Source: Octopus bimaculoides (taxonomy: Eukaryota). From it: a stretch of 64,000 bases of DNA. The notes under the pieces were generated by a model, which made no database searches, was not told the origin of the DNA, and saw only the letters and a program-made list of their open reading frames with translations. Position 1 is the stretch's first letter. Each line of letters begins with the position of its first letter. The DNA lies in the NCBI RefSeq assembly GCF_001194135.2, contig NC_068981.1, positions 9,047,508 through 9,111,507 on the forward strand. Reading direction: 5' to 3'. The position numbers were made by a program, and so were the translations under genes. Shown here one piece after another: positions 1 through 64,000 of the stretch.

Positions 1-905
1 GTACACAAAATAGACTCCTTCATATGTCAAGTGAGATCCTCAGAAGCAGTAGACAGTTTCCGTCACTTAGGTGACCCAAGTCAGTTGTGGGGATGGTTGT
101 TCCAAAAGCATAGGTGTTAGAATAAGAATAGGCTAGGCAAAGATCAGAGAACTACTACTTCTGTTAGTAACAAAGGGCTTCTTCCTCAGACTGTACGATG
201 CCTGTGTATGAACAGCTATGCTACACGACAGTGAGACACGGGCTGTGGCTACTGAGGATATGAGAAGACTTGAAAGAAATGAAGCTGGTATGCATCACTG
301 GATGGGTAATGCCAGTGTGCATATATGACAGAGTGTAAGTGGTTTGAGAGAGAAATTGGGTATACGTAGCATCAGATGTAGCATGCAAGAGAGAGGACTG
401 CACTGGTATGGCCATGTTATGTGTCTGAATGAAGACAGTTGCATCAAGAGATGCCAATCTCTAATTGGGAAGGGAACGTATGGACATGTAGACCCAGGAA
501 GACATGGTGAGAAAGGATTTACAAATGTTGGGACACAGAGAGGGGATGACAAGGGACCAAGACACCTGGCAGTTTGCTAAGCTTGAAAAGATATGTCAAG
601 CTAAGTAAAAACATGGCTGCCCTTGCATACAGTCTCGTCCCCTGCAATAGTCTCCAGCTGAGCATCCCTAAACTTGTGGGCTTGTGGGTGTTGGTCCCAC
701 ATAAAAAGTACCTGTGCTGGTACTGCGTAAAAGCATCCAGTCGACTGTGTAAAGTGGTTGGCATCTGGAAGGGCATCCAGCTATAGAAACTATGCCAAAA
801 CAGACATGGGAGCTTGAACAGCCCTTCAGTTGGTCAGCTCCTCTCAAACCATCCAACCCATGCATGCAATGGAAAATGGATATATGATGATGATGATGGT
901 GATGA
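1..905 (+). mobile_element. Degenerate RTE LINE 3' portion with 3' UTR and (GAT)n tail
   Basis: ORF piece REKLGIRSIRCSMQERGLHWYGHVM, the tail motif ggttggca..ggaagggcatccagc, and gatgatgat. Confidence 0.85.
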
Positions 906-980
906 TAAACATAAAAAAAAAAACATATAGTAAAATATGAGACTAAAAGTGGTATTTCTAGCTAAGACTGTAATACTCAC

Positions 981-1090
981 CTTTCAATTAAAGCAATAAT
1001 AATGTTATTAATGTTTACAGATTGTTGCAATTCAGCACAGGCCCTCAAGAAACCATTCAGAGTCTGAAGATGGAATTCATCAGGGAAGAC
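981..1090 (-). CDS. VPS35: VPS35 exon 8 ([37 protein letters not shown]); the gene continues beyond the left edge
   Basis: ttgtag acceptor, gtgagt donor, 110 nt. Matches human [37 protein letters not shown]. Confidence 0.96.
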
Positions 1091-1854
1091 CTACAATGAC
1101 AACAGAAATAAAGATTAATTTATAAAATGTGTTGGTGTTTCTCAGGCAACTTGGTTGGATTTTAAGAAGATAACAGGGTAATTCCTTTAGTAGGATAGGT
1201 AAGAGGGAAAGATCATCATAATCGAGAGAAAATATATATTTGAACTTTTTTATTTTATTTTTGTTTTCTCTCATCTTCCACCCGACCTATCCTACTAACA
1301 ACATTACCCAGTTATCTTAATAAAATTTGTAAAAGATTCTTTTAAATAAATAAAATTCAGTCATCATTCAGTTAAATTCATAGCTCTTAATTAGTTTATT
1401 TTATTCCAGTTTAATTAAGGACAGTGGTTAGGGTAGATTCATTAGGCTCAGAAAAGAACTTTTTTTGTGGTTTCTGCTTCACAAACTTATGTTCTGAGCT
1501 CAAATCTCATTCATGTCAACTTTGCTTTTCATTGTTCTGATGATGATGATGATGATGATGATAGAAAACAGTTTTAATAACTGTCTACAGATCTGTTAAG
1601 AATCACTAAATATAGTAATTTACAGAACAAAAACACTTGAATGAATAATGAAGAGTGGCCAAGAAGTTTAACTTAAAACGGATGCAGAAACAATGACTTA
1701 GAAATAATGGATGACATTTGGATCTGTCAGGAAATATCAATGTAAACATTGGGGAGGATGAGTCACAAAAAGGTAACGTTTCACAAAGGTCTCTTTCTAC
1801 AGAAACAACATCAAAGAGCCCCCCCTCCCACTGCTTTTGTAAACCAATTTGACA

Positions 1855-2070
1855 GGCTTCTGGAGAATTTTGTTATACAACTGGCACCCGTGCCAGTGGC
1901 ATGTAAAAGCACCCATTATACTTTTGGAATTGCTGGAACTAGGAAGGGCATCCAGCCATAGAAACTATGCCAAATCAGACTGGGGTCTGATGCAGCCCCT
2001 CGGCTTACCAGCCCTAGTCAAACTGTCCAACCCATGCCAGCATGGACAATGGACGTTAAATGATGATGAA
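1855..2070 (+). mobile_element. RTE-tail short copy
   Basis: aggaagggcatccagccatagaaactatgcc...caacccatgccagcatgg...gttaaatgatgatg. Confidence 0.8.
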
Positions 2071-2181
2071 ATATATTTGATTTGATATAATATTTTGATC
2101 AATATGTTCCGCACTGTGATTAACCGATTTCAAATAATTGTTTCTGTGCAGCAATAATGTAATCAAATGAAGAATTCTTAC

Positions 2182-2262
2182 CTGTATAATACACTCCATG
2201 ATGTATTCTTGGGCAATGGCATCACGGCAACTCACAACCTGTTCCAAAATGCCAGGCATCAC
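2182..2262 (-). CDS. VPS35: VPS35 exon 7 ([27 protein letters not shown])
   Basis: attttag acceptor, gtaaga donor, 81 nt. Confidence 0.95.
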
Positions 2263-2644
2263 CTAAAATAGGAAAATTTCAGCTGCCAGTGATAACCTTT
2301 TCGCAAAAACAAAAGAGGTAATTTTCATATATTTTTTTAGAAAATTCTTAGTTTTCTTTGTTCCAAGAAAACTGACAGAAAGAACATATCATTTATTTTG
2401 GCTTATTTTAATTTCTTAACAGACTTTTTCTCGGAATTTGGACAATTGTATAATGTTAGATTTAAGTATGGTTTAATTTCAGTAATCAAACAAGAACCAG
2501 TGTCTTCAATTCACGTCCAACCCATGTCAGCATGGAAATCCAACATTAAATGATGTTCATGATGACATTGGAGTTTTGACAGCTGAATGTCCGAACTGCA
2601 GGTCATTTCAGCCTGAAAGAAAAAGTGTTAAGTAAGTTGCTACA

Positions 2645-2850
2645 TAAAAAAGCCCCTGTGCTGGGGCCATGTGAAGGGCACCCAGTGGAGCACTCTGTAA
2701 AGTTGTTGGCATTAAGAAGAAGGGCATCCAACTGTAGAAACCCTGCCAGCACAGACAACTAGAACCTGATGCAGCTCTCTGGCTTGTCAGCTACAGTCAA
2801 ACCATCCAACCCAGCATGGAAAACGGGCATCAAATGATGGTGATGACTTT
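2645..2850 (+). mobile_element. RTE-tail short copy
   Basis: Same conserved tail, ending in aatgatggtgatga. Confidence 0.75.
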
Positions 2851-2891
2851 ACCCATGAAACAAAACATGAAGCTGTATTAAGTATTCACAA

Positions 2892-4105
2892 CCATCATCA
2901 TCATCATTTAACGTCCGTTATCCATGCTGGTATGGGTCGGATGGTTTGATCAGGGCTGGTAAGTTGAGGGGCTGCACCAGATTCCAGTCTGATTTGACAT
3001 GGTTTCTACAGCTGGATGCCCTTCCTAATGCTAACCAAGAGTGTAAAGGGCACTTTTACGTGCCACTGGTACAGGTACCACTTGCACAACATCAGTATCT
3101 ACCACAACAATGATTTCGCTTGAATGCTGAAGGTCTCAGTCATTAATCATTGCCTCCAAGAGACCCAATGCTTGAAATGCACCTTTTACGTGCCACTGGC
3201 ACAGGTGCTAGTTACATGACCTGGCATCAGCCACCTGGCCTCCATGAGGCCCAACGCTTGAAAGGTGCTTTTCACGTGCCACTAGCACGGGTGCCAGTTA
3301 TGTGACACCAGCATTGGTCACAATTACAATTTCACTTGGCTTGACAGATCTTCTCAAGCATGGCATATTGCCAAGGGTCTCAGTCACAAGTCAGTGCCTC
3401 CGTTCGAAGATCATGCTTCATCACCTCATCCAATGTCTTCCTGGATCTACTCCTTCCACAATTAAAGATTGGCACTTCTTTACACAGCTGTCCTCATCCA
3501 TACCAGTGCAGTTATCTCTTTTGCACACCACATCTGATGCCAAACTTTTCTATCAAGATGCTTACACTCTGTCGTACATACCACTGACATTGCACATCCA
3601 GTGAAGCATGCTGGCTTCATTTCTTTCAAGCCTACATGTCCTCAGCAGTCACAGCCCATGTTTCACTGCCGTGTAACATAGCTATTTGCACATAGGTATC
3701 ATACAGTCTATCTTTCATTCTGAGGGAGAGGCCCTTTGTTGCCAACAGAGGTAGGAGTTCTCTGAACCTGACCTAGCCTACACTCTCAGAGCATCCACAT
3801 CCACTACTGACTTGGTCACCTAGATAAAGGAAGCTATTACCCACTAGCTTACCCCACTGGCATTTGATGGAGTCTATTTTCTGTACACTTTAATGTTTAT
3901 TGTACCTGTACACCTTCCACACACAAAAACCAGTTTCCTTATTAACCTTCCTCTGATAACTGCTGCACATTTTATGTGTCCATCGCTTACACAAGGTACA
4001 TCTTGTGGAATTTCTACCTACACCTCTTCTATAGATTGAGCAAGGCCATCTACCTGAAGGCATTAGTGATTTGTCTGCTTTCCTACTTACTAAGACTTAT
4101 TAATT
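2892..4105 (-). mobile_element. 5'-truncated RTE LINE (PHD-bearing family) in VPS35 intron 6
   Basis: (CAT)n tail, hairpin modules, RT C-terminal remnant, and a decayed PHD (GRWPCSI..RCTLCKRWTHKMC) near 3930-4060. Confidence 0.85.
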
Positions 4106-4445
4106 GTAAAAATAAACCACAAACAAAAAACAACAATATTAATGGCAATCAGATATAGTCATTCAACAATGCTAAATCACCTCATCCAAGTATCGGTAAG
4201 ATGAAGGTATGTAATTAAATTCAGCCTTAATTAATTTAGTACAGAAAGTAATATTTGTTTGTGTTGGACAGTTAACTAATATTTAAAGCCAGACTTGATA
4301 CGTGGGTGTGAACCTAAGACCAACTTGTATGACTGAACGTAGAATTTTTTTTGAAAGGAGACAGGAGTTATTACATAAATAACTTTTATCAAATGAAGCA
4401 ACAAGAAACAATTCTCTATTAAATAAAAAAAAAAAAAAACATTAC

Positions 4446-4662
4446 CTTTTTATATTTGTCCACATCAATTGTTTCTAATTGACTCAAGCGAACGAGATTG
4501 GTTCCAACCAAGATACGCAATTCTCGTCTCTCTTGCTCACGTTTGTCTTTATCACGAGAATGGCCTTGGTGTTGCATGCGGACCCATAATTTATTCATTT
4601 CAGAGAAATTCAGCAGGATGAAGTCTATGGAATCACGTATAGACCCATAGTCTCCCTCACCA
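4446..4662 (-). CDS. VPS35: VPS35 exon 6 (..[63 protein letters not shown])
   Basis: ttttag acceptor, gtaatg donor, 217 nt; seen in ORF 4419..4718. Confidence 0.97.
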
Positions 4663-4849
4663 CTAAAAGAAAAAAAATTGAAAATTTTTAAGTTCTTTAT
4701 CAAAAGGTTTTGTTTCAAACCAAATGGTTTTGGTTTTGCTTTTTTTATTTCTTAATCCAGAGACTAACAATAACAAGTGAATCACTCTGTCTCTTTACAT
4801 ACCTGTCCCCTCTGTTATATGCTAACCTCTTACCTGACACACAGCTACT

Positions 4850-5080
4850 TCCCCTCGATTCTGCTCCCTCTCTCTCTCATCTGAGAGGTCTTTGTCTTGC
4901 AAGCCATTCGGCAACCCTGCTGGTGCTGGGGCCACACAGAAAGCACCCAGAACACACTGTAAAGTAGTTGGCATTAGGAAGAGCAACCAGCAGACAATAG
5001 ACCCGGGTGTAGTTCTCTGGCTTGCCAAATCATCCAACCCATGCCAGCATCAAAAACAGACATCAAATGATGATGATAAT
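4850..5080 (+). mobile_element. RTE-tail SINE-like copy
   Basis: gctggggccacacagaaagcacccag..gttggcattagg..caacccatgccagcat..gatgatgat. Confidence 0.75.
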
Positions 5081-6844
5081 GTATGTATGTATATCATCAT
5101 TATTTACCATTTATCTTCCATACTGGCATAGTTCATCAAGGTCCAATGAGCAGGGCTATTTTCTCTAATGCCTGCTTTGGCAAGGTGTCTCTACACCAAT
5201 CATTTTACAGAGGGTACCTTTTTTTCTTTTTATGGCACTGGCACTAATGAAGTGACCATGTACCTCACAAGATTAATATTCCCCTTGACTAAGTAGAGGT
5301 ACAGTAAAGCACAAAGTAGCTTTATTCTAGGTGTTGAATGGTTGAAAGAAGGGACAGGAAGAGGTTTCTTGCAACAGGGCTGATACATGCCTACCTTATA
5401 TTATAGAAAAGTAGGTGGGAGTAATTAAGGCTGAAAACGATAAAAATTGGGAGCAACAAGGTGTGGGAGTGAGTACTCAAGATAAATAGGGGAGAGACAG
5501 AAGAACAGGAAGGGTAGATGGGTGGGTAGAGAGTATGCAGACATGTTGATGATGATGATGATATCCATCATCATTTTACATTTGCATTTTCCTGCTGACC
5601 TAAGTTAGACAAATCAGTGGTTATTATTCATAAATTTACGACCTTCCTAGATGAGATCCCCAACTATTTTTAGAATGGTTTCTTCAGCTGGACGTCATTT
5701 TTAATGCCAATATTTTACAGAGTTACTCGATCCATTTTATCAGGCTCTCAGAATAAGAGAGGCTGTCTTGTCTCAGGCAGATCTAAAGACACCCCACTCA
5801 CTACCATATCTTGTCTCTATTCAATGTAACATGACAAAGAGGAGGGATAGAAGAGTGATGAGAGAGAATTAGGATCAGAAGAGGATGGAAAAGAGACCAA
5901 AGTGGAAGAAAAAAAGGGATCAAGACTGAAAGGGGACAAAGGATAATGTAACATTTAAAAAAAAATGTAAGTAGTTCTTAACTTTTCATTTCTGCTGAAA
6001 CTATATATAGAGTCTGATAAAGGCAAGCAGGGTAAAACTTCAAAGTCACTGTCAACTGCTTCTTTATAAAAGTTTAATAAATATTTGCGTAATCCTTCAG
6101 TTTAATGTTAAATTGTTTTTACATATAACAACATCAAAAAAATAAACAATCCACACACATACAGACACAATATAAGGAGTGGCAACATACTGGAATAAAG
6201 CTTTGCAAACAAGTAGTAATTGAAAGCCAAGCTCTAGAGTACCCTGTCAAAAATGGTCTTAATAATTAATCATTTACTCCAACCAATCCTGCATTAATCA
6301 TCAAACAGTAAATGAAGAAGACTTACTTTCTTTCTCTGCCATCTACATGCTTTGGGCTCCAAACCTCTTGATTGTTGGCAGAATTTCTAGAAAGCAATAA
6401 TCAGAAATTGACTGAGAATGATTCCAAAAATGATGTTTTGTAATATTACAGTTCATAGTTTGTCTGAAAGTTATTAAAATTTCATAGAATATTGACAAAT
6501 AGTGGGGGGGGGGTCATTTGATGAGAGGTTTAGTGATGGGTTCTAGGAGTATATCATCGGATGAGCCCTTCCTTTTAAGTTCATAGGAAGTGATTTGAGG
6601 GAGATTTGTCTCCTATTTCAAGTAGATTAAGCCAACACATTCAGGTTGCTTTGTTGAATGAGTGACTACAATAAAGTCATCACAGAAATCAAACAAACTG
6701 CCTGCCCTGGGGATGCAGTCAGCAATGTTTATGCATTGATGAGATTTAATTTGTTAATCTTACAATTAAGGTGGGGAGCTAGCAGGAATCCTTACCACAC
6801 TGGACTAAAGGCTTAGCGGCATTTCTTTGACTTCAACATTCTTG

Positions 6845-6915
6845 AGTTCAAATGCCACTGAGGTTTTCATTGCTTTTCATCCTTTCGGGGTTGATAAAAT
6901 GAGTACGAGTTGAGC
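6845..6915 (+). mobile_element. Deu/Nin-domain SINE fragment
   Basis: gttcaaatgcc (B-box) followed by cttttcatcctttcggggttgataaaatgagtac. Confidence 0.65.
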
Positions 6916-6954
6916 ACTCAGGTTTAAATTGTTGGCTTTTGTCCTTATTGCCGT

Positions 6955-7125
6955 CTAACGTCTGCTTTCCATGCTGGTATGGGTTGGACAGCTTGACTGA
7001 AAACTGGTAAGCCAGGGGGCTGTACCAGATTCCAATCTGATTTGGCAAGGTTTCTATGGCTGGATGCCCTTCCTAATACCAACCACTCTGAGAGTGTAGT
7101 GGGGGTTTTCTGTATGCCATATGCC
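6955..7125 (-). mobile_element. RTE-tail short copy
   Basis: Reverse complement of the conserved tail. Confidence 0.8.
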
Positions 7126-7261
7126 AACATATGAAACCAGTATTTCATAAACAATGCAGAATTTCTATTTGAAAATAATATTTGGAGGTTTAAAATATAT
7201 ATTTCATCAAATATAAATATTTCTTTACAAAGTGATCCAATCAAAAGAACATAAATAATTA

Positions 7262-7549
<288 letters not shown>

Positions 7550-8926
7550 TCAAATATCAATCACAATAATTAGCTATAACAGCAGATTGCAGCTTCACTT
7601 GTCCATTTCAACTTTTACATCCCCTAAGGATATATATCATCACTGATTAATGTCTGCTTTCCATGCTGGCATGGGTTGGATGGTTTGACTGATAACTGGT
7701 AAGCCAGGAAGCTGCACCAATAATTATACACACACACACACACACATACATATATATAACCTATACAATATATAAGGTTTTGAATTTATCAACTTCTATT
7801 CAGATTTTTTTTAAAGAAAACATTTCCTCGCTGAAGTAACCAGCAAAATGTCTCTGTGACACATGCCTTCTTCACTTGGATTTGAAAGAGTAAAGTATTC
7901 AAGACAATGGGAAATGTGTATTGTGATATTCATTCCTTTTCCAAGGGTAGCATGCAGTAAATAGAGTAAACTACATCTAAGAATCAAAACCATAGCGAAA
8001 AACCTGTTTTACATGTTTTTCTCATTGACAGAATTAATATTGTGCTTTTGTACAATCAAAATATTACCAAATGTAACAAAAAAAAAAAAGGCTCATACAT
8101 TTTCAGGGAATTATTTGAAAAATGGGATCTTTTCTATTTGGCTGCCAAGGTTTCAAAAATTAAAGTTTATTGAAAATTTTAAAATTTGGTACATTAATGC
8201 ATTTTTCCAAGCTGAATTGCTGGAGATATTTCACTTTTCCAGAAAAATTTAAAAAAAAAAAAGTTATAGATCTTTAAAGTTTGACATTTTTTACCCAGTC
8301 AGGAAGCAGGATTTGGAAACTGTCATTTTCTTTTGTCACTATCCTAAAAATAGCACATGTTGTCAATATTTGTATTCTACATGCGAAAAATGAGTAAACA
8401 ACTTGTCTTTTGTAGTTTTAAGCATTCAATATGCATTTAATGTGATCTCCATTATAGATGTGAGGTTACCGGAGCTTGCTGCCATAATCAGGCAGAACAG
8501 TAAAATTTCCAGGCGGGTAAAACAGTAGAACAGGTGGTTTCAATATATTTGTCAACACAGGTTTTCTCGCAGACAAAAGAGTTCTCATATTCAGCTTGTT
8601 ACTATGGAAACAGGCATGCATGTGTCTGCGGCTTACGATTGGCTAAAATTACCCAAAATTTTCAAACTTTAATTACTAATAACTCTTTATTTATTGATTT
8701 ATAGCAAAAGTGATTTTCATGGCATTGATCAGCTTATAAAAGTGTATCATTATACTGAATATGAAATCAATGTGAACAGAAATTGAAATTAGCAGCCAAA
8801 CGGAAAAGATCCCAAAAATGTATAAATTTAGAGGAATAAATTTCTTAAGTCCCTAACAACATTTTAAAGAAAAACTAGAATCCAGTCATTTACCCACAAA
8901 TCACTTGAAAAGGAAAGAATACTTAC

Positions 8927-9050
8927 AGGCGTGGCACTATATTGCCAGCATATTGTACAAGTTCATACAAGTCAGCAACTTTTCGACCTTTCTGGAACTC
9001 TTCTACAAGATAGAGCTCCAAATGACGCAATTCATCAGAGATGGCCATAT
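8927..9050 (-). CDS. VPS35: VPS35 exon 4 ([42 protein letters not shown])
   Basis: 124 nt, gtaagt donor, contains the conserved PRL(YL) motif. Keeping the frame forces the acceptor to be TG at 9052-9051. Confidence 0.93.
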
Positions 9051-9703
9051 CAAAGGAAAGTCAAAGAAAAACACAACCATAGGCTTAGAGCTACATTTAG
9101 AGCTTCTCATATAAGAAATAAGAAATCACAGCAAAAAAAAAATAATTCTATTTAGCAATTAGTTTTATTTTTTCTCTTTTTACTTGTTTCCGTCAGCCAT
9201 GCTAGGGCTCTACCTTCAAGAATTTTAATCAAATGAATCAACCCCCAGTACTTACTTTTTTAAAGCCTGGTGTTTATTCTATCAGTGTCTTTTTGCCAAA
9301 CTGCTAGGTTACAGGGATGTAAACACACCAACATCAGTTGCCAAGTGGTGGAGGGGACAAACACAGACACAAAAGCACACACACACACACACAGATACAC
9401 GACAAGCTTCTTTCAGTTTCCATCAACCAAATCCATGGCTGTAGTGGAAAACACTTGTACAAAGCGCCACATAGTAGGACCACTCGGCCATGCCTCTATC
9501 ATCATTTTACTGATTGGAGTAGAGTATGATAAAAAGATTTCACAAAAACACTGACATTAAATTCATTAAGCACTGAATTTATCAGATATATTGATTAATT
9601 GGTTTTTAAAAAAAATTAATGCTTTTAATATGACAGCTCATTATTCTATGAACAGTCAGAGGTAAGACAAATATAAAAGGTGACAAACATTTAAAAAGGA
9701 TAC
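9051..9703 (-). other. VPS35: U12-type (minor spliceosome) intron 3 of VPS35 with GT-TG termini
   Basis: 5' end GTATCCTTTTT. Branch-site-like TTTTCTTTGAC at 9070-9060, with the branch A 10 nt from the exon. The intron ends in ctttcctttg. Confidence 0.85.
9175..9490 (-). mobile_element. CORE-type SINE with internal (CA)n, inside the U12 intron
   Basis: Reverse complement of the family seen at 28895-29232. Confidence 0.7.
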
Positions 9704-9800
9704 AGAGCTCATAATAGGTCTTTGGAGACAATAAAGATGTCCTCAGCTCTCCCAGCATGTTTGAAGCATGCTTTAAGCCTTCCATTAATTTTCCTTTGTC
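9704..9800 (-). CDS. VPS35: VPS35 exon 3 ([32 protein letters not shown])
   Basis: tttag acceptor, 97 nt, followed by the U12-type donor GTATCCTTT. Near-identical to human [32 protein letters not shown]. Confidence 0.96.
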
Positions 9801-10789
9801 CTAAATATTAAAAAAAGAAAAAAAGGGGCCATAGTAAGCAATCACAGTCTATCCATATTTTGAATCCAAGGAACTAAAATTCATCAAATTGTTTCTAGTT
9901 TCAGATTTATTCCATTTCTAACATTAGTTTCTCAGGGTTAAGTTGTAGAAATATCTTTTGTTATAGATATTCAAGGAATTTTAGAGCTTTTTAAGGTGGA
10001 GAATATCTCGAGTTAAAAACATGTTAATAAGCAGTGCAATAATCAAGATGCCCTTCCTAATGCCAACCACTTTTCAGAGTGGATTGGGTACTTTTATACA
10101 TGACACCAACACCAAGTTCTGAAATACGGAGACCATTCATTAAAATATTGTTTGTAAAGAGAAATGACAAATTAGTCTTCTCAATTTCTGACAACTCATT
10201 ATTCCTGGGACAGTGAAAGTGTAAATTTGTAACTGGAAAAGGAAACTATTTGGATTGATGAGGAACAAACAGAAAGAAAAAGATGGCATCTTTTGGCTAG
10301 AATAAAGAGTGAAACTAGCTTGCAAAGATGATGTCAACTAGACAGGAACATATCTAAAGTTGTTTCCCTTTACCTACAAATAATCAAACTTCATTTCCCC
10401 TGGGAATGTAAATTAATTTTGTGAGATTAATTCTAAATTTCATAAAATTATCTCCCCACTTCTGTGGGATTTAATATCAATTACCACTAATCTTGTTTTC
10501 TTCCTCTTAGAAAATTTCATTTGATTATGAATTTTTTTTTTTTTACATGCATCATTCTGTAGATCCTCCACCCACCTCTGTTAGGAGGTGTTGATAATTA
10601 GGAACATGTATCCTGCTCATGTTGATATATTTTATCAATGTTAGTAAGGTGAAAGGTTAACAAAAGGATGAACTATGTCACACGTGTTAACAAGTCAACT
10701 ATATTTAATTAAAACTATTTAGTTCCCATCTCAAAGTTCAAATCATGCACAACTCAGCAGCTTTTTCAACTGACTTTAAAACAAAAATC

Positions 10790-13330
10790 ATCATCATCAT
10801 CATCGTCATTTAATGTCTGTTTTCCATGCTGGCATGGGTTGGACAGCTTGACTGAGGACTGGCAATCCAAAAGACTGCACCAGGCTCCAATCTGATCTGG
10901 CAAGGTTTTTACAGCTGGATGCCCTTCCTAATGCCAACCACTCCTAGAGTGTAGTGGGTGTCTTTCATGTGCCACCAGCACGGGGGCCAGTCAGGCGGCA
11001 CTGACATAGACCACACACAGATGGTGCTTTCTATGTGCCACCAACACTGGCATTGGCCACACTCCAATGGTGCTTTCTACATGCCAGTCAGGTGGCACTG
11101 GCATCGGCCACGACAACGATTTCACTTGACTCAACAGGTCTTCTCAAGCACAGCATATTACCCAACAATTAAAGGGTACTTTTAAACAGGCCAGTTATGC
11201 AACACTGGCATCAGTTCCCTCCTCTGTTAGGGTGTGACACTTCTTCACACAGCTGTCCTCATCCATACCCAACACATGACCATACCAGCGCAGTCGTCTC
11301 TCTTGCACACCACATCTCATGCTTCTTATGTCTAACTTTTCTCTCTGGGCGCTAACACTCTGTTGTGTATGCACAGACTTTACACATCTAGTGGAGTATA
11401 CTACCTTCATTCCTTGCAAGGTTACACATGTCCTCAGTGGTCACAGCCCATGTTTCACTGCCGTTTAGCATGGCTGTTCGTATACATGTGTCATACAGTC
11501 TGCCTTTCACTCTGAGCGAGAGGCCTTTTGTTACTAACAGAGGTAAAAGCTCTCTGTACTTTGCCCAGACTATTCTTATTCTAGCAGCTATGCTCTCAGA
11601 GCATCTAGCCCCCACTACTGACTTGGTCACCTAGGTAACAGAAGCTATCCACTACCCCTTCTTTTCCCCACTAGCATGTAATGGAATCTGTTTTCTGTAC
11701 ATCTTCGGTGTTTATTGTCCCTGTGCATTTGTCACACACAAAAACTATCTTTCCAGTTAACCTTCCTTTGATATTGCTGCACTTCTTATGCGTCCACAGC
11801 TTACACTGGGTACACCTTATGGAGTTTCTACCTACACCTTTTCTACAGATCGAGCAGGGTCATCTACCTGAAGGGATTTGTGATTTGTCAGCCTTCCTAC
11901 TTACTAAGACTTTGGTTTTTGCTAGATTGATTCTAGGGCCCTTCGATTTTAGACCTTGCTTCCACACCTAGTTCTGGTAATGACTCAGCAATAAGAGCAA
12001 GGTCGTCAGCATAGAGGAGATCCCAGGGGCAGCCATTCTTGAATTCTTCTGTTATTGCCTGGAGGACTATAATGAATAAGAGAGACCTGAAGACTGATCT
12101 TTGGTGAACCCCTACTTGTACCCGGAATTCTTCACTATACTCATTGCCAACCCTCACCTTACTGACAACATCCTTGTACAGCTCTCACCAACCACTTGTC
12201 TATCACTAGTTTCCGTAGTGACCACCAGAAAAGGGATCAAGGGACCCTGACAAAGGCTTTCTCCATGTCAACAAAAACCAAGTTCAGAGGTTTATCTTTG
12301 GCTAGGAATTTCTCCTGCAGTTGTCTTACCAGAAATATAGTATCAGTGGTGCTTTTCCCTGGCACAAACCCACTGCATCTCGTCTAAACTAACCCTCTCC
12401 CTAATTAATTGGGACATGACCCTCTCTATCACTTTCATCACCTGATCCAACAATTTGACACCTCTGTAATTATTCCTATCTAAAGCGTCACCTTTACCTT
12501 TGTAGCAGTTGACTATGGTGCTGCTATACCAGTCATTAGGTATGACTCCATGTATCACCTGGTTGACTATATGGGTAACTAGGCTACAGCCTACACTGCC
12601 AGATTTTTTAAGCATCTCTACAGTGATTCCTGATGGGCTGAGGGGTTTCCCTGTCTTCATACCCTCAATTGCTTTATCTACCAAGGTACTGTCAATTCGG
12701 ATAGCTGGTCCCTCTGTTGGGTCAACATTTGGCAGACTCTCTTTCTCACATTCATTCTCTTCATTTAGCAACCTTTCATAGTAGCATCTCCAAGTCTCTC
12801 TCTCTGCAGCATCATCATATGTAAGTGAGCCACCATCCATGCGGATACATTTCTCTCCTATGACATCACGATTCTCTCACACTGTCTTGCAATACAAAAC
12901 ACTTCAAGTCTCTAGTCCTCACGATGCAGAATATTGGTAAATTTTGTCCTATCTGCTTCCCCTCTGGCTAAGTACACCTGTCTCCTAGCTTCCCTTCTAG
13001 TGATCTGATACTGTTCCCTGCTACCACTGTTCTTCCAGTCCTTCCATGCCCGTTTCTTTTCTCTAATGGCCCTGTCAAATACATTGTTCCACCACCACAT
13101 TACCTTAGGTTGAGAGGGGACTTTGCACCAGCCACAGATCTGGTTAGTGGCCCTCAAGAGGTTGTCCTGTAGGAACCTCCAGTTGTCCTCCCCATTATAT
13201 GATGCTATATCCTCCTCTTTTTCATCAAAAGCTTCAAGTAATATGTCTCTAAATCCCTGTCCATTCAGAGGAGCCTTAAGCTTCCAGACCCTTCTTTTCT
13301 CTGCTGGTGAGGAACCTAGCAGAACCTCCT
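10790..13330 (-). mobile_element. Largest RTE LINE copy (linker, RT, PHD, C-terminus, modular 3' UTR); frameshifted and 5'-truncated
   Basis: YRGVKLLDQVMKVIERV, RVQVGVHQRSVFRSLLFIIV and LLYADDLALIA in ORF-track fragments; (CAT)n tail at about 10790. It ends roughly 90 bp from the VPS35 exon 2 donor. Confidence 0.93.
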
Positions 13331-13423
13331 CTCCACCTTACTTCAACAAGAACTGTAAAAAGCCATTGATATTTTACCACTTAGTTTTAGCAACAACAAA
13401 TGGAAATGGGAGAAGATATTTAC

Positions 13424-13525
13424 CAAACATCTTTTCATCTGAAAAGATTGACTCTTAACCACTTTTGTAGCTTCATCGAGAAGTTTTTCTTGCTCTTCCT
13501 GTGGTGATAATTGTGGTGTTGATGG
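13424..13525 (-). CDS. VPS35: VPS35 exon 2 ([34 protein letters not shown])
   Basis: tttccag acceptor, gtaaat donor, 102 nt. Matches the VPS35 N-terminus (human [28 protein letters not shown]). Confidence 0.96.
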
Positions 13526-13689
13526 CTGGAAATAAAGAAATAGATTAATGAAGACAGAAAAATTAACATTTTTACAGGAAGAAAAAGAAAGAAAAAGCAT
13601 TAGAAGTATAAAAGATCAAATCATTGATTATAACTACCTCAGCAAGGAAACAAAGAAAAAGAAAAGGAGTGGAGGGAAGTAAGTAGCAG

Positions 13690-13925
13690 AAGATGGAGGG
13701 GATGGAGTGACAGGTTATACATCCCAGAACAAATGGCATGTTTAGCCATGCCTCACAGACACGATTGCAAAGGTGTTGCCATGGATAGTGCAACAGCCAC
13801 CCCACCTGATGGAGCTCATTTCTCAGATGGGCTTCACGAATCCTGATTTGGCTGAGGAAATCAGCAGTGTGGGGTCTGAAAACACCTGAGGTCCCAATAG
13901 TGACTGGCACAAAATGGTAGCAGAT
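13690..13925 (-). mobile_element. Remnant of the restriction-like-endonuclease C-terminus of a CRE/NeSL-type non-LTR element
   Basis: HFVPVTIGTSGVFRPHTADFLSQI, then after a frameshift VAVA..IHGNTFAI. Resembles the F.P.A.ET.G..G / QRLSVAVQRGNA pattern. Confidence 0.5.
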
Positions 13926-14399
13926 GGTTGCACTTCTGTCCTCTGAAAAATTATGTTTAAAAGTTAGATATTTCCAGAAAAAGTTTTTAAAAATTTAATA
14001 CACTAAATCTGATGTTTTCTTTTCATGCTAAAACCAACCAAATTTCTTAGACTTACCCTGCCTCCCTTCCCCCATATTCCCCATTATATTATTTTAGAAG
14101 AAGTCCAAACATTAAAAAGAAAAATTGCCCTACAACAGCTGAATTACAATATAAAAACAACTTGTAAACCACATGACCTTTCTTAGAAACCCTCACAACT
14201 TGATACAAATATTACCATAAGATCTAGATTACAGCATTAACGATCATTGCTTAACATTCAGTTTGCATAATTATATTTAATTGAACATGTTATTATATAT
14301 TTGTTTTTCATAAACAAATCTGTCCTTAAATATCTTATGCACCCTGTATATACATACACACACACACATGTATATATATACATATATACACACACACAC

Positions 14400-15120
14400 T
14401 TCAGGGATATGATCTTGTTTGATATGCAGAAAAGGAATAGGTATCAATTCCCCTATGCTATACACACTGTAAGCTATGGACATACAAGACTATCAGAGAA
14501 TGTCAGCTTCATATGTGACAGATGTACTGGAACAATACAAACTATGAGCACACTGGAAACAGATCTCTTAAATACCTGGAAGGTCCACTAGAAATAGAAG
14601 GCAATATTTAATTAGCAGGGGAGGTGATTGCACGAAAAAAAAATATAGTAGCCAGTGTGTGAATAGGTTGGAGAAAGTTCAGAGAGCTGCTACTACCACT
14701 GCTGGCAACAATAGTCTTTTCTCACAGAGTGAGAAACAGATTGTATGATGCTTGTGTTAAAACTGTAATGCTACATGGAAGTGAGATATGGGCCTGGAAT
14801 GGAGAGGATTTTGAGAAGACTGGAGAAAAATAAAGCTAGCATGCTCTGCAGGATGTGCATAAACAACATAGCATAAATGTGCTGAAAGAAAAAACTGGAA
14901 ATAAGAGAAATCGGAAGAAAGAAGAAGACTGCACTGGTACAGACATGTGATGCATATGGATGAAACACAGGTGTATAGAGAAGTGTCACTGAATGTGGAA
15001 AGAGCTTAAAGAAGAGGGAGACCCAAGAAGACAACAAAGTGGTGAAGACTGACCTCAAAACCATAAACCTCATGAAGGAGATGACAAGCCAGATGTGGTT
15101 CTTGAGAAGACCTGCTGACC
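14400..15120 (+). mobile_element. Degenerate RTE fragment (PHD family)
   Basis: FICDRCTG, plus decayed RT C-terminal sequence matching 11300-11700. Confidence 0.7.
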
Positions 15121-15404
15121 TCAATGAAACTCTGGTTCTGGAATCATCTCACCGTTATCCATCTTTCATTCTTAACACTGTCCTCTCCATCTTTTACATT
15201 GCTCATCCTCCTCAACCAACAAACAATTTCTTCTCCACCCACCATGCATTTCCTCCTCCCCCTTTCACTATATTTGTCCCACACTCTTACAATGTACCCA
15301 ACCACATCATCTCTTTACCTCTTGCTTTTGCCCATCTCTCTCTCGTTTGCATTATCATTAATATTAATACTTATCAGCTGCTCTTCAGTGTGGCAGAGGA
15401 CAGG

Positions 15405-15860
15405 CATTAGGGTGGCCACCAAGCTGAAAGTGTACCAAGCAGCTGACTGCCTGCACTGCTATATGTTTGCAAGACATGGATGGTTTACCAACGCCATGCC
15501 AAAAGACTAAGCTACTTCCATGTGAACTGCCTGAGAAAGCTGTTGAAAATTACCCGGCAAGACACGGTCGCAGACATGGAGGTCCTCTCTTGAGCTGATC
15601 TGCCAAGCCTTTACATACTGCTGAAGAGAGCACAAGTCAGGTGGGTGGGCCACCTTGTTCGAATGCCTGACACACAACTACCCAAAAGACTGCTATACAG
15701 TGAATTAGTGGAAGGCAAGCACACTCAGGGTGGACAGAAAGAGCACTTTAAGGACACACTCAAAGCTTCACCAAAGAGCTTTGAGATCAATGCTAACACC
15801 TGAAGAAATGCGAGCACAAAAGACTGCCCCACCTGGCAAGGCTGCACCAACATCTCAATA
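15405..15860 (+). mobile_element. RTE (BovB-like) ORF C-terminal remnant
   Basis: KLKVYQA..., QVRWVGHLVRMPDTQLPKRLLYSEL. Confidence 0.8.
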
Positions 15861-16139
15861 CCTGTTCTTCATTATATTCACTCTCTCACCCATTTCCTAT
15901 CACAATCTCTGAACACTCCCCCTCAACACCCTTGCAACCTCTACCCACCCACATTTCCAATTCTGTCCCCACTCTTACTCACCCCTTACTGTGAGGGTCT
16001 ATGCTGACATTTCATCACCACTAGATTTTCATCCATTTTCAATCCCACCTAAATCACGCCTATCCTCTCTTTCATAATGTCAGTAGTTGTGTAGCTCCCC
16101 TACAGCAAGAAACCTGTTCTGTTCTGATCCCTTCTCTCT

Positions 16140-16385
16140 CACCTCTCTACGGTAGCCCGACTCAGTCAAAGGGTATCTTGGTTGTGCAGGCTGCATAGCA
16201 ACCTCACTAGTGCTGGTGTAACAAATAAAAAAAAAATGTACCTAACATACACTGCAGGGTAGCTGGTGCTAGGAAGGGCATCCAGCTGTAGAAATGATGC
16301 CAAAGCAGACACTGGACCTGTTAACTCCCTTCAAACTCTCCAACCTGTACCAGCATCATCAAACATGAACATTAAATAATGACAA
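16140..16385 (+). mobile_element. RTE-tail SINE-like copy
   Basis: aggaagggcatccagctgtagaaat...cattaaataatgac. Confidence 0.65.
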
Positions 16386-16431
16386 TATACACATTTATGA
16401 AAGATGTGTACATGTATATACAACATAAATA

Positions 16432-17567
16432 CAGAGAGTGTCAGCTATTTGAGAACAAAACTTAGGAAATTTAAGTGGCCCAAACTTTAAATATCTTCAC
16501 TGTTTTCAGCACCGACTGGAAGTTTTGAATCTAACGTAGATGATGAAAAGATATGTCATTCTTGTTACCTTGACTACCAACTACTCTGTGATTGCAACCA
16601 TCTTAAATGTCACTAGGTCTTTCATGTTTAGGGTCAGAAAAGAGCTCTTGGCCTCTGAAAGGAATATATCTTCTGTGGCCAAAAGAAGAAAACATTCTTG
16701 ACCATCAGATGCTGTCAGAAGAGTCGAGTTTGTCCACAAAGTTTGGGGTGTCATCAGTGATAATCCTAGCAAGTCGATGAGGACCAATGTCAATCATTTC
16801 CATCTCAGAGTCAATGATGTGCAGCGTATGTGATAAGAAGAGGAAAGTCCATGCCCAATAGGAGCTGGGATAACCCACGTGATCCATTGAAGCTCTTGCT
16901 GAACAAACTCAAGCACTCCCAGGAGTCCAACATGTTCTTCACAGATGAGAACTGTGCCCAAAACCAAAAAAGTGAACAAAAGAAATAACAGCTGGCTCTT
17001 TTCGTCCCCCCCACACACACACACACTGAAGCCACCATGTTTTTATCATCTGTGTTGGTCGTAAGCAATGAGGACTGTACCGGATCACTTTTTCCTGTAA
17101 GGTCTTAGAGTAAATGTAGCAGTCTTCAATGAGACAGTTGTCAAACCCTGGATCGAGGGAAGTGTTTGTGGGGTGGGGGGGGGCAGTACATGTTCCAACC
17201 TTTCACACAGCTTGTACGACTCGGAAGTGGTTATTCGAAAATTTTCCTGATCATGTTATCCTTAAAATTTGGTCTTCCAGCACTTCGGATTTAACCCCCC
17301 CCCCAATCACTTCGACTATTGCGTCTGGAGAGTCGTTGAGGAGATCAACAAGGACTCATTGATGTCTGCTATTGGGGACATTATGGCCAACATGAATAAA
17401 GATCACCTGATTAACGCATTTAGTCGCTTCAGAATCCGTATTGAATGGCTTTCGCTGTGAGCCTCTAAGAATATGTATACCAAATTCTGTAATAAATATA
17501 TTAAAGTTTCGAATACTTTTGTTTTCCTTAAATTAACATTTTGTTCTTAACTAGCTGACACACCCTT
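16432..17567 (+). mobile_element. Tc1/mariner (maT-like) DNA transposon, decayed, both TIRs present
   Basis: TIRs of about 28 bp (cagagagtgtcagctatttgagaacaaaa / ttttgttcttaactagctgacacaccct). Transposase pieces LLNKLKH..FFTDE and DYCVWRVVE..MANMNKDHLINAFSRFRIRIE. Confidence 0.8.
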
Positions 17568-18390
17568 AATACATACATACATGTATATAAACATAGATAA
17601 ATATATAAACATACATAAATACATCCTTATAATGCCTATACACAGACAAACATATATACATATTTAAATTTAAACATTTATATATATATATACATGTATA
17701 CACATAAATATTATATATATATAAGAGGGTATGTGCTTGTAACATTGTTTTGGTTTTTTAAAGTGAGTTCTATAATCGTGAATTGCTTGCGCCGTACTGG
17801 TGTGTGTATGTGTAATTTTGCTGACTAATAATATTAATTAGGAAATGCCTTGTTTTATAAGAATGTCTTCTACAATTTCAGAGAGTAATGTTGATTTTAA
17901 AGTGATTCAATAAAAAGGAAAACTAAAGATCAATGAGAGAGTTTAAAATAATAAATTAGGTTAATCTGTGGAGAAACAGTTGGCAGTGAGGGAATTCTGT
18001 TTAAAGACCGGTCGGGAATTGCAACAATTAAATCAATAGAAACGAAGAAGACTCGTTCGGTGGTAGAAGTAACATTATATAAGTGTTTACGTTCTAATCA
18101 TGGTCCATTCGGTATGAGTCAAGTGAAGAAGACTAAACATGGACAGAAATCTATTAGGATTAGGATTTGTAGCAGAAAATATTTGGAATAATAATAATTG
18201 TGAGATGTGTCAATGTTGGGACTTGAGGATGACTTTGCATTGCTCCAGTCTGGTCTCTCATTAAAATGGATTTCTAACATTATGAAGAGGGTAAAGAATT
18301 AACCTATTAGTGTAGATATTAATGTTGAAAAAGTGATTAAATTAAGAATAAAATGAAAAGATCCAAAGTTAAAAAAAAATTGTGGAAAGG

Positions 18391-18426
<36 letters not shown>

Positions 18427-18612
18427 TGGTGCGGAGGAAAGGATTAGACATAAAACAGATTAAATAGCAACGGAGGCAGCAATAATAAGAATAAGAATAG
18501 AATGTTATATTGTGGTAGATGGAGGACATAAATAGAAAAGGAAAAGAAAATGAGAAAATATTTCCATTAAAAATATTTCAAAGTAAACAAATGGAAGAGA
18601 AACAACACCCAC

Positions 18613-18615
18613 CAT
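18613..18615 (-). CDS. VPS35: VPS35 coding exon 1 (initiator ATG only)
   Basis: Minus strand reads catcATG|gtgggt. Exon 2 starts in phase 0 without a Met. The site lies in the CpG-containing region facing ORC6. As I recall, human VPS35 exon 1 also contributes only the ATG. Confidence 0.75.
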
Positions 18616-18894
18616 GATGAAATCATGTGACTAATTTACTCGGCAGGACGAGATTATATCAGCAGTCGGGTTTCCAATCTAAAATCTAAAATAAAATAAA
18701 ACATTTAGATCGGGTGATTTCTATAAGATAGTTATAGGTATCGAAACAAAATTATTATCCAACTGATATTTATTAAATAATAAAAATATATTAATTTTTT
18801 TCCCATCATTCAATATTTCGCGGGAAATCTAATGTGTTGGAGGTGAACAGCTGTGTTTTAGCGGGGAAACAGTTTTATTGAAATCACTGAGAAA
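18616..18894. promoter_or_regulatory. Bidirectional promoter and 5' UTRs shared by VPS35 and ORC6, with E2F sites
   Basis: 279 bp between divergent ATGs. TTTCGCGGGAAA at 18816-18827 and GCGGGGAAA at 18861-18869. CpGs are locally retained. Confidence 0.8.
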
Positions 18895-18947
18895 ATGCTT
18901 CAGGTCTTGGGAACAAAACTCGGATTAACAAGTGTTTCAGTCCTCAA
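18895..18947 (+). CDS. ORC6: ORC6 exon 1 (MLQVLGTKLGLTSVSVL)
   Basis: First ATG after an in-frame TAG, gtaaat donor, phase 2 joins exon 2 in frame. Resembles human IGRLAPRLGL. Confidence 0.75.
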
Positions 18948-19057
18948 GTAAATATATCTTTTTTTTATATATCGAAATTGTTGACGTTAAAATATATTCA
19001 TTTATTTCTTATTTAGATTCTAACGTAAATCTATTAAAACGATCAATCTTATTACAG

Positions 19058-19205
19058 ACATGCTAATGAAATCTGTCGCAAGATGGAAAGTGGTCCAAAT
19101 GTAATTTCTTTGTCATTTCTTCGATTAAGCCAGTCCTGTAAATGTGTCATAGCTTTGGATCTGGCAGCCAACAAATTTGGATGTCATCTTAAAGAATCGG
19201 ACAAG
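19058..19205 (+). CDS. ORC6: ORC6 exon 2 (KHANEICRKMESGPNVISLSFLRLSQSCKCVIALDLAANKFGCHLKESDK)
   Basis: ttacag acceptor, gtaggt donor. ALDLAA corresponds to human CLDLAA. Confidence 0.85.
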
Positions 19206-19730
19206 GTAGGTGAATCGAAATGATATTAATCTCTTCTATATTTTTCTTCATTTTTGTAAGTCATATATTATTTTGTTGGCGACATACAACAAATAAATAC
19301 AGACGTCCATCCATTCTAGGAGCTGGAAAGATAATCTATAATCAGAGATTTTAAAATCAAATAATGCCATAAGCACGACCAACAATGGGGTGCTCTGTGA
19401 CTAACTCGAGAGTCCTCGAGCTGATAAATATCAGCCCCGTCTTTTATTGAGAAGATTTTACATTGGTGTAATTACTTCTTCGCCATGGTGTTGGATCAGT
19501 TTCTTCGCCCTCCCCTTCTTTTCCAATCCTCCCGTGCCCCACTTCCATTATAAGCGAACTCTGTGATGTCCTAAGAATGTGTGGCATTCCTTCTACTCAT
19601 TCTGCCTTAGTAAATTATTTGTTTTTAATCTTTATTATCCATGAAGCCCTGATATGTTTACTTCATTAAGTATTTAAAGTAGGGGCGATCTTTCGATACT
19701 AATCCAATTTTTTTTTCTCTTTTAATCCAG

Positions 19731-19894
19731 TCGATGGCCATAAAACTGTCAGGCTTGAATAAAAAAGCATATTTAAATTCTTTCAAAACTGTTGAAAGTT
19801 TGTTGGGAGAACAACAAAAATCCTCCATTCGAGAACTTTGTGTACAGTTTGGGTGTACGGATATCGCTGATGTGGCCCAGGAAACACTCAACAG
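19731..19894 (+). CDS. ORC6: ORC6 exon 3 (SMAIKLSGLNKKAYLNSFKTVESLLGEQQKSSIRELCVQFGCTDIADVAQETLN)
   Basis: atccag acceptor, gtaaat donor, 164 nt. Matches human IKLSGLNKETY...IRDLAVQFSC. Confidence 0.95.
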
Positions 19895-20767
19895 GTAAAT
19901 AGTAAATACCTGTGTATTGTTTTGTTTTTTAAGTATTAAAAAAGTAAATACTATTGTTTTTTGTTTTATGCCATCCGATGTACATTTTGATGCATCTTAG
20001 AGATTTATCATCACGAGTTAAGCAAATACTGTCACTGTTGAGTTCATACTATTGAAACATGTTTGGAGTTGTCTCTCTTTGGGAAATAATATAATTGAAA
20101 TATTAGTCATTAACTGATATGGTTTTAACTGGAGAAGCATGATCTCCAGGGGCTACTGCAGAATCATCGCACCTCTCCTGAAAAAATTATTTCGGATTCC
20201 TACGTTTTAGATGTTGGAGATTATGAATATGCAAACTCCATCCTCTATAGGACCACCATATTTAGTTGGCAAATATAGTTTATGAATAAATGGACAGGGA
20301 TAAATAGATAGACAAATAAATAAATAGATGAAAAAGTTAAAAATTTTAAATTGGGGAGGGGGTGAAACTAAACTCTGCTTGCGAAGACCTGTTGAGGCAA
20401 GTGAAATCGAAATCCATATTTCTGGGTTGATAGAAGTTTGAAAAAGGCATGGGTGAGCGAAAGATGAGAAATGGATGTAGTGAATGGTAGATAAGGGTGG
20501 GAGGGTATCCAATGGTACACATACGATATATATAAATATCTCATTTAGATTCATCCAGAATGAAGTAATGTGGCTTGATGCTAAGTTGTTTTATAATCTC
20601 TTTTTTCATTCCTTCATTGTAATTGAGAGATTGTTGCCAATAAGAATATAATTCTCTGGTAATGTTTGGAATTGAGAATTGCAGATTTACTGACAGCAAT
20701 AATGGATGCAAAAGACTCATTAAAACTCCACAAAAGCTAAGATGTCTTTGATGTCTTTTTATTTCAG

Positions 20768-20857
20768 GTACCAGTCAGCTATGGTAAAGAATGGATGTGC
20801 TGATATTGACTTCAAATCAACCCTTTTCTTGGCTGCTGCAGTTGAAGCTGCTTGTCT
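20768..20857 (+). CDS. ORC6: ORC6 exon 4 (YQSAMVKNGCADIDFKSTLFLAAAVEAAC)
   Basis: tttcag acceptor, gtaagt donor, 90 nt. Corresponds to human DLDLSRPLFTSAALLSAC. Confidence 0.92.
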
Positions 20858-20889
20858 GTAAGTTGCTTGAATTAGCTTTTATCTTTTAC

Positions 20890-21085
20890 TTGTTTCACTC
20901 ATTGTGGCCATGCTGGGGCATCTCTTTGAAGAATTTTCACTTGAATGAATTGAATCCCAGTACTTTTAATTTTAAAGCCTGGTACATCATATTCTATCAG
21001 TCTCTTTTGCCAAATTGCTTAAGTTACTTGGGATGTAAACACACCAATACCAGTTGTCAAATGGCAGCGGGGAACAAACACAGGC
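20890..21085 (-). mobile_element. CORE-type SINE 3' part
   Basis: Same family as 9175-9490. Confidence 0.65.
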
Positions 21086-22365
21086 ATGAAAACATTTATA
21101 TATATATATATATATAAATTAAAATTTAGAGGTAATACTTGACAATTGTAAGCACCTGTGTATGCCAGCTCGTGGTTCAGGTGAAAGAATAAATTGTAAA
21201 TCCCAAAAATAACAACAAAACTACAAAGGATTCCGCGGTACACGTGTTTCAAGTTTTATATGTGTATAATTTACAATGTAAAGCTATCCTCAGCCGCAAA
21301 ATTATTTCTCTCCCAGGATATTATACCACATCGGCGTTGAAGTAGGAAGAAAGGTGTGATGTAAGAGGTGAAGATCCTTTCGGTATTCTGTATAGAACTA
21401 TACCTCGTATAATTCTCCACCCAGACATAATTTCTCCGGTCCTCTGAAAACCGTCCATACCTTGCCACGATTCTACACACTGATAAACAGTGATTAAGAC
21501 AATTATCATCTCAAGTGTTGTGCTGTGCCTTAATTTAATTAAGAAATGATTGATGATGTAATCAATTGTTGGCTATTAGGTTATTGTGGGGTATTCTGGC
21601 AGGATTATCTGCTAATTTAAGTTGATAATCCAATAACAACCTTCAGATATGGTTTGAGATAAATAATAGTAACAGATTTGGAATTTAAACTAGCAGAAGT
21701 GTTACTGTAGAGTCTCTAGCAGGGTGCCATGAAATGGCTTCTCAGTCTACTGCAGGTAAATATTATTGATTGAAGAGAGTAAAAGTGATTAGCATCAGTT
21801 TTGCCTAAGAATATTGGTAATGCCAAGGAAATGATTCGTGCTCAAAACTAGTCTCCATAGAAGCTTAACAAATGTAGATGTCTTTTAAAATTTGGATATT
21901 TCTTGGAATAGACGTTTTATTAATAAAAGTTTTTTTTTTGTGTTATTGATCTCATTCCAGTATATTATTGGTATACCAACTGACAGAATTAGAAAGTAAG
22001 TTAGTCAACATGAACAAAGGCTTGTCAGACAGTTCCGAAAGTGGCATTGGTTGATCTGTTACTGTTTTTCATACCTGTAGTAACATTAATGACCATTTTG
22101 AAGTCCTCCAAGACTGGGAGAAAGAAGTGATGAAGTTACCTTAGGCATCACTTCAGAATCTGCTGAAAACCTGTGGTTTACCTGTTTTCTATGGCTTCTG
22201 TTGTTCAATTATATAGTTCATATTAAAGAATGATTGTTTGGAATTATTCAGGATGTTGTGTATGTTTGTTTCAGAACAATAATTGACAAATGAGAGTTTA
22301 GAGAGTAAAAAAAAAATACCATCTGAATCAGTGAAACAATTCTTTTTCTTGTTATTTATTTTCAG

Positions 22366-22478
22366 AAAATATAAATATAAAATTGACCGACTGAAATTGC
22401 GAGAGACTTGCAGTGTGAAGAAAGCTGTTTTTCTCCGACTTGTTGAACAACTTGTAAAATATGCAGAGGAGATAAAAA
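22366..22478 (+). CDS. ORC6: ORC6 exon 5 (KYKYKIDRLKLRETCSVKKAVFLRLVEQLVKYAEEIK)
   Basis: tttcag acceptor, gtaagt donor, 113 nt. Corresponds to human KLKVDKNKM..SGVKKAIFDRLCKQL. Confidence 0.93.
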
Positions 22479-23320
22479 GTAAGTTGAATGACCAGATATC
22501 TTATTTTTGACGATTCATTTGAAATTAGGTCACAATAATCAGTTCAGCTTTTCGATTGTCATTTACCTGCATCTTAATGAGTTTTTATTGGTCGTCTCTT
22601 CTATTTGCCTGCTTATTTTTATTTCATTAAAACTTGTAATTAAAGTGTTGTATTTCAATTGAAACTTTTTCCTATGTAGTTCAGCTTAAGGAATTCACAT
22701 GCTAAAAACCTATTATTCTACTGTAATCACCCCGCCCCCACTCCCCATCATCAGATAGAGCACCCTCAACTATTCTTTGACCCTATGCTGTGCACTCCTT
22801 GAAGCAACATGTTGAAGACAGCCTGGTTAAGCAGTTGGAGAGCAACCATCGAGATGAGCAGTAACTCCATTAGCATGGGGTCGAATTGGGTTCCATGAAC
22901 TACAGCAAAAGAAACCTGCCTAGGACACGTAGAGAGGGGACACTTTATTCCTGACAAACAGCCTCTTCCCTGCTGGTCCATTTATTTATTGCAGTGACTT
23001 TTATTCTTATTAATTATACTAACCCACTTCTACTGCTGACAAAGAAAATTTAGGGAGTTCTTACTCCTGCTGGCAGCAAATGGATTGTCAGATCATATAA
23101 TTGTATTTGAACAGTGACATTACACAGTAGCATTACATGGGCTTAAATACAGAAGATTTTTTTATAGTTGTGTTTGAAGAGCAATACCACATGGTAGTGA
23201 AACATGGCTATTGATTAGAGAAGATTTGTGAGGTGTACAAATAAATAGAACAAGCATGCTTGGCTACATGTGTAACATTTGTGTTTGTGAATGATGGAGC
23301 AGAAATTGGTTGAGAGAAAA

Positions 23321-23553
23321 GGCGGTGAGCTGGCAGAAGTGTTAGTACGCCGGGCGAAATGCTTAGCGGTATTTCGTCTGCCATTACGTTCCAAGTTCAA
23401 ATTCCGCCGAGGTCGACTTTGCCTTTCATCCTTTCGGAGTCGATAAATTAAGTACCAGTTACACATTGGGGTCGATGTAATTGACTTAATCCTTTTATCT
23501 GTCCTTGTTTGTCCCCTCTATGTTTAGCCCGTTGTGGGCAATAAAGAAATAAC
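23321..23553 (+). mobile_element. Full-length tRNA-derived Deu/Nin-domain SINE with a perfect target-site duplication
   Basis: A-box tggcagaagtgttag, B-box gttcaaattcc, core gcctttcatcctttcggagtcgataaa. 18-bp TSD aaattggttgagagaaaa at 23303-23320 and 23554-23571. Confidence 0.9.
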
Positions 23554-24199
23554 AAATTGGTTGAGAGAAAAGGCATCAGATATGATGTGTTTGATAGAAA
23601 ACAGAGCTGTGATGTGTGCAGAGGATCGCAATTGAAATAGAAGGAATCTGAAGACAAGGAAGAAGTGGTAAAGCTGAGTTGAACTCCAAAGACTGAACAG
23701 CACAAAGGATTGTTACCAGTGGGGAGATGCTATATTGGGGAAGGGGTCATATCCAGTGAGAAGGAGGCGTGTGGCAAAATGCTACACTAAGGAAGACCTG
23801 TCCAAACCATACAAGTTTAGGGGATAAAAGAGGATGCAAAATGATAAAGAAATCAGCTGACCTGCGTAAAGGAATTTCCTTGTGAATATTTCAACCTGGT
23901 TTTGTTAAGTTAGTTTGGACAATCTAAAGAATGGGTAGTCGTGGGGTAAATGGTTAACAACCAGCTGTTAAAGGGGGACTCAACAATCTACAATGTTTGC
24001 ATATTCACCTTAAGATTGAAAAAGTGACAAAAATCCTAGAATTTTCAATGATTTCTGATGTTGCCATTATTTGGTCTGGTGGCATTTCTACCTCTGTGGT
24101 GCCAGATGAAAGGAATAGGTCAAGAAGGTAATATAGACTTCTAAATATTGGATTATTTGTTGAGCTGTTGAAAATTTACAGTTAAGGACCGAAGGGAAA

Positions 24200-24795
24200 C
24201 CCCAATCTAGATATAACCAAGGAAGATCTGAGACGAGGTGGTGAAGCATGACCTTCGAACATTCGGCCTTACAGAAGCAATGACAAGAGACTGAGACCTC
24301 TGGAGATATGCTGTGGTTGAGAAGATCTGGCAAGTAAAGTGAGATTGCAGCCATGGCCAATGCCAGTTTTGCATAACCAGCCCATTCCAAAATACTCTTG
24401 AAGCATCAGGAGATTTAATGTGCTTGAAAAGACCTGTTGAGTCAAGAGAAATCGTAGTCGTGGCCAGTGCTGCCTGACTGGCACCCATGCTGGTGACATG
24501 TAATAAGCACCATTCAAGTGTGGGTTGATACTAGTGCTGCCTGACTCCCCATGCCGGTAGCACATAAAAAGTACCATGGTTGATGCCAGTGCACCCTGAC
24601 TGGCTCCCATGCTGGTGGTATGTAAGAAGCACCCACTACACTCTCAGAGTGGTTGGCATTAGGAAGGGCATCCAACTGTAGAAACCTTGCCAGATCAGAT
24701 TGGAGCCTGGTGCAGCCTACTGGCTTGCCAGTCCTCAGTCAAACTGTCCAACCCATGACCGCATGGAAGTGGACATTAAATGATGATGATGAATC
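24200..24795 (+). mobile_element. 5'-truncated RTE (ORF end, modular UTR, (GAT)n)
   Basis: DEVVKHDLRTFGLTEAMT remnant, three ggt(gg)cacgtaaaaagcacc-like modules, and the tail. Confidence 0.85.
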
Positions 24796-24895
24796 TTGGC
24801 TGCTTGCAACAACCTTTGGCTAAATTTCTATTCTGATTCTGCAAAAGTTATTCTAAGACAGTACTAATTTCAGTATTGTTTCTTTTATTTTTCAG

Positions 24896-24964
24896 GTGAA
24901 GAAAAAGTAGTTGTACAGAAGAAACATCGTAATTTTATTGAAGAAATTGATGCAAAATCCAGAG
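24896..24964 (+). CDS. ORC6: ORC6 exon 6 (SEEKVVVQKKHRNFIEEIDAKSR)
   Basis: tttcag acceptor, gtaaaa donor, 69 nt. Phase fits on both sides. Confidence 0.8.
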
Positions 24965-25501
24965 GTAAAAGACTTGTTGCAATTCTTAGTTTCTTCTGTA
25001 ACTGAACTGTTGTTTGAACACTGAATCTGCAGCATGGAGTTGTGACTCATTAAAATGGTTTCATATTTGCATGTCAGGATATTTAGTCTGATCCTCACCT
25101 TGACGAAATCTTCGTTACAACTGGAGAAGAACAATCCAAAAGATCTGCCAATCGTCCGTATCCCTTCAACCTGTTCAATCAGGACCAACTTGGAGCTGTT
25201 GTACATTGGAAATTAAACGATGCAAAGGAAATGTGATTCCTAAAATAGTCAAGATTTAGATGGCTCCCTTGTATTGTTGCTCTGACTGAAAACCTCTCCC
25301 CTATTTCTTTGTTTAACACCAATTCTTGTGCTTCTCTGCTGCTACATCTAACCCTGTGCATGTCACACATCAAAGATTTAAGTATTGGCCATATATGGTT
25401 AAAATCTTGTTCTCTCTGTCGATTTCAGTTTCAGACCAATATTATTTTCACTTTCAAGCAATTTTTGGTTTAATGTTTTCTGTGACTTCTTTAATTTCTA
25501 G

Positions 25502-25626
25502 AATTTGAACCAACTTCTAAGAAAGCATTGATTGAGACTGAAGAACCAGCTCTTAATTATGAAGAATGGAAGCGAAAAATTTTAGCAACAGCAACAAGAG
25601 CAGAAAGTAAGTCTTACAATTTGTAA
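25502..25626 (+). CDS. ORC6: ORC6 exon 7 (EFEPTSKKALIETEEPALNYEEWKRKILATATRAESKSYNL*); internal donor after 25606
   Basis: ttctag acceptor. YEEWKRKIL is the conserved ORC6 C-terminal motif. Stop at 25624-25626 gives 253 aa; AATAAA at 25777. Confidence 0.93.
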
Positions 25627-26174
25627 AAGATGATTTTATTAAAAAAAATTTTTGTATTCTCCTTATTTTGAATGTCTTGATCAAGTTTCAGTATTATATT
25701 TTTGTTGTATAAAGCTGTTTATTAGCATTACATGTTATATATATATATAATTATGTGTATTTCTTCTATCTTAATGAATAAAAATTCTTCTGATCGAATA
25801 AATGGGTTAATAGAAACCAATGTAGCAAAGAACACAAAATAACTGTGGTTTAGTTCCTGTTTTTAAGGCAGGAACTCCTTGAAATTTTGGGTATTTGAGT
25901 ATATTTAAGAATTTAAGGATTGGAGAAAACGCATGTTATAATTGCATACTTTATTCCTACATATGTTTCAAAGGATTACAACCTGTGTGATCCNNNNNNN
26001 NNNAAGAACACAAAATAACTGTGGTTTAGTTCCTGTTTTTAAGGCAGGAACTCCTTGAAATTTTGGGTATTTGAGTATATTTAAGAATTTAAGGATTGGA
26101 GAAAACGCATGTTATAATTGCATACTTTATTCCTACATATGTTTCAAAGGATTACAACCTGTGTGATCCATAGG

Positions 26175-26207
<33 letters not shown>

Positions 26208-26209
26208 GC

Positions 26210-27040
26210 ATGACCTTCAAACATTGGGCCTCACAGAGGCAATGACAGGAGACCAGGATCTTTGGTGATACGCTGTGATTGAGAAAACCTAGCAACTAAA
26301 GTGAGATTGCAGCCTTCCATGTCCAGCTCTGTTAAGAATACCCCTGCCATGTTGGGTGACATGATATGCTTGAGAAGACCCGTTGAGTCAAGTAAAACCA
26401 ATATCATAGCTGGGGCCAGTGTCCCATGACTGGCTCCCATGCCTGTGGCAAGTAAAAAGCACCAACCAAACATGGCCGATGCCAGTACCCCCAGACTGGT
26501 TCCTGTGCCGGTGGCATGTAAAAAGCACCATCTGAATGTGGTCCATGCCAGGTCCACCTGACTGGCTCTCATTCCATCATCATCGTTTAACGTCCGTTTT
26601 TCATGCTGGCACGGATTGGATGGTTTGACTGGGAACTGGCAAGCCGGGCAGCCACACCAGACTCCAGTCTGATTTGGCAGAGTTTCTACAGCTGGATGCC
26701 CTTCCTAATGCCAACCACTCCAAGAGTGTAGTGGGTGCTTTTTATGTGCCACTGGCACAGGGGCCAGCAGGTAGCACTGGCATCAGCATTCTACGTTTAA
26801 TCCCTCTTATACTCAACTTTTTTCTCAACACAGTTGTGCTTTTTCATTCATGCAATCCAATTTTGCAAATCCGACAAAGCCTACTACCTTCATTCCTCTC
26901 CAGCCTACGCATGTCCTCCACATTCAGAGCCCATGTCTCACTACCATGTAGTATAGCTGTTCTCACACAAGCATCATACAATCTAGCTTTCACTCTGAGA
27001 ATCTTTTTGTTGCCAGCAGAAGTAGCAGCTCTCTGAACTT
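26210..27040. mobile_element. Opposed RTE 3' fragments: + copy 26210-26570, - copies 26575-26780 and 26890-27040
   Basis: The orientation of the module and tail motifs switches at the catcatcatcgtttaacg run near 26575. Confidence 0.75.
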
Positions 27041-27247
27041 CATCCTATTCTTATTCTAGAAACACTATATGTGGATTATATAACTCGGTTGCAGGAGACG
27101 AGTGTGTTTGTGTCTTAGAATTAAAAGTAGAATTCGATTATTATTAAAACTTAATATTTGTATTTGAAGTTTGTTTTTTTTTTTGTCCTACTTTTTATCT
27201 CCTCCATAATTGGAAATATTCTCATTTCTTTTTGTATTGTCTTCCAG

Positions 27248-27258
27248 GTGAGAACTGA
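27248..27258 (+). CDS. ORC6: Probable ORC6 alternative or extra terminal coding exon (..RAE-SEN*)
   Basis: Long polypyrimidine tract plus ttccag. Joining it to the GTAAGT donor at 25607 gives in-frame AGT GAG AAC TGA (250 aa). Confidence 0.55.
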
Positions 27259-27829
27259 ATGAATCATCAGCATCATTTAACATCTACATTCCATGGATGT
27301 CTTTAATGTTGTTTTAATTTTTCTTCTTGTCATATCAGCACATTCCACATTCTTTGAACTCTCCACTGCAGATCCATTTGTTTTCTTGAGAACAACCATA
27401 GGACTCACTTGGTGGCGGATAGGACTTGTAACCTTAACAATGTCTGTTCATCATCATCATCTAATGTCCATATGATGCTGTTATATGATTCAAGACTATG
27501 AGTCTCTGAAGTATCAGATATCTGAATCACTGTTTCAAAAGGATTTGTTGCAGCCAAACTGGGGACTAGCAGATGGTGCCACCTCTGGAGCTCTCTGTGT
27601 CACTCCTTGTATCCTAACAAATTTTTGAAGAGTTGTCATGACTGGAACCAACTCTGCTTTAAGGAACATTGATGGCGCTGGTTTCCATGGTTACAATTCT
27701 TGCTTCTGGAAATAGTTATCTTTCAGGCTTTACATCTGATCCTTGTGGAAGAAGTTTTGTAAAATCTGTGTCAAAATTTCTTTGATATCACAGAACTCAC
27801 AAAGGCAGTGAATGCATTTTTTCTCAGCA

Positions 27830-27960
27830 ACAAAGTGGAGGTGCATGGCCTAATGGTCAAGGAATTGGGTTTATGATCATAAGCTCAGATTTGATTGATT
27901 CTTGGAGCAGGTGATATGACGTGTCCTTGGGTAAGGCACTTCCTTTAATTGACTGGAATT
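27830..27960 (+). mobile_element. tRNA-derived SINE head, decayed
   Basis: ggaggtgcatggcctaatgg (A-box)...gtgtccttgggtaaggcactt (CORE-like). Confidence 0.5.
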
Positions 27961-28894
27961 GTGTATCAGTTTTGGGCTAAGTTGGTTCTCTCCCTTTTAG
28001 ATGTCATATCTTTAGTGTTCCACTGGATGAAGGATGGAAGAGCCAATAAAGTGTCTGTCTGTATCTGCTTGTGACTATACAGGCACCTTAACCAATTAGT
28101 GAAAGCATGGTACATACTACCAAGCCATACTTGTTTGTGAGAGTGATGGCTATGATTATATATTTTTTTGTTAGCCTTTTTCATTTGAGTCTTGTTAAAG
28201 AAAAAAAAATTACCAAAACCCAAAACTTGCTTTGCTTCACTGAAGAGATAAGAAATCATGTCTGCAGTTGTTGTCCTCCATATCAGCATTGTCTCCCTAT
28301 CCTTGATAACAATTCTTTGTCATACAGCAGATACAAAGAACACACACACACACACACCCATAGAGTATGAGTTGATGATCATTTTCATATTACTTTTCCC
28401 CTGTATTCTAATTTTGTACATTAAATTTTGTTGGAAATAAAAATGTTTTACTGTTTGTTTTTCTCATTTTCTGTAACGTGTGTTCTTAAGCAACCTGACA
28501 CCAACCACTTTATAGCATGGACTGGTTGCATTTTTCATGTCATCCCCACTGTTGAGGTTGCCATGTAATTCACAACCGGACAGCAAGCCCTGAAGTAGGG
28601 AAGAGTCAGCTTTATACTTGTGGATGAGGGGATCTGCAGGAATGCTGACAACTAGCATGAAAAAAAGGGGGGGTGGAAAAAAACTGATCAGTACAAGCTG
28701 CTAGACAGATAATAGGGATAAGGTGCCCAGGTGACTCTACAAGACATAAGCTGGCTTGTAAGATAGTGTGGCAAAGTGAAGGAGGAGTGGGCTGGGGGCA
28801 GACTACCAAGATGGGTTAGGTTGGATGGAGCATAAGTTATGAGGCTGGGAATGATAGATATGCAGCACTGGAAGCACCTATCCTTCGTCATCTC

Positions 28895-29232
28895 ATATAT
28901 ACACATGGTTCCAGGTTCAGTCCCACTGCGTGGCACCTTGGGCAAGTGTCTTCTACTATAGCCTCGGGCCGACCAAAGCCTTGTGAGTGGATTTGGTAGG
29001 CAGAAACTGAAAGAAGCCCGTCGTATATATGTATGTGTGTCTGTGTTTGTCCCCCCAACATTGCTTGACAACAGATGCTGGTATGTTTACATCCCCATAA
29101 CTTAGCAGTTCAGCAAAAGTGACCCACAGAATAAGTACCAGGCTTACAAATAATAAGTCCTGGGGTTGATTTGCTCGACTAAAAGGCAGTGCTCCAGCAT
29201 GGCCACAGTGAAATGACAAACAAGTAAAAGAG
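28895..29232 (+). mobile_element. CORE-type SINE with internal microsatellite
   Basis: ggttcagtccc B-box, gcaccttgggcaagtgtc CORE-like block, internal (TA/TG)n, and 3' gcagtgctccagcatggcc..aaacaagtaaaaga. Confidence 0.8.
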
Positions 29233-29599
29233 TAATATATATATATACATATATACACACATATGCAAGAGAAAGGGATTAGAAATCCAGGTGAATGCTT
29301 TTAGGCAATCTTAGGAGTCAAACCTTGCTAATCAAATTGGCTAGTGAAAATCATCATCCACATAGCACATAAATTTACATGTCACTACCTGTCCAATTTG
29401 TAAATCCAAATTTCAAATGCAAAAGACTGAAGAGTTATTATTTTAATCAGCTTACAAACATTTCAGATATGCTGGTATAACACAATCCTGCAATTTATTA
29501 ATCATGCATATTAATTGATTAATATACATGATTGATTGCAGAATTATGTAATCCATGCATATAAGCTAATTAAAATGTCCAATTCTTCAGTCTTTTGTG

Positions 29600-29795
29600 T
29601 TCATATGGTGGTGCCACATAAAAAGCACCCAGTACACTCTGCAAAGTGGTTGGCATTAGGAAGTGCAGCATCCAGCTTTGTAGAAATCAAGCCCAAACAG
29701 ACAATGGCACCTGGTGTGGCCCCTAGTCTTAACAGCTCCTGTGAAATCATGTAACCTATGCCAGCATGGAAAATGGACATTAAGTGATGATGGTA
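29600..29795 (+). mobile_element. RTE-tail short copy
   Basis: ggtgccacataaaaagcacccag..ccagcatggaaaatggacattaagtgatgatg. Confidence 0.8.
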
Positions 29796-31081
29796 TATGT
29801 ATGTGTGTCTTGTCTTGACATCACATGGTAGTTGTAAAAGAGTGTCACTGTTATACAAACAGTGTCTGTCATGCATTTCCAGTGTATTCTGCATAAGCAT
29901 GTCTGGTCAAAGGGAAATATTACCTTACTTAAAAACATGCTTGGGTGGGTGGCAGGAAAGACATACTGCTTTTAATGGGTGGAGTAATGCATTTTAGGTG
30001 AGGAGGGGGAAGGGGTTGTTTTCATATGTGTTGCTCCACCAACCAAATGAAGGCATCCTTGCCAAAAACAGTATATATAAAGTTTGATGACAGAATGTAA
30101 ACTGAAACTTCACAGTCTCTGTCAACCTTTTCCTCATAAATATAGATGAAAATGAGGAGATAGAGACATATAACTTTGAGAAGAACTGGACTTAAAACAA
30201 CCTATTGAGGGCTTCTGAAAAGAAAGCAGCATAGAGGTGCTACTTGAAAGGACTATTAAACATAAAAATGAGGGTCTTGCTAGCTTTTGACTGTCAACTT
30301 GAATAGCTGGTCTCAACAGTAGGACCAGCTTTCCAACTTGGAAGTAGTATGAGAGATAAAGCAATTAAGAATCTGAAGAAAAGGAAAACCCCGTCCCCCC
30401 TGGAGATGCTTGGAAATCTTACAGAGTGGGGAAATGGCATAGTCACATGCATAGTTAATTAGGTTGCACAGGTATGTATCATAGCCAACAAGGGATGAAG
30501 AAGCATTTTATAGTCAGCTGGTACAAAGGTAAAGGAGATATCTTAGACACACACACACACACGTAAATGACCTAGAAATGGCAGCCAAATATCTCTCAGA
30601 TCTCACTCTGTCATCTTAAAAACAGAACACATTGGATGATGTAGTTCCAGACACTCTATGATTGAAAATAAATTCATTGATTATAGGTCTGCTTGATTCG
30701 TTCTGGTTTGGGATAAAAAAGGAAAAAGAGGAAGAACTGATTAGTGTTAGTAAGAATTGATTCTGTAATAATATTAACTGAAAGTCTGTATGTGTGGAGG
30801 ACATTTATTTAATTGCTCCCAGAACGATGATTACATCGTTCTGGGATCAGTAAAATATATTTCCAGTGATATACTGGAAGAGACTGAATATAAATATGAA
30901 CTATCCTAGATGTGACTGGAATTACGAGCGATTAAACGAAGAGATTTTGATTGTTTAAAAAGAAATCGACCGAACATGAAATAAGCAGTCGACATGTGTA
31001 ACTCTTCTGACGTGGAGTTAATTAGTCGATATGTGTGTAACTCTTTTTCACTTGGAGTATAGTTAAAGTGGTGTCGTGGTT

Positions 31082-31240
31082 ATGTCGTCGCAAACAACAT
31101 CGGAGGCGGAGCCGGGCGGCGGCGGCGGCACAACAACAACAACAACAGCGGCAGCAATTAAAGAAACCCCTTCTACAGTGTTTACAGAACAATTAATATC
31201 TGATTATGTGGAATACCTCAAAGTCGATTGTTCACTTGAA
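31082..31240 (+). CDS. BLOC1S4: BLOC1S4 exon 1 (MSSQTTSEAEPGGGGGTTTTTTAAAIKETPSTVFTEQLISDYVEYLKVDCSLE)
   Basis: CpG-rich start, 159 nt open frame, gtatag donor in phase 0 matching exon 2. Confidence 0.75.
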
Positions 31241-33351
31241 GTATAGTCATCTCTCTTTTATGTCCAAATATTTCTCTGTTTCATGTTTCCGCCTTATCAA
31301 ATATTTCTCAACTCACCACAAAATATTTCAGATCATCCTTTAGATATCATAATAATATATTTACTGTTGTTGTTATAATCAGCAGTTTTTAAGTTATTTC
31401 TTTTAATATTGGTCATCGATTTTTATGTTTAATTTAATTTTTTTTCTTTTGCAATTATTGAAGTCCCCGATATAAACAACGGGAACTTGAAATCAGTTTA
31501 TGCTTAATATCTTCATCAGGTATATATTTTGGTTACATTTGATTGATATAATCTTGGAATCTGGATTTATTTTACTTAATGATGATGATGATAATAATAA
31601 TAATTTTTAACTTACTACAAAACCAACTTTAATAGTGATGACACCTGCAATTATTTGAATTAAATATTCGTTTATCGTTGTTTGATTGAGTCTGGAGGTC
31701 CGAAAGGTAGAATCAAGGTGATGGAGCTTGAATTTGGAACCAAAACGAACAAACCTAAATAAACAACGTGCTACGCTTGTTCGACAATTCTTTCATCCTC
31801 ATCTGCCAACCATTTTCTTACTCATCACTAATAATAGTTTTATTCAAGTTTTCTACGAAACCACTCATTTCTGGGGTTGGGTTGCAGTTAATTAAATCGA
31901 CCTCAGACACCACTGTAACAATGGTGAGTTCTAACTTTGGTACTTGAGTCTCTTGAATCGAGCTCAGTACATTACTGAGGATATCTAAACACTGCTCAGT
32001 ACTTTACCGAGTCTGCCACCCACCATCCATTAAGGTCACGAATTTTGGGAAGGAATATAATTCGATTTAATGATCCTTAGTACTTAATTTGTTGGCTCTT
32101 AGAGGAATGAAAAACAGGAGTAGTGGACAACCTCACTTATGATAGCAATCAATAATTGTTATAGTTTTAAAAAATTAAACAGATGGGGCAACAGTAATTA
32201 AAAATAGGCAATCCTTCGGTATTGGTAGACATCATTCACAACCTTCCCTCATAGCACAAATAAAAAGGCTTGACTGCAAAAGAGGGTGAATGACATTGTT
32301 TCCTCATACCGACACTAAATAGACCAATACCGAATGATCACTAAAAATACTTTATTTTGACAATATAAGTAATGAAGTTCTGTCTCTGAATCCAGCTGAT
32401 CTCATTGGGGACTCGCTGATATGTCTTAAACAGATATTTCTACAAAGTGATTGCTGAGTCATGTCATTTAGTCCACAAAAACATGTTTAAGTTAACCCTG
32501 ATAAAGCAGACCTGTGATAAAAGGCTTTCTGGTCATGACTACTCTGTCTAGGAATACAATATTGAATGTACTTTGTCCTCATTTAAAACAGAAAGACATG
32601 ATTTAAGAAAGATTTGGTTGCTATTTCTAGCAGGTCGTTTGACCACTTACAGTCTCCCTCTATAAAGTCACTGTTATATTAATGTCTGGTGAAGGGAGAG
32701 AGAGATGCAGTTATGGGGAAGGGGTGTAGACAATGGGGAAGAGGAGGGAGAAGAGTGATGGTGGTGCACACCTTGTTAAGAATTGTTGTTGTAGCAGAGT
32801 AGACAGTTCCTCTGTGGTGATTGTCACATGTTGGCGAACAGAAGTTTCATCATAGAAAAGCTTTATTGGTGCAGATGTTTTTTTTGTTTTTTTTGTGTTA
32901 TTAGTCTTTGGTTGGTATCATTGTTAAAATGGTGGTGGCATTCCAAATTCAGCAGGAATTTTCTGTTTGTTCCCCATATTTAATTGTTGGACATTGTAAG
33001 TAGTTAATGGCAGAGGATATGTCAAGCACTTGTTGTTCTTCTAGAGTTTAGCCATTTCATCCAACATTGGACCTATTTTTACACTTATTAATGATACTAC
33101 CTATTCATTGTCACGTTATATCTACAGACGCTTAGGTCGTACTAGAAATGTGAAGATGGGAATGAAATTAGAAAGATAGCTTCCATATAACAATAAAAGT
33201 ATATTTTGGTAAAAAAGAATTGCAATTAAAATGTAAAAACCACATTTCAGTAAAATATCTCATAGTTAAAACAAATATGATATGTGGAGTGCATGGCTGG
33301 CAGTGAATAGCAGTGTTAGACTAACTCCTGTAAAATCTTGTTATTTTCCAG

Positions 33352-33423
33352 AAGACTCATTTTGCTGAGAGTATTGAAGAAATGCTAACAAAACTGGATG
33401 AGTTCTGTGGACTTGTTGATATG
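33352..33423 (+). CDS. BLOC1S4: BLOC1S4 exon 2 (KTHFAESIEEMLTKLDEFCGLVDM)
   Basis: ttccag acceptor, gtaaga donor. Corresponds to human cappuccino SLEE.LTRVDEFVGMLDM. Confidence 0.9.
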
Positions 33424-34064
33424 GTAAGATATGTGGCAGTCATTATTTATAGTGGCACAAGTCTGTACCTGGCAAATTGCTTCTACTTTTGTTGGTTTTG
33501 TATAAATTATAAGAAGGTTAATGATGATGGAAAACTAGTGAAATTGCTGGTAGATATATCGAGATTAACAAGGACAGACGGATTATCAGAAATTTCACAC
33601 AGCAAATTTTCACTGATTTTTGGTTGTATGGTTAAGAAGTTTGCTTCCCAATTACCTGGTTTGGGATTCAGTCCCAATACATGATACATTAGGAAAGGAT
33701 CTTTTATTATAGCCCTTTGTGGGGAAAGCTTTGTGAGGGAATTTGGGAAACTGAAAGAAGCCTCTCTTCACATCACATGAGAGTTGTAAATCACTAAAAG
33801 AATTTTTTTTTTGTTTCGTGGTTGATAAAGATGATGTAAGGGAAACAAATCTGTAAGATAACTTCAACTACCAGATTCTGTTCATACTTGAAGAACAATT
33901 TAAATGATTTGCTTTCATTGGCAGTTTCTTTATAAGAAATTTAGAATGTTCTTTCGATTTCAGATTGTTATTGTTGAATTAGGGAAACAAAGCAAAGAAG
34001 ATAAAGTTTCTTTTATTCAAATTTTGTATTTTCCTGTACTTTCCTTCTTAATATTCAGATAGTC

Positions 34065-34375
34065 AAACTATTTAGAAGAGTGGAGCGAGGTCGTTGCCAG
34101 TGCCGCTGGACTGGCTCCCGTGCAGGTGGTACATAAAATACACCATTTTGAGCGTGGCCACTGCCAGTACTGCGTGACTGGCCCTCGTGCCGGTGGCATG
34201 TAAAAGCACCCACTACACTCGGAGTGGTTGGCGTTAGGAAGGGCATCCAGCTGTAGAAACACTGCCAAATCAGATTGGAGCCTGGTGCAGCCTTCTGGCT
34301 TGCCAGTCCTCAGTCAAATCGTCCAACCCATGCTAGCATGGAAAGTGGACGTTAAACGATGGTGATGATGGCTAT
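34065..34375 (+). mobile_element. Young RTE 3' UTR copy (two modules)
   Basis: CpGs are intact and the sequence closely matches 35105-35355 and 37370-37840. Confidence 0.9.
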
Positions 34376-34520
34376 CGTAAATATGCTGTTGCTGTAAGCC
34401 AGTGGTGTATTTCTGTCAAACTGTCAAACTGTAAAATAGTCATGAATGTATGTACTGTAGCACATTTCTGTTTAACTAATCAACCAAGATTTATTGATTA
34501 ACATCTAGTTAACTGACATA

Positions 34521-34524
<4 letters not shown>

Positions 34525-34572
<48 letters not shown>
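34525..34572. repeat. (CT)n microsatellite
   Basis: Direct reading. Confidence 0.95.
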
Positions 34573-34576
<4 letters not shown>

Positions 34577-35104
34577 ATTACAATAACACTCTCTTTTGTT
34601 CTAAACAAGCTCGCTGTATATTCTCTTCTTCTCTGTCTTCTCATCTTTGTCACCCCCTTGCTGTGTCTCCTCTTCCCATCACTGCTGTTCTAACTAAACC
34701 TCCAACTAAACACTTGAGTCTTTACCTAATTCTTCTTCCTCAGAACTCTTAGCAACCCTATCATGTTTGCCTACAAACCCTGTCTTTTCAATATTCAAGT
34801 TGACCATCAGCTCCATCTGTCCAGTGGATCTGATAAGAGTGTAGTTACTGTCCTTCCCCTCTCATGACAGCAACAACAACAACAGCAGCAGTAGTAGGTA
34901 TAGAAGTAGTATTGTTTAGCTCTTGTTGAGCTGATATACTTTCCAACATTCTTACAGTGATTGAGAAATTTATTTTAAATGACTTGATACCTAGTTCCAC
35001 CATAACAAAACTCAAGATTGGAATAGTGACTTACCAAAACAACACATACATCATTTTAGTCATTTGATATATTAACTGCATGTCATGTTGTTCATATGAT
35101 ATAT

Positions 35105-35355
35105 TAAATGTAAAATACACCATTTTGAGCGTGGCCATTGACAGTACCACCTGACTGGCCTTCTTGCCGGTGGCACGTAAAAGCACCCACTACACTCTTG
35201 GAGTGGTTGGCGTTAGGAAGGGCATCCAGCTGTAGAAACTCTGCCAGATCAGATTGGAGCCTGGTGTAGCCATCTGGTTCACCAGTCCTCAGTCAAATCA
35301 TCCAACCCATGCTAGCATGGAAAGCGGACGTTAAACGATGATGATGATGATGATG
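35105..35355 (+). mobile_element. Young RTE 3' UTR copy with a probable TSD atgtaaaa(aa)tac
   Basis: Tail followed by (GAT)n. Flanks at 35108-35118 and 35353-35365. Confidence 0.88.
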
Positions 35356-35598
35356 TAAAAAATACATTGGTTACGTGATGAAGTAAGCTCTTTGATACCA
35401 GCCTGCCAGGGACCATTCTTCATCCTCTGACACAATTTTTTTGTTTTAAACTGATCTAAATTAAAACCTTCTTCCATCAAAATTTCATGTTAATTTTATG
35501 TTCCATTCACCAGATTAATAATGACCAAAGTCATTTTACTAAATTCTACATTATTTTCAAAATTAATTGAAATAAAGGAATTGTACTTCGAAAGAAAT

Positions 35599-35875
35599 CA
35601 GTGATTCTCAACCATTTTTTTATTTTGTGGACCCCTTTGGTTCCTATTTTACTCTGGTGGACTTTCGAAGCCATTTGATGTTTAAAAAAAATCCTATCAT
35701 GTTTTTGTATGTTTAAATATTAAACATTAAATATTATTAAAAAAATATATAAAAATACTGTTAAAATGTTTTGCTTTTTTGCAGAAATATAATCGATTTA
35801 TTGTTCATAATTTTCGACAACTGAATCCTTATATGGACCCCCAAAGGCCATGTGGACCCTGTTTAAGAACCACTG
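35599..35875. mobile_element. hAT (Charlie-like) MITE
   Basis: TIRs cagtgattctcaacc / gtttaagaaccactg, subterminal gtggaccc motifs, and 8-bp flanks matching at 5/8. Confidence 0.7.
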
Positions 35876-36072
35876 AGTTAAATGTATGTTATAGTGATGG
35901 TCCTCTGATCTGTTGGTTATGTCATATTTTGGTCATCCTTCAGTGGCCAAACGACGAATGTTACTGGTATAAATGGTTGTTTCGTTTCCTTTAATTTTTG
36001 AATATTATTTAAAATAGAAGTAAAAATGTTATTAAAAATGTCAAAATTATCATTTTTTTTTTTTAAATAAAG

Positions 36073-36174
36073 ATTCGAGGAGACACAACATTATGTTTAT
36101 ATAAAACTATGCCAGAGATTGAAGTGAAAGCCAGTGAGATGCAACGATTATTTGTTAAAATTGATCAACTTGAG
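36073..36174 (+). CDS. BLOC1S4: BLOC1S4 exon 3 (IRGDTTLCLYKTMPEIEVKASEMQRLFVKIDQLE)
   Basis: ataaag acceptor after a T-rich tract, gtatgt donor. Corresponds to human LRGDSS...VPRIHAKAAEMRRIYSRIDRLE. Confidence 0.92.
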
Positions 36175-36669
36175 GTATGTTGTTAATCTTTCTTTTCTCA
36201 TTAATTCCTAATCCCTAATCCTCTTTCTATATAGACACTCTTGAAATTCTCTTCCATCCTCATCTTCTCTTCTCTTCAACTTCTTTTACCTTCATCATTC
36301 TTTCTGTTACCCTCATCCTTATTTCTCTTTTCAGCTCCACTCTGATAAGTCTCAACCATTCTTGTATAGTGCAACATGCCACCCCACCCCTACCCCATCT
36401 CTCCTCACCCTCTTATGAAACTTCCCCCTCTATCATCCCTGCCCACTCACTCTCTCCAATCCTCTGTACCACTTATATTCACTCCCTACTTTACCTTAAG
36501 GGTTTATCTGGACACATCTCCACCATCACCATCTCTCTCTCTCTCTCTCTTCCAATTGGAGTAGCCATGTATCTTCTCTTCAGCAAGACACCAACCTCTA
36601 TCTCCCCATTATACTTCAACCCCTCCCCAACTGGCACAAAGCCACTTCCCTCTCATGTTACTGCCCCTC

Positions 36670-36880
36670 CTAGTTGAGGGGTCTTTTGTCTTTTAACTCA
36701 CCTGGTGACTTCACTGGTGCTGGTTCCACATAAAAAGCACTCAGTCCACCCTGTAGAATGGTTGGTATTCGGAAGAGCATCCAACCATAGGAACTGTGCC
36801 AAAGCAGACAATACAGCTTCATAGCATTCCTCTGGTTTTGTTGGCTGGTATGAAAACTGACATTAAATGATGATGGTGAT
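36670..36880 (+). mobile_element. RTE-tail SINE-like copy
   Basis: ggtgctggttccacataaaaagcac..cattaaatgatgatgg. Confidence 0.7.
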
Positions 36881-37122
36881 AAGAGAGAGCAGGAAACAGG
36901 CTGGCTGTTATCCTCAGCTTGTACATAACACAACTAAATACTTTGTAAGATGGCTGTAGATGTGACTGAAATATATATAATTGCTAATCTAATGTGAAAG
37001 GCTCTGGGGCCCAAGTCAAAACACAAATAGCATAAACGTGTCTGTCATGTTGACATCTTCATATGTTAGAAGGGAAAGTTATTAATTATTCCCATTTCTC
37101 TCTCTCTCTCAACATTTTACAG

Positions 37123-37242
37123 GAATTAGTAACAATCGTTTCTAAGAATGTCAGTTTGATGGAAGAGCAAGTGAACAACGCCGAAGCAAAGATGGGTTCT
37201 TTTAGCGGCATCAAGAAGATGATTACCTCTCTTGTTAGTCCA
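37123..37242 (+). CDS. BLOC1S4: BLOC1S4 exon 4 (ELVTIVSKNVSLMEEQVNNAEAKMGSFSGIKKMITSLVSP)
   Basis: ttacag acceptor, gtaagt donor. Corresponds to human MEEQVTKAEAELGTF. Confidence 0.93.
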
Positions 37243-37369
37243 GTAAGTTCCGATGAATTTTTAATCATATTTTCATGATTAATGTGTCTTGGTTAGTTTA
37301 AATAACATCATTCAGCCAATGCTGCAGCAGCATCAATGGTTTTCTCCTTTCTTTGTGTCTAATATTGTT

Positions 37370-37840
37370 TTGATTGGGCCTCACCGAGGCGATGACTACG
37401 GACCGAGACCTTTGGAAATGGGCTGTGCGTGAGAAGACCCGGCAAGCCAAGTAAGATCGTTGCCAGTGCCCCTGGACTGGTTCTTGTGCGGGTGGCACAT
37501 GAGATGCACCATTTTGAGCGTGGCCGTTGCCAGTACCGCCTGACTGGCTCCTGTAGGATTTTCGAGCGAGATCGTTGCCAGTGCCCCTGGACTGGCTTGT
37601 GCGGGTGGCACATAAAAGACACCATTTCGAGCGTGGCCGTTTTCGTGCGGGTGACACGTAAAAGCACCCACTACACTCTCTGAGTGGTTGGCGTTAGGAA
37701 GGGCATCCAGCTGTAGAAACTCTGCCAAATCAGACTGGAGCCTGGTGTTGCCATCCGGTTTCACCAGTCCTCAGTCAAATCGTCCAACCCATGCTAGCAT
37801 GGAAAGCGGACGTTAAACGATGATGATGATGATGATTCAA
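37370..37840 (+). mobile_element. Young RTE 3' end with internally duplicated hairpin modules
   Basis: ORF-end remnant GLTEAMTTDRDLWKWAVREKTRQAK*, repeated modules, and (GAT)n. Confidence 0.9.
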
Positions 37841-37859
37841 GGCAAAGTAGTTTGGTCAA

Positions 37860-39260
37860 GAAGTGGAACAAGGAAAACCTGTCAAACCCCCACAGAGGAC
37901 TCTTCCAATGCTGATGACTATTGAACCATGTGAGAGGAAGGTCTCTGACAGTTTGAAAATCAATAGAAGTTAACAACATCTCTGCTGAAATTTCAAAGGA
38001 TGAAAGCACTAGAGACAACCGTAAGACCTTCAGCAACAAAATCTGTCAGGTTAGTGACTGATCATAACTCTGTCACTGATTACAAGGAAGACAGGTTACA
38101 ACTATACCAGAATTACCACACCATTGATATAACCAGCCATGCAAGTAAAGAAACCCTCAGAATCACTTTGAAAATAATGTGACCCTAGGAAGAACAAACC
38201 ATAGCCAAGAGACAAGCAGGTTTCCCTAATAGTAAAAACATTGCTGAGGAGATATTCCATCCCCTCCATGATAAATTCCTTCAATGCCAAAAGGAACTCC
38301 ACCATGTCTTTATAGATTTTAGGTAGGTGTTTGATAGTGTGACATGATGCTCTATGGGCCATGATGAAGAAATTCAGCAGGAGACATAAGCTGAGCCATA
38401 GTATCCAACATTTCTATACCAAAGCAACCAGTGCAGTACTCTTTCAAGGTACCATCAGAGAGTAGTTCCATAGCACCATAGGAGTCCTCCAGGGTTGCCT
38501 CCTCTTTTCCACATTGAACAGATCATAAGCAATGCTCTTGAAGACCATGTTGACACAGTCAGTGTTGGAGGGAAAAACATTTAAGATTTGTTGATGACAG
38601 TGAGGGTGAGGAAAGTGAAATAGTCGAGCACCTTAATAGAACTTCCACCAAGTCTGGGATGGGAAACAGTGTTGTAAACACTAAATTCACGACAAATATT
38701 AATGTTACCATTTTAACAGACATCTCTGTACAAAGACAGGAAGGCAACAGTTGAAATATCTGGGAACAATTATTACTGGTAAAACGTTAAAAACTGAAAT
38801 CCTTGGAAGAACTTTGCAGACAATGACTATACTCACCAGACTCAAACCAATAAGAAGGGATAGGAACATCACTGAGAACAACAAACTAACACATCTGTGA
38901 ACTCTGGTACTTTCCATCTTTCTGTAGCATGACAGATATGGACTTACATAGCAGACACTGAGAGGAAGATACAGGAATTGGAAGGTCTCTTGTGCTTGCA
39001 CCACATTACCAATGAGCAGGTTTGCAAAACCATCCAGCATCACATTGGTCCCCATGAAGATAGTCTTATAATGGTGAAGAAAAGAAAGGTGAAATGAGAA
39101 TGCCATATAAGATTCAATGGCGATGTGAAAACCATTCTTCAAAGAACTGCAGAAGGGGCTAGAATGAAAGGTGGACAGAGGAAAAGATAGACATCACCAA
39201 GGATTAGACAGATAAATTGTTTGCAGAGATCTGAGCTCTGTTGCACAACTTTGGTCGATG
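37860..39260 (+). mobile_element. Old RTE LINE RT remnant in BLOC1S4 intron 4
   Basis: QAGF..., HHVFIDFR*VFDSV, GVLQGCLLFST and KYLGTIIT-like pieces, with many stops. Confidence 0.75.
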
Positions 39261-39554
39261 GAGAAAACTGTGTTCAGTTTGTCACAACATCAACCCTACA
39301 ATTCCTTCAGAAGTTGAGAATCCAAGATGAGATTTATTAAGTGCTGCTGGGTTTCCATCCTGTAGAATTATATCAAGTATGAGAAACGCCAAGCAGTGTT
39401 TTTCTGTTGGCAAAGCAAAAGAAGTGGTACATGTTGAAAAGATTAAGAAGTAGTATTTTCACTGTTTAATGAAACACACATCGCCTACTTTATTAGGAAA
39501 TAGGATTAATTTTTGTCTACAGAAAGATAACATTTCCTTTGAGCTTTGGTGGAT

Positions 39555-39850
39555 ATATTGTGAAAGTGCATAGTTTAATGGTTAGGGTATTTGGTTCACA
39601 ATTGATAGGTTGTGAGTTCGATTCCCAGCAGTCCATTGTGTCCTCAAGCAAAACACTTTATTTCATGTTGCTTCACTTCACTCAGCTGGCAAAAATTTGA
39701 AGGGCCAGCATTGTTGTGTTTTGTGTCATGCTGAATCTCCCTGAGAATTATGTTGAGGATATTCATGTTTCTAGAGTGCTCTGCCATTTACACGTTCATG
39801 TCATGAGCCGGCAGATCAACAAGAACCACATCATCATAACCAATAGAATG
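39555..39850 (+). mobile_element. tRNA-derived CORE-type SINE, old
   Basis: gcatagtttaatggttagg A-box, gagttcgattccc B-box, gtgtcctcaagcaaaacactt. Confidence 0.65.
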
Positions 39851-40094
39851 ACAGTTATATGGCAGATGTAGGTTTTGGGGGAGCGTTCTGATTTTGCAGT
39901 GGGGGAATTTCTGTGTTAACATTTCAATTGTAATTTATAATAAAGGTTAATCTTTGTCATTGATTTATAAAACCAACACCAATGTGAGTGTGTGTGTGTG
40001 TGTGTGTGCATATGCTTGCATGTGTGTGTTTGTGTGTGTGTAAATTATAATCGTGATCAATGTTTTATATTATTTACATTTTTCTTTTCTCCAG

Positions 40095-40184
40095 AAACAC
40101 AGTGCTACCAGAAATAAATCTCAAGAACAATATCATCCACCAGAGATATTCAACACTTCTGATTTTTTTCCTAAACAATCCTAA
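40095..40184 (+). CDS. BLOC1S4: BLOC1S4 exon 5, terminal (KHSATRNKSQEQYHPPEIFNTSDFFPKQS*)
   Basis: ctccag acceptor. YHPPEIFNTSDFF corresponds to human YEAPVLFRTEDYF. TAA at 40182-40184. Confidence 0.9.
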   Translation, partial: KHSATRNKSQEQYHPPEIFNTSDFFPKQS

Positions 40185-41266
40185 CTATTTCTGTTGCCTA
40201 CCTTTCCCTCTTTCTTTCTCATCTCTTCTCTCTCCCCACCCCCACCTCTCTGTACATAGCTGTGATGAAATCTTAATTCCCTGCATCACTTTTGTTTATA
40301 TAAACAAAACAGCAATGGGACTTTCTTGCCTTGTAAACAAGCTCTTGTCAATTCACACAACTTTTGGCAAAATGCCTCAAAATCATGTTTTCACTCATAT
40401 TTTTGTCTTGTGAGAGAGAGAGAGAGACTGAGAGATAGAGAATAACCACTTTTAGACATTTACGATTGTGATAAATGATTTATTTTATATCTGAAATAAG
40501 TGAGGAAGCAACTCAAAAATTAAATTGAATCACATCATAAATACTGTGTTTTCTATATTTTCTATGATATTAAACAAACTGAGGCTTCTACCATTTCCTT
40601 CAGCATGAAAGTCGATGAGAAACCTACCTTATTCTGTAGAATACAGTGATTTGGGTGTGACAGGATTTTGAGCTAAAAGTGAAGTGACATGCAACTGGTA
40701 AAGCAAACTTGTTGTGTGAGTCTGCTCTCTCATATTTCACATGGAATTAAGGAACTTTGAATGATCCATCATAGCAAACCATTTGGGAACAAGGTTATTA
40801 TAGTTGAATTATCGATATTTAGTAACAATTGGAGTGGATACTAAAACAGGAAATATTGAACAGTAAAGGTGATTGGTTGACGAAATTTAAATCCATTTTT
40901 AAATTGTGTCTCCAGAAAGTTCAGAATATGAAAAAAAAAAAATGGTTAAAAATTATTCCAAACAAAGGCGGTGCCAGAGAAGTGTTTATCATGAGCAGTG
41001 ACATTGTTTCTACAATCTAAAGATCTTTACTTTAATATTTGGCAAAATAAACTTTGTTGGGTTTTTTTTTTCTTTATTTTTTGTCATCAATCAAGGAGTA
41101 ACGGATCAATAAATCTTTAATTTATGAACTGAAAGGATTTGTCAGATATTTCCCCCCTGTTAAGAAATGACATCCCCTGTAAATTTAGAGACAGATATCA
41201 TTCCAACTGAAGTATTGTAGAATCCTGTAAGTGTTTTTTTAATTTTTAGTATTGTAAGCCATAGCA

Positions 41267-41323
<57 letters not shown>

Positions 41324-41332
41324 CATATATAT
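41267..41332. repeat. (TA)n microsatellite; another at 42524-42578
   Basis: Direct reading. Confidence 0.95.
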
Positions 41333-41689
41333 ACTATCCTCTATGGTTCATTTTGGAGCCTAATATTCTTCAGAAGTAAAAAACTTTTATCAAAATAAAA
41401 CATGATTATCAGACAAATTTCTTGTAACTTTTTTTAAATTTAATTTTCTGAAAGTTATTGTTTGTCCTTTGTCCAACTCATGCTAGTAAGTTGCTCTGTG
41501 ATCATTTCGATATCTGACATGCGACAACCATTGCACCTGTACGAGTAATGTCAATCTGATGGAGGGAGGGAGCTTATGTCCACACAAACATTGGATCACT
41601 ATAAACGAATCATATATATGCATTATCAGTAAATCAAAAGTCTGAAAGAGAAGTACACTCTAAGCTATAGAGCAGTAGAGTAATTAAAG

Positions 41690-42370
41690 ATAGTTATGGC
41701 CGATCTATGAGGTTACCCAGAGTTTCACGTCCATAAAGCACTTAGCTTTACAACGTCTTGTCAGACCCTAATGGTCAGTGGCCTATAACCTCTCTTCAAA
41801 GTGGAGGAAGAACAGACCTCGTAGCTTGTTGTTGAACACACAAAGGAGCAGTGCCTCCAACCATAGATCCTCATTTAGGATTCCACAGAGACAATATGCC
41901 ACATCCTTGGCCAGCTGTGTGTGGTGCCTGAAGGACAAAAAGACTCCACATGTAATCTCATGGGAGATCCTAGAAAAACTAGGTCCCTAAATCAACTGGA
42001 GCAAACATTTTGAGCTGTGCATATCTGAACGGGTGAGAATATTAAAGAACTTCCTCAACCCAGAGAACATCTTAAATTCCAGGACGGAAGTCTTTGGACC
42101 CTGCTTACATTTCAGACGGTTCCAACTGAAATCCTGGGACCTGCAAGCTGACCGGGTAGATTCGGGATAGCGGTCTAAGGGAGACAATCCCTGGTGCTTA
42201 CTCCTTTTCCTTTATCTGTGTGTTCAACAACTAGCCACAGGCTCTTTTCTTCCTCCACTTTGAAGAGAGGTTATAGACCCCTAGCCATTGGGGTCTGTCA
42301 AGATGTAAAGCTAAGCGTTTTATGGCCACAAAATCCTGGTAACCCCATAAACCGGCCATAACTATCTAAA
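41690..42370 (+). mobile_element. Penelope-like element 3' end with an inverted pseudo-LTR copy at its 5' side
   Basis: NHRSSFR..ATSLA.CVW.LKDK...ISWEILEK..ELCISERVRIL...LNSRTE (GIY-YIG C-terminus). 41690-41860 is the reverse complement of 42205-42370. Confidence 0.8.
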
Positions 42371-42519
42371 TTTATGTATATATATATATATATATAATCA
42401 TAAAATATGTATTTTATAATTATAAATGGTTTTACCGATAAAGGTTTTTTCATACTGAACTACTTGGCTAAATTGTTAATTATTAATTTTATTACTAATT
42501 GACGATTCCCTGCCCTATA

Positions 42520-42587
<68 letters not shown>

Positions 42588-43019
42588 AAAGAACAGTTAA
42601 AAGCAGTATCAATCATTGCCCAAAATATTCATTCTCAGAACTTTTTCAGAAATCCTTATATCACATCACAAGACTGTAACAACCAGATCACTGAGAAAAT
42701 ATTTTGAAATGTAAACAGCAGAATTCAGATTTAAATAGCTGGAAAATAAGAATAATTGAAATCAATAAAGACTTCAAATATCAGGTTGGTACGTCATTAT
42801 AGGAATTTGGCCAGAACTTGTTTGATAAGTATTGCATTATTTATCAATCTAGCCATCCAGCAACTCATAAAAGCTTAGGTTTGTAAAGCAGGAAACAGAG
42901 AGACAGGATATCTACACCTCAAAGAACCTATGTGTGTATGTATAGTTAGAGAAGCCAATATACGTCTTTCTCTTTCTCCTCTCTATATATATACATACAT
43001 AAACGAAGAGTCAGAAATC

Positions 43020-43660
43020 ATTGACCTAACTTTGAAGACGAAAATTGTGGTCTACGAAGCTGTTGTCATAGCAACACTCTCCTATGGTTGTGAAACCTGG
43101 ACTTTGTATCGCTGTGACATCATAAAAACTCAAACACTTTCATCAAGTGAAACTTCGCTCTCTCTTGAACATCACATGGTTTGACTATGTCCCCAATAAC
43201 TCTGTGATGGAAAAAGGTGAAGAGCCAGAGCATCGAATCCCTAATCATCAAACATTACCTTCGATGGGTTGGCCATATCACCTGGAGATGTACGATGAAT
43301 GGCTTTCTCTTCAAATCCTCTGCAGCGAACTGGCAACCTAGAAAAGACAAAGAGGAGTCCCTCCTCTTCAACGCTTCAAAGATCAACTAAAGTTAACTTT
43401 GAAGTAGACCAGCTTCGATCTCCTGACTTTTGAGACGACCATAACCAACCGTCTCGACAAGCGATGAAACAAACAATAATGTAATATTGTTTGAAGGAGA
43501 AAAAATATAAAAGAAAAAGAGAAGAGACAACAGCAACAGAAGAAGACCAGACAGCAATGACTACGACTGACTCTGATGTTCACATGTAGTCAATGCAACC
43601 GTGTGTTCTACGTCAGGATTGACTTCGTTAGCCACCAGCATTAATGGTCCTAACATTCAT
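43020..43660 (+). mobile_element. RTE (BovB-like) C-terminal remnant with a C2H2-like tail
   Basis: LKTKIVVYEAVVIATLSYGCETWTLY...FTCSQCNRVFYVRIDFVSH. Confidence 0.8.
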
Positions 43661-43964
43661 CCAGGAGGAGAAATCAATCCTTGGATTCGAGGGACGAGCT
43701 GATGACAATATACAAACCTTTATATATGTATAAACATACACAAAGGAATAAATGTAATGTTAAACTTAGAGAAAGTCAGGAGTGGATTGAGTGATAGGTG
43801 GAGTATTTTTTTCATTCTGTAAAAAGCATTACGGGGAAATAGACAGTACATGGATTACTAGAAATAGGAGCCAACTCGCACCCCACCACCCCAACCAGCC
43901 ATTCCGTTTTCATAAAATAAGTGTACAGTTAACTGCGGAATTGTCAAATTAACCTGGAATATTA

Positions 43965-46010
43965 TCAAGATCAAGGTACAGCTCCTGGATTGGATAATAT
44001 TCCAGTTGAAATTCTGAAAGCAGGTGGGGATCATATTTCATNNNNNNNNNNTCAAGATCAAGGTACAGCTCCTGGATTGGATAATATTCCAGTTGAAATT
44101 CTGAAAGCAGGTGGGGATCATATTTCATCTGAAATTCATAACCTGATAACTCGAGTTTGGAATGAATCTTTTGTCACAGGAATGGATAAATGGCATTCTA
44201 ATCTCTGTATACAAAGGTAAGGACCCAAAGGCAGTGTGTGGTAATTCTAGAGGGATAACTGTCTTGGCACATACCGGGAAGATACTTTCAAGGATCATGT
44301 TGGATCGTCTCGTTGCAAATATGTGTCCACATTATTCCTGAAGAACAGTTTGGTTTCAGACCTGAGCGAGGAACAATGGACATGGTATGTTCTGTGAGGC
44401 AGGTTCAAGAGAAATTCTTTGAGGAACAAATTCCATGATACCAGGTCTTCGTAGATTTAACTAAGGCATTTTACACAGTAAACAGGGAGGCACTGTGAAT
44501 CGTTTTGTGTAAACTTGGCTGCCCAGTACATTTTGTGAGGTTCTTTAAGGAACTACACAAAAACATAAAAGCTCAGGTAGTCTTTCATGGTGAGCTATTT
44601 CATGAATTGTTGGTGGACAACGGTCTCAAACAGGGAGATATTCCTACCCTAGACTTTTCTCTATTTATTTTGCTGCATTGTTTTAGTATGCTTTCAAGGA
44701 TTGCAACAGGGGAATCGAAACCAGATTTCAGGCATTTGGTCGCATTTTTAATCTGACCTGGTTTAACTGCAAAGCAAAGACTTTTAAAACACTTGTAAGA
44801 GAGTTACTTTATGCTGATTTGATGGCACACTCAGAGGAGGATATGCAATATATAATGGACAGATTTTCCACTGCATGTGTACATTTCAGACTCACAATTA
44901 GTCTTGGGAAAACTAAAGTAACGTTTACTTCTGCGCCAGGACAAATATATTCTGAACCAAATATTTTTGTGAATGGAACACGGTTAGAAGTCATTGGCAC
45001 CTTTGTTTACCTTCGAAACACACTGTCAAGGAATGGTGGTCTTGATGCAGAGATATACTATCGAATAGGAAAGGGAAGTGTTGCATTTGGAAAGCTCGAA
45101 AAGTGAGTGTGGGTGGATAGAAGTATTTCCCTGCAGACAAAAATCAGTGTCTATAAAACGTGTGTATTGACTGCACTTCTTATTCGAGTGAGATGTGGAT
45201 CACTTACAGGTGTCCTATGAAAATGCTGGAGAGATTTCATCAAATGTGCCTCAAACGTATCCTGGGAGTCAAGTGGGAATGTTTCATACCAGATACAGAA
45301 GTTTTGCGCATGACACCTAGTTCAATTAAACACCATGTTATCTTGGCTCAAATAAGGTGGACTGGACATGTTATTAGAATGAAAGATGAGTGATTGCCAA
45401 AGCGTCTTTTTCATGGTGAGCTCAGCTCTGGTAAGTGACCACAACGTAAGCCGACGAAAAGGTATAAAGATTGTATGAATGAAAACCTGAAGAAACTAGA
45501 TATGAACAAAAGTGATTGGAAAAATGATGTTCTGGATCGGAAGGAGTGGAGAGGTGCTGTTAAGACTGGTTGCAATGCCTGGGAGGAAAAAATGATTCAG
45601 CACTCTGAGCTTAAAAGGGTCTGTCGCAAAGGAACAATTGAGACTGTAATCAACAGTGAACATTGAATATGTATTATGTGTGATTATGTTCTGTTGTCGA
45701 AAGCAGGGAAAATCGTAATGCTCAGATATGTAATGATCTTGAACACCAACCGCTTCTTACGACTTGTGTCATGTGTCACAAAACTTGTAAGACAATAGCT
45801 GGACTTAAAAGACATCTGCTAGTTCACAAAAAGATTCCTTCAGAATCAGATTCCAAAGGACAAAGATGTAAAAGAAAGATGAATAATATCTGTCACTTGT
45901 GTTTTAAAGCCTGTCAATCAGCAGCTGGTCTCAAAAGTCATCAATGGAGGGATTGTGCTGTGTGGTGGTGTGTGGAGTGTGTGTTGATGGGGCGGCTATC
46001 ATCTGTCAAG
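43965..46010 (+). mobile_element. RTE (BovB-like) LINE: RT plus C-terminal C2H2 finger array, decayed
   Basis: APGLDNIPVEILKAGG, EEQFGFRPERGT, VFVDLTKAF, GLKQGD, ELLYAD, IRWTGHVIRM; fingers at 45670-45940. Confidence 0.92.
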
Positions 46011-46729
46011 ATGAAGCAATCATCACCTATGTATGTTTGTATGTATGTATGTGTGTTTTTATGTCTGTGTTTACATCCCCGTTACTTAGTGGTTCGACAA
46101 AAAAGACCGATAGAGAAAGTACTATACTTTAAAAGTATGGTGCAAATGTTTCACTCCTGCATTTGGTTCATTAATCTCTAAGTAGTGTTTATGTTTTCAG
46201 TATTGTTGACCCCCGCCAGATACAATAGTGCTGCCCAAGAGTGGAAGACATAATGGCATCCGTTAGTTAGCTGATGATAGGTGTATATATTTCGTGTGCT
46301 TATTGACTGCAAATCCTTTGTATCTTGTGTTCTTGGGGTTCTAACTTATTACGAAAACATAATTAAATATTATAAGAGTCTAAACGAAATATAAAATAAT
46401 TAATAATAACAATAACGAAATATACATTATGAATTAAAATAATCTTGTACTAAGTTAGAAAAAGTGTTCTAGGAAGGGAGGCACAGGATAAGTGAAAACA
46501 TGAAAAATTGCTACCCAGAACCAAAACATTTTGAGAAAGTGTTTCAGTAATCGTTTGAAGTTTTTGTAGATTGCAAAGTAGTAACCTTCTCTACGGTGCA
46601 AACAGGGTGTATTTTGTTCTTTTGATGTATAGTCTGTTGTTTTCTCTTTAAATCTTCATCTGTTTTGTTCTCTTCCAGTTGCCAGAAGTATTTCGATAAA
46701 GTCTAAAGAATTTTTCTCTTTATCTCTAA

Positions 46730-47230
46730 TGGAGACAGTACGATTAGCATACCATAAATTGAGAAAGGTCTGGAGTTCCAAGTTAGCCAGGAAATTGAAA
46801 GTGAGGCTGTTTCTGGCAACAGTGGAGTCGGTTCTTCTATACGGGGCTGAAACATGAATGTTTACTAAAGCATTGAAGAAGCAGTTGGACGGTTGTTATA
46901 CGAGGATGCTTAGAATGGCACTCAGTGTCTCCTGGAAGAGTCATACAACAAACGCCGACTTATACCAGGGACTACCAAAAGTAACATTGAAGACACAGCA
47001 TAGAAGGATGAGGCTAGCTGGACATTACATCAGACAGACCGATGAAAGCTAGTGCTTTGGCAACCAACAGAAGGAAGAACCAAGAGAGGAAGAAGGAAGA
47101 TGACCTATATTGACAACTTGCTGGAGGATACTGGTATGGAAGGGGTACAGGAGCTGAGGACCATTATGGAAGGTCGAGATGGATGGGAAAAACATGTGGA
47201 AACAGTCTTGGGGTGTCCTGAGGGATGACC
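46730..47230 (+). mobile_element. RTE-like LINE C-terminal remnant
   Basis: KVRLFLATVESVLLYGAET..KKQLDGCYTRMLRMAL..RRMRLAGHYIR. Confidence 0.85.
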
Positions 47231-47274
<44 letters not shown>

Positions 47275-48265
47275 GACCCTCCCAAGATTTGTTTTAACAC
47301 AAGAATTGACATCAAGAATCTTGCAAACCAAATACAAAAATGAAGTAGGATCAATGTGTTTCATGGGGTGGGGGTGGGGGCTACAAAAACAAACAAAACA
47401 AAGTGATTGCAAAATATTTCATGAAAATAATTTATTGAAATTAGGACAACAAAATATTCAAGTTACACAACATTTTCTGAATTCTACATTTAGGAAATGT
47501 TTTATCAGACTGACAATATTTATTGTATTTTCTATGGTTTATATTTTATTTTTTGTAATCACAGCATTTTACACTGAAGAATAATTTTCAGTACAACTTT
47601 TTTTTTTTGTAATATTAAATAACATTTTTATACCATAAATATTTCTATTTTCAAAATCTATCTTAGATTTATTGTGTGTTATTTACATAGATTTAATAAT
47701 TTCTCTAATGAAACGCAAACAATATCCATGTGTTTTTATTATGAACTAAATGAAGAATTTGGAAGAATAATTAGTGTTTTCATGATTAAGATGGTATTTG
47801 GAATATAGTAACTGAAGGTTTTTACTTTCATATTTTTTGACAGATTTTTAATCATAGAACAAGAAACAGCTTTGGATGGGTTGGTGTAAACCAGTTACCA
47901 TTGTAGGACACGCTTAACAACAATGATAAACATTTATCAACAACAACAACAACATATATATATATATATATGTATACATAGACATATATGTATATACACG
48001 TACATATGCGTGTGCATACATACATACATGCATACATACATGTAATTTAACACCCTGCCATCTCTTCTAATCAAAGACTATGTTTCACTGCCATAAAACA
48101 ACAGGTCTACTTCAGCACATATCACAAGAGAATCACAGACACTTTCATGGTCACTTAAGCACCAGTAGATAAGTTATTCTGCTAATGTCTAACACAATCA
48201 AACATTACACTTTAATTCAATGGTTAAAGTAAGAATTAAATTCATTTTACCTAAATTAATTTAAT

Positions 48266-48268
<3 letters not shown>

Positions 48269-48338
<70 letters not shown>

Positions 48339-48392
48339 AAAATATATATACATATATATGTATATGTGTGTATAAATATATGTATATATACA

Positions 48393-48423
<31 letters not shown>

Positions 48424-48425
48424 CA
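48269..48425. repeat. Compound (CA)n/(TA)n microsatellite
   Basis: Direct reading. Confidence 0.95.
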
Positions 48426-49051
48426 TACTGTATATAAATCTTAAACTGATATTGAGCAGATCATAACTCAAGGAAGTGCTCAATGCATGATAAACGTAGA
48501 GTCAATATTTCTTTCTTAATGAGATAATGGCTGGTAACAATATAATGGTTTCAATGGATTTTGTTCCCTCCTCAATAGTAACAATGAATGTTTACCAAAT
48601 TTATAGAAGTACTGAATGAACATGAATGATGGAAACCCTTGAAGGGCTGCCCCCATACAGTCACAGTTCAATGACTGTAAAATGATATGATACAAAAAGA
48701 TTAGACTGTAGAACAAAACTATTGGCAGTCAAGTCTCTACGAGATTGTCAGTGATTCTTATGGAATAAATGCTGAGGTAGTTTGAGTCGTTTACACCAGC
48801 AAACATAATGGGAAGATATTTTAGAAATATGCTTTCATTCCATTTTCCATGCTGACATGGATTAGAGGGATATATTACTGAGACAATGTTTTATAGCCTG
48901 AAGTCCTTCCTATCACTAACCATTACTTGTCTTTTAAGAAAAAAGATCTTATACTTTACACATCTTCAAAGGTACATAGCAAGCTGATGATTTGCCGACA
49001 GAAGTGACAACAACCACAATACTCATTGTGATTTTTGTAGAGTGTAAATGT

Positions 49052-49082
<31 letters not shown>

Positions 49083-49244
49083 TCTATTCGCATGGCAGAA
49101 GGAAGGATAATAGGGTGTATTTGGTCAAATGTTGTCACCTGGAATGCAACAAGTTACTTTGGTTCTCATAAATGCATTGTTTAAATTATATATCGAAAGA
49201 ATTAATGTATAATAACATGTAATTATATATACATATTTATAAAC

Positions 49245-49254
49245 ACACACACAC

Positions 49255-49323
<69 letters not shown>

Positions 49324-49352
49324 CAGACAGGCAGGCAGACAGACAGACAGAC
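49245..49352. repeat. (GATA)n grading into (GACA)n; another (GATA)n at 47232-47272
   Basis: Direct reading. Confidence 0.95.
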
Positions 49353-50109
49353 AGTCTGTTGAAATAAGATGCAGCTTTATTGACAATGTTCCATATTATT
49401 GAAAAACATTCATATCTGAAGGTTTTATTAGTTGCAAGTAAGCTGTTGGATGGGAATGGTTTTGATTGTCAAATATAATCTGGGAAGTGTTGCTGACCAG
49501 ACAAAGATAACTAACCTTAATATAGTGAATATTGAAAAACTTATTGTATTTGTATATGAGAGATGCTGTCTTACTAATAATGTTTGGCAATTGCTGACTA
49601 TGCCCATGGTAACATACAAGTGATGTGATGGATTAAACCAGCTTTAAGATTAAACCTTTCTCTTTCTGGTTCATATCTGGTATGGAGAAGGAAGGTAGGT
49701 GTTTCGTTTAGAAACAGCTTCACACCAAAACCACTTCTAGCTCTAGCTTCTGTATTATTATAACAAGGAACATCTCTATCAAAGATGTCCATGTCCCAGG
49801 ATAAATCAGAGACTCTTCTACATATACCAGCATCCAACTTCTATGATTATGGAGGATGATTACATACACTCACACACACACCACACACATTGCATTGTCA
49901 TTTAGTTTTCTATAGTGGTGATGCTTTCTGGTAATTAAATACAATGAAAAGCCAAGGAAGTTGGTTCATATTAGATTAGTGCTGATATTTATAATTAAAC
50001 CAAATTCTATAAATATATTCATTAGAATGTTTCTAACTCTGTCCATTGAATGGTGATCCAATATTGTGTGAGATTGTTAAGCTGTCATCTCTGTTTAATC
50101 CTAAGCTAT

Positions 50110-50600
50110 AGCAAGAGTTTTACATTCTAAAAGGATCAAGGATAAACAACCCCAAGAGATCTGCCTCTGCTGCTCCACCACAGAATCCCATAGAAATGTT
50201 GTGACTTATTAAGGATCATCATAGAGCAACAGAAACTTCCAAGTATTCACTACAATATTCGTGTCAAGGTCTCTAATCAAAGAGGAACGGTCTCAATAGG
50301 TCAACGTCTTTCAAAGGGAGCGTTTTGATGTAAGCATTAAAAGTCTTCTATGTTGGAATGGGTAAATCTATTGGATGGTTTGTTTTCAATGTCATGGAAC
50401 CATTTTCTGGCAGCAGAGCTGCAGTTCCATTGTTCTAGCAGTTCTCTCAATTTTAAGTATACGTTTGCTAATTAACTTTTGGAGAGATCAATTAAACTGC
50501 ATTTAGGGTCGGAGAGGAAACGAGCCTTGAGGCCATTAAGGGTGAGATGAGGGAGTACAAGCTAAGGCAACTTAGGTAAGCTTGTATCCTTAATAGGGAG
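50110..50600 (-). mobile_element. Penelope-like RT remnant
   Basis: QWNCSSAARKWFHDIENKPSNRFTHSNIEDF and a decayed MGFCGGAAEADLLGLFIL resemble the PLE RT motifs QW.N...VI.WF / DIVDFYP / MGS.DGAE.CELVGL. Confidence 0.6.
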
Positions 50601-52379
50601 TCAAATTCTGTTGTTTTCATGTTTGTGGGGGTGATGGGGTGTATGTTTTTTTATGTGATTTTATTTGTGAAAAGTTGTGTGTGTGTGTGTGTACACAGGT
50701 TTGTGTGGTAGTAAAATAAATTACACTTGATTTCAAAAATAAATCTTGACATTGGCCATATTAGAATACTGACTATATATATCATGTTATTATTGTTGTT
50801 GTTTTAATTATTAATCATTTTCATTATCATCATCATCATCATCATCATCATCANNNNNNNNNNTCATCATCATCATCATCATCATCATCATTAGCATTCA
50901 TGCCATCCTGCTAGGACAAGTCCTAAATATAGGTCTTAAGACAGAGAACCACCAATGTGGGTGGTGGGACAATTGTCGTTATTGTAGGGTGGTGGATGTG
51001 TCCAAACTCTTTTGTGGTTTTTTATGTGATTTATTGATAGATCTATAACTGATCTATAGCTGGGTCATAGTTAGGGATTGGTAATGCAGGCCTGGCTGCA
51101 AGACAGAGTTACAAAAAAGGGAGCAATCATTGACCAAAGTTACTTCCAAAGTGATTCTCATTATTTTTCTTCTTATTTTGAGTCAAGAAGGCAGCAAGCT
51201 TTAATATTTCAAACTTGACATTATAGTATTTACGCATCATCCATAGCTTCAATCTAAAATAAAATAAAAATTTAAACTATTAATCGAAAATAATTAATTA
51301 GCATAAATAAATAATTAACATTGTGGCTGAAAATAATTAGAGGCAGTTTTTTTTTCTTTTTAAACAAATAAATAAAACTATTTAAAAGATTTGTTTTGGT
51401 GCAAGATGACACAAAGATGATTGTTCACTGACACCACCTGAAAGTCTAATCTGAAATGTTAGTAAATAATTAAAATTCTAAATAATTCTGTTGTTGATTC
51501 AAGGTGAGTTTAAATCCTGGACATTCAACTTTACTTCAGTCTCAAAGGAACCAACTTCCCTCAAACACTGTGTTTTCTCTTAAATATCTCAGAAATTGTT
51601 GCCAATGGAAGACATTTTTCACCTCTGAAGGAATATTCAGAGATGTGTCTTGTTTATTAATATTGTATTTGTAGTGTGGCTAGCTTCCTCTAAACTAGAA
51701 TATCCTGCGTTTACTCAGAACATATTAATCTATAATCTGTCAGCATAAAACAAACAATGAATGCATGAACCACTGACTAATAATAAACCTCTGACCTTGG
51801 ACAGGGTTTAAAAACTAGTTTTTATATTGAGAAGAGGTGGAAAAAGAAAAAAACCCCACCACCTGACTTTCCATTGGCAAATCGGATTCTTTTAGTTGTT
51901 GGCTGAAAGAAAACAAAGCTGCATTGTTACTTCTTCAGCTTTTGCTCCTCTCAACTTGCTACCACCACCACCATCACCCTGCAACCTTTACCACTACCAA
52001 CCACATTATTGCCACAAACACCACCACCACCACCGCCGCNNNNNNNNNNNNNNNNNNNNNNNNNNNNNNNNNNNNNNNNNNNNNNNNNNNNNNNNNNNNN
52101 NNNNNNNNNNNNNNNNNNNNNNNNNNNNNNNNNNNNNNNNNNNNNNNNNNNNNNNNNNNNNNNNNNNNNNNNNNNNNNNNNNNNNNNNNNNNNNNNNNNN
52201 NNNNNNNNNNNNNNNNNNNNNNNNNNNNNNNNNNNNNNNNNNNNNNNNNNNNNNNNNNNNNNNNNNNNNNNNNNNNNNNNNNNNNNNNNNNNNNNNNNNN
52301 NNNNNNNNNNNNNNNNNNNNNNNNNNNNNNNNNNNNNNNNNNNNNNNNNNNNNNNNNNNNNNNNNNTATATATATATAT

Positions 52380-52575
52380 ATCAATCATCATCATTTAACA
52401 TCTGCTTTCTATACTGGTGTGGGATGGACGGTTTGACAGGAACTGGCTGGGCAGTAGACTACACCAGGCTTCAGTGTCTGTTTTGGCAAGGTATTTCACA
52501 GCTGAAGGCCATTCCAAATGCCAACCACTTTACAGTGTGGACTGGGTGCTTCTTAAGTGGCACCTGCACTGACAG
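52380..52575 (-). mobile_element. RTE-tail copy next to a gap
   Basis: catcatcatttaacatctgc...aatgccaaccactt. Confidence 0.7.
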
Positions 52576-52659
52576 GGTCACCAAGGGACTTTGCTAGACA
52601 AAAATCTTCTGAGAGGGGTGGGCGTATTGGAGGAGGGGATCTTGTGTCAGATGATGAAA

Positions 52660-52737
52660 GGTTAGAGTGAGACAGAGAGACAGAAACAGGTGTCTTGCTG
52701 TAGAGGAAGTACATAATTACCTGGTTGGAGAGAGGGA

Positions 52738-52787
<50 letters not shown>

Positions 52788-52960
52788 AAGTGACAGAGAG
52801 AGAAAGACAAAGTGACAGAGAGAGACAGAGAGAGACAGAGACAGAGAGTGATCAAGAATGAGGAGGAGAGAAACAGGTGTGTTGCTGTAGAGGAGATAAC
52901 CAGTCAGAGGGAGAGAGAAAGAGAAAGAGAGAGCAAGAGAAAGAGAGAGCAAAGGAGAGC
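52660..52960. repeat. (AG)-rich purine tract
   Basis: Direct reading. Confidence 0.9.
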
Positions 52961-53899
52961 TGGACAGAGATGGTGGTGAAGTGCCAGGGCATACTCACAA
53001 GGAACAGGGGTCAAAATATAAAAGGGATGGTAGAATAGAGCAAGAGTGATAGATGCTGGCAAGTCTGGGGGTCGTAATATAGATGGCAGGGTATTAGCAA
53101 AGTAGTGAGAGATGGATGCCAAGAGTGTGGGTGTGAGGAATGCAATGACTGGTGAAACTTGGGTGTATAGGGGTNNNNNNNNNNNNNNNNNNNNNNNNNN
53201 NNNNNNNNNNNNNNNNNNNNNNNNNNNNNNNNNNNNNNNNNNNNNNNNNNNNNNNNNNNNNNNNNNNNNNNNNNNNNNNNNNNNNNNNNNNNNNNNNNNN
53301 NNNNNNNNNNNNNNNNNNNNNNNNNNNNNNNNNNNNNNNNNNNNNNNNNNNNNNNNNNNNNNNNNNNNNNNNNNNNNNNNNNNNNNNNNNNNNNNNNNNN
53401 NNNNNNNNNNNNNNNNNNNNNNNNNNNNNNNNNNNNNNNNNNNNNNNNNNNNNNNNNNNNNNNNNNNNNNNNNNNNNNNNNNNNNNNNNNNNNNNNNNNN
53501 NNNNNNNNNNNNNNNNNNNNNNNNNNNNNNNNNNNNNNNNNNNNNNNNNNNNNNNNNNNNNNNNNNNNNNNNNNNNNNNNNNNNNNNNNNNNNNNNNNNN
53601 NNNNNNNNNNNNNNNNNNNNNNNNNNNNNNNNNNNNNNNNNNNNNNNNNNNNNNNNNNNNNNNNNNNNNNNNNNNNNNNNNNNNNNNNNNNNNNNNNNNN
53701 NNNNNNNNNNNNNNNNNNNNNNNNNNNNNNNNNNNNNNNNNNNNNNNNNNNNNNNNNNNNNNNNNNNNNNNNNNNNNNNNNNNNNNNNNNNNNNNNNNNN
53801 NNNNNNNNNNNNNNNNNNNNNNNNNNNNNNNNNNNNNNNNNNNNNNNNNNNNNNNNTGGCCACACTCAAATGGTGCTTTTTAAATGCCAAATAAATTTA

Positions 53900-54530
53900 C
53901 TAAGGCTGGCAGAAGACGATTTATTTCCATTATTAAAGGTGTAATTGTGATTAACGATGTGTTTTTTGATATAAAGTTTTCTGTTGCACCGATGTAAAAG
54001 AAATTCTTACCTTCAGATTTCACTCTACATCTATATACTACGTTTTTTTTGGCTTACACTAATTATGAAACAAACAATTAATTCTAACTTTACAAATCAC
54101 AAAATATATTTTTGTCTTTTCTATATTTCTTATATTCAGTATGATGGTTATTTACTACTTTACTAGAATTCGTCAGGTTAAGATGGGATTTAATGTGGAT
54201 TGTTTCCCTTTGAACATCACCAGAATTAATTATACATTTATTATTAACATTACATCTTTGATTTTTAATATCGTTGCATTTAATCTGTCTTTTATTGTTA
54301 TAAAAATTTGATAACTTCCTCTCATTAGGGGAAGAAATAATTTGGGACATATTTTTCGAAACAGAAAAAGCCACTCAAAGAAAACTGGCGTTATTTATAT
54401 TATAATAATTATTTTCTTTGGTAAAATATTTAGAAAATAGTTTGTATAAAGATCCAACTAAATTATTCTTAATTTGCTTTACAAATGGAATATTTTTATC
54501 AGAAGTTACATTACAATTTACAAACCTTAT
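53900..54530 (-). mobile_element. Penelope-like GIY-YIG endonuclease region, decayed
   Basis: ORFs 54375..54560 and 54090..54374 are in one frame split by a single TGA (KLFSKYF..SVSKNMSQIISSPN..RCNVNNKC). Downstream, NVVYRCRVKSEGKNFFYIGATENF is a GIY-YIG motif. Confidence 0.75.
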
Positions 54531-54667
54531 ATATATATATATATATATGGGGTGTATCATTTTATTCTATTATTCCTATTACTAATTTTATGAACATTTT
54601 CGGATGTGCAGAGCAATAAATTTATATCAACCAAAAATTTTGAAAATTTTCGAAACTTGACTACTTA

Positions 54668-54669
54668 TG

Positions 54670-54740
<71 letters not shown>

Positions 54741-54822
54741 AAGCATGCGTGAGTGCATGTGTGCGTGTGTGCATGTCTGCATGCGTGTATGTGTGTGCAT
54801 GTGTGTATGTGTAAGTATGTAT
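54668..54822. repeat. (TG)n with degenerate (TGCA/TGTA) extension
   Basis: Direct reading. Confidence 0.95.
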
Positions 54823-54824
54823 AT

Positions 54825-55065
54825 CCCATCATCATCATCATCAGCATTGAATGCCTGTTTTTCATGCTCACAAGGGATGGATGGTTTAACAAGAGCTTGC
54901 AAGCCAGAGAACTGCACCAGGCTCCAGCTGCCTGTTTCGGCATAGTTTCTATGGGTGAATGCTCTTCCTAATGCCAACCACTTTACAGAGTGTACTGTGA
55001 GCTTTTTACGTGGTACCAGCACAGATACTTTTTACATGGTACCACCATTGGTGCTTTTGATGTGG
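54825..55065 (-). mobile_element. RTE-tail copy
   Basis: (CAT)n, tail, and repeated ggtgctttt(t)acgtgg modules. Confidence 0.8.
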
Positions 55066-56029
55066 CACGAGTGTAGGTGTTTTTTAATGTGGTGACACCA
55101 AACAATATGTCAACATTCAATAATGAATCTTGTTAATTGGAATATAACCATAGACTGTATAACACTGAGCCATGATGAAGAAGAAATCGACTGATTTGAA
55201 AGGTGAAACTAATTTTCATAATTCCAGTCAAATAGAATTTTCTAGAGCAAAAATTAAGCCCCAGAAAATAATATTTTAAGGGCATTTGCCCTGCTAAAGT
55301 AGGGGTTAGTCTTGAGTGGCTCATGAAAGCCTCCTCCATTTTACACTATCATCTGCATCATACCCACCAACCCCATACCCTCATTTCCACCTCAGTTATT
55401 TTTAGCCTCTCCCTCTCAGTCTTCCCTTTCCTCTACGTCCTTTCACATTTATTTCTATCATTCTTCTCACCCACTTCACAAAACCATCCTCTCCCAGCAC
55501 ATGACTCAACCACTTCATCCCATTTCTCATCACAAACATCCATCACTGGCTTTATTCTCTTCCTTTTTTACAATCCATTGTTTGTCTTTCTCTCTCTCTA
55601 CAAATTCCTCCCCACTTATCCACCAAACCATTCTCATTTCCATTTCGTCCAGTCTTCTCTGTTGCTGTTCCATGCTCATTATCCATGTCTCACTCACACA
55701 AACACTAACCACTTTCTGAAGACATACAACCGTACACTTTTCCCTGTGACACATTCCTCTCCTCATTAATCATCACTCACTTCCTACAACTTCTTCTATG
55801 TACATCTTTAGTCACCAACACTGATTCCAAATTGTTATTTTCTTACACCAAACTATGTCTTCAGTATAGTGTAATGCCAGTCTATACCGATATCAGTATT
55901 GTTATGTTATATCAAATGGAATCAATGTCAATATTTGTTCTATGCTGATATAGTTGTTGTATTGTAAGGGTGGTGGGGCTGGTAGAGGTGGCATCATGCC
56001 AAGCAAAATACTGATTGGTTTTTCATCCA

Positions 56030-56190
56030 TCTTTATCTTCTCAGTTCAAATTCCATTGAGGTTGACTTTGCCTTTCACCCTTTCATGGTTAATAAAATAA
56101 GTACCAGTTGTACAATGGGGTCAATATAATCGACTTACCCCAGTCCCCACTGAAATTGCTGGCCTTGTGCCAAAATTTGAAACTAATATT
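56030..56190 (+). mobile_element. Deu/Nin-domain SINE fragment
   Basis: gttcaaattcc..gactttgcctttcacccttt..ataaaataagtaccag. Confidence 0.7.
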
Positions 56191-56519
56191 CTTGTTGTAT
56201 TATAACATCAATATCAATGGCGTTATTATGCCATGTAATATAAAAGTTATCAAGTAATTGTTTTATTTGTCTATTTTTTTTGTATTTTTGTGTTTAAGGA
56301 AAGACTAAATTTTCAATAAAGAAGGGAGTGGGGTCGGGGGTTTGGGAGAGAATTGGTTTGGTTCATGTGGAAGTTGGAAAGATGTGGAGGTAAATCTGGG
56401 TTGATGAAAGAAAAAAATGACACTTACGATGGCAATGGTGTTAATTACATAATTACATAATTACAATAATAATGATAGCAACAGTTGCCATAGCAGCAGC
56501 ATGATAATGACTTACAGTT

Positions 56520-56780
56520 ATATACACACTTATGCACACACACATGCACACACACATGCATATGCACACATACACACACATACAAACATGCACACATGTA
56601 CACACACATACACACTTATGCACAAACACACACACACACACAAATGCACACACACACAAATGCACACACATGCATACACACATACACACATGCACACACA
56701 TGCACACACACATACAAGCATGCACATATACACACATACAACATGCACATACACACAGATGTGCATGTATGTATATAGAA
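56520..56780. repeat. Cryptic CA/CATG/CATA microsatellite
   Basis: Direct reading; explains the His/Thr-rich and Val/Cys-rich ORFs here. Confidence 0.92.
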
Positions 56781-57289
56781 CACAGTTTGTCTGTGTTTGA
56801 AGTGGTTGAGTGTATATATTTATAAGAATATATGTGGGTTTTTTTGGACGTATATATTATTTATGCTGATGCAAATGGATTCAATCTCTCTTTTGAGGCA
56901 AATAATGTTGACCTTCTGTTTGTCCCTTCATCAGCCCTGTTCTCCATAAAGGAAACTCATCCCGTGTCCACTTAGAGTCCACTTTAATGAGTGGTGGCCA
57001 TTATAACACACTCAGTTCAGATAGAATAAAGAGGCAGACAATGGTGACTGGCAGATTCTAGTCTGAGCTTGAACCACATTCGTCTCCCTACAAACATTGA
57101 TTGGAATTCAAGTGTGAAATGTTTCACCCAGAAATATAATTGAAACACCTAAAAACACATATTCTATGATAACATTGTCTAACATATCAACTATTTGTCT
57201 AAATGCTCTCTCCTCTTCCTCTCTTTTTCTCTCTCCTCCTCTCTCTCTCTCTGTATGTGTGTGTGTATGTGTGTGTTTGTATGTGTGTG

Positions 57290-58095
57290 TACATTGTCAG
57301 TGCGCATGCATAACAGAGTGTAAGTGTCCCAAGAGAAAAGTTGGACATAAAAAGCATCAGACGTGGTGTGCAAGAGAGACGACTGCATAGGTATGGCCAT
57401 GTGATGTGTATGGATGAGGACGGCTGTGTGAAGAAGTGTTGCACGCTAACGGTGAAGGAAACCTGTGGAAGAGGTAGACCCAGGAAGACACGAGATGAAG
57501 TGGTGAAGCATGACCTTCGAATGTTGGGCCTCAGGGAAGCAATGACAAGCGACCGAGACCTTTGGTTATGTGCTGTGCTTGAGAAGAAGACCCATCAAGC
57601 CAAGGGAGATTGTAGTCATGGCCGATGCCAGTGTTGTGCCCATTAAAATCAGCCTCCAGTTGTTGGGAGATATGCTGTGCTTGTGAAGACCTGTTGATCC
57701 AAGTGAAATTGTAGTCATGGCTGATGCCAGGGCCATCTCACTGGACCTTAAAAAGCACTGTTTGAATACTGGGTCTCAAAGAGGCAGTGACAGGTGACCA
57801 AGACCATTGGCAATATACCATGCTTGTGTAGACCTGTCAAGCCAAGTGAGACCATAGTCATGTCCAATGCCGGTGTGGAGGTCAATGACACCCATACCGA
57901 TGGCATGTAAAAAACATCTACTCTCAGAGTGATTGGCATTAGGAAAGGCATCCAGCCATAGAAACCTTACCAAATCAGATCGGAACCTAGTGCAGCCCCC
58001 ACCTAGCTCACCACTTTTCAGTCAAACCTTCCAACCCATGCCAGCATGGAAAACGGACGTTAAATGACGACAACGATGATGATGATGATGATGAT
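57290..58095 (+). mobile_element. 5'-truncated RTE (ORF end, UTR, (GAT)n)
   Basis: ORF 57341..57646 RRLHRYGHVMCMDEDGCVKKC..GRGRPRKT..DRDLW, followed by the tail. Confidence 0.9.
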
Positions 58096-58449
58096 AATGT
58101 TATGCATATGGTCACTCGGGTTTTATGTTGGACATATCACATGAGCATCGCATTTGAAAAGAATCAAGCTGGTTGATGTGCTTTTGGTACAAGATTTAGC
58201 ACCATAAAGCAATGTTGTCAAGACCCCCAACTTATATACATTAACTTTCGCTTTCAACGATACATTGTGGCTGTTCCAATGTCCGTGATGAACTTTGCCA
58301 AAAGTAGAGTGAGCCTTCCCGATTCATTGGACACAAAGGAACCAAGATAAGTGAAGGAGAACACAATTTTTAATATGCTTTACTAGCAACATATACAGCA
58401 GGAAGATGGTCACGGATGGGCTGATGGACAAATATACATATACATATAT

Positions 58450-58537
58450 ATCAGATTGGAGCCTGGTGTTGCCATCCGGTTTCACCAGTCCTCAGTCAAA
58501 TCGTCCAACCCATGCTAGCATAGAAAGCGGACGTTAA

Positions 58538-58568
<31 letters not shown>
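58450..58568 (+). mobile_element. Very short young RTE tail inserted in a (TA)-rich repeat
   Basis: Nearly identical to 37730-37835. Confidence 0.85.
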
Positions 58569-58569
<1 letters not shown>

Positions 58570-58639
58570 ATATATATATAAAAATTTATATACATATATA
58601 TACATGATGGATTCTTCTGTCATGAATGACAAATGAGGG

Positions 58640-59090
58640 TTCAATACAATAAAGCGTTTATCATGTACTCATGTTCTATGGACACGAACGTGTCCCTTGA
58701 GGCCTGCTGGTGCCTTGTAAACCTTTTGGCAAATGGAACAAGTTGAGGACTCAGTTTTCTAGAGTGCTTATGGATCATTCACAATGTGTTTTCTTGAGTG
58801 GATGGCTGGGCCTGCTTTGCTTCATGCCACGAAACCATAATAACGACAGCTAAGGTTTCCATTTAGAGGAGCGGCATTCTGGCCAGCATGCCTGTATTCT
58901 TGCATGAAGTTGGTCCCAATATGCTGGAGTCGACTTTGTTCAAATCTTTGAACTGAGGAGAAGCAGGTCCTGTGTTTTGGTCCCTTATTTTCTCAGGAAG
59001 AAAAGGGAATATTGCATCGCTTGAGATTGTCTTTTAGTTTGTCTCTGAAGTGCAAGAGTGGCCTTCAAGCTGACCTTCCTGTCAGGAATA
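58640..59090 (-). mobile_element. RTE (BovB-like) C-terminus with C2H2 fingers
   Basis: LHFRDKLKDNLKRCNI...TCSICQKVYKAPAGLKGHVRVH. Confidence 0.75.
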
Positions 59091-59983
59091 TAAATATATA
59101 TATATATATATATATTNNNNNNNNNNNNNNNNNNNNNNNNNNNNNNNNNNNNNNNNNNNNATTTAAAACCAGTGGCCCAACATATTGAAAAATCTGAAGA
59201 TTCAGAAAAATTATATTACATATATATAAGAAGGATGACCACTAAGTGGACATCCATTTTGCTAGATGTAGACCCCATATGGTCTGACCACTAAGAAAAG
59301 ATTGTTCTCAAAAAAATTCAGCGGCCATGAAAAGACTAAAAATTTTCAGTGACTTTGAAGTTTAACTGGTTGAAACTTCAAAGTCACTCTCAATAATATT
59401 CTTGTTTAAGAATAATGTGTGTGTGTGTACAAAAAAAAAAAAAAACTCCCACAACAACTATAGTTATCCGTAATTATAAAAGGCAATTTACAAAACCCCA
59501 TCGACTGAATTCCCATTAAAACATTAGAAACAAAACCTAATCACTGACACCCCACAACCAATTAACAAAGCCGACTAAAATCTCCTTTCAGACCAGTCTA
59601 AAATAATAGTGGAATCCAACCAGAACCAGGAATCACAATAATGAAAAACATTGAAATAGTATGAATAGAAGTCACCGAAATGTCAAAACAAACAACCAAA
59701 AACATATACAAATACACAGACACAACAAATGTAGACATCCAATCAGAAATCTTGATTGCTATTTGCCACCACTAAAACCATTTCCATCAGCACAACCATT
59801 ACTAACAATGACAACCCCCCCCCACACACACACACCAATTTATTTTCATGAAAATTAATTGGCTGACTTGTAGCTGTTAAGATAGTTGGAGTGAGATAAT
59901 CAATACCGGCTGCCAAAGATGTTAAAAATTTGAGCTTTTGGCTCCCAACTCACTCTCCCACAGAACTGTAACTCTTTTTACTA

Positions 59984-61022
59984 CAGGTGCATCAGATTTT
60001 TGAGGACAAAATTTTAATTAAGGAAAACAAAAATATTTATTTGAAAAACTAATATTTTTTTATAGAATTTAGTACAGATATTCTTAGAAATGCAGTTAAT
60101 CAAGTGATCTTCATTCATGATGGCCATAATGTCCCCAATAGCAGACATCGACGAGTCATGCCTCAGATGTAGAAGTTGAGGTGGGAGTTAAATCTGGAGA
60201 GCTAGAAGGCCAAATGTTAAGGGTAACATGATCATGAAAATTTCCAGCCAGCCACTTCTGGGACATGCAAGCGTTTCCTATGATCCAGGGCTTGACAACC
60301 ATCTTCATTGTTTTGATGTAGGCAGCTTAATTGACCCTTGGACCTTGCAAGAAGAAGTGAGATAACATGGCATGGCCCTCATTGCTCACAACTGCCAAGA
60401 CGACCACAAATAAGGGGAACTTGGTATGCATAACAGTGGGAACTTCAGGGAGGATAGCACAGAGCCATCTGTTATTCTTCCTGTTGCCTTTTCGATCTTG
60501 AACAAATTTCTTCTTATCAGAGCAAAACCAGAGCACATCAGGCTCTTGACGGCGCTTGAGTTTGTTCGGCAAGGGCTTTGACTAGATCCCACAATTCTCC
60601 TGCATCTTATTGGGTACGAACTGGTGTCTCCTCATAACATAGAATTTGTACCTGATGTCTTTGTGAATCACACATCTAATCGTTGACTCTGACACACGGA
60701 GATGATTGGCAACATCTGATTGTGAAGAATATTCTTTTTTTTTTTTTATTTTGCAAATGGAAGGCACATAACCACCAGAGAGCAGGAGATCATTTCTTAA
60801 ACATGAAGGATTTCGGGACATTTAAGAAGGTTGCAATCTCTGAATCAGTCTGGTTGGTGGCGAAGGTGACAAGAGTAGCGTCCCTTCTCCTCATTTGTGT
60901 TAGATTCGAAGTTTCTGTGTTGGGGGCAGAAAAAAAAAAACAGAAAGGTTAGATATTTAAGTTGAAGTTTGGGTCACTTATTGTTCTTAAAAATTTTGTT
61001 CTCAAAGAGATGATGCACCCTG
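59984..61022 (-). mobile_element. Tc1/mariner (maT-like) transposon, decayed, with TIRs and TA TSD
   Basis: TIR ta-caggtgcatcagatttttgaggacaaaatt versus ta-cagggtgcatcatctctttgagaacaaaatt. ORF 60327..60572 NKLK..WFCSDKKKF..NNRWL..VSNEG. Confidence 0.88.
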
Positions 61023-61944
61023 TAATTTATGCAAATGCAAACCATCCCAATGTTCCTCAAATTTGATTACTTACCTTAATATTTTGTTGGTTATTGAGTG
61101 TTTTTTTTTTCCCATGGAGATAAAAGTCAAAGAAATCTTTGGCAGTACTTAAACTTAGAACCATAAAGCTTTTTCAATCAGAACCTCTACCACAGCCCAG
61201 TAAGTTATTTTAACTTTTTCATGTTCAAAGTAGTCCACAGCAGTATCTTAAAGCAAATGTTGTAAACGTCTCATGTGATGACCTTATAAAGGATATATAA
61301 AATAGCAAAACCTTATTCTTTATCAAAGTTCATATGCATTCATTACCTCACAGATTACATTTTAAGAAGTAAGAACTGACAGATATTTACAGCAGGAAAA
61401 GATGGAAAAAAAGAATAAATATAAATCATAAAAACTGGGCTTAAAAAAATCATAGTATCAATGGTTGGTGTGGAGCAGAAGATTTTAATGGGAAAAGTTG
61501 TGATGTCTGTTTGAGATATTCATGTTCTTTTAAGGGGGTTGTAAACCAAAGTGCGAAGGGACAAATAAAAACAGGATAGCTACTACGGAAACAAGAACTG
61601 TCTTGATAATTTTTGTTGCTTGTTTCATCTAACTCCGTTTTGTTTTATAAGTTTAAGGGATGAAAGTGGTCCCGATAAGGAGACAAGGATAACTGGTGGT
61701 GGGGTGGTTAAGGAAATAATTAATACTCAGTTGACATTTGTATTAATTAATTTGTAATGGAGTAGGAAATAGGACAGAGAACACTTCTAGGGAGATGCAA
61801 TTCTGGTGAGAGAGGATTGCAACTAATTTATTTAAGTATAAATATGGATTTGGATGACTTATGTAGCAACATAGGTACCATGTTACACTTCATGTCACAA
61901 CTGCAACATAGTGGTGGTGGTGGTGGGGGGGGACTTTAGTGCGG

Positions 61945-62110
61945 CTGGCACAGAACCATCTTTCACTCCTCCAGTTCACTTTTCAATCCAGGACAAAATT
62001 CTTCTCATCTGAGAAGAACCAAAAACATGTCAGGTTCCTCAAGGTGTTTGAGTTTGTTCAACAAGTGTTTTGATTGCATCACACAGGTATCTGCTTTGAT
62101 ATTTGTGTGT
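61945..62110 (-). mobile_element. maT-like transposase fragment
   Basis: LLNKLKHLEEPDMF..FSDEKNF. Confidence 0.65.
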
Positions 62111-62479
62111 TGTACAATGTACCTCGTTAATTCATTAAGTACCACACTAATTCATTAATTAGCCCAGTGTGAATATGTGTCTGGTCGATGAATGTCTTCC
62201 CAACCATCAGACATTCTGACTTTCACCCTGGGAGCTATTTATTTGTCTGGTTTTCTCTCAAATAAGGTTTCTTGTAAAGTGACTTTTATCTCAATCTCAT
62301 CACACGATAACATTAAGAAATTGAAAAGATCTCAAAAGAAGGAAGACATTCGTCTGTACATTTCTGTTTTGCTGGTGGTGGGGAGGGGAAGAGAAGGGGA
62401 GGGCTCCTTTTGTTTAGATATAAAAGAGTCTTTTTTGATTGTTTTTTTTGTTGGTTTCTTTTGTTGTTTTGAGAAATTT

Positions 62480-63641
62480 TGCCAATGCTGCTTCTGCCTC
62501 TGCTGCTATGGGACAAAGTGGCGAACAGGGTGGCCAGTCTTACCCAGAAATGGGCTGAGAGGAAGCTGTCCCTGAAAGGTCAGGCATAGGTGGTGAATTG
62601 GCCTCCATTATGATTTATCACCTGACCGTCGTGCCTTGTCTCAGTTACTGCTTGACCAGGTTGGAGTGTCTCTTATTTAAATTCTTGTGGAAGGGATGTG
62701 TTCCAATGGTCAGGTGGTCAGTCTGTTGCCAGCATCCTCTGAGTGGTGGATTAGATATGCCATGGCTCCTTATGTGCAAATACATTCTTAGGTTACATTA
62801 CCTGCATAATTTCTGGACAGTGAGAGCATATGTGGGCTCAGTTTGTAAAGGCTTGTCTTTCTGCAGCTCATCTCCTTGACAGAGCTGCAGTCCTGGATGA
62901 AGAAAAGACCAAGACTGGGGGTCTGGCACCTAGAATGTCGTCAGGTGCTCACAGCCCTCCACCAGTCAGGCAATGGGATCAGTGGATGTTCCGCTTTAGA
63001 AATTCAAATAGGATTAGTGGTGGAGAAGTGCAACGACGTTCTCAGGGAGACTATGGACACCTACAAGAACAAACTGGCTAGTCTGTTCCGGAGAACTTTC
63101 CAGTCAGGAACTATCATGGATAATTTCCAGATGTCCTTGGCCTGGCAGTGTTACCGGGGATGGAGGGGGTGAACCACCGATTCGAGATAAACTCTACAGG
63201 CACGGATATGCTGCCAGACAGGCTTGTCCAAGATGTGCACAGAGTGACAAAACCATTCTGCATGTCCTCGTTCAGTGTCCAAGCTTTGCTGAGTTGTTGT
63301 GTTATGTTGAACAGCTGCTGTCATGTGTGGAATGGATCCATCTGTCAGTCGAATCTGTAGTGATGATTGCACTGCCGCCCTCCTTCAGTCGGCCAGACAA
63401 AACAGTTTTCCTTTGCCTGGTGGCTGTGGTGAAAGAGGTTGCTTGGTGGACACAGTTGAAAGGTATGAGGGCAGACACATTCCTCTCTGGTAGAGCTCTC
63501 ATTGACTTCTTCAAGTTTCACTTGAAAAGAAAATTGAGAGTGGAGAGGGAAGTGCTGTCCTCGAGTGAGTTTACTGAAAGGTGGGTGAAAGTTGCGAAAA
63601 TGGCAAGAGTGGATGGTACCTCTCTAAGGGTAGACCTGTGA
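62480..63641 (+). mobile_element. Tx1/L1-clade LINE, post-RT C-terminal region
   Basis: ERKLSLKG, LFKFLWKG.VPMVR.SVCCQHPLSGGLDMPWL, VKEVAWWT..LIDFFKFHLKRKLRVER. Confidence 0.85.
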
Positions 63642-63649
63642 GTAGAAGA

Positions 63650-63895
63650 GAAAGAATTGGAGAGGGCACTGGCACTTTTTCAGTCCGAACTTCATTCTGA
63701 TATCAGCGCTGAAGGTATACACCGTATCAACGAGGGAACTGACTTGGGATTCATCTTTACCATAAAGTTTGAATAACAAAGTGGTTGACTTTTTGTTGGT
63801 GGCTTTTGAATACATTCCCAGCCTTTGCTTTCCTCAGAATCAGCATTAGTGGTATCATGTGGAGACAGGCGGTCACCTTGGAAGATGCCTCTCAT
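63650..63895 (-). mobile_element. R4/Dong-like RT fragment abutting (TAA)n
   Basis: MRGIFQGDRLSP, then after a frameshift LYGKDESQVSSLVDTVYTFSADIRMKFGLKKC. Confidence 0.65.
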
Positions 63896-63896
63896 T

Positions 63897-63915
63897 ATTG
63901 TTATTATTATTATTA

Positions 63916-63961
<46 letters not shown>

Positions 63962-63978
63962 CATTATTATTATTATTG
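63897..63978. repeat. (TAT)n / (TAA)n microsatellite
   Basis: Direct reading. Confidence 0.95.
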
Positions 63979-64000
63979 TTCAGTAGTTTTATTTTTATAA

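Follow-up and report, generated by a model that had tools for sequence, protein, structure and literature searches.

Intron 3 of the VPS35 gene from Octopus bimaculoides ends in TG, and raises the question of whether this end is really used to join exon 3 to exon 4 and, if it is, which of the two spliceosomes removes the intron. The locus was analysed within a window of 64 kb (the whole stretch of DNA presented here), together with its counterparts from other cephalopods, other molluscs, a brachiopod and a monotreme. The result is that intron 3 is very probably a constitutive U12-type intron of the rare GT-NG subtype. The first-pass annotation of this DNA had already proposed a minor-spliceosome intron with GT-TG ends in VPS35, and this reading has been borne out by a donor agreeing with the U12 consensus at 9/9 positions, a branch box, U12-type orthologues and the literature on mammalian VPS35.

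Gene structure and the exon 3/exon 4 junction

VPS35 lies on the minus strand, where a tblastn search with VPS35 placed eight coding exons from 13525 down to 980. The elements that concern intron 3 are the following, a slash marking an exon–intron boundary here and below:

18615..18613, minus strand: coding part of VPS35 exon 1, consisting of ATG only, followed by the donor GTGGGT
13424..13525, minus strand: VPS35 exon 2 (PSTPQLSPQ...MKRCL), with the U2-type flanks ttccag/ and /gtaaat
9704..9800, minus strand: VPS35 exon 3 (DKGKLMEG...TYYEL plus the first base of a Tyr codon), from tblastn and sequence
9051..9703, minus strand: VPS35 intron 3, assigned to the U12 type, 653 nt, GT-TG termini, phase 1, from sequence and orthologues
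9695..9703, minus strand: U12-type 5' splice site GTATCCTTT, a single match in the window
9170..9435, minus strand: interspersed-repeat-like segment in intron 3, without conservation in other genera and outside the splice signals
9060..9068, minus strand: putative U12 branch-site box TTCTTTGAC, whose predicted branch A (9061) precedes the last intron base by 10 nt
9051..9052, minus strand: non-canonical 3' terminal dinucleotide TG, from sequence
8927..9050, minus strand: VPS35 exon 4 (AT ATG GCC, that is (Y)MAISDEL...NIVPR plus CT of a Leu codon), with the U2 donor GTAAGT in its 3' flank at 8926

In the tblastn alignment, ...SPKTYYEL falls at 9800..9705 and MAISDEL... runs from 9048 onward, and intron 3 splits the Tyr codon as T/AT. 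Exon 3 closes with ...TATTATGAGCTCT at 9704 on the minus strand (...TAT TAT GAG CTC T), and the intron opens with GTATCCTTTTT from 9703. The 3' region of the intron reads TTTTCTTTGACTTTCCTTTG, its closing stretch being ...GTTGTGTTTTTCTTTGACTTTCCTTTG and its last base 9051, with the terminal TG at 9052..9051, and exon 4 begins with ATATGGCC at 9050 (AT ATG GCC ATC TCT GAT GAA). The interval 9051-9703 and the exon numbering given in the first-pass annotation are thus right, as the intron measures exactly 653 nt and exon 1 contributes its ATG only; so is the start of exon 4 as AT ATG GCC at 9050, preceded by TG, which is seen both in the sequence and in the tblastn alignment. The remaining VPS35 introns in the window are all ordinary GT-AG introns with pyrimidine tracts.

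Among the acceptors translated, only the 9704^9050 junction yields the reading YYELYMAISDEL. This junction cannot be slid, because a G follows exon 3, a G precedes exon 4, and the mRNA needs T-A. Every alternative acceptor that was translated leads to a stop codon. The AG located 33 nt upstream gives ...ELSYGCVFL and then an in-frame TGA, and an acceptor shifted by +2 gives ...ELYGHL and then a stop in the shifted frame, both outcomes having been foreseen; the first downstream AG also produces a frameshift and a stop. From 33 nt upstream to 35 nt downstream of the TG acceptor, there is no productive AG. A joint shift of both splice sites by +1 or +2 was rejected as well, as it would replace Tyr by Cys and is contradicted by the TAT of the Sepia RNA contigs described below.

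The window holds six N runs (25994-26003, 44042-44051, 50854-50863, 52040-52366, 53175-53856, and 59117-59160), all at 25994 or beyond and none within VPS35. The very low apparent GC content and the odd skew at 52-54 kb are due to these N runs, which a (GA)n tract at 52728-52959 adjoins. The repeat-like segment of intron 3 matches window positions 28988-29184, 20877-21094, and 46066-46134 at 73-77%. Families of interspersed repeats of ~200-460 bp, with copies 73-97% identical, are scattered through the window (further copies at 10793-11003, 24577-24792, 34083-34370, 35133-35364, and 37373-37835), and are probably SINE-like. A Rfam scan of the window returned no family over threshold and no snRNA genes.

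Splice signals of intron 3

The donor GTATCCTTT agrees with 9/9 positions of the U12 consensus /RTATCCTTT. A U12 donor is conserved in 10/10 loci compared, and GTATC-TT is invariant in the nine aligned species. In the 64 kb, counting both strands, GTATCCTTT occurs once, at the exon end predicted from homology, with ~0.68 occurrences expected in the window, and the looser donor and branch patterns (RTATCCTT and TCCTTRAY) also occur there at chance frequency. Because the three motifs are found at chance level, their count has been set aside as evidence; the non-random aspect of the donor is its placement and its conservation, not its count.

A U12-like branch site had been located 10 nt from the 3' end, and the box TTCTTTGAC, with its A at 9061, agrees with that position; we infer this A to be the branch point. 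Written as TCTTTGAC, the octopus box agrees with 7/8 positions of TCCTTRAY, and the strict match is found in Argonauta only (TCCTTAAC), with the same spacing as in the octopus. Compared to TCCTTAAC, the commonest form, TCTTTGAC bears two changes, C-to-U and A-to-G, in the third and sixth positions, both of which would still pair with the U12 snRNA as G·U wobbles. The aligned boxes from the other cephalopods are TTCTTTAAC in O. vulgaris and O. sinensis, TTCCTTAAC in Argonauta, and TTCTTTAAT in Sepia, with identical spacing. U12 introns have no distinct pyrimidine tract and hold their 3' splice site close to the branch point, best at 11-13 nt (PMC3584512), so that the 10-nt spacing of intron 3 is just under the published optimum.

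At the 3' end itself, the G at position -1 and the A at exon position +1 are invariant in the nine aligned species, while the base at -2 is T or C in cephalopods but A in the other species. Of the features that define the GT-NG subtype together with use of the exact junction in mRNA, a first G, a last G, and a base other than A at -2 are present in the five cephalopod assemblies.

Conservation among cephalopods and use of the junction

The orthologous introns of four other cephalopods have the following ends:

O. vulgaris (L003): 5' end T/GTATCCTTTTT, 3' end TTCTTTAACTTTCCTCTG/AT, termini GT-TG
O. sinensis (L012): 5' and 3' ends as in O. vulgaris, termini GT-TG
Sepia pharaonis (L004): 5' end T/GTATCCTTAG, 3' end TTCTTTAATCCTTCTTTG/AT, termini GT-TG
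Argonauta hians (L002): 5' end T/GTATCCTTTTT, 3' end TTCCTTAACTTTACTTCG/AT, termini GT-CG

A non-AG end of intron 3 is therefore found in all the cephalopod genomes checked (5/5). The introns of O. vulgaris and O. sinensis measure 608 nt, are identical to each other, and show 82.6% identity to that of O. bimaculoides. When the intron bodies of Sepia and Argonauta were compared with the octopus intron, no similarity was detectable outside the splice signals. What these two introns have in common with it is the signals, not a recent common sequence.

Direct evidence that the GT...TG junction is in use comes from a cuttlefish. Two Logan RNA contigs, L005 (SRR8281692) and L006 (SRR8281663), of ~3 kb each, carry an uninterrupted coding sequence of 815 aa, read GAACTT TAT ATGGCA (CTT-TAT-ATG) across the junction, and agree with the S. 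pharaonis genome at 96-100% over their exons. Five Logan RNA-assembly proteins fall in the 90% cluster of the octopus protein, and all of them (5/5) read ...TYYELYMAISDEL... and contain YYELYMAISDEL. For O. bimaculoides, the evidence is indirect, and consists of the RefSeq models, the homology, and the absence of alternatives; the RefSeq isoforms of this species (XP_014777339.1 and XP_014777341.1) and of O. sinensis all contain the junction. Among RNA-derived contigs, N-terminal protein queries of 164 aa and 431 aa, run for octopus sequences, gave no cephalopod fragments, and elsewhere only Sepia-like contigs were obtained.

Some of these sequences also differ at their very N-terminus, where the single-codon exon 1 gives way to MACHLLHEVYGFE... 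and MVKKTE... (O. sinensis P0245/P0247 and the Sepia-like RNA P0252), which hints that cephalopod VPS35 has alternative first exons.

Origin of the non-AG acceptor

Comparison with the orthologous intron of other animals, which had been suggested as a check, was extended to three further molluscs, a brachiopod, and a monotreme:

Haliotis: 5' end T/GTATCCTTC, 3' end GACTTTAACACTTGCCAG/, termini GT-AG
Aplysia: 5' end GTATCCTTT, 3' end TTTTTTAACCAACACCAG/, termini GT-AG
Mytilus: 5' end GTATCCTTC, 3' end TTCCCTAACATATCATAG/, termini GT-AG
Lingula: 5' end GTATCCTTA, 3' end TTCCTTAAGTATGTGACAG/, termini GT-AG
Monotreme: 5' end GTATCTTTT, 3' end TCCTTAATTATATGGTAAAAG/, termini GT-AG

In all five outgroups, the intron interrupts the same Tyr codon in phase 1, with a T/GTATC(C/T)TT donor, a U12 branch box, and an acceptor that is AG. 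Cephalopods end this intron in TG or CG, whereas the other molluscs, the brachiopod and the monotreme have it as a U12-type GT-AG intron. Measured from the branch A, the last intron base stands 10 nt away in all the cephalopods, and Haliotis, Aplysia, and Mytilus share this value; Lingula has 11 nt and the monotreme 14 nt. The monotreme has U2-type introns 2 and 4, leaving intron 3 as the only U12-like intron between exons 2 and 5. This layout agrees with the assay of the human VPS35 minor intron, which employed an RT-PCR amplicon from exon 2 to exon 5 (PMC12332006).

Intron 3 is best read as an ancient U12-type GT-AG intron, ancestral in bilaterians. Since the outgroups are GT-AG at the same codon, the A-to-T change at -2 probably took place in the coleoid ancestor, and the simplest history would add a later T-to-C change in Argonauta. 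The split between Octopodiformes and Decapodiformes dates from ~270 million years ago.

Over cephalopod history, the intron has kept its donor, its branch box, a spacing of 10 nt, and its terminal G, while position -2 went from A to T to C. This supports a model in which the U12 3' splice site is chosen by distance and by a terminal G, and shows that the base at -2 is dispensable in vivo for at least intron 3 of VPS35. Cephalopod VPS35 intron 3 constitutes a natural experiment on how U12 introns choose their 3' splice site.

Proposed splicing mechanism

What defines U12 introns is the pair of 5' splice site and branch site, which the U11/U12 di-snRNP reads together, and the protein Urp/ZRSR2 contacts their 3' splice site (PMC3584512). 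In intron 3, the di-snRNP would read GTATCCTTT as donor jointly with TTCTTTGAC as branch box. After branching at A9061, the second step would join exon 3 at the first downstream G, 10 nt away. The spacer in between is all-pyrimidine in the octopus; in every cephalopod, the G is the first one to follow a 9-nt spacer otherwise rich in pyrimidines, being also the first purine in Octopus and Sepia. The terminal G would preserve the pairing between the first and the last G of the intron, and the base at -2 would be dispensable for intron 3.

The requirement for the U11, U12, U4atac, and U6atac snRNPs has been experimentally established for the mammalian orthologue only (PMC8034651, PMC12332006), VPS35 being a known mammalian minor-intron gene, and for intron 3 in cephalopods we infer the same dependence on the minor spliceosome. 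With regard to the termini, GT-AG and AT-AC are the most efficient pairs, yet other 3' ends work as well, according to the experiments summarised by Sheth et al. (PMC1557818), and U12 introns with non-canonical termini can be spliced, often at lower efficiency (PMC3584512).

The next-to-last base has been addressed in a model intron too. Dietrich et al. are said to have found in 2005 that most of its mutations impaired U12 splicing. As those -2 mutants were mostly defective, the efficiency of intron 3 may be reduced, and its splicing may be sub-optimal.

Alternative explanations

The explanation that survives best besides constitutive U12 splicing is that the non-AG acceptor is functional. According to this idea, which had been put forward earlier as a control point, intron 3 would be inefficiently spliced or regulated, and its retention, leading to a premature stop, would set the dosage of VPS35. 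The non-AG end has been kept across coleoids, although a single mutation restores AG, and the reduced efficiency often seen with non-canonical U12 termini (PMC3584512) points in the same direction, as does the 69-aa model of O. vulgaris, which comprises exons 1-3 and stops inside the intron region. However, this model is more simply explained as an annotation artefact, full-length spliced transcripts assemble readily in Sepia, and position -2 drifts between T and C, as would be expected if constraint had been relaxed and no particular base were being selected. Moreover, neutral processes explain much of minor-intron evolution according to Larue & Roy (PMC10639083). The control point is speculative and is considered improbable, though less so than the other alternatives; fixed signals with a changing -2 base do not by themselves show that VPS35 is regulated.

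A broader version, to which we give slightly less credence still, is that coleoids have kept the non-AG acceptor since the Octopodiformes/Decapodiformes split either because it is useful or because their minor-spliceosome machinery has changed. If the former were true, intron 3 could throttle or switch the dosage of retromer (VPS35), its minor splicing being inefficient or regulated. If the latter were true, cephalopods would have a looser recognition of position -2, and an excess of GT-NG introns would be expected across the genomes of the clade.

Removal of the intron by the U2-dependent spliceosome with a TG 3' splice site, as in some U2-type GT-TG introns such as that of GNAS, is very unlikely. 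U2-type TG acceptors do exist (PMC4176328; ARS2 in PMC1557818), and the 25 nt ahead of the octopus acceptor are pyrimidine-rich. However, the donor CTCT/GTATCC is poor for U1 and perfect for U12, and is invariant in nine aligned species, whereas U2 donors drift. A U12 branch box is found at a fixed short distance from the acceptor, the mammalian orthologue of the intron requires the minor spliceosome (PMC8034651, PMC12332006), and there is no tandem AG nearby, unlike in the cases of alternative TG sites. Neither of the features expected for U2-type TG acceptors, a MAG/GTRAGT-like donor and a TG used alongside or in place of a nearby AG, is present in intron 3.

The two weakest explanations deny the TG acceptor itself, and the chance of either is negligible. 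An assembly or sequencing error hiding a T at plus-strand 9052, and thereby an ordinary AG, is an escape left by the fact that the window is the public assembly itself (1-20615 is 100% identical to GCA_001194135.2 CM046601.1) and cannot check its own base call, but it is ruled out by four independent assemblies without AG (TG in O. vulgaris, O. sinensis, and S. pharaonis, CG in Argonauta), the nearest surroundings of 9052 being also free of gaps. Splicing by another route (through the AG that lies upstream at 9084, or through an unseen microexon), which would make the TG junction an artefact of homology inference, has nothing in its favour besides the rarity of TG acceptors, and runs against the in-frame TGA that follows the upstream AG, the frameshifts from the remaining acceptors, and the Sepia RNA contigs, where exons 3 and 4 are joined directly with no insertion.

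Consequences for annotation and neighbouring features

The TG acceptor has a practical consequence for the gene models of VPS35, which is essential and highly conserved. It had been predicted that this exon would be mis-annotated, and models from four species are indeed truncated, split or garbled at intron 3. The UniProt models of O. bimaculoides, CAI9715682.1 of O. vulgaris, and the model of Argonauta hians (which spans L002 10001-31229) start at MAISDEL, without exons 1-3. Intron 3 also divides the O. vulgaris gene into models of 69 aa and 747 aa (L003 1-9573 and 10001-37469), and the Sepia pharaonis model (L004 10001-83098) has a garbled N-terminus that rejoins the common sequence at LRHLELYLV. 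The first 67 residues of the VPS35 models from O. vulgaris, Argonauta, Sepia, and O. bimaculoides (UniProt) are therefore missing or garbled and need to be corrected, and gene predictors for molluscs should permit U12 donors with NG acceptors. The Sepia pharaonis model also bears a low-complexity C-terminal tail rich in F, L, and S.

An additional small coding exon, NSANNQEVWSPKHVDGRER, lies at 6329-6385 on the minus strand, in an acidic loop after ...LPDVADEAG. All the cephalopod models and the RNA-derived proteins of Sepia contain this exon, whereas Haliotis and human VPS35 lack it, so that it appears to be cephalopod-specific.

Upstream of VPS35, in the region 18613-20615, its ATG (18615..18613, minus strand) stands head-to-head with ORC6 (plus strand, from ~18895), a few hundred bases apart. 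The divergent VPS35/ORC6 pair is also found in O. sinensis (L012 1-223), Argonauta (L002 1-5196), and the monotreme (L007 1-181), and looks like an ancient bidirectional-promoter microsynteny kept from cephalopods to mammals.

Comparison with known systems

The closest known system is the orthologous intron of vertebrates. Vps35/VPS35 is mis-spliced in the U11-null mouse cortex and after knockdown of RNPC3, and also in patients with Roifman syndrome, Lowry-Wood syndrome, or cerebellar ataxia of early onset (PMC8034651, PMC12332006). Vertebrate intron 3 is like that of the octopus in gene, position, and phase (YYEL/Y/MAISDEL), as well as in its nearby U12 branch box, and its donor belongs to the same family (GTATCTTTT in the monotreme and GTATCCTTT in the octopus). 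However, it ends in AG, at a distance of 14 nt in the monotreme, whereas the cephalopod introns end in TG or CG at 10 nt.

The subtype itself has already been catalogued. Table 2 of Sheth et al. 2006 lists eight GT-GG introns and one GT-TG intron (PMC1557818), and De Wolf et al. 2021 include GT-TG among the human G-type minor introns (PMC8280824). In animals, Supplementary Table S1 of Larue & Roy 2023 gives 159 GT-GG, 46 GT-CG, and 29 GT-TG introns, GT-TG making up 0.039% of ~73,700 conserved minor introns (PMC10639083). As Octopus sinensis is named among the species of Larue & Roy, intron 3 may already be in their data; in the literature searched, no paper naming a non-AG minor intron of VPS35 in cephalopods was found.

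With these G-type minor introns (GT-GG, GT-CG, and GT-TG), VPS35 intron 3 shares a U12 donor that begins with G, a G as its last base, and a base other than A at -2. The GT-GG minor intron of ARAF, kept between human and mouse, is an example of this rare and recurrent subtype. Unlike other G-type minor introns, that of VPS35 has held its non-AG end across Octopodiformes and Decapodiformes, with a switch from TG to CG within the clade.

On the other hand, the U2-type TG introns of GNAS, TSPYL2, and ARS2 have their GT-TG termini in common with octopus VPS35 intron 3. These introns hold U2-type donors and pyrimidine tracts, whereas the donor and the branch site of the octopus intron are U12-type. 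Furthermore, the TG sites of GNAS and TSPYL2 are alternative splice sites (PMC4176328), while the octopus TG is the sole productive acceptor. Set among these systems, VPS35 intron 3 is a real, conserved, and clearly U12-type member of a subtype already on record.

Follow-up and report, generated by a model that had tools for sequence, protein, structure and literature searches.

Conserved ancestral microsyntenic pairs (CAMPs) are enriched in the 5'-5' orientation, keep that orientation and are separated by spacers of less than 1 kb (Irimia et al. 2012, PMC3514665). In human, VPS35 and ORC6 are head-to-head neighbours at 16q11.2, with bidirectional transcription (PMC6614138). Human VPS35 possesses a single CLEAR element that mediates activation by TFEB/TFE3 and the mutation of which lowers this activation (PMC6891082). 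In parallel, mouse Orc6l was found to be bound by E2F2, to have E2F motifs within +/-200 bp and to be derepressed in E2f2-/- cells (PMC3905855). In cephalopods, reorganization of the coleoid genome has been described together with some 275 ancient microsyntenies that were kept in Euprymna (PMC9023564). In Supplementary Dataset 1 of the same study (Schmidbaur et al. 2022), Vps35 and ORC6 are the first two genes of block 4475 in Euprymna scolopes, their orientation not being given, and this block is common to E. scolopes, Callistoctopus minor and O. bimaculoides (PMC9023564). The human head-to-head arrangement and the extensive rearrangement of coleoid genomes, on which the original prediction for the present locus had drawn, are thus both documented in the literature (PMC6614138 and PMC9023564, respectively). 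As for the deep conservation of the pair, full-text searches that named both genes returned no paper on it, the supplementary CAMP list lying outside these searches.

The window analysed here is a 64-kb stretch of Octopus bimaculoides DNA, positions 1-28615 of which are 100% identical to chromosome CM046601.1 of the same species (GCA_001194135.2). In the annotation of CM046601.1, the coding sequences of VPS35 and ORC6 begin at exactly 18615..18613 (-) and 18895 (+) and are separated by the 279 bp that extend from 18616 to 18894. The head-to-head arrangement is therefore already implicit in the public annotation of this species. Gene models, Pfam matches and public annotation all bear out the identity of the two genes and the distance of 279 bp between their divergent ATGs, as had been proposed from the letters alone. 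The coordinates of the features are collected in Table 1.

Table 1. Features of the VPS35-ORC6 locus in the window, and corresponding elements in other species (species named in the first column).
Feature	Position	Strand	Description	Conservation or remark
VPS35 start codon	18613..18615	-	entire coding part of exon 1; then donor GTGGGT at 18612..18607	
VPS35 exons 2-8	13525..13424, 9800..9704, 9050..8927, 7445..7263, 4662..4446, 2262..2182, 1090..981	-	overall 981..13525	
VPS35-side island	18563-18640	-	opening 50 nt of intron 1, the ATG, then 25 nt upstream of it	Argonauta 84-86%; intron part O. vulgaris 100%
Palindromic E-box TCATGTGA, MiT/TFE CLEAR/M-box type	18623..18630		7 nt upstream of VPS35 ATG	invariant in three octopods
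AT-rich spacer segment	18641-18795			Argonauta 55%; O. vulgaris 88%
E2F island	18796-18835		40 nt	Argonauta 80%; O. vulgaris 100%
Palindromic E2F-type site TTTCGCGGGAAA	18816..18827		67 nt upstream of ORC6 ATG, 200 nt from VPS35 ATG	inside the 18796-18835 island
ORC6-proximal spacer	18836-18894			Argonauta 44%; O. vulgaris 86%
ORC6 exon 1	18895..18947	+	53 nt of coding sequence, MLQVLGTKLGLTSVSVLK	start is the annotated start
ORC6 exons 2-8	19058-19205, 19731-19894, 20768-20857, 22366-22478, 24896-24964, 25502-25606, 27248-27258 (stop)	+	from splice sites and translation	
SINE-like repeat of ~200 bp, example copies	715-908, 1880-2069, 2893-3072, 6952-7119, 10787-11026, 24584-24792, 26575-26782, 29606-29792, 34117-34370			
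Head-to-head pair, O. vulgaris			spacer 277 bp between start codons	
Head-to-head pair, Argonauta hians			spacer 252 bp	ATG-only VPS35 exon 1 unannotated yet conserved
Head-to-head pair, scallop Argopecten irradians			spacer 988 bp	
Head-to-head pair, amphioxus Branchiostoma floridae			spacer 433 bp	
TCAYRTGA, amphioxus VPS35	-18 from ATG		TCACGTGA	ORC6 neighbour: yes
TCAYRTGA, scallop VPS35	-110 from ATG		TCACATGA	ORC6 neighbour: yes
TCAYRTGA, Lingula VPS35	-30 from ATG		TCACGTGA	ORC6 neighbour: no
TCAYRTGA, Haliotis VPS35	-15 from ATG		TCACATGA	ORC6 neighbour: no
E2F-type 8-mer, scallop	28 nt from ORC6 ATG		952 nt from VPS35 ATG	
E2F-type 8-mer, amphioxus	145 nt from ORC6 ATG		276 nt from VPS35 ATG	weak: such 8-mers occur once per 2.2 kb in the locus
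E2F-type site near ORC6, Blattella	-294			
E2F-type site near ORC6, Mactra	+42 of annotated start			annotated start itself probably too far upstream

The second exon of VPS35 lies about 5.1 kb past the ATG, follows a pyrimidine tract and CAG, and opens in phase 0 with codon 2 (CCA TCA ACA CCA...). O. vulgaris and Argonauta show no change in either the ATG or the donor that follows it. The gene runs past the left edge of the window, which holds only the N-terminal 305 aa of the protein; this peptide belongs to the Vps35 family (Pfam PF03635, E=2e-157, 526 bits, profile positions 1-290) and equals O. bimaculoides VPS35 P0280 save for one cassette exon. The latter, a 60-nt exon located at about 6386..6327 (-) in intron 5 and encoding NSANNQEVWSPKHVDGRERN, is present in the O. 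bimaculoides 'isoform X1' (P0280) and is not part of the standard alignment with other VPS35 proteins.

ORC6 comprises eight exons of 53, 148, 164, 90, 113, 69, 105 and 11 nt, and the donor junction of exon 1 (CTCAA/GTAAAT) keeps the frame into exon 2. The internal exon sizes of 164, 90, 113 and 69 nt that had been proposed are correct for the window sequence. The 250-aa product, equal in length to the annotated 250 residues, is 93% identical to O. vulgaris ORC6 and contains both ORC6 domains, PF05460 (ORC6; 39.4 bits against a cut-off of 22.2, E=8e-10) and PF21913 (ORC6_2nd; 87.6 bits against a cut-off of 27, E=8e-25), which are cyclin/TFIIB-like. The size of the 164-nt exon is kept in Octopus, Argonauta, Mactra and Blattella, and the 113-nt and 69-nt exons are merged into a single 182-nt exon in Blattella.

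The introns of both genes had been predicted to be kilobases long and full of transposons. The first part is right for VPS35, whose introns 1-7 measure 5087, 3623, 653, 1481, 2600, 2183 and 1091 nt (0.65-5.1 kb), and only partly so for ORC6, with introns of 110, 525, 873, 1508, 2417, 537 and 1641 nt (0.11-2.4 kb). Concerning the second part, repeats occurring within the window cover 6-68% of those introns that have matches, but four ORC6 introns contain none, nor does the 279-bp spacer, and this part is only partly confirmed. In Pfam searches, the introns of VPS35 and of ORC6 showed no intact transposon ORF. An interspersed repeat of about 200 bp is present in at least 15 copies in the 64-kb window. 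It constitutes a SINE-like family, of which the O. vulgaris locus carries copies too, and it was recognised by neither ARAGORN nor Rfam. Rfam and tRNA scans of the whole window gave no matches. Among the longest stop-to-stop ORFs, several of which lie within VPS35 introns, the only Pfam matches were sub-threshold ones to zf-RVT (63018-63638) and zf-C2H2 (45684-46178), both downstream of ORC6, and no confident gene was observed from 27259 to 64000. Six N-gaps also fall in this part of the window, that at 53175-53856 being the largest, and the DNA at about 53-54 kb is very AT-rich; the O. vulgaris annotation has a 181-residue gene beyond ORC6, without Pfam match. Finally, a (GT)16 microsatellite is located at 18393-18424, about 190 nt into VPS35 intron 1.

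VPS35 intron 3 (9703..9051, -) is a U12-type (minor spliceosome) intron with the donor T/GTATCCTTT. The same donor (GTATCCTC) is found at the same codon of VPS35 in Argonauta, sea urchin, Lingula, Haliotis, scallop and Capitella. The 3' end of this intron is TG in Octopus, CG in Argonauta and AG in the other species compared, and the intron 3 junction (YYEL/YMAISDEL) is demanded by the annotated VPS35 protein.

In each animal the genes around ORC6 or VPS35 were looked up, and every locus was rechecked by tblastn so as to catch genes that the annotation lacks. Eleven lineages were compared, absence of the pair being scored from 10-kb flanks; Ecdysozoa are represented by Blattella alone, and the matches listed included no VPS35 or ORC6 from a cnidarian or sponge. 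In the five genomes with the pair that were compared, the divergent orientation is kept and the start codons are 252-988 bp apart, which is below 1 kb throughout. VPS35 and ORC6 are non-paralogous genes whose orthologues are adjacent in cephalopods, scallop, amphioxus and human, as in other CAMPs. The pair was not found within 10 kb in six of the 11 lineages, namely Mactra, Haliotis (two assemblies checked), Lingula, Capitella, Blattella and sea urchin, though in Mactra antiquata both genes lie on one 48-Mb chromosome. This two-gene microsynteny has survived the reshuffling of coleoid genomes and was probably lost from many other lineages.

Other neighbours were observed in several of these loci. 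Lingula VPS35 is head-to-head with an adh_short dehydrogenase gene at a distance of 257 bp (extracted locus, 5324-9743 / 10001), and Blattella ORC6 with Mre11 at 696 bp (extracted locus, 7382-9304 / 10001). Just 3' of VPS35 are SYS1 in scallop (28437-31147), SYS1 and COX4 in Capitella (14249-14829 and 18421-19646) and COX4 in Haliotis (111813-119227), all in extracted-locus coordinates. There are hints here of a wider spiralian block ORC6-VPS35-SYS1-COX4; the window stops before the VPS35 3' end.

The 279-bp spacer is repeat-free and has a G+C content of 30%; the core promoters and short 5' UTRs of the two genes are presumably located in it. Since O. vulgaris is too near for footprinting, whole introns aligning at 84-92%, Argonauta was used instead. 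Over the region compared (window 12000-27000), the spacer is the sole non-exonic stretch that is still collinear with Argonauta. Only two conserved islands stand out between Octopus and Argonauta, with 80-86% identity versus 44-55% elsewhere in the spacer, and each of them is proximal to one of the genes. By comparison, ORC6 coding exon 1 is 68% identical to that of Argonauta, below the 80% of the E2F island. Another motif, the FOX-type GTAAACAA at 18583-18590, lies 23 nt into VPS35 intron 1 and is invariant in three octopods. It was dropped as a candidate, as it is conserved in octopods only and was not found in other phyla.

E-boxes with T/A flanks (TCAYRTGA, with a CACGTG or CATGTG core) are preferred by MiT/TFE factors and are of the CLEAR/M-box type. 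The palindrome TCATGTGA on the VPS35 side has the sequence of a CLEAR-type E-box near the VPS35 start, and such E-boxes recur beside VPS35 in four other phylum-level lineages. The pooled background of TCAYRTGA is one per 9.3 kb and the chance of an occurrence within 110 bp is 0.012 per lineage; its presence at no more than 110 bp from the VPS35 ATG exon in four of six independent non-octopod lineages is far beyond this. In Capitella, TCACGTGA is found about 50 nt before the donor of an apparently non-coding VPS35 exon 1, and sea urchin VPS35 has no TCAYRTGA within 1 kb and shows GCGCATGCGC instead. By analogy, octopus TCATGTGA may be the counterpart of the CLEAR element that functions in human VPS35. 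At 7 nt from the ATG it would probably fall either within the 5' UTR or directly at the start site, a position that is unusual though not unknown for a CLEAR element. In scallop, the 5' end of an RNA-derived contig lies 94 nt upstream of the VPS35 ATG and 9 nt past TCACATGA; this contig confirms a 94-nt 5' UTR and an ATG-only exon, with no further exon.

In octopods, amphioxus, Lingula, Haliotis, scallop and sea urchin, the ATG by itself makes up the first coding exon of VPS35 and a phase-0 intron comes next, frequently with ..caagATG/gtgagt as the surrounding sequence. In Capitella the ATG has apparently moved to exon 2.

Cell-cycle control by E2F is typical of replication genes, and an E2F site within a bidirectional promoter can influence the gene on each side. 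On the ORC6 side of the spacer, TTTCGCGGGAAA has the sequence expected of an E2F target (TTTSSCGS near the start site). The TTTSSCGSSAAA pattern has a single match in the 64 kb, versus 0.01 expected. E2F-type 8-mers are also on the ORC6 side in scallop and amphioxus as in octopus. As to lineages in which the pair is broken, the two classes of motifs follow their own gene: the E-box is found with VPS35 in Lingula and Haliotis, and E2F sites with ORC6 in Blattella and Mactra.

The age of the pair and the way in which it has been retained can be considered together. Because the same 5'-5' pair exists in amphioxus, scallop, three octopods and human, and because the two genes are consecutive in the Euprymna block, the pair appears to be older than the protostome-deuterostome split; it is most likely ancestral to bilaterians and was lost repeatedly. 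The original prediction, which had it retained since that split, is very probably right on this point. It had also stated that a pair unlinked in most intermediate lineages would suggest convergence, and by that criterion the survey, with the pair present in amphioxus, scallop and octopods and missing within 10 kb in six of 11 lineages, could be taken to indicate convergence. An independent origin of the adjacency in chordates and in molluscs would agree with its absence from the majority of the sampled in-between lineages, but the same partner, the same 5'-5' orientation and a spacing below 1 kb are shared by chordates, cephalopods and a pteriomorph bivalve, which makes at least three deep lineages. 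To re-make one specific oriented adjacency at random among some 2x10^4 genes would be far less likely than to lose it several times, and with three gains to be set against five or six independent losses such convergence is judged highly improbable. That the octopus 5'-5' adjacency is orthologous to that of human, amphioxus and scallop, taken jointly with the organization of the promoter region proposed below, is held with moderate confidence.

From its sequence, the 279-bp spacer is rather likely to be the divergent promoter region of VPS35 and ORC6, made up of two abutting gene-specific modules and not of one shared switch. The VPS35 module would tie retromer expression to nutrient and lysosome signalling through the MiT/TFE-type E-box TCATGTGA, the ORC6 module would place the other gene under the cell-cycle programme through the E2F site TTTCGCGGGAAA, and the poorly conserved AT-rich spacer would lie between them. 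The original prediction had seen a bidirectional promoter that couples the two genes. A single shared promoter that co-regulates both genes, the coupling being selected since the bilaterian ancestor, would account for the very short spacer (252-988 bp) in five genomes and for the purifying selection on it within octopods; moreover, the human locus is transcribed bidirectionally (PMC6614138) and 5'-5' conserved pairs have as a class an elevated co-expression (PMC3514665, PMC9023564). However, six lineages (Mactra, Haliotis, Lingula, Capitella, Blattella and sea urchin) are without the pair within 10 kb, and new head-to-head partners have been acquired elsewhere, adh_short by Lingula VPS35 and Mre11 by Blattella ORC6. 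In addition, the central spacer is unconserved, the islands are gene-proximal, belong to different factor classes and each move with their gene, and the VPS35 and ORC6 proteins have no known functional link. With the pair not found within 10 kb in six of 11 lineages, other partners and gene-specific islands, coupling as originally stated is not supported, and the shared promoter is considered rather unlikely. Where the pair is broken the motifs stay with their own gene, which favours two abutting promoters over shared coupling. It is also possible to imagine promoters that are physically interdependent, for example through a common nucleosome-free region or an E2F site that would also gate VPS35. 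Separation would then be costly, a link between retromer and replication licensing would have been kept for more than 550 million years, and new divergent partners (adh_short in Lingula, Mre11 in Blattella) would have made up for the loss of the pair in the lineages concerned; this appears unlikely. The true promoter of one of the genes could otherwise lie elsewhere, behind an unannotated upstream non-coding exon, the conserved blocks being splice or UTR signals. The seemingly non-coding VPS35 exon 1 of Capitella speaks for it, as does the fact that the annotated gene ranges used are CDS ranges, but the scallop RNA contig begins 94 nt upstream of the VPS35 ATG without an extra exon, an upstream exon of VPS35 would fall inside ORC6, and E2F sites and E-boxes are typical promoter-proximal elements. 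Such a location is thought decidedly unlikely. With two abutting modules, retention of the pair would rely on compactness, a harmless breakpoint having a target just a few hundred bases wide, and perhaps on one open-chromatin region common to the two promoters. Retention by a small breakpoint target is favoured because the elements are gene-bound, new divergent partners are readily formed and the proteins are not known to be functionally connected. Selection for co-expression of VPS35 and ORC6 would not be needed to explain it.

The VPS35-ORC6 locus is a compact two-gene neighbourhood that survives coleoid reshuffling, with 252-279 bp between the start codons in octopods. As pair-broken controls exist naturally in other phyla, it provides a test case for whether ancient divergent pairs are kept by shared regulation or by a spacer so small that breakage within it is seldom safe. 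That TFEB is linked to retromer was already known in human; the MiT/TFE E-box at VPS35 would be very old, since molluscs, a brachiopod and amphioxus have it beside the first, ATG-only exon. Current concepts are left unchanged by the pair.

Several described systems can be compared with this locus. The HSPD1-HSPE1 partners cooperate, are strongly co-expressed and are kept as a pair in nearly all species, whereas the functions of VPS35 and ORC6 are unrelated and over half of the sampled lineages have lost the pair. Block 4475 was catalogued as cephalopod-only, with eight genes over 778 kb, and its far older two-gene core was not singled out there (PMC9023564). The octopus locus has the same two orthologues in the same 5'-5' orientation as human 16q11.2, and its spacer is AT-rich (30% G+C), unlike a CpG island. 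Finally, in the same way as the 5'-5' class of CAMPs, VPS35 and ORC6 are unrelated genes that diverge from each other at less than 1 kb and keep their orientation across phyla. The pair fits this known class of conserved 5'-5' microsyntenic pairs and, though real and old, is a rather ordinary case of neighbouring genes.
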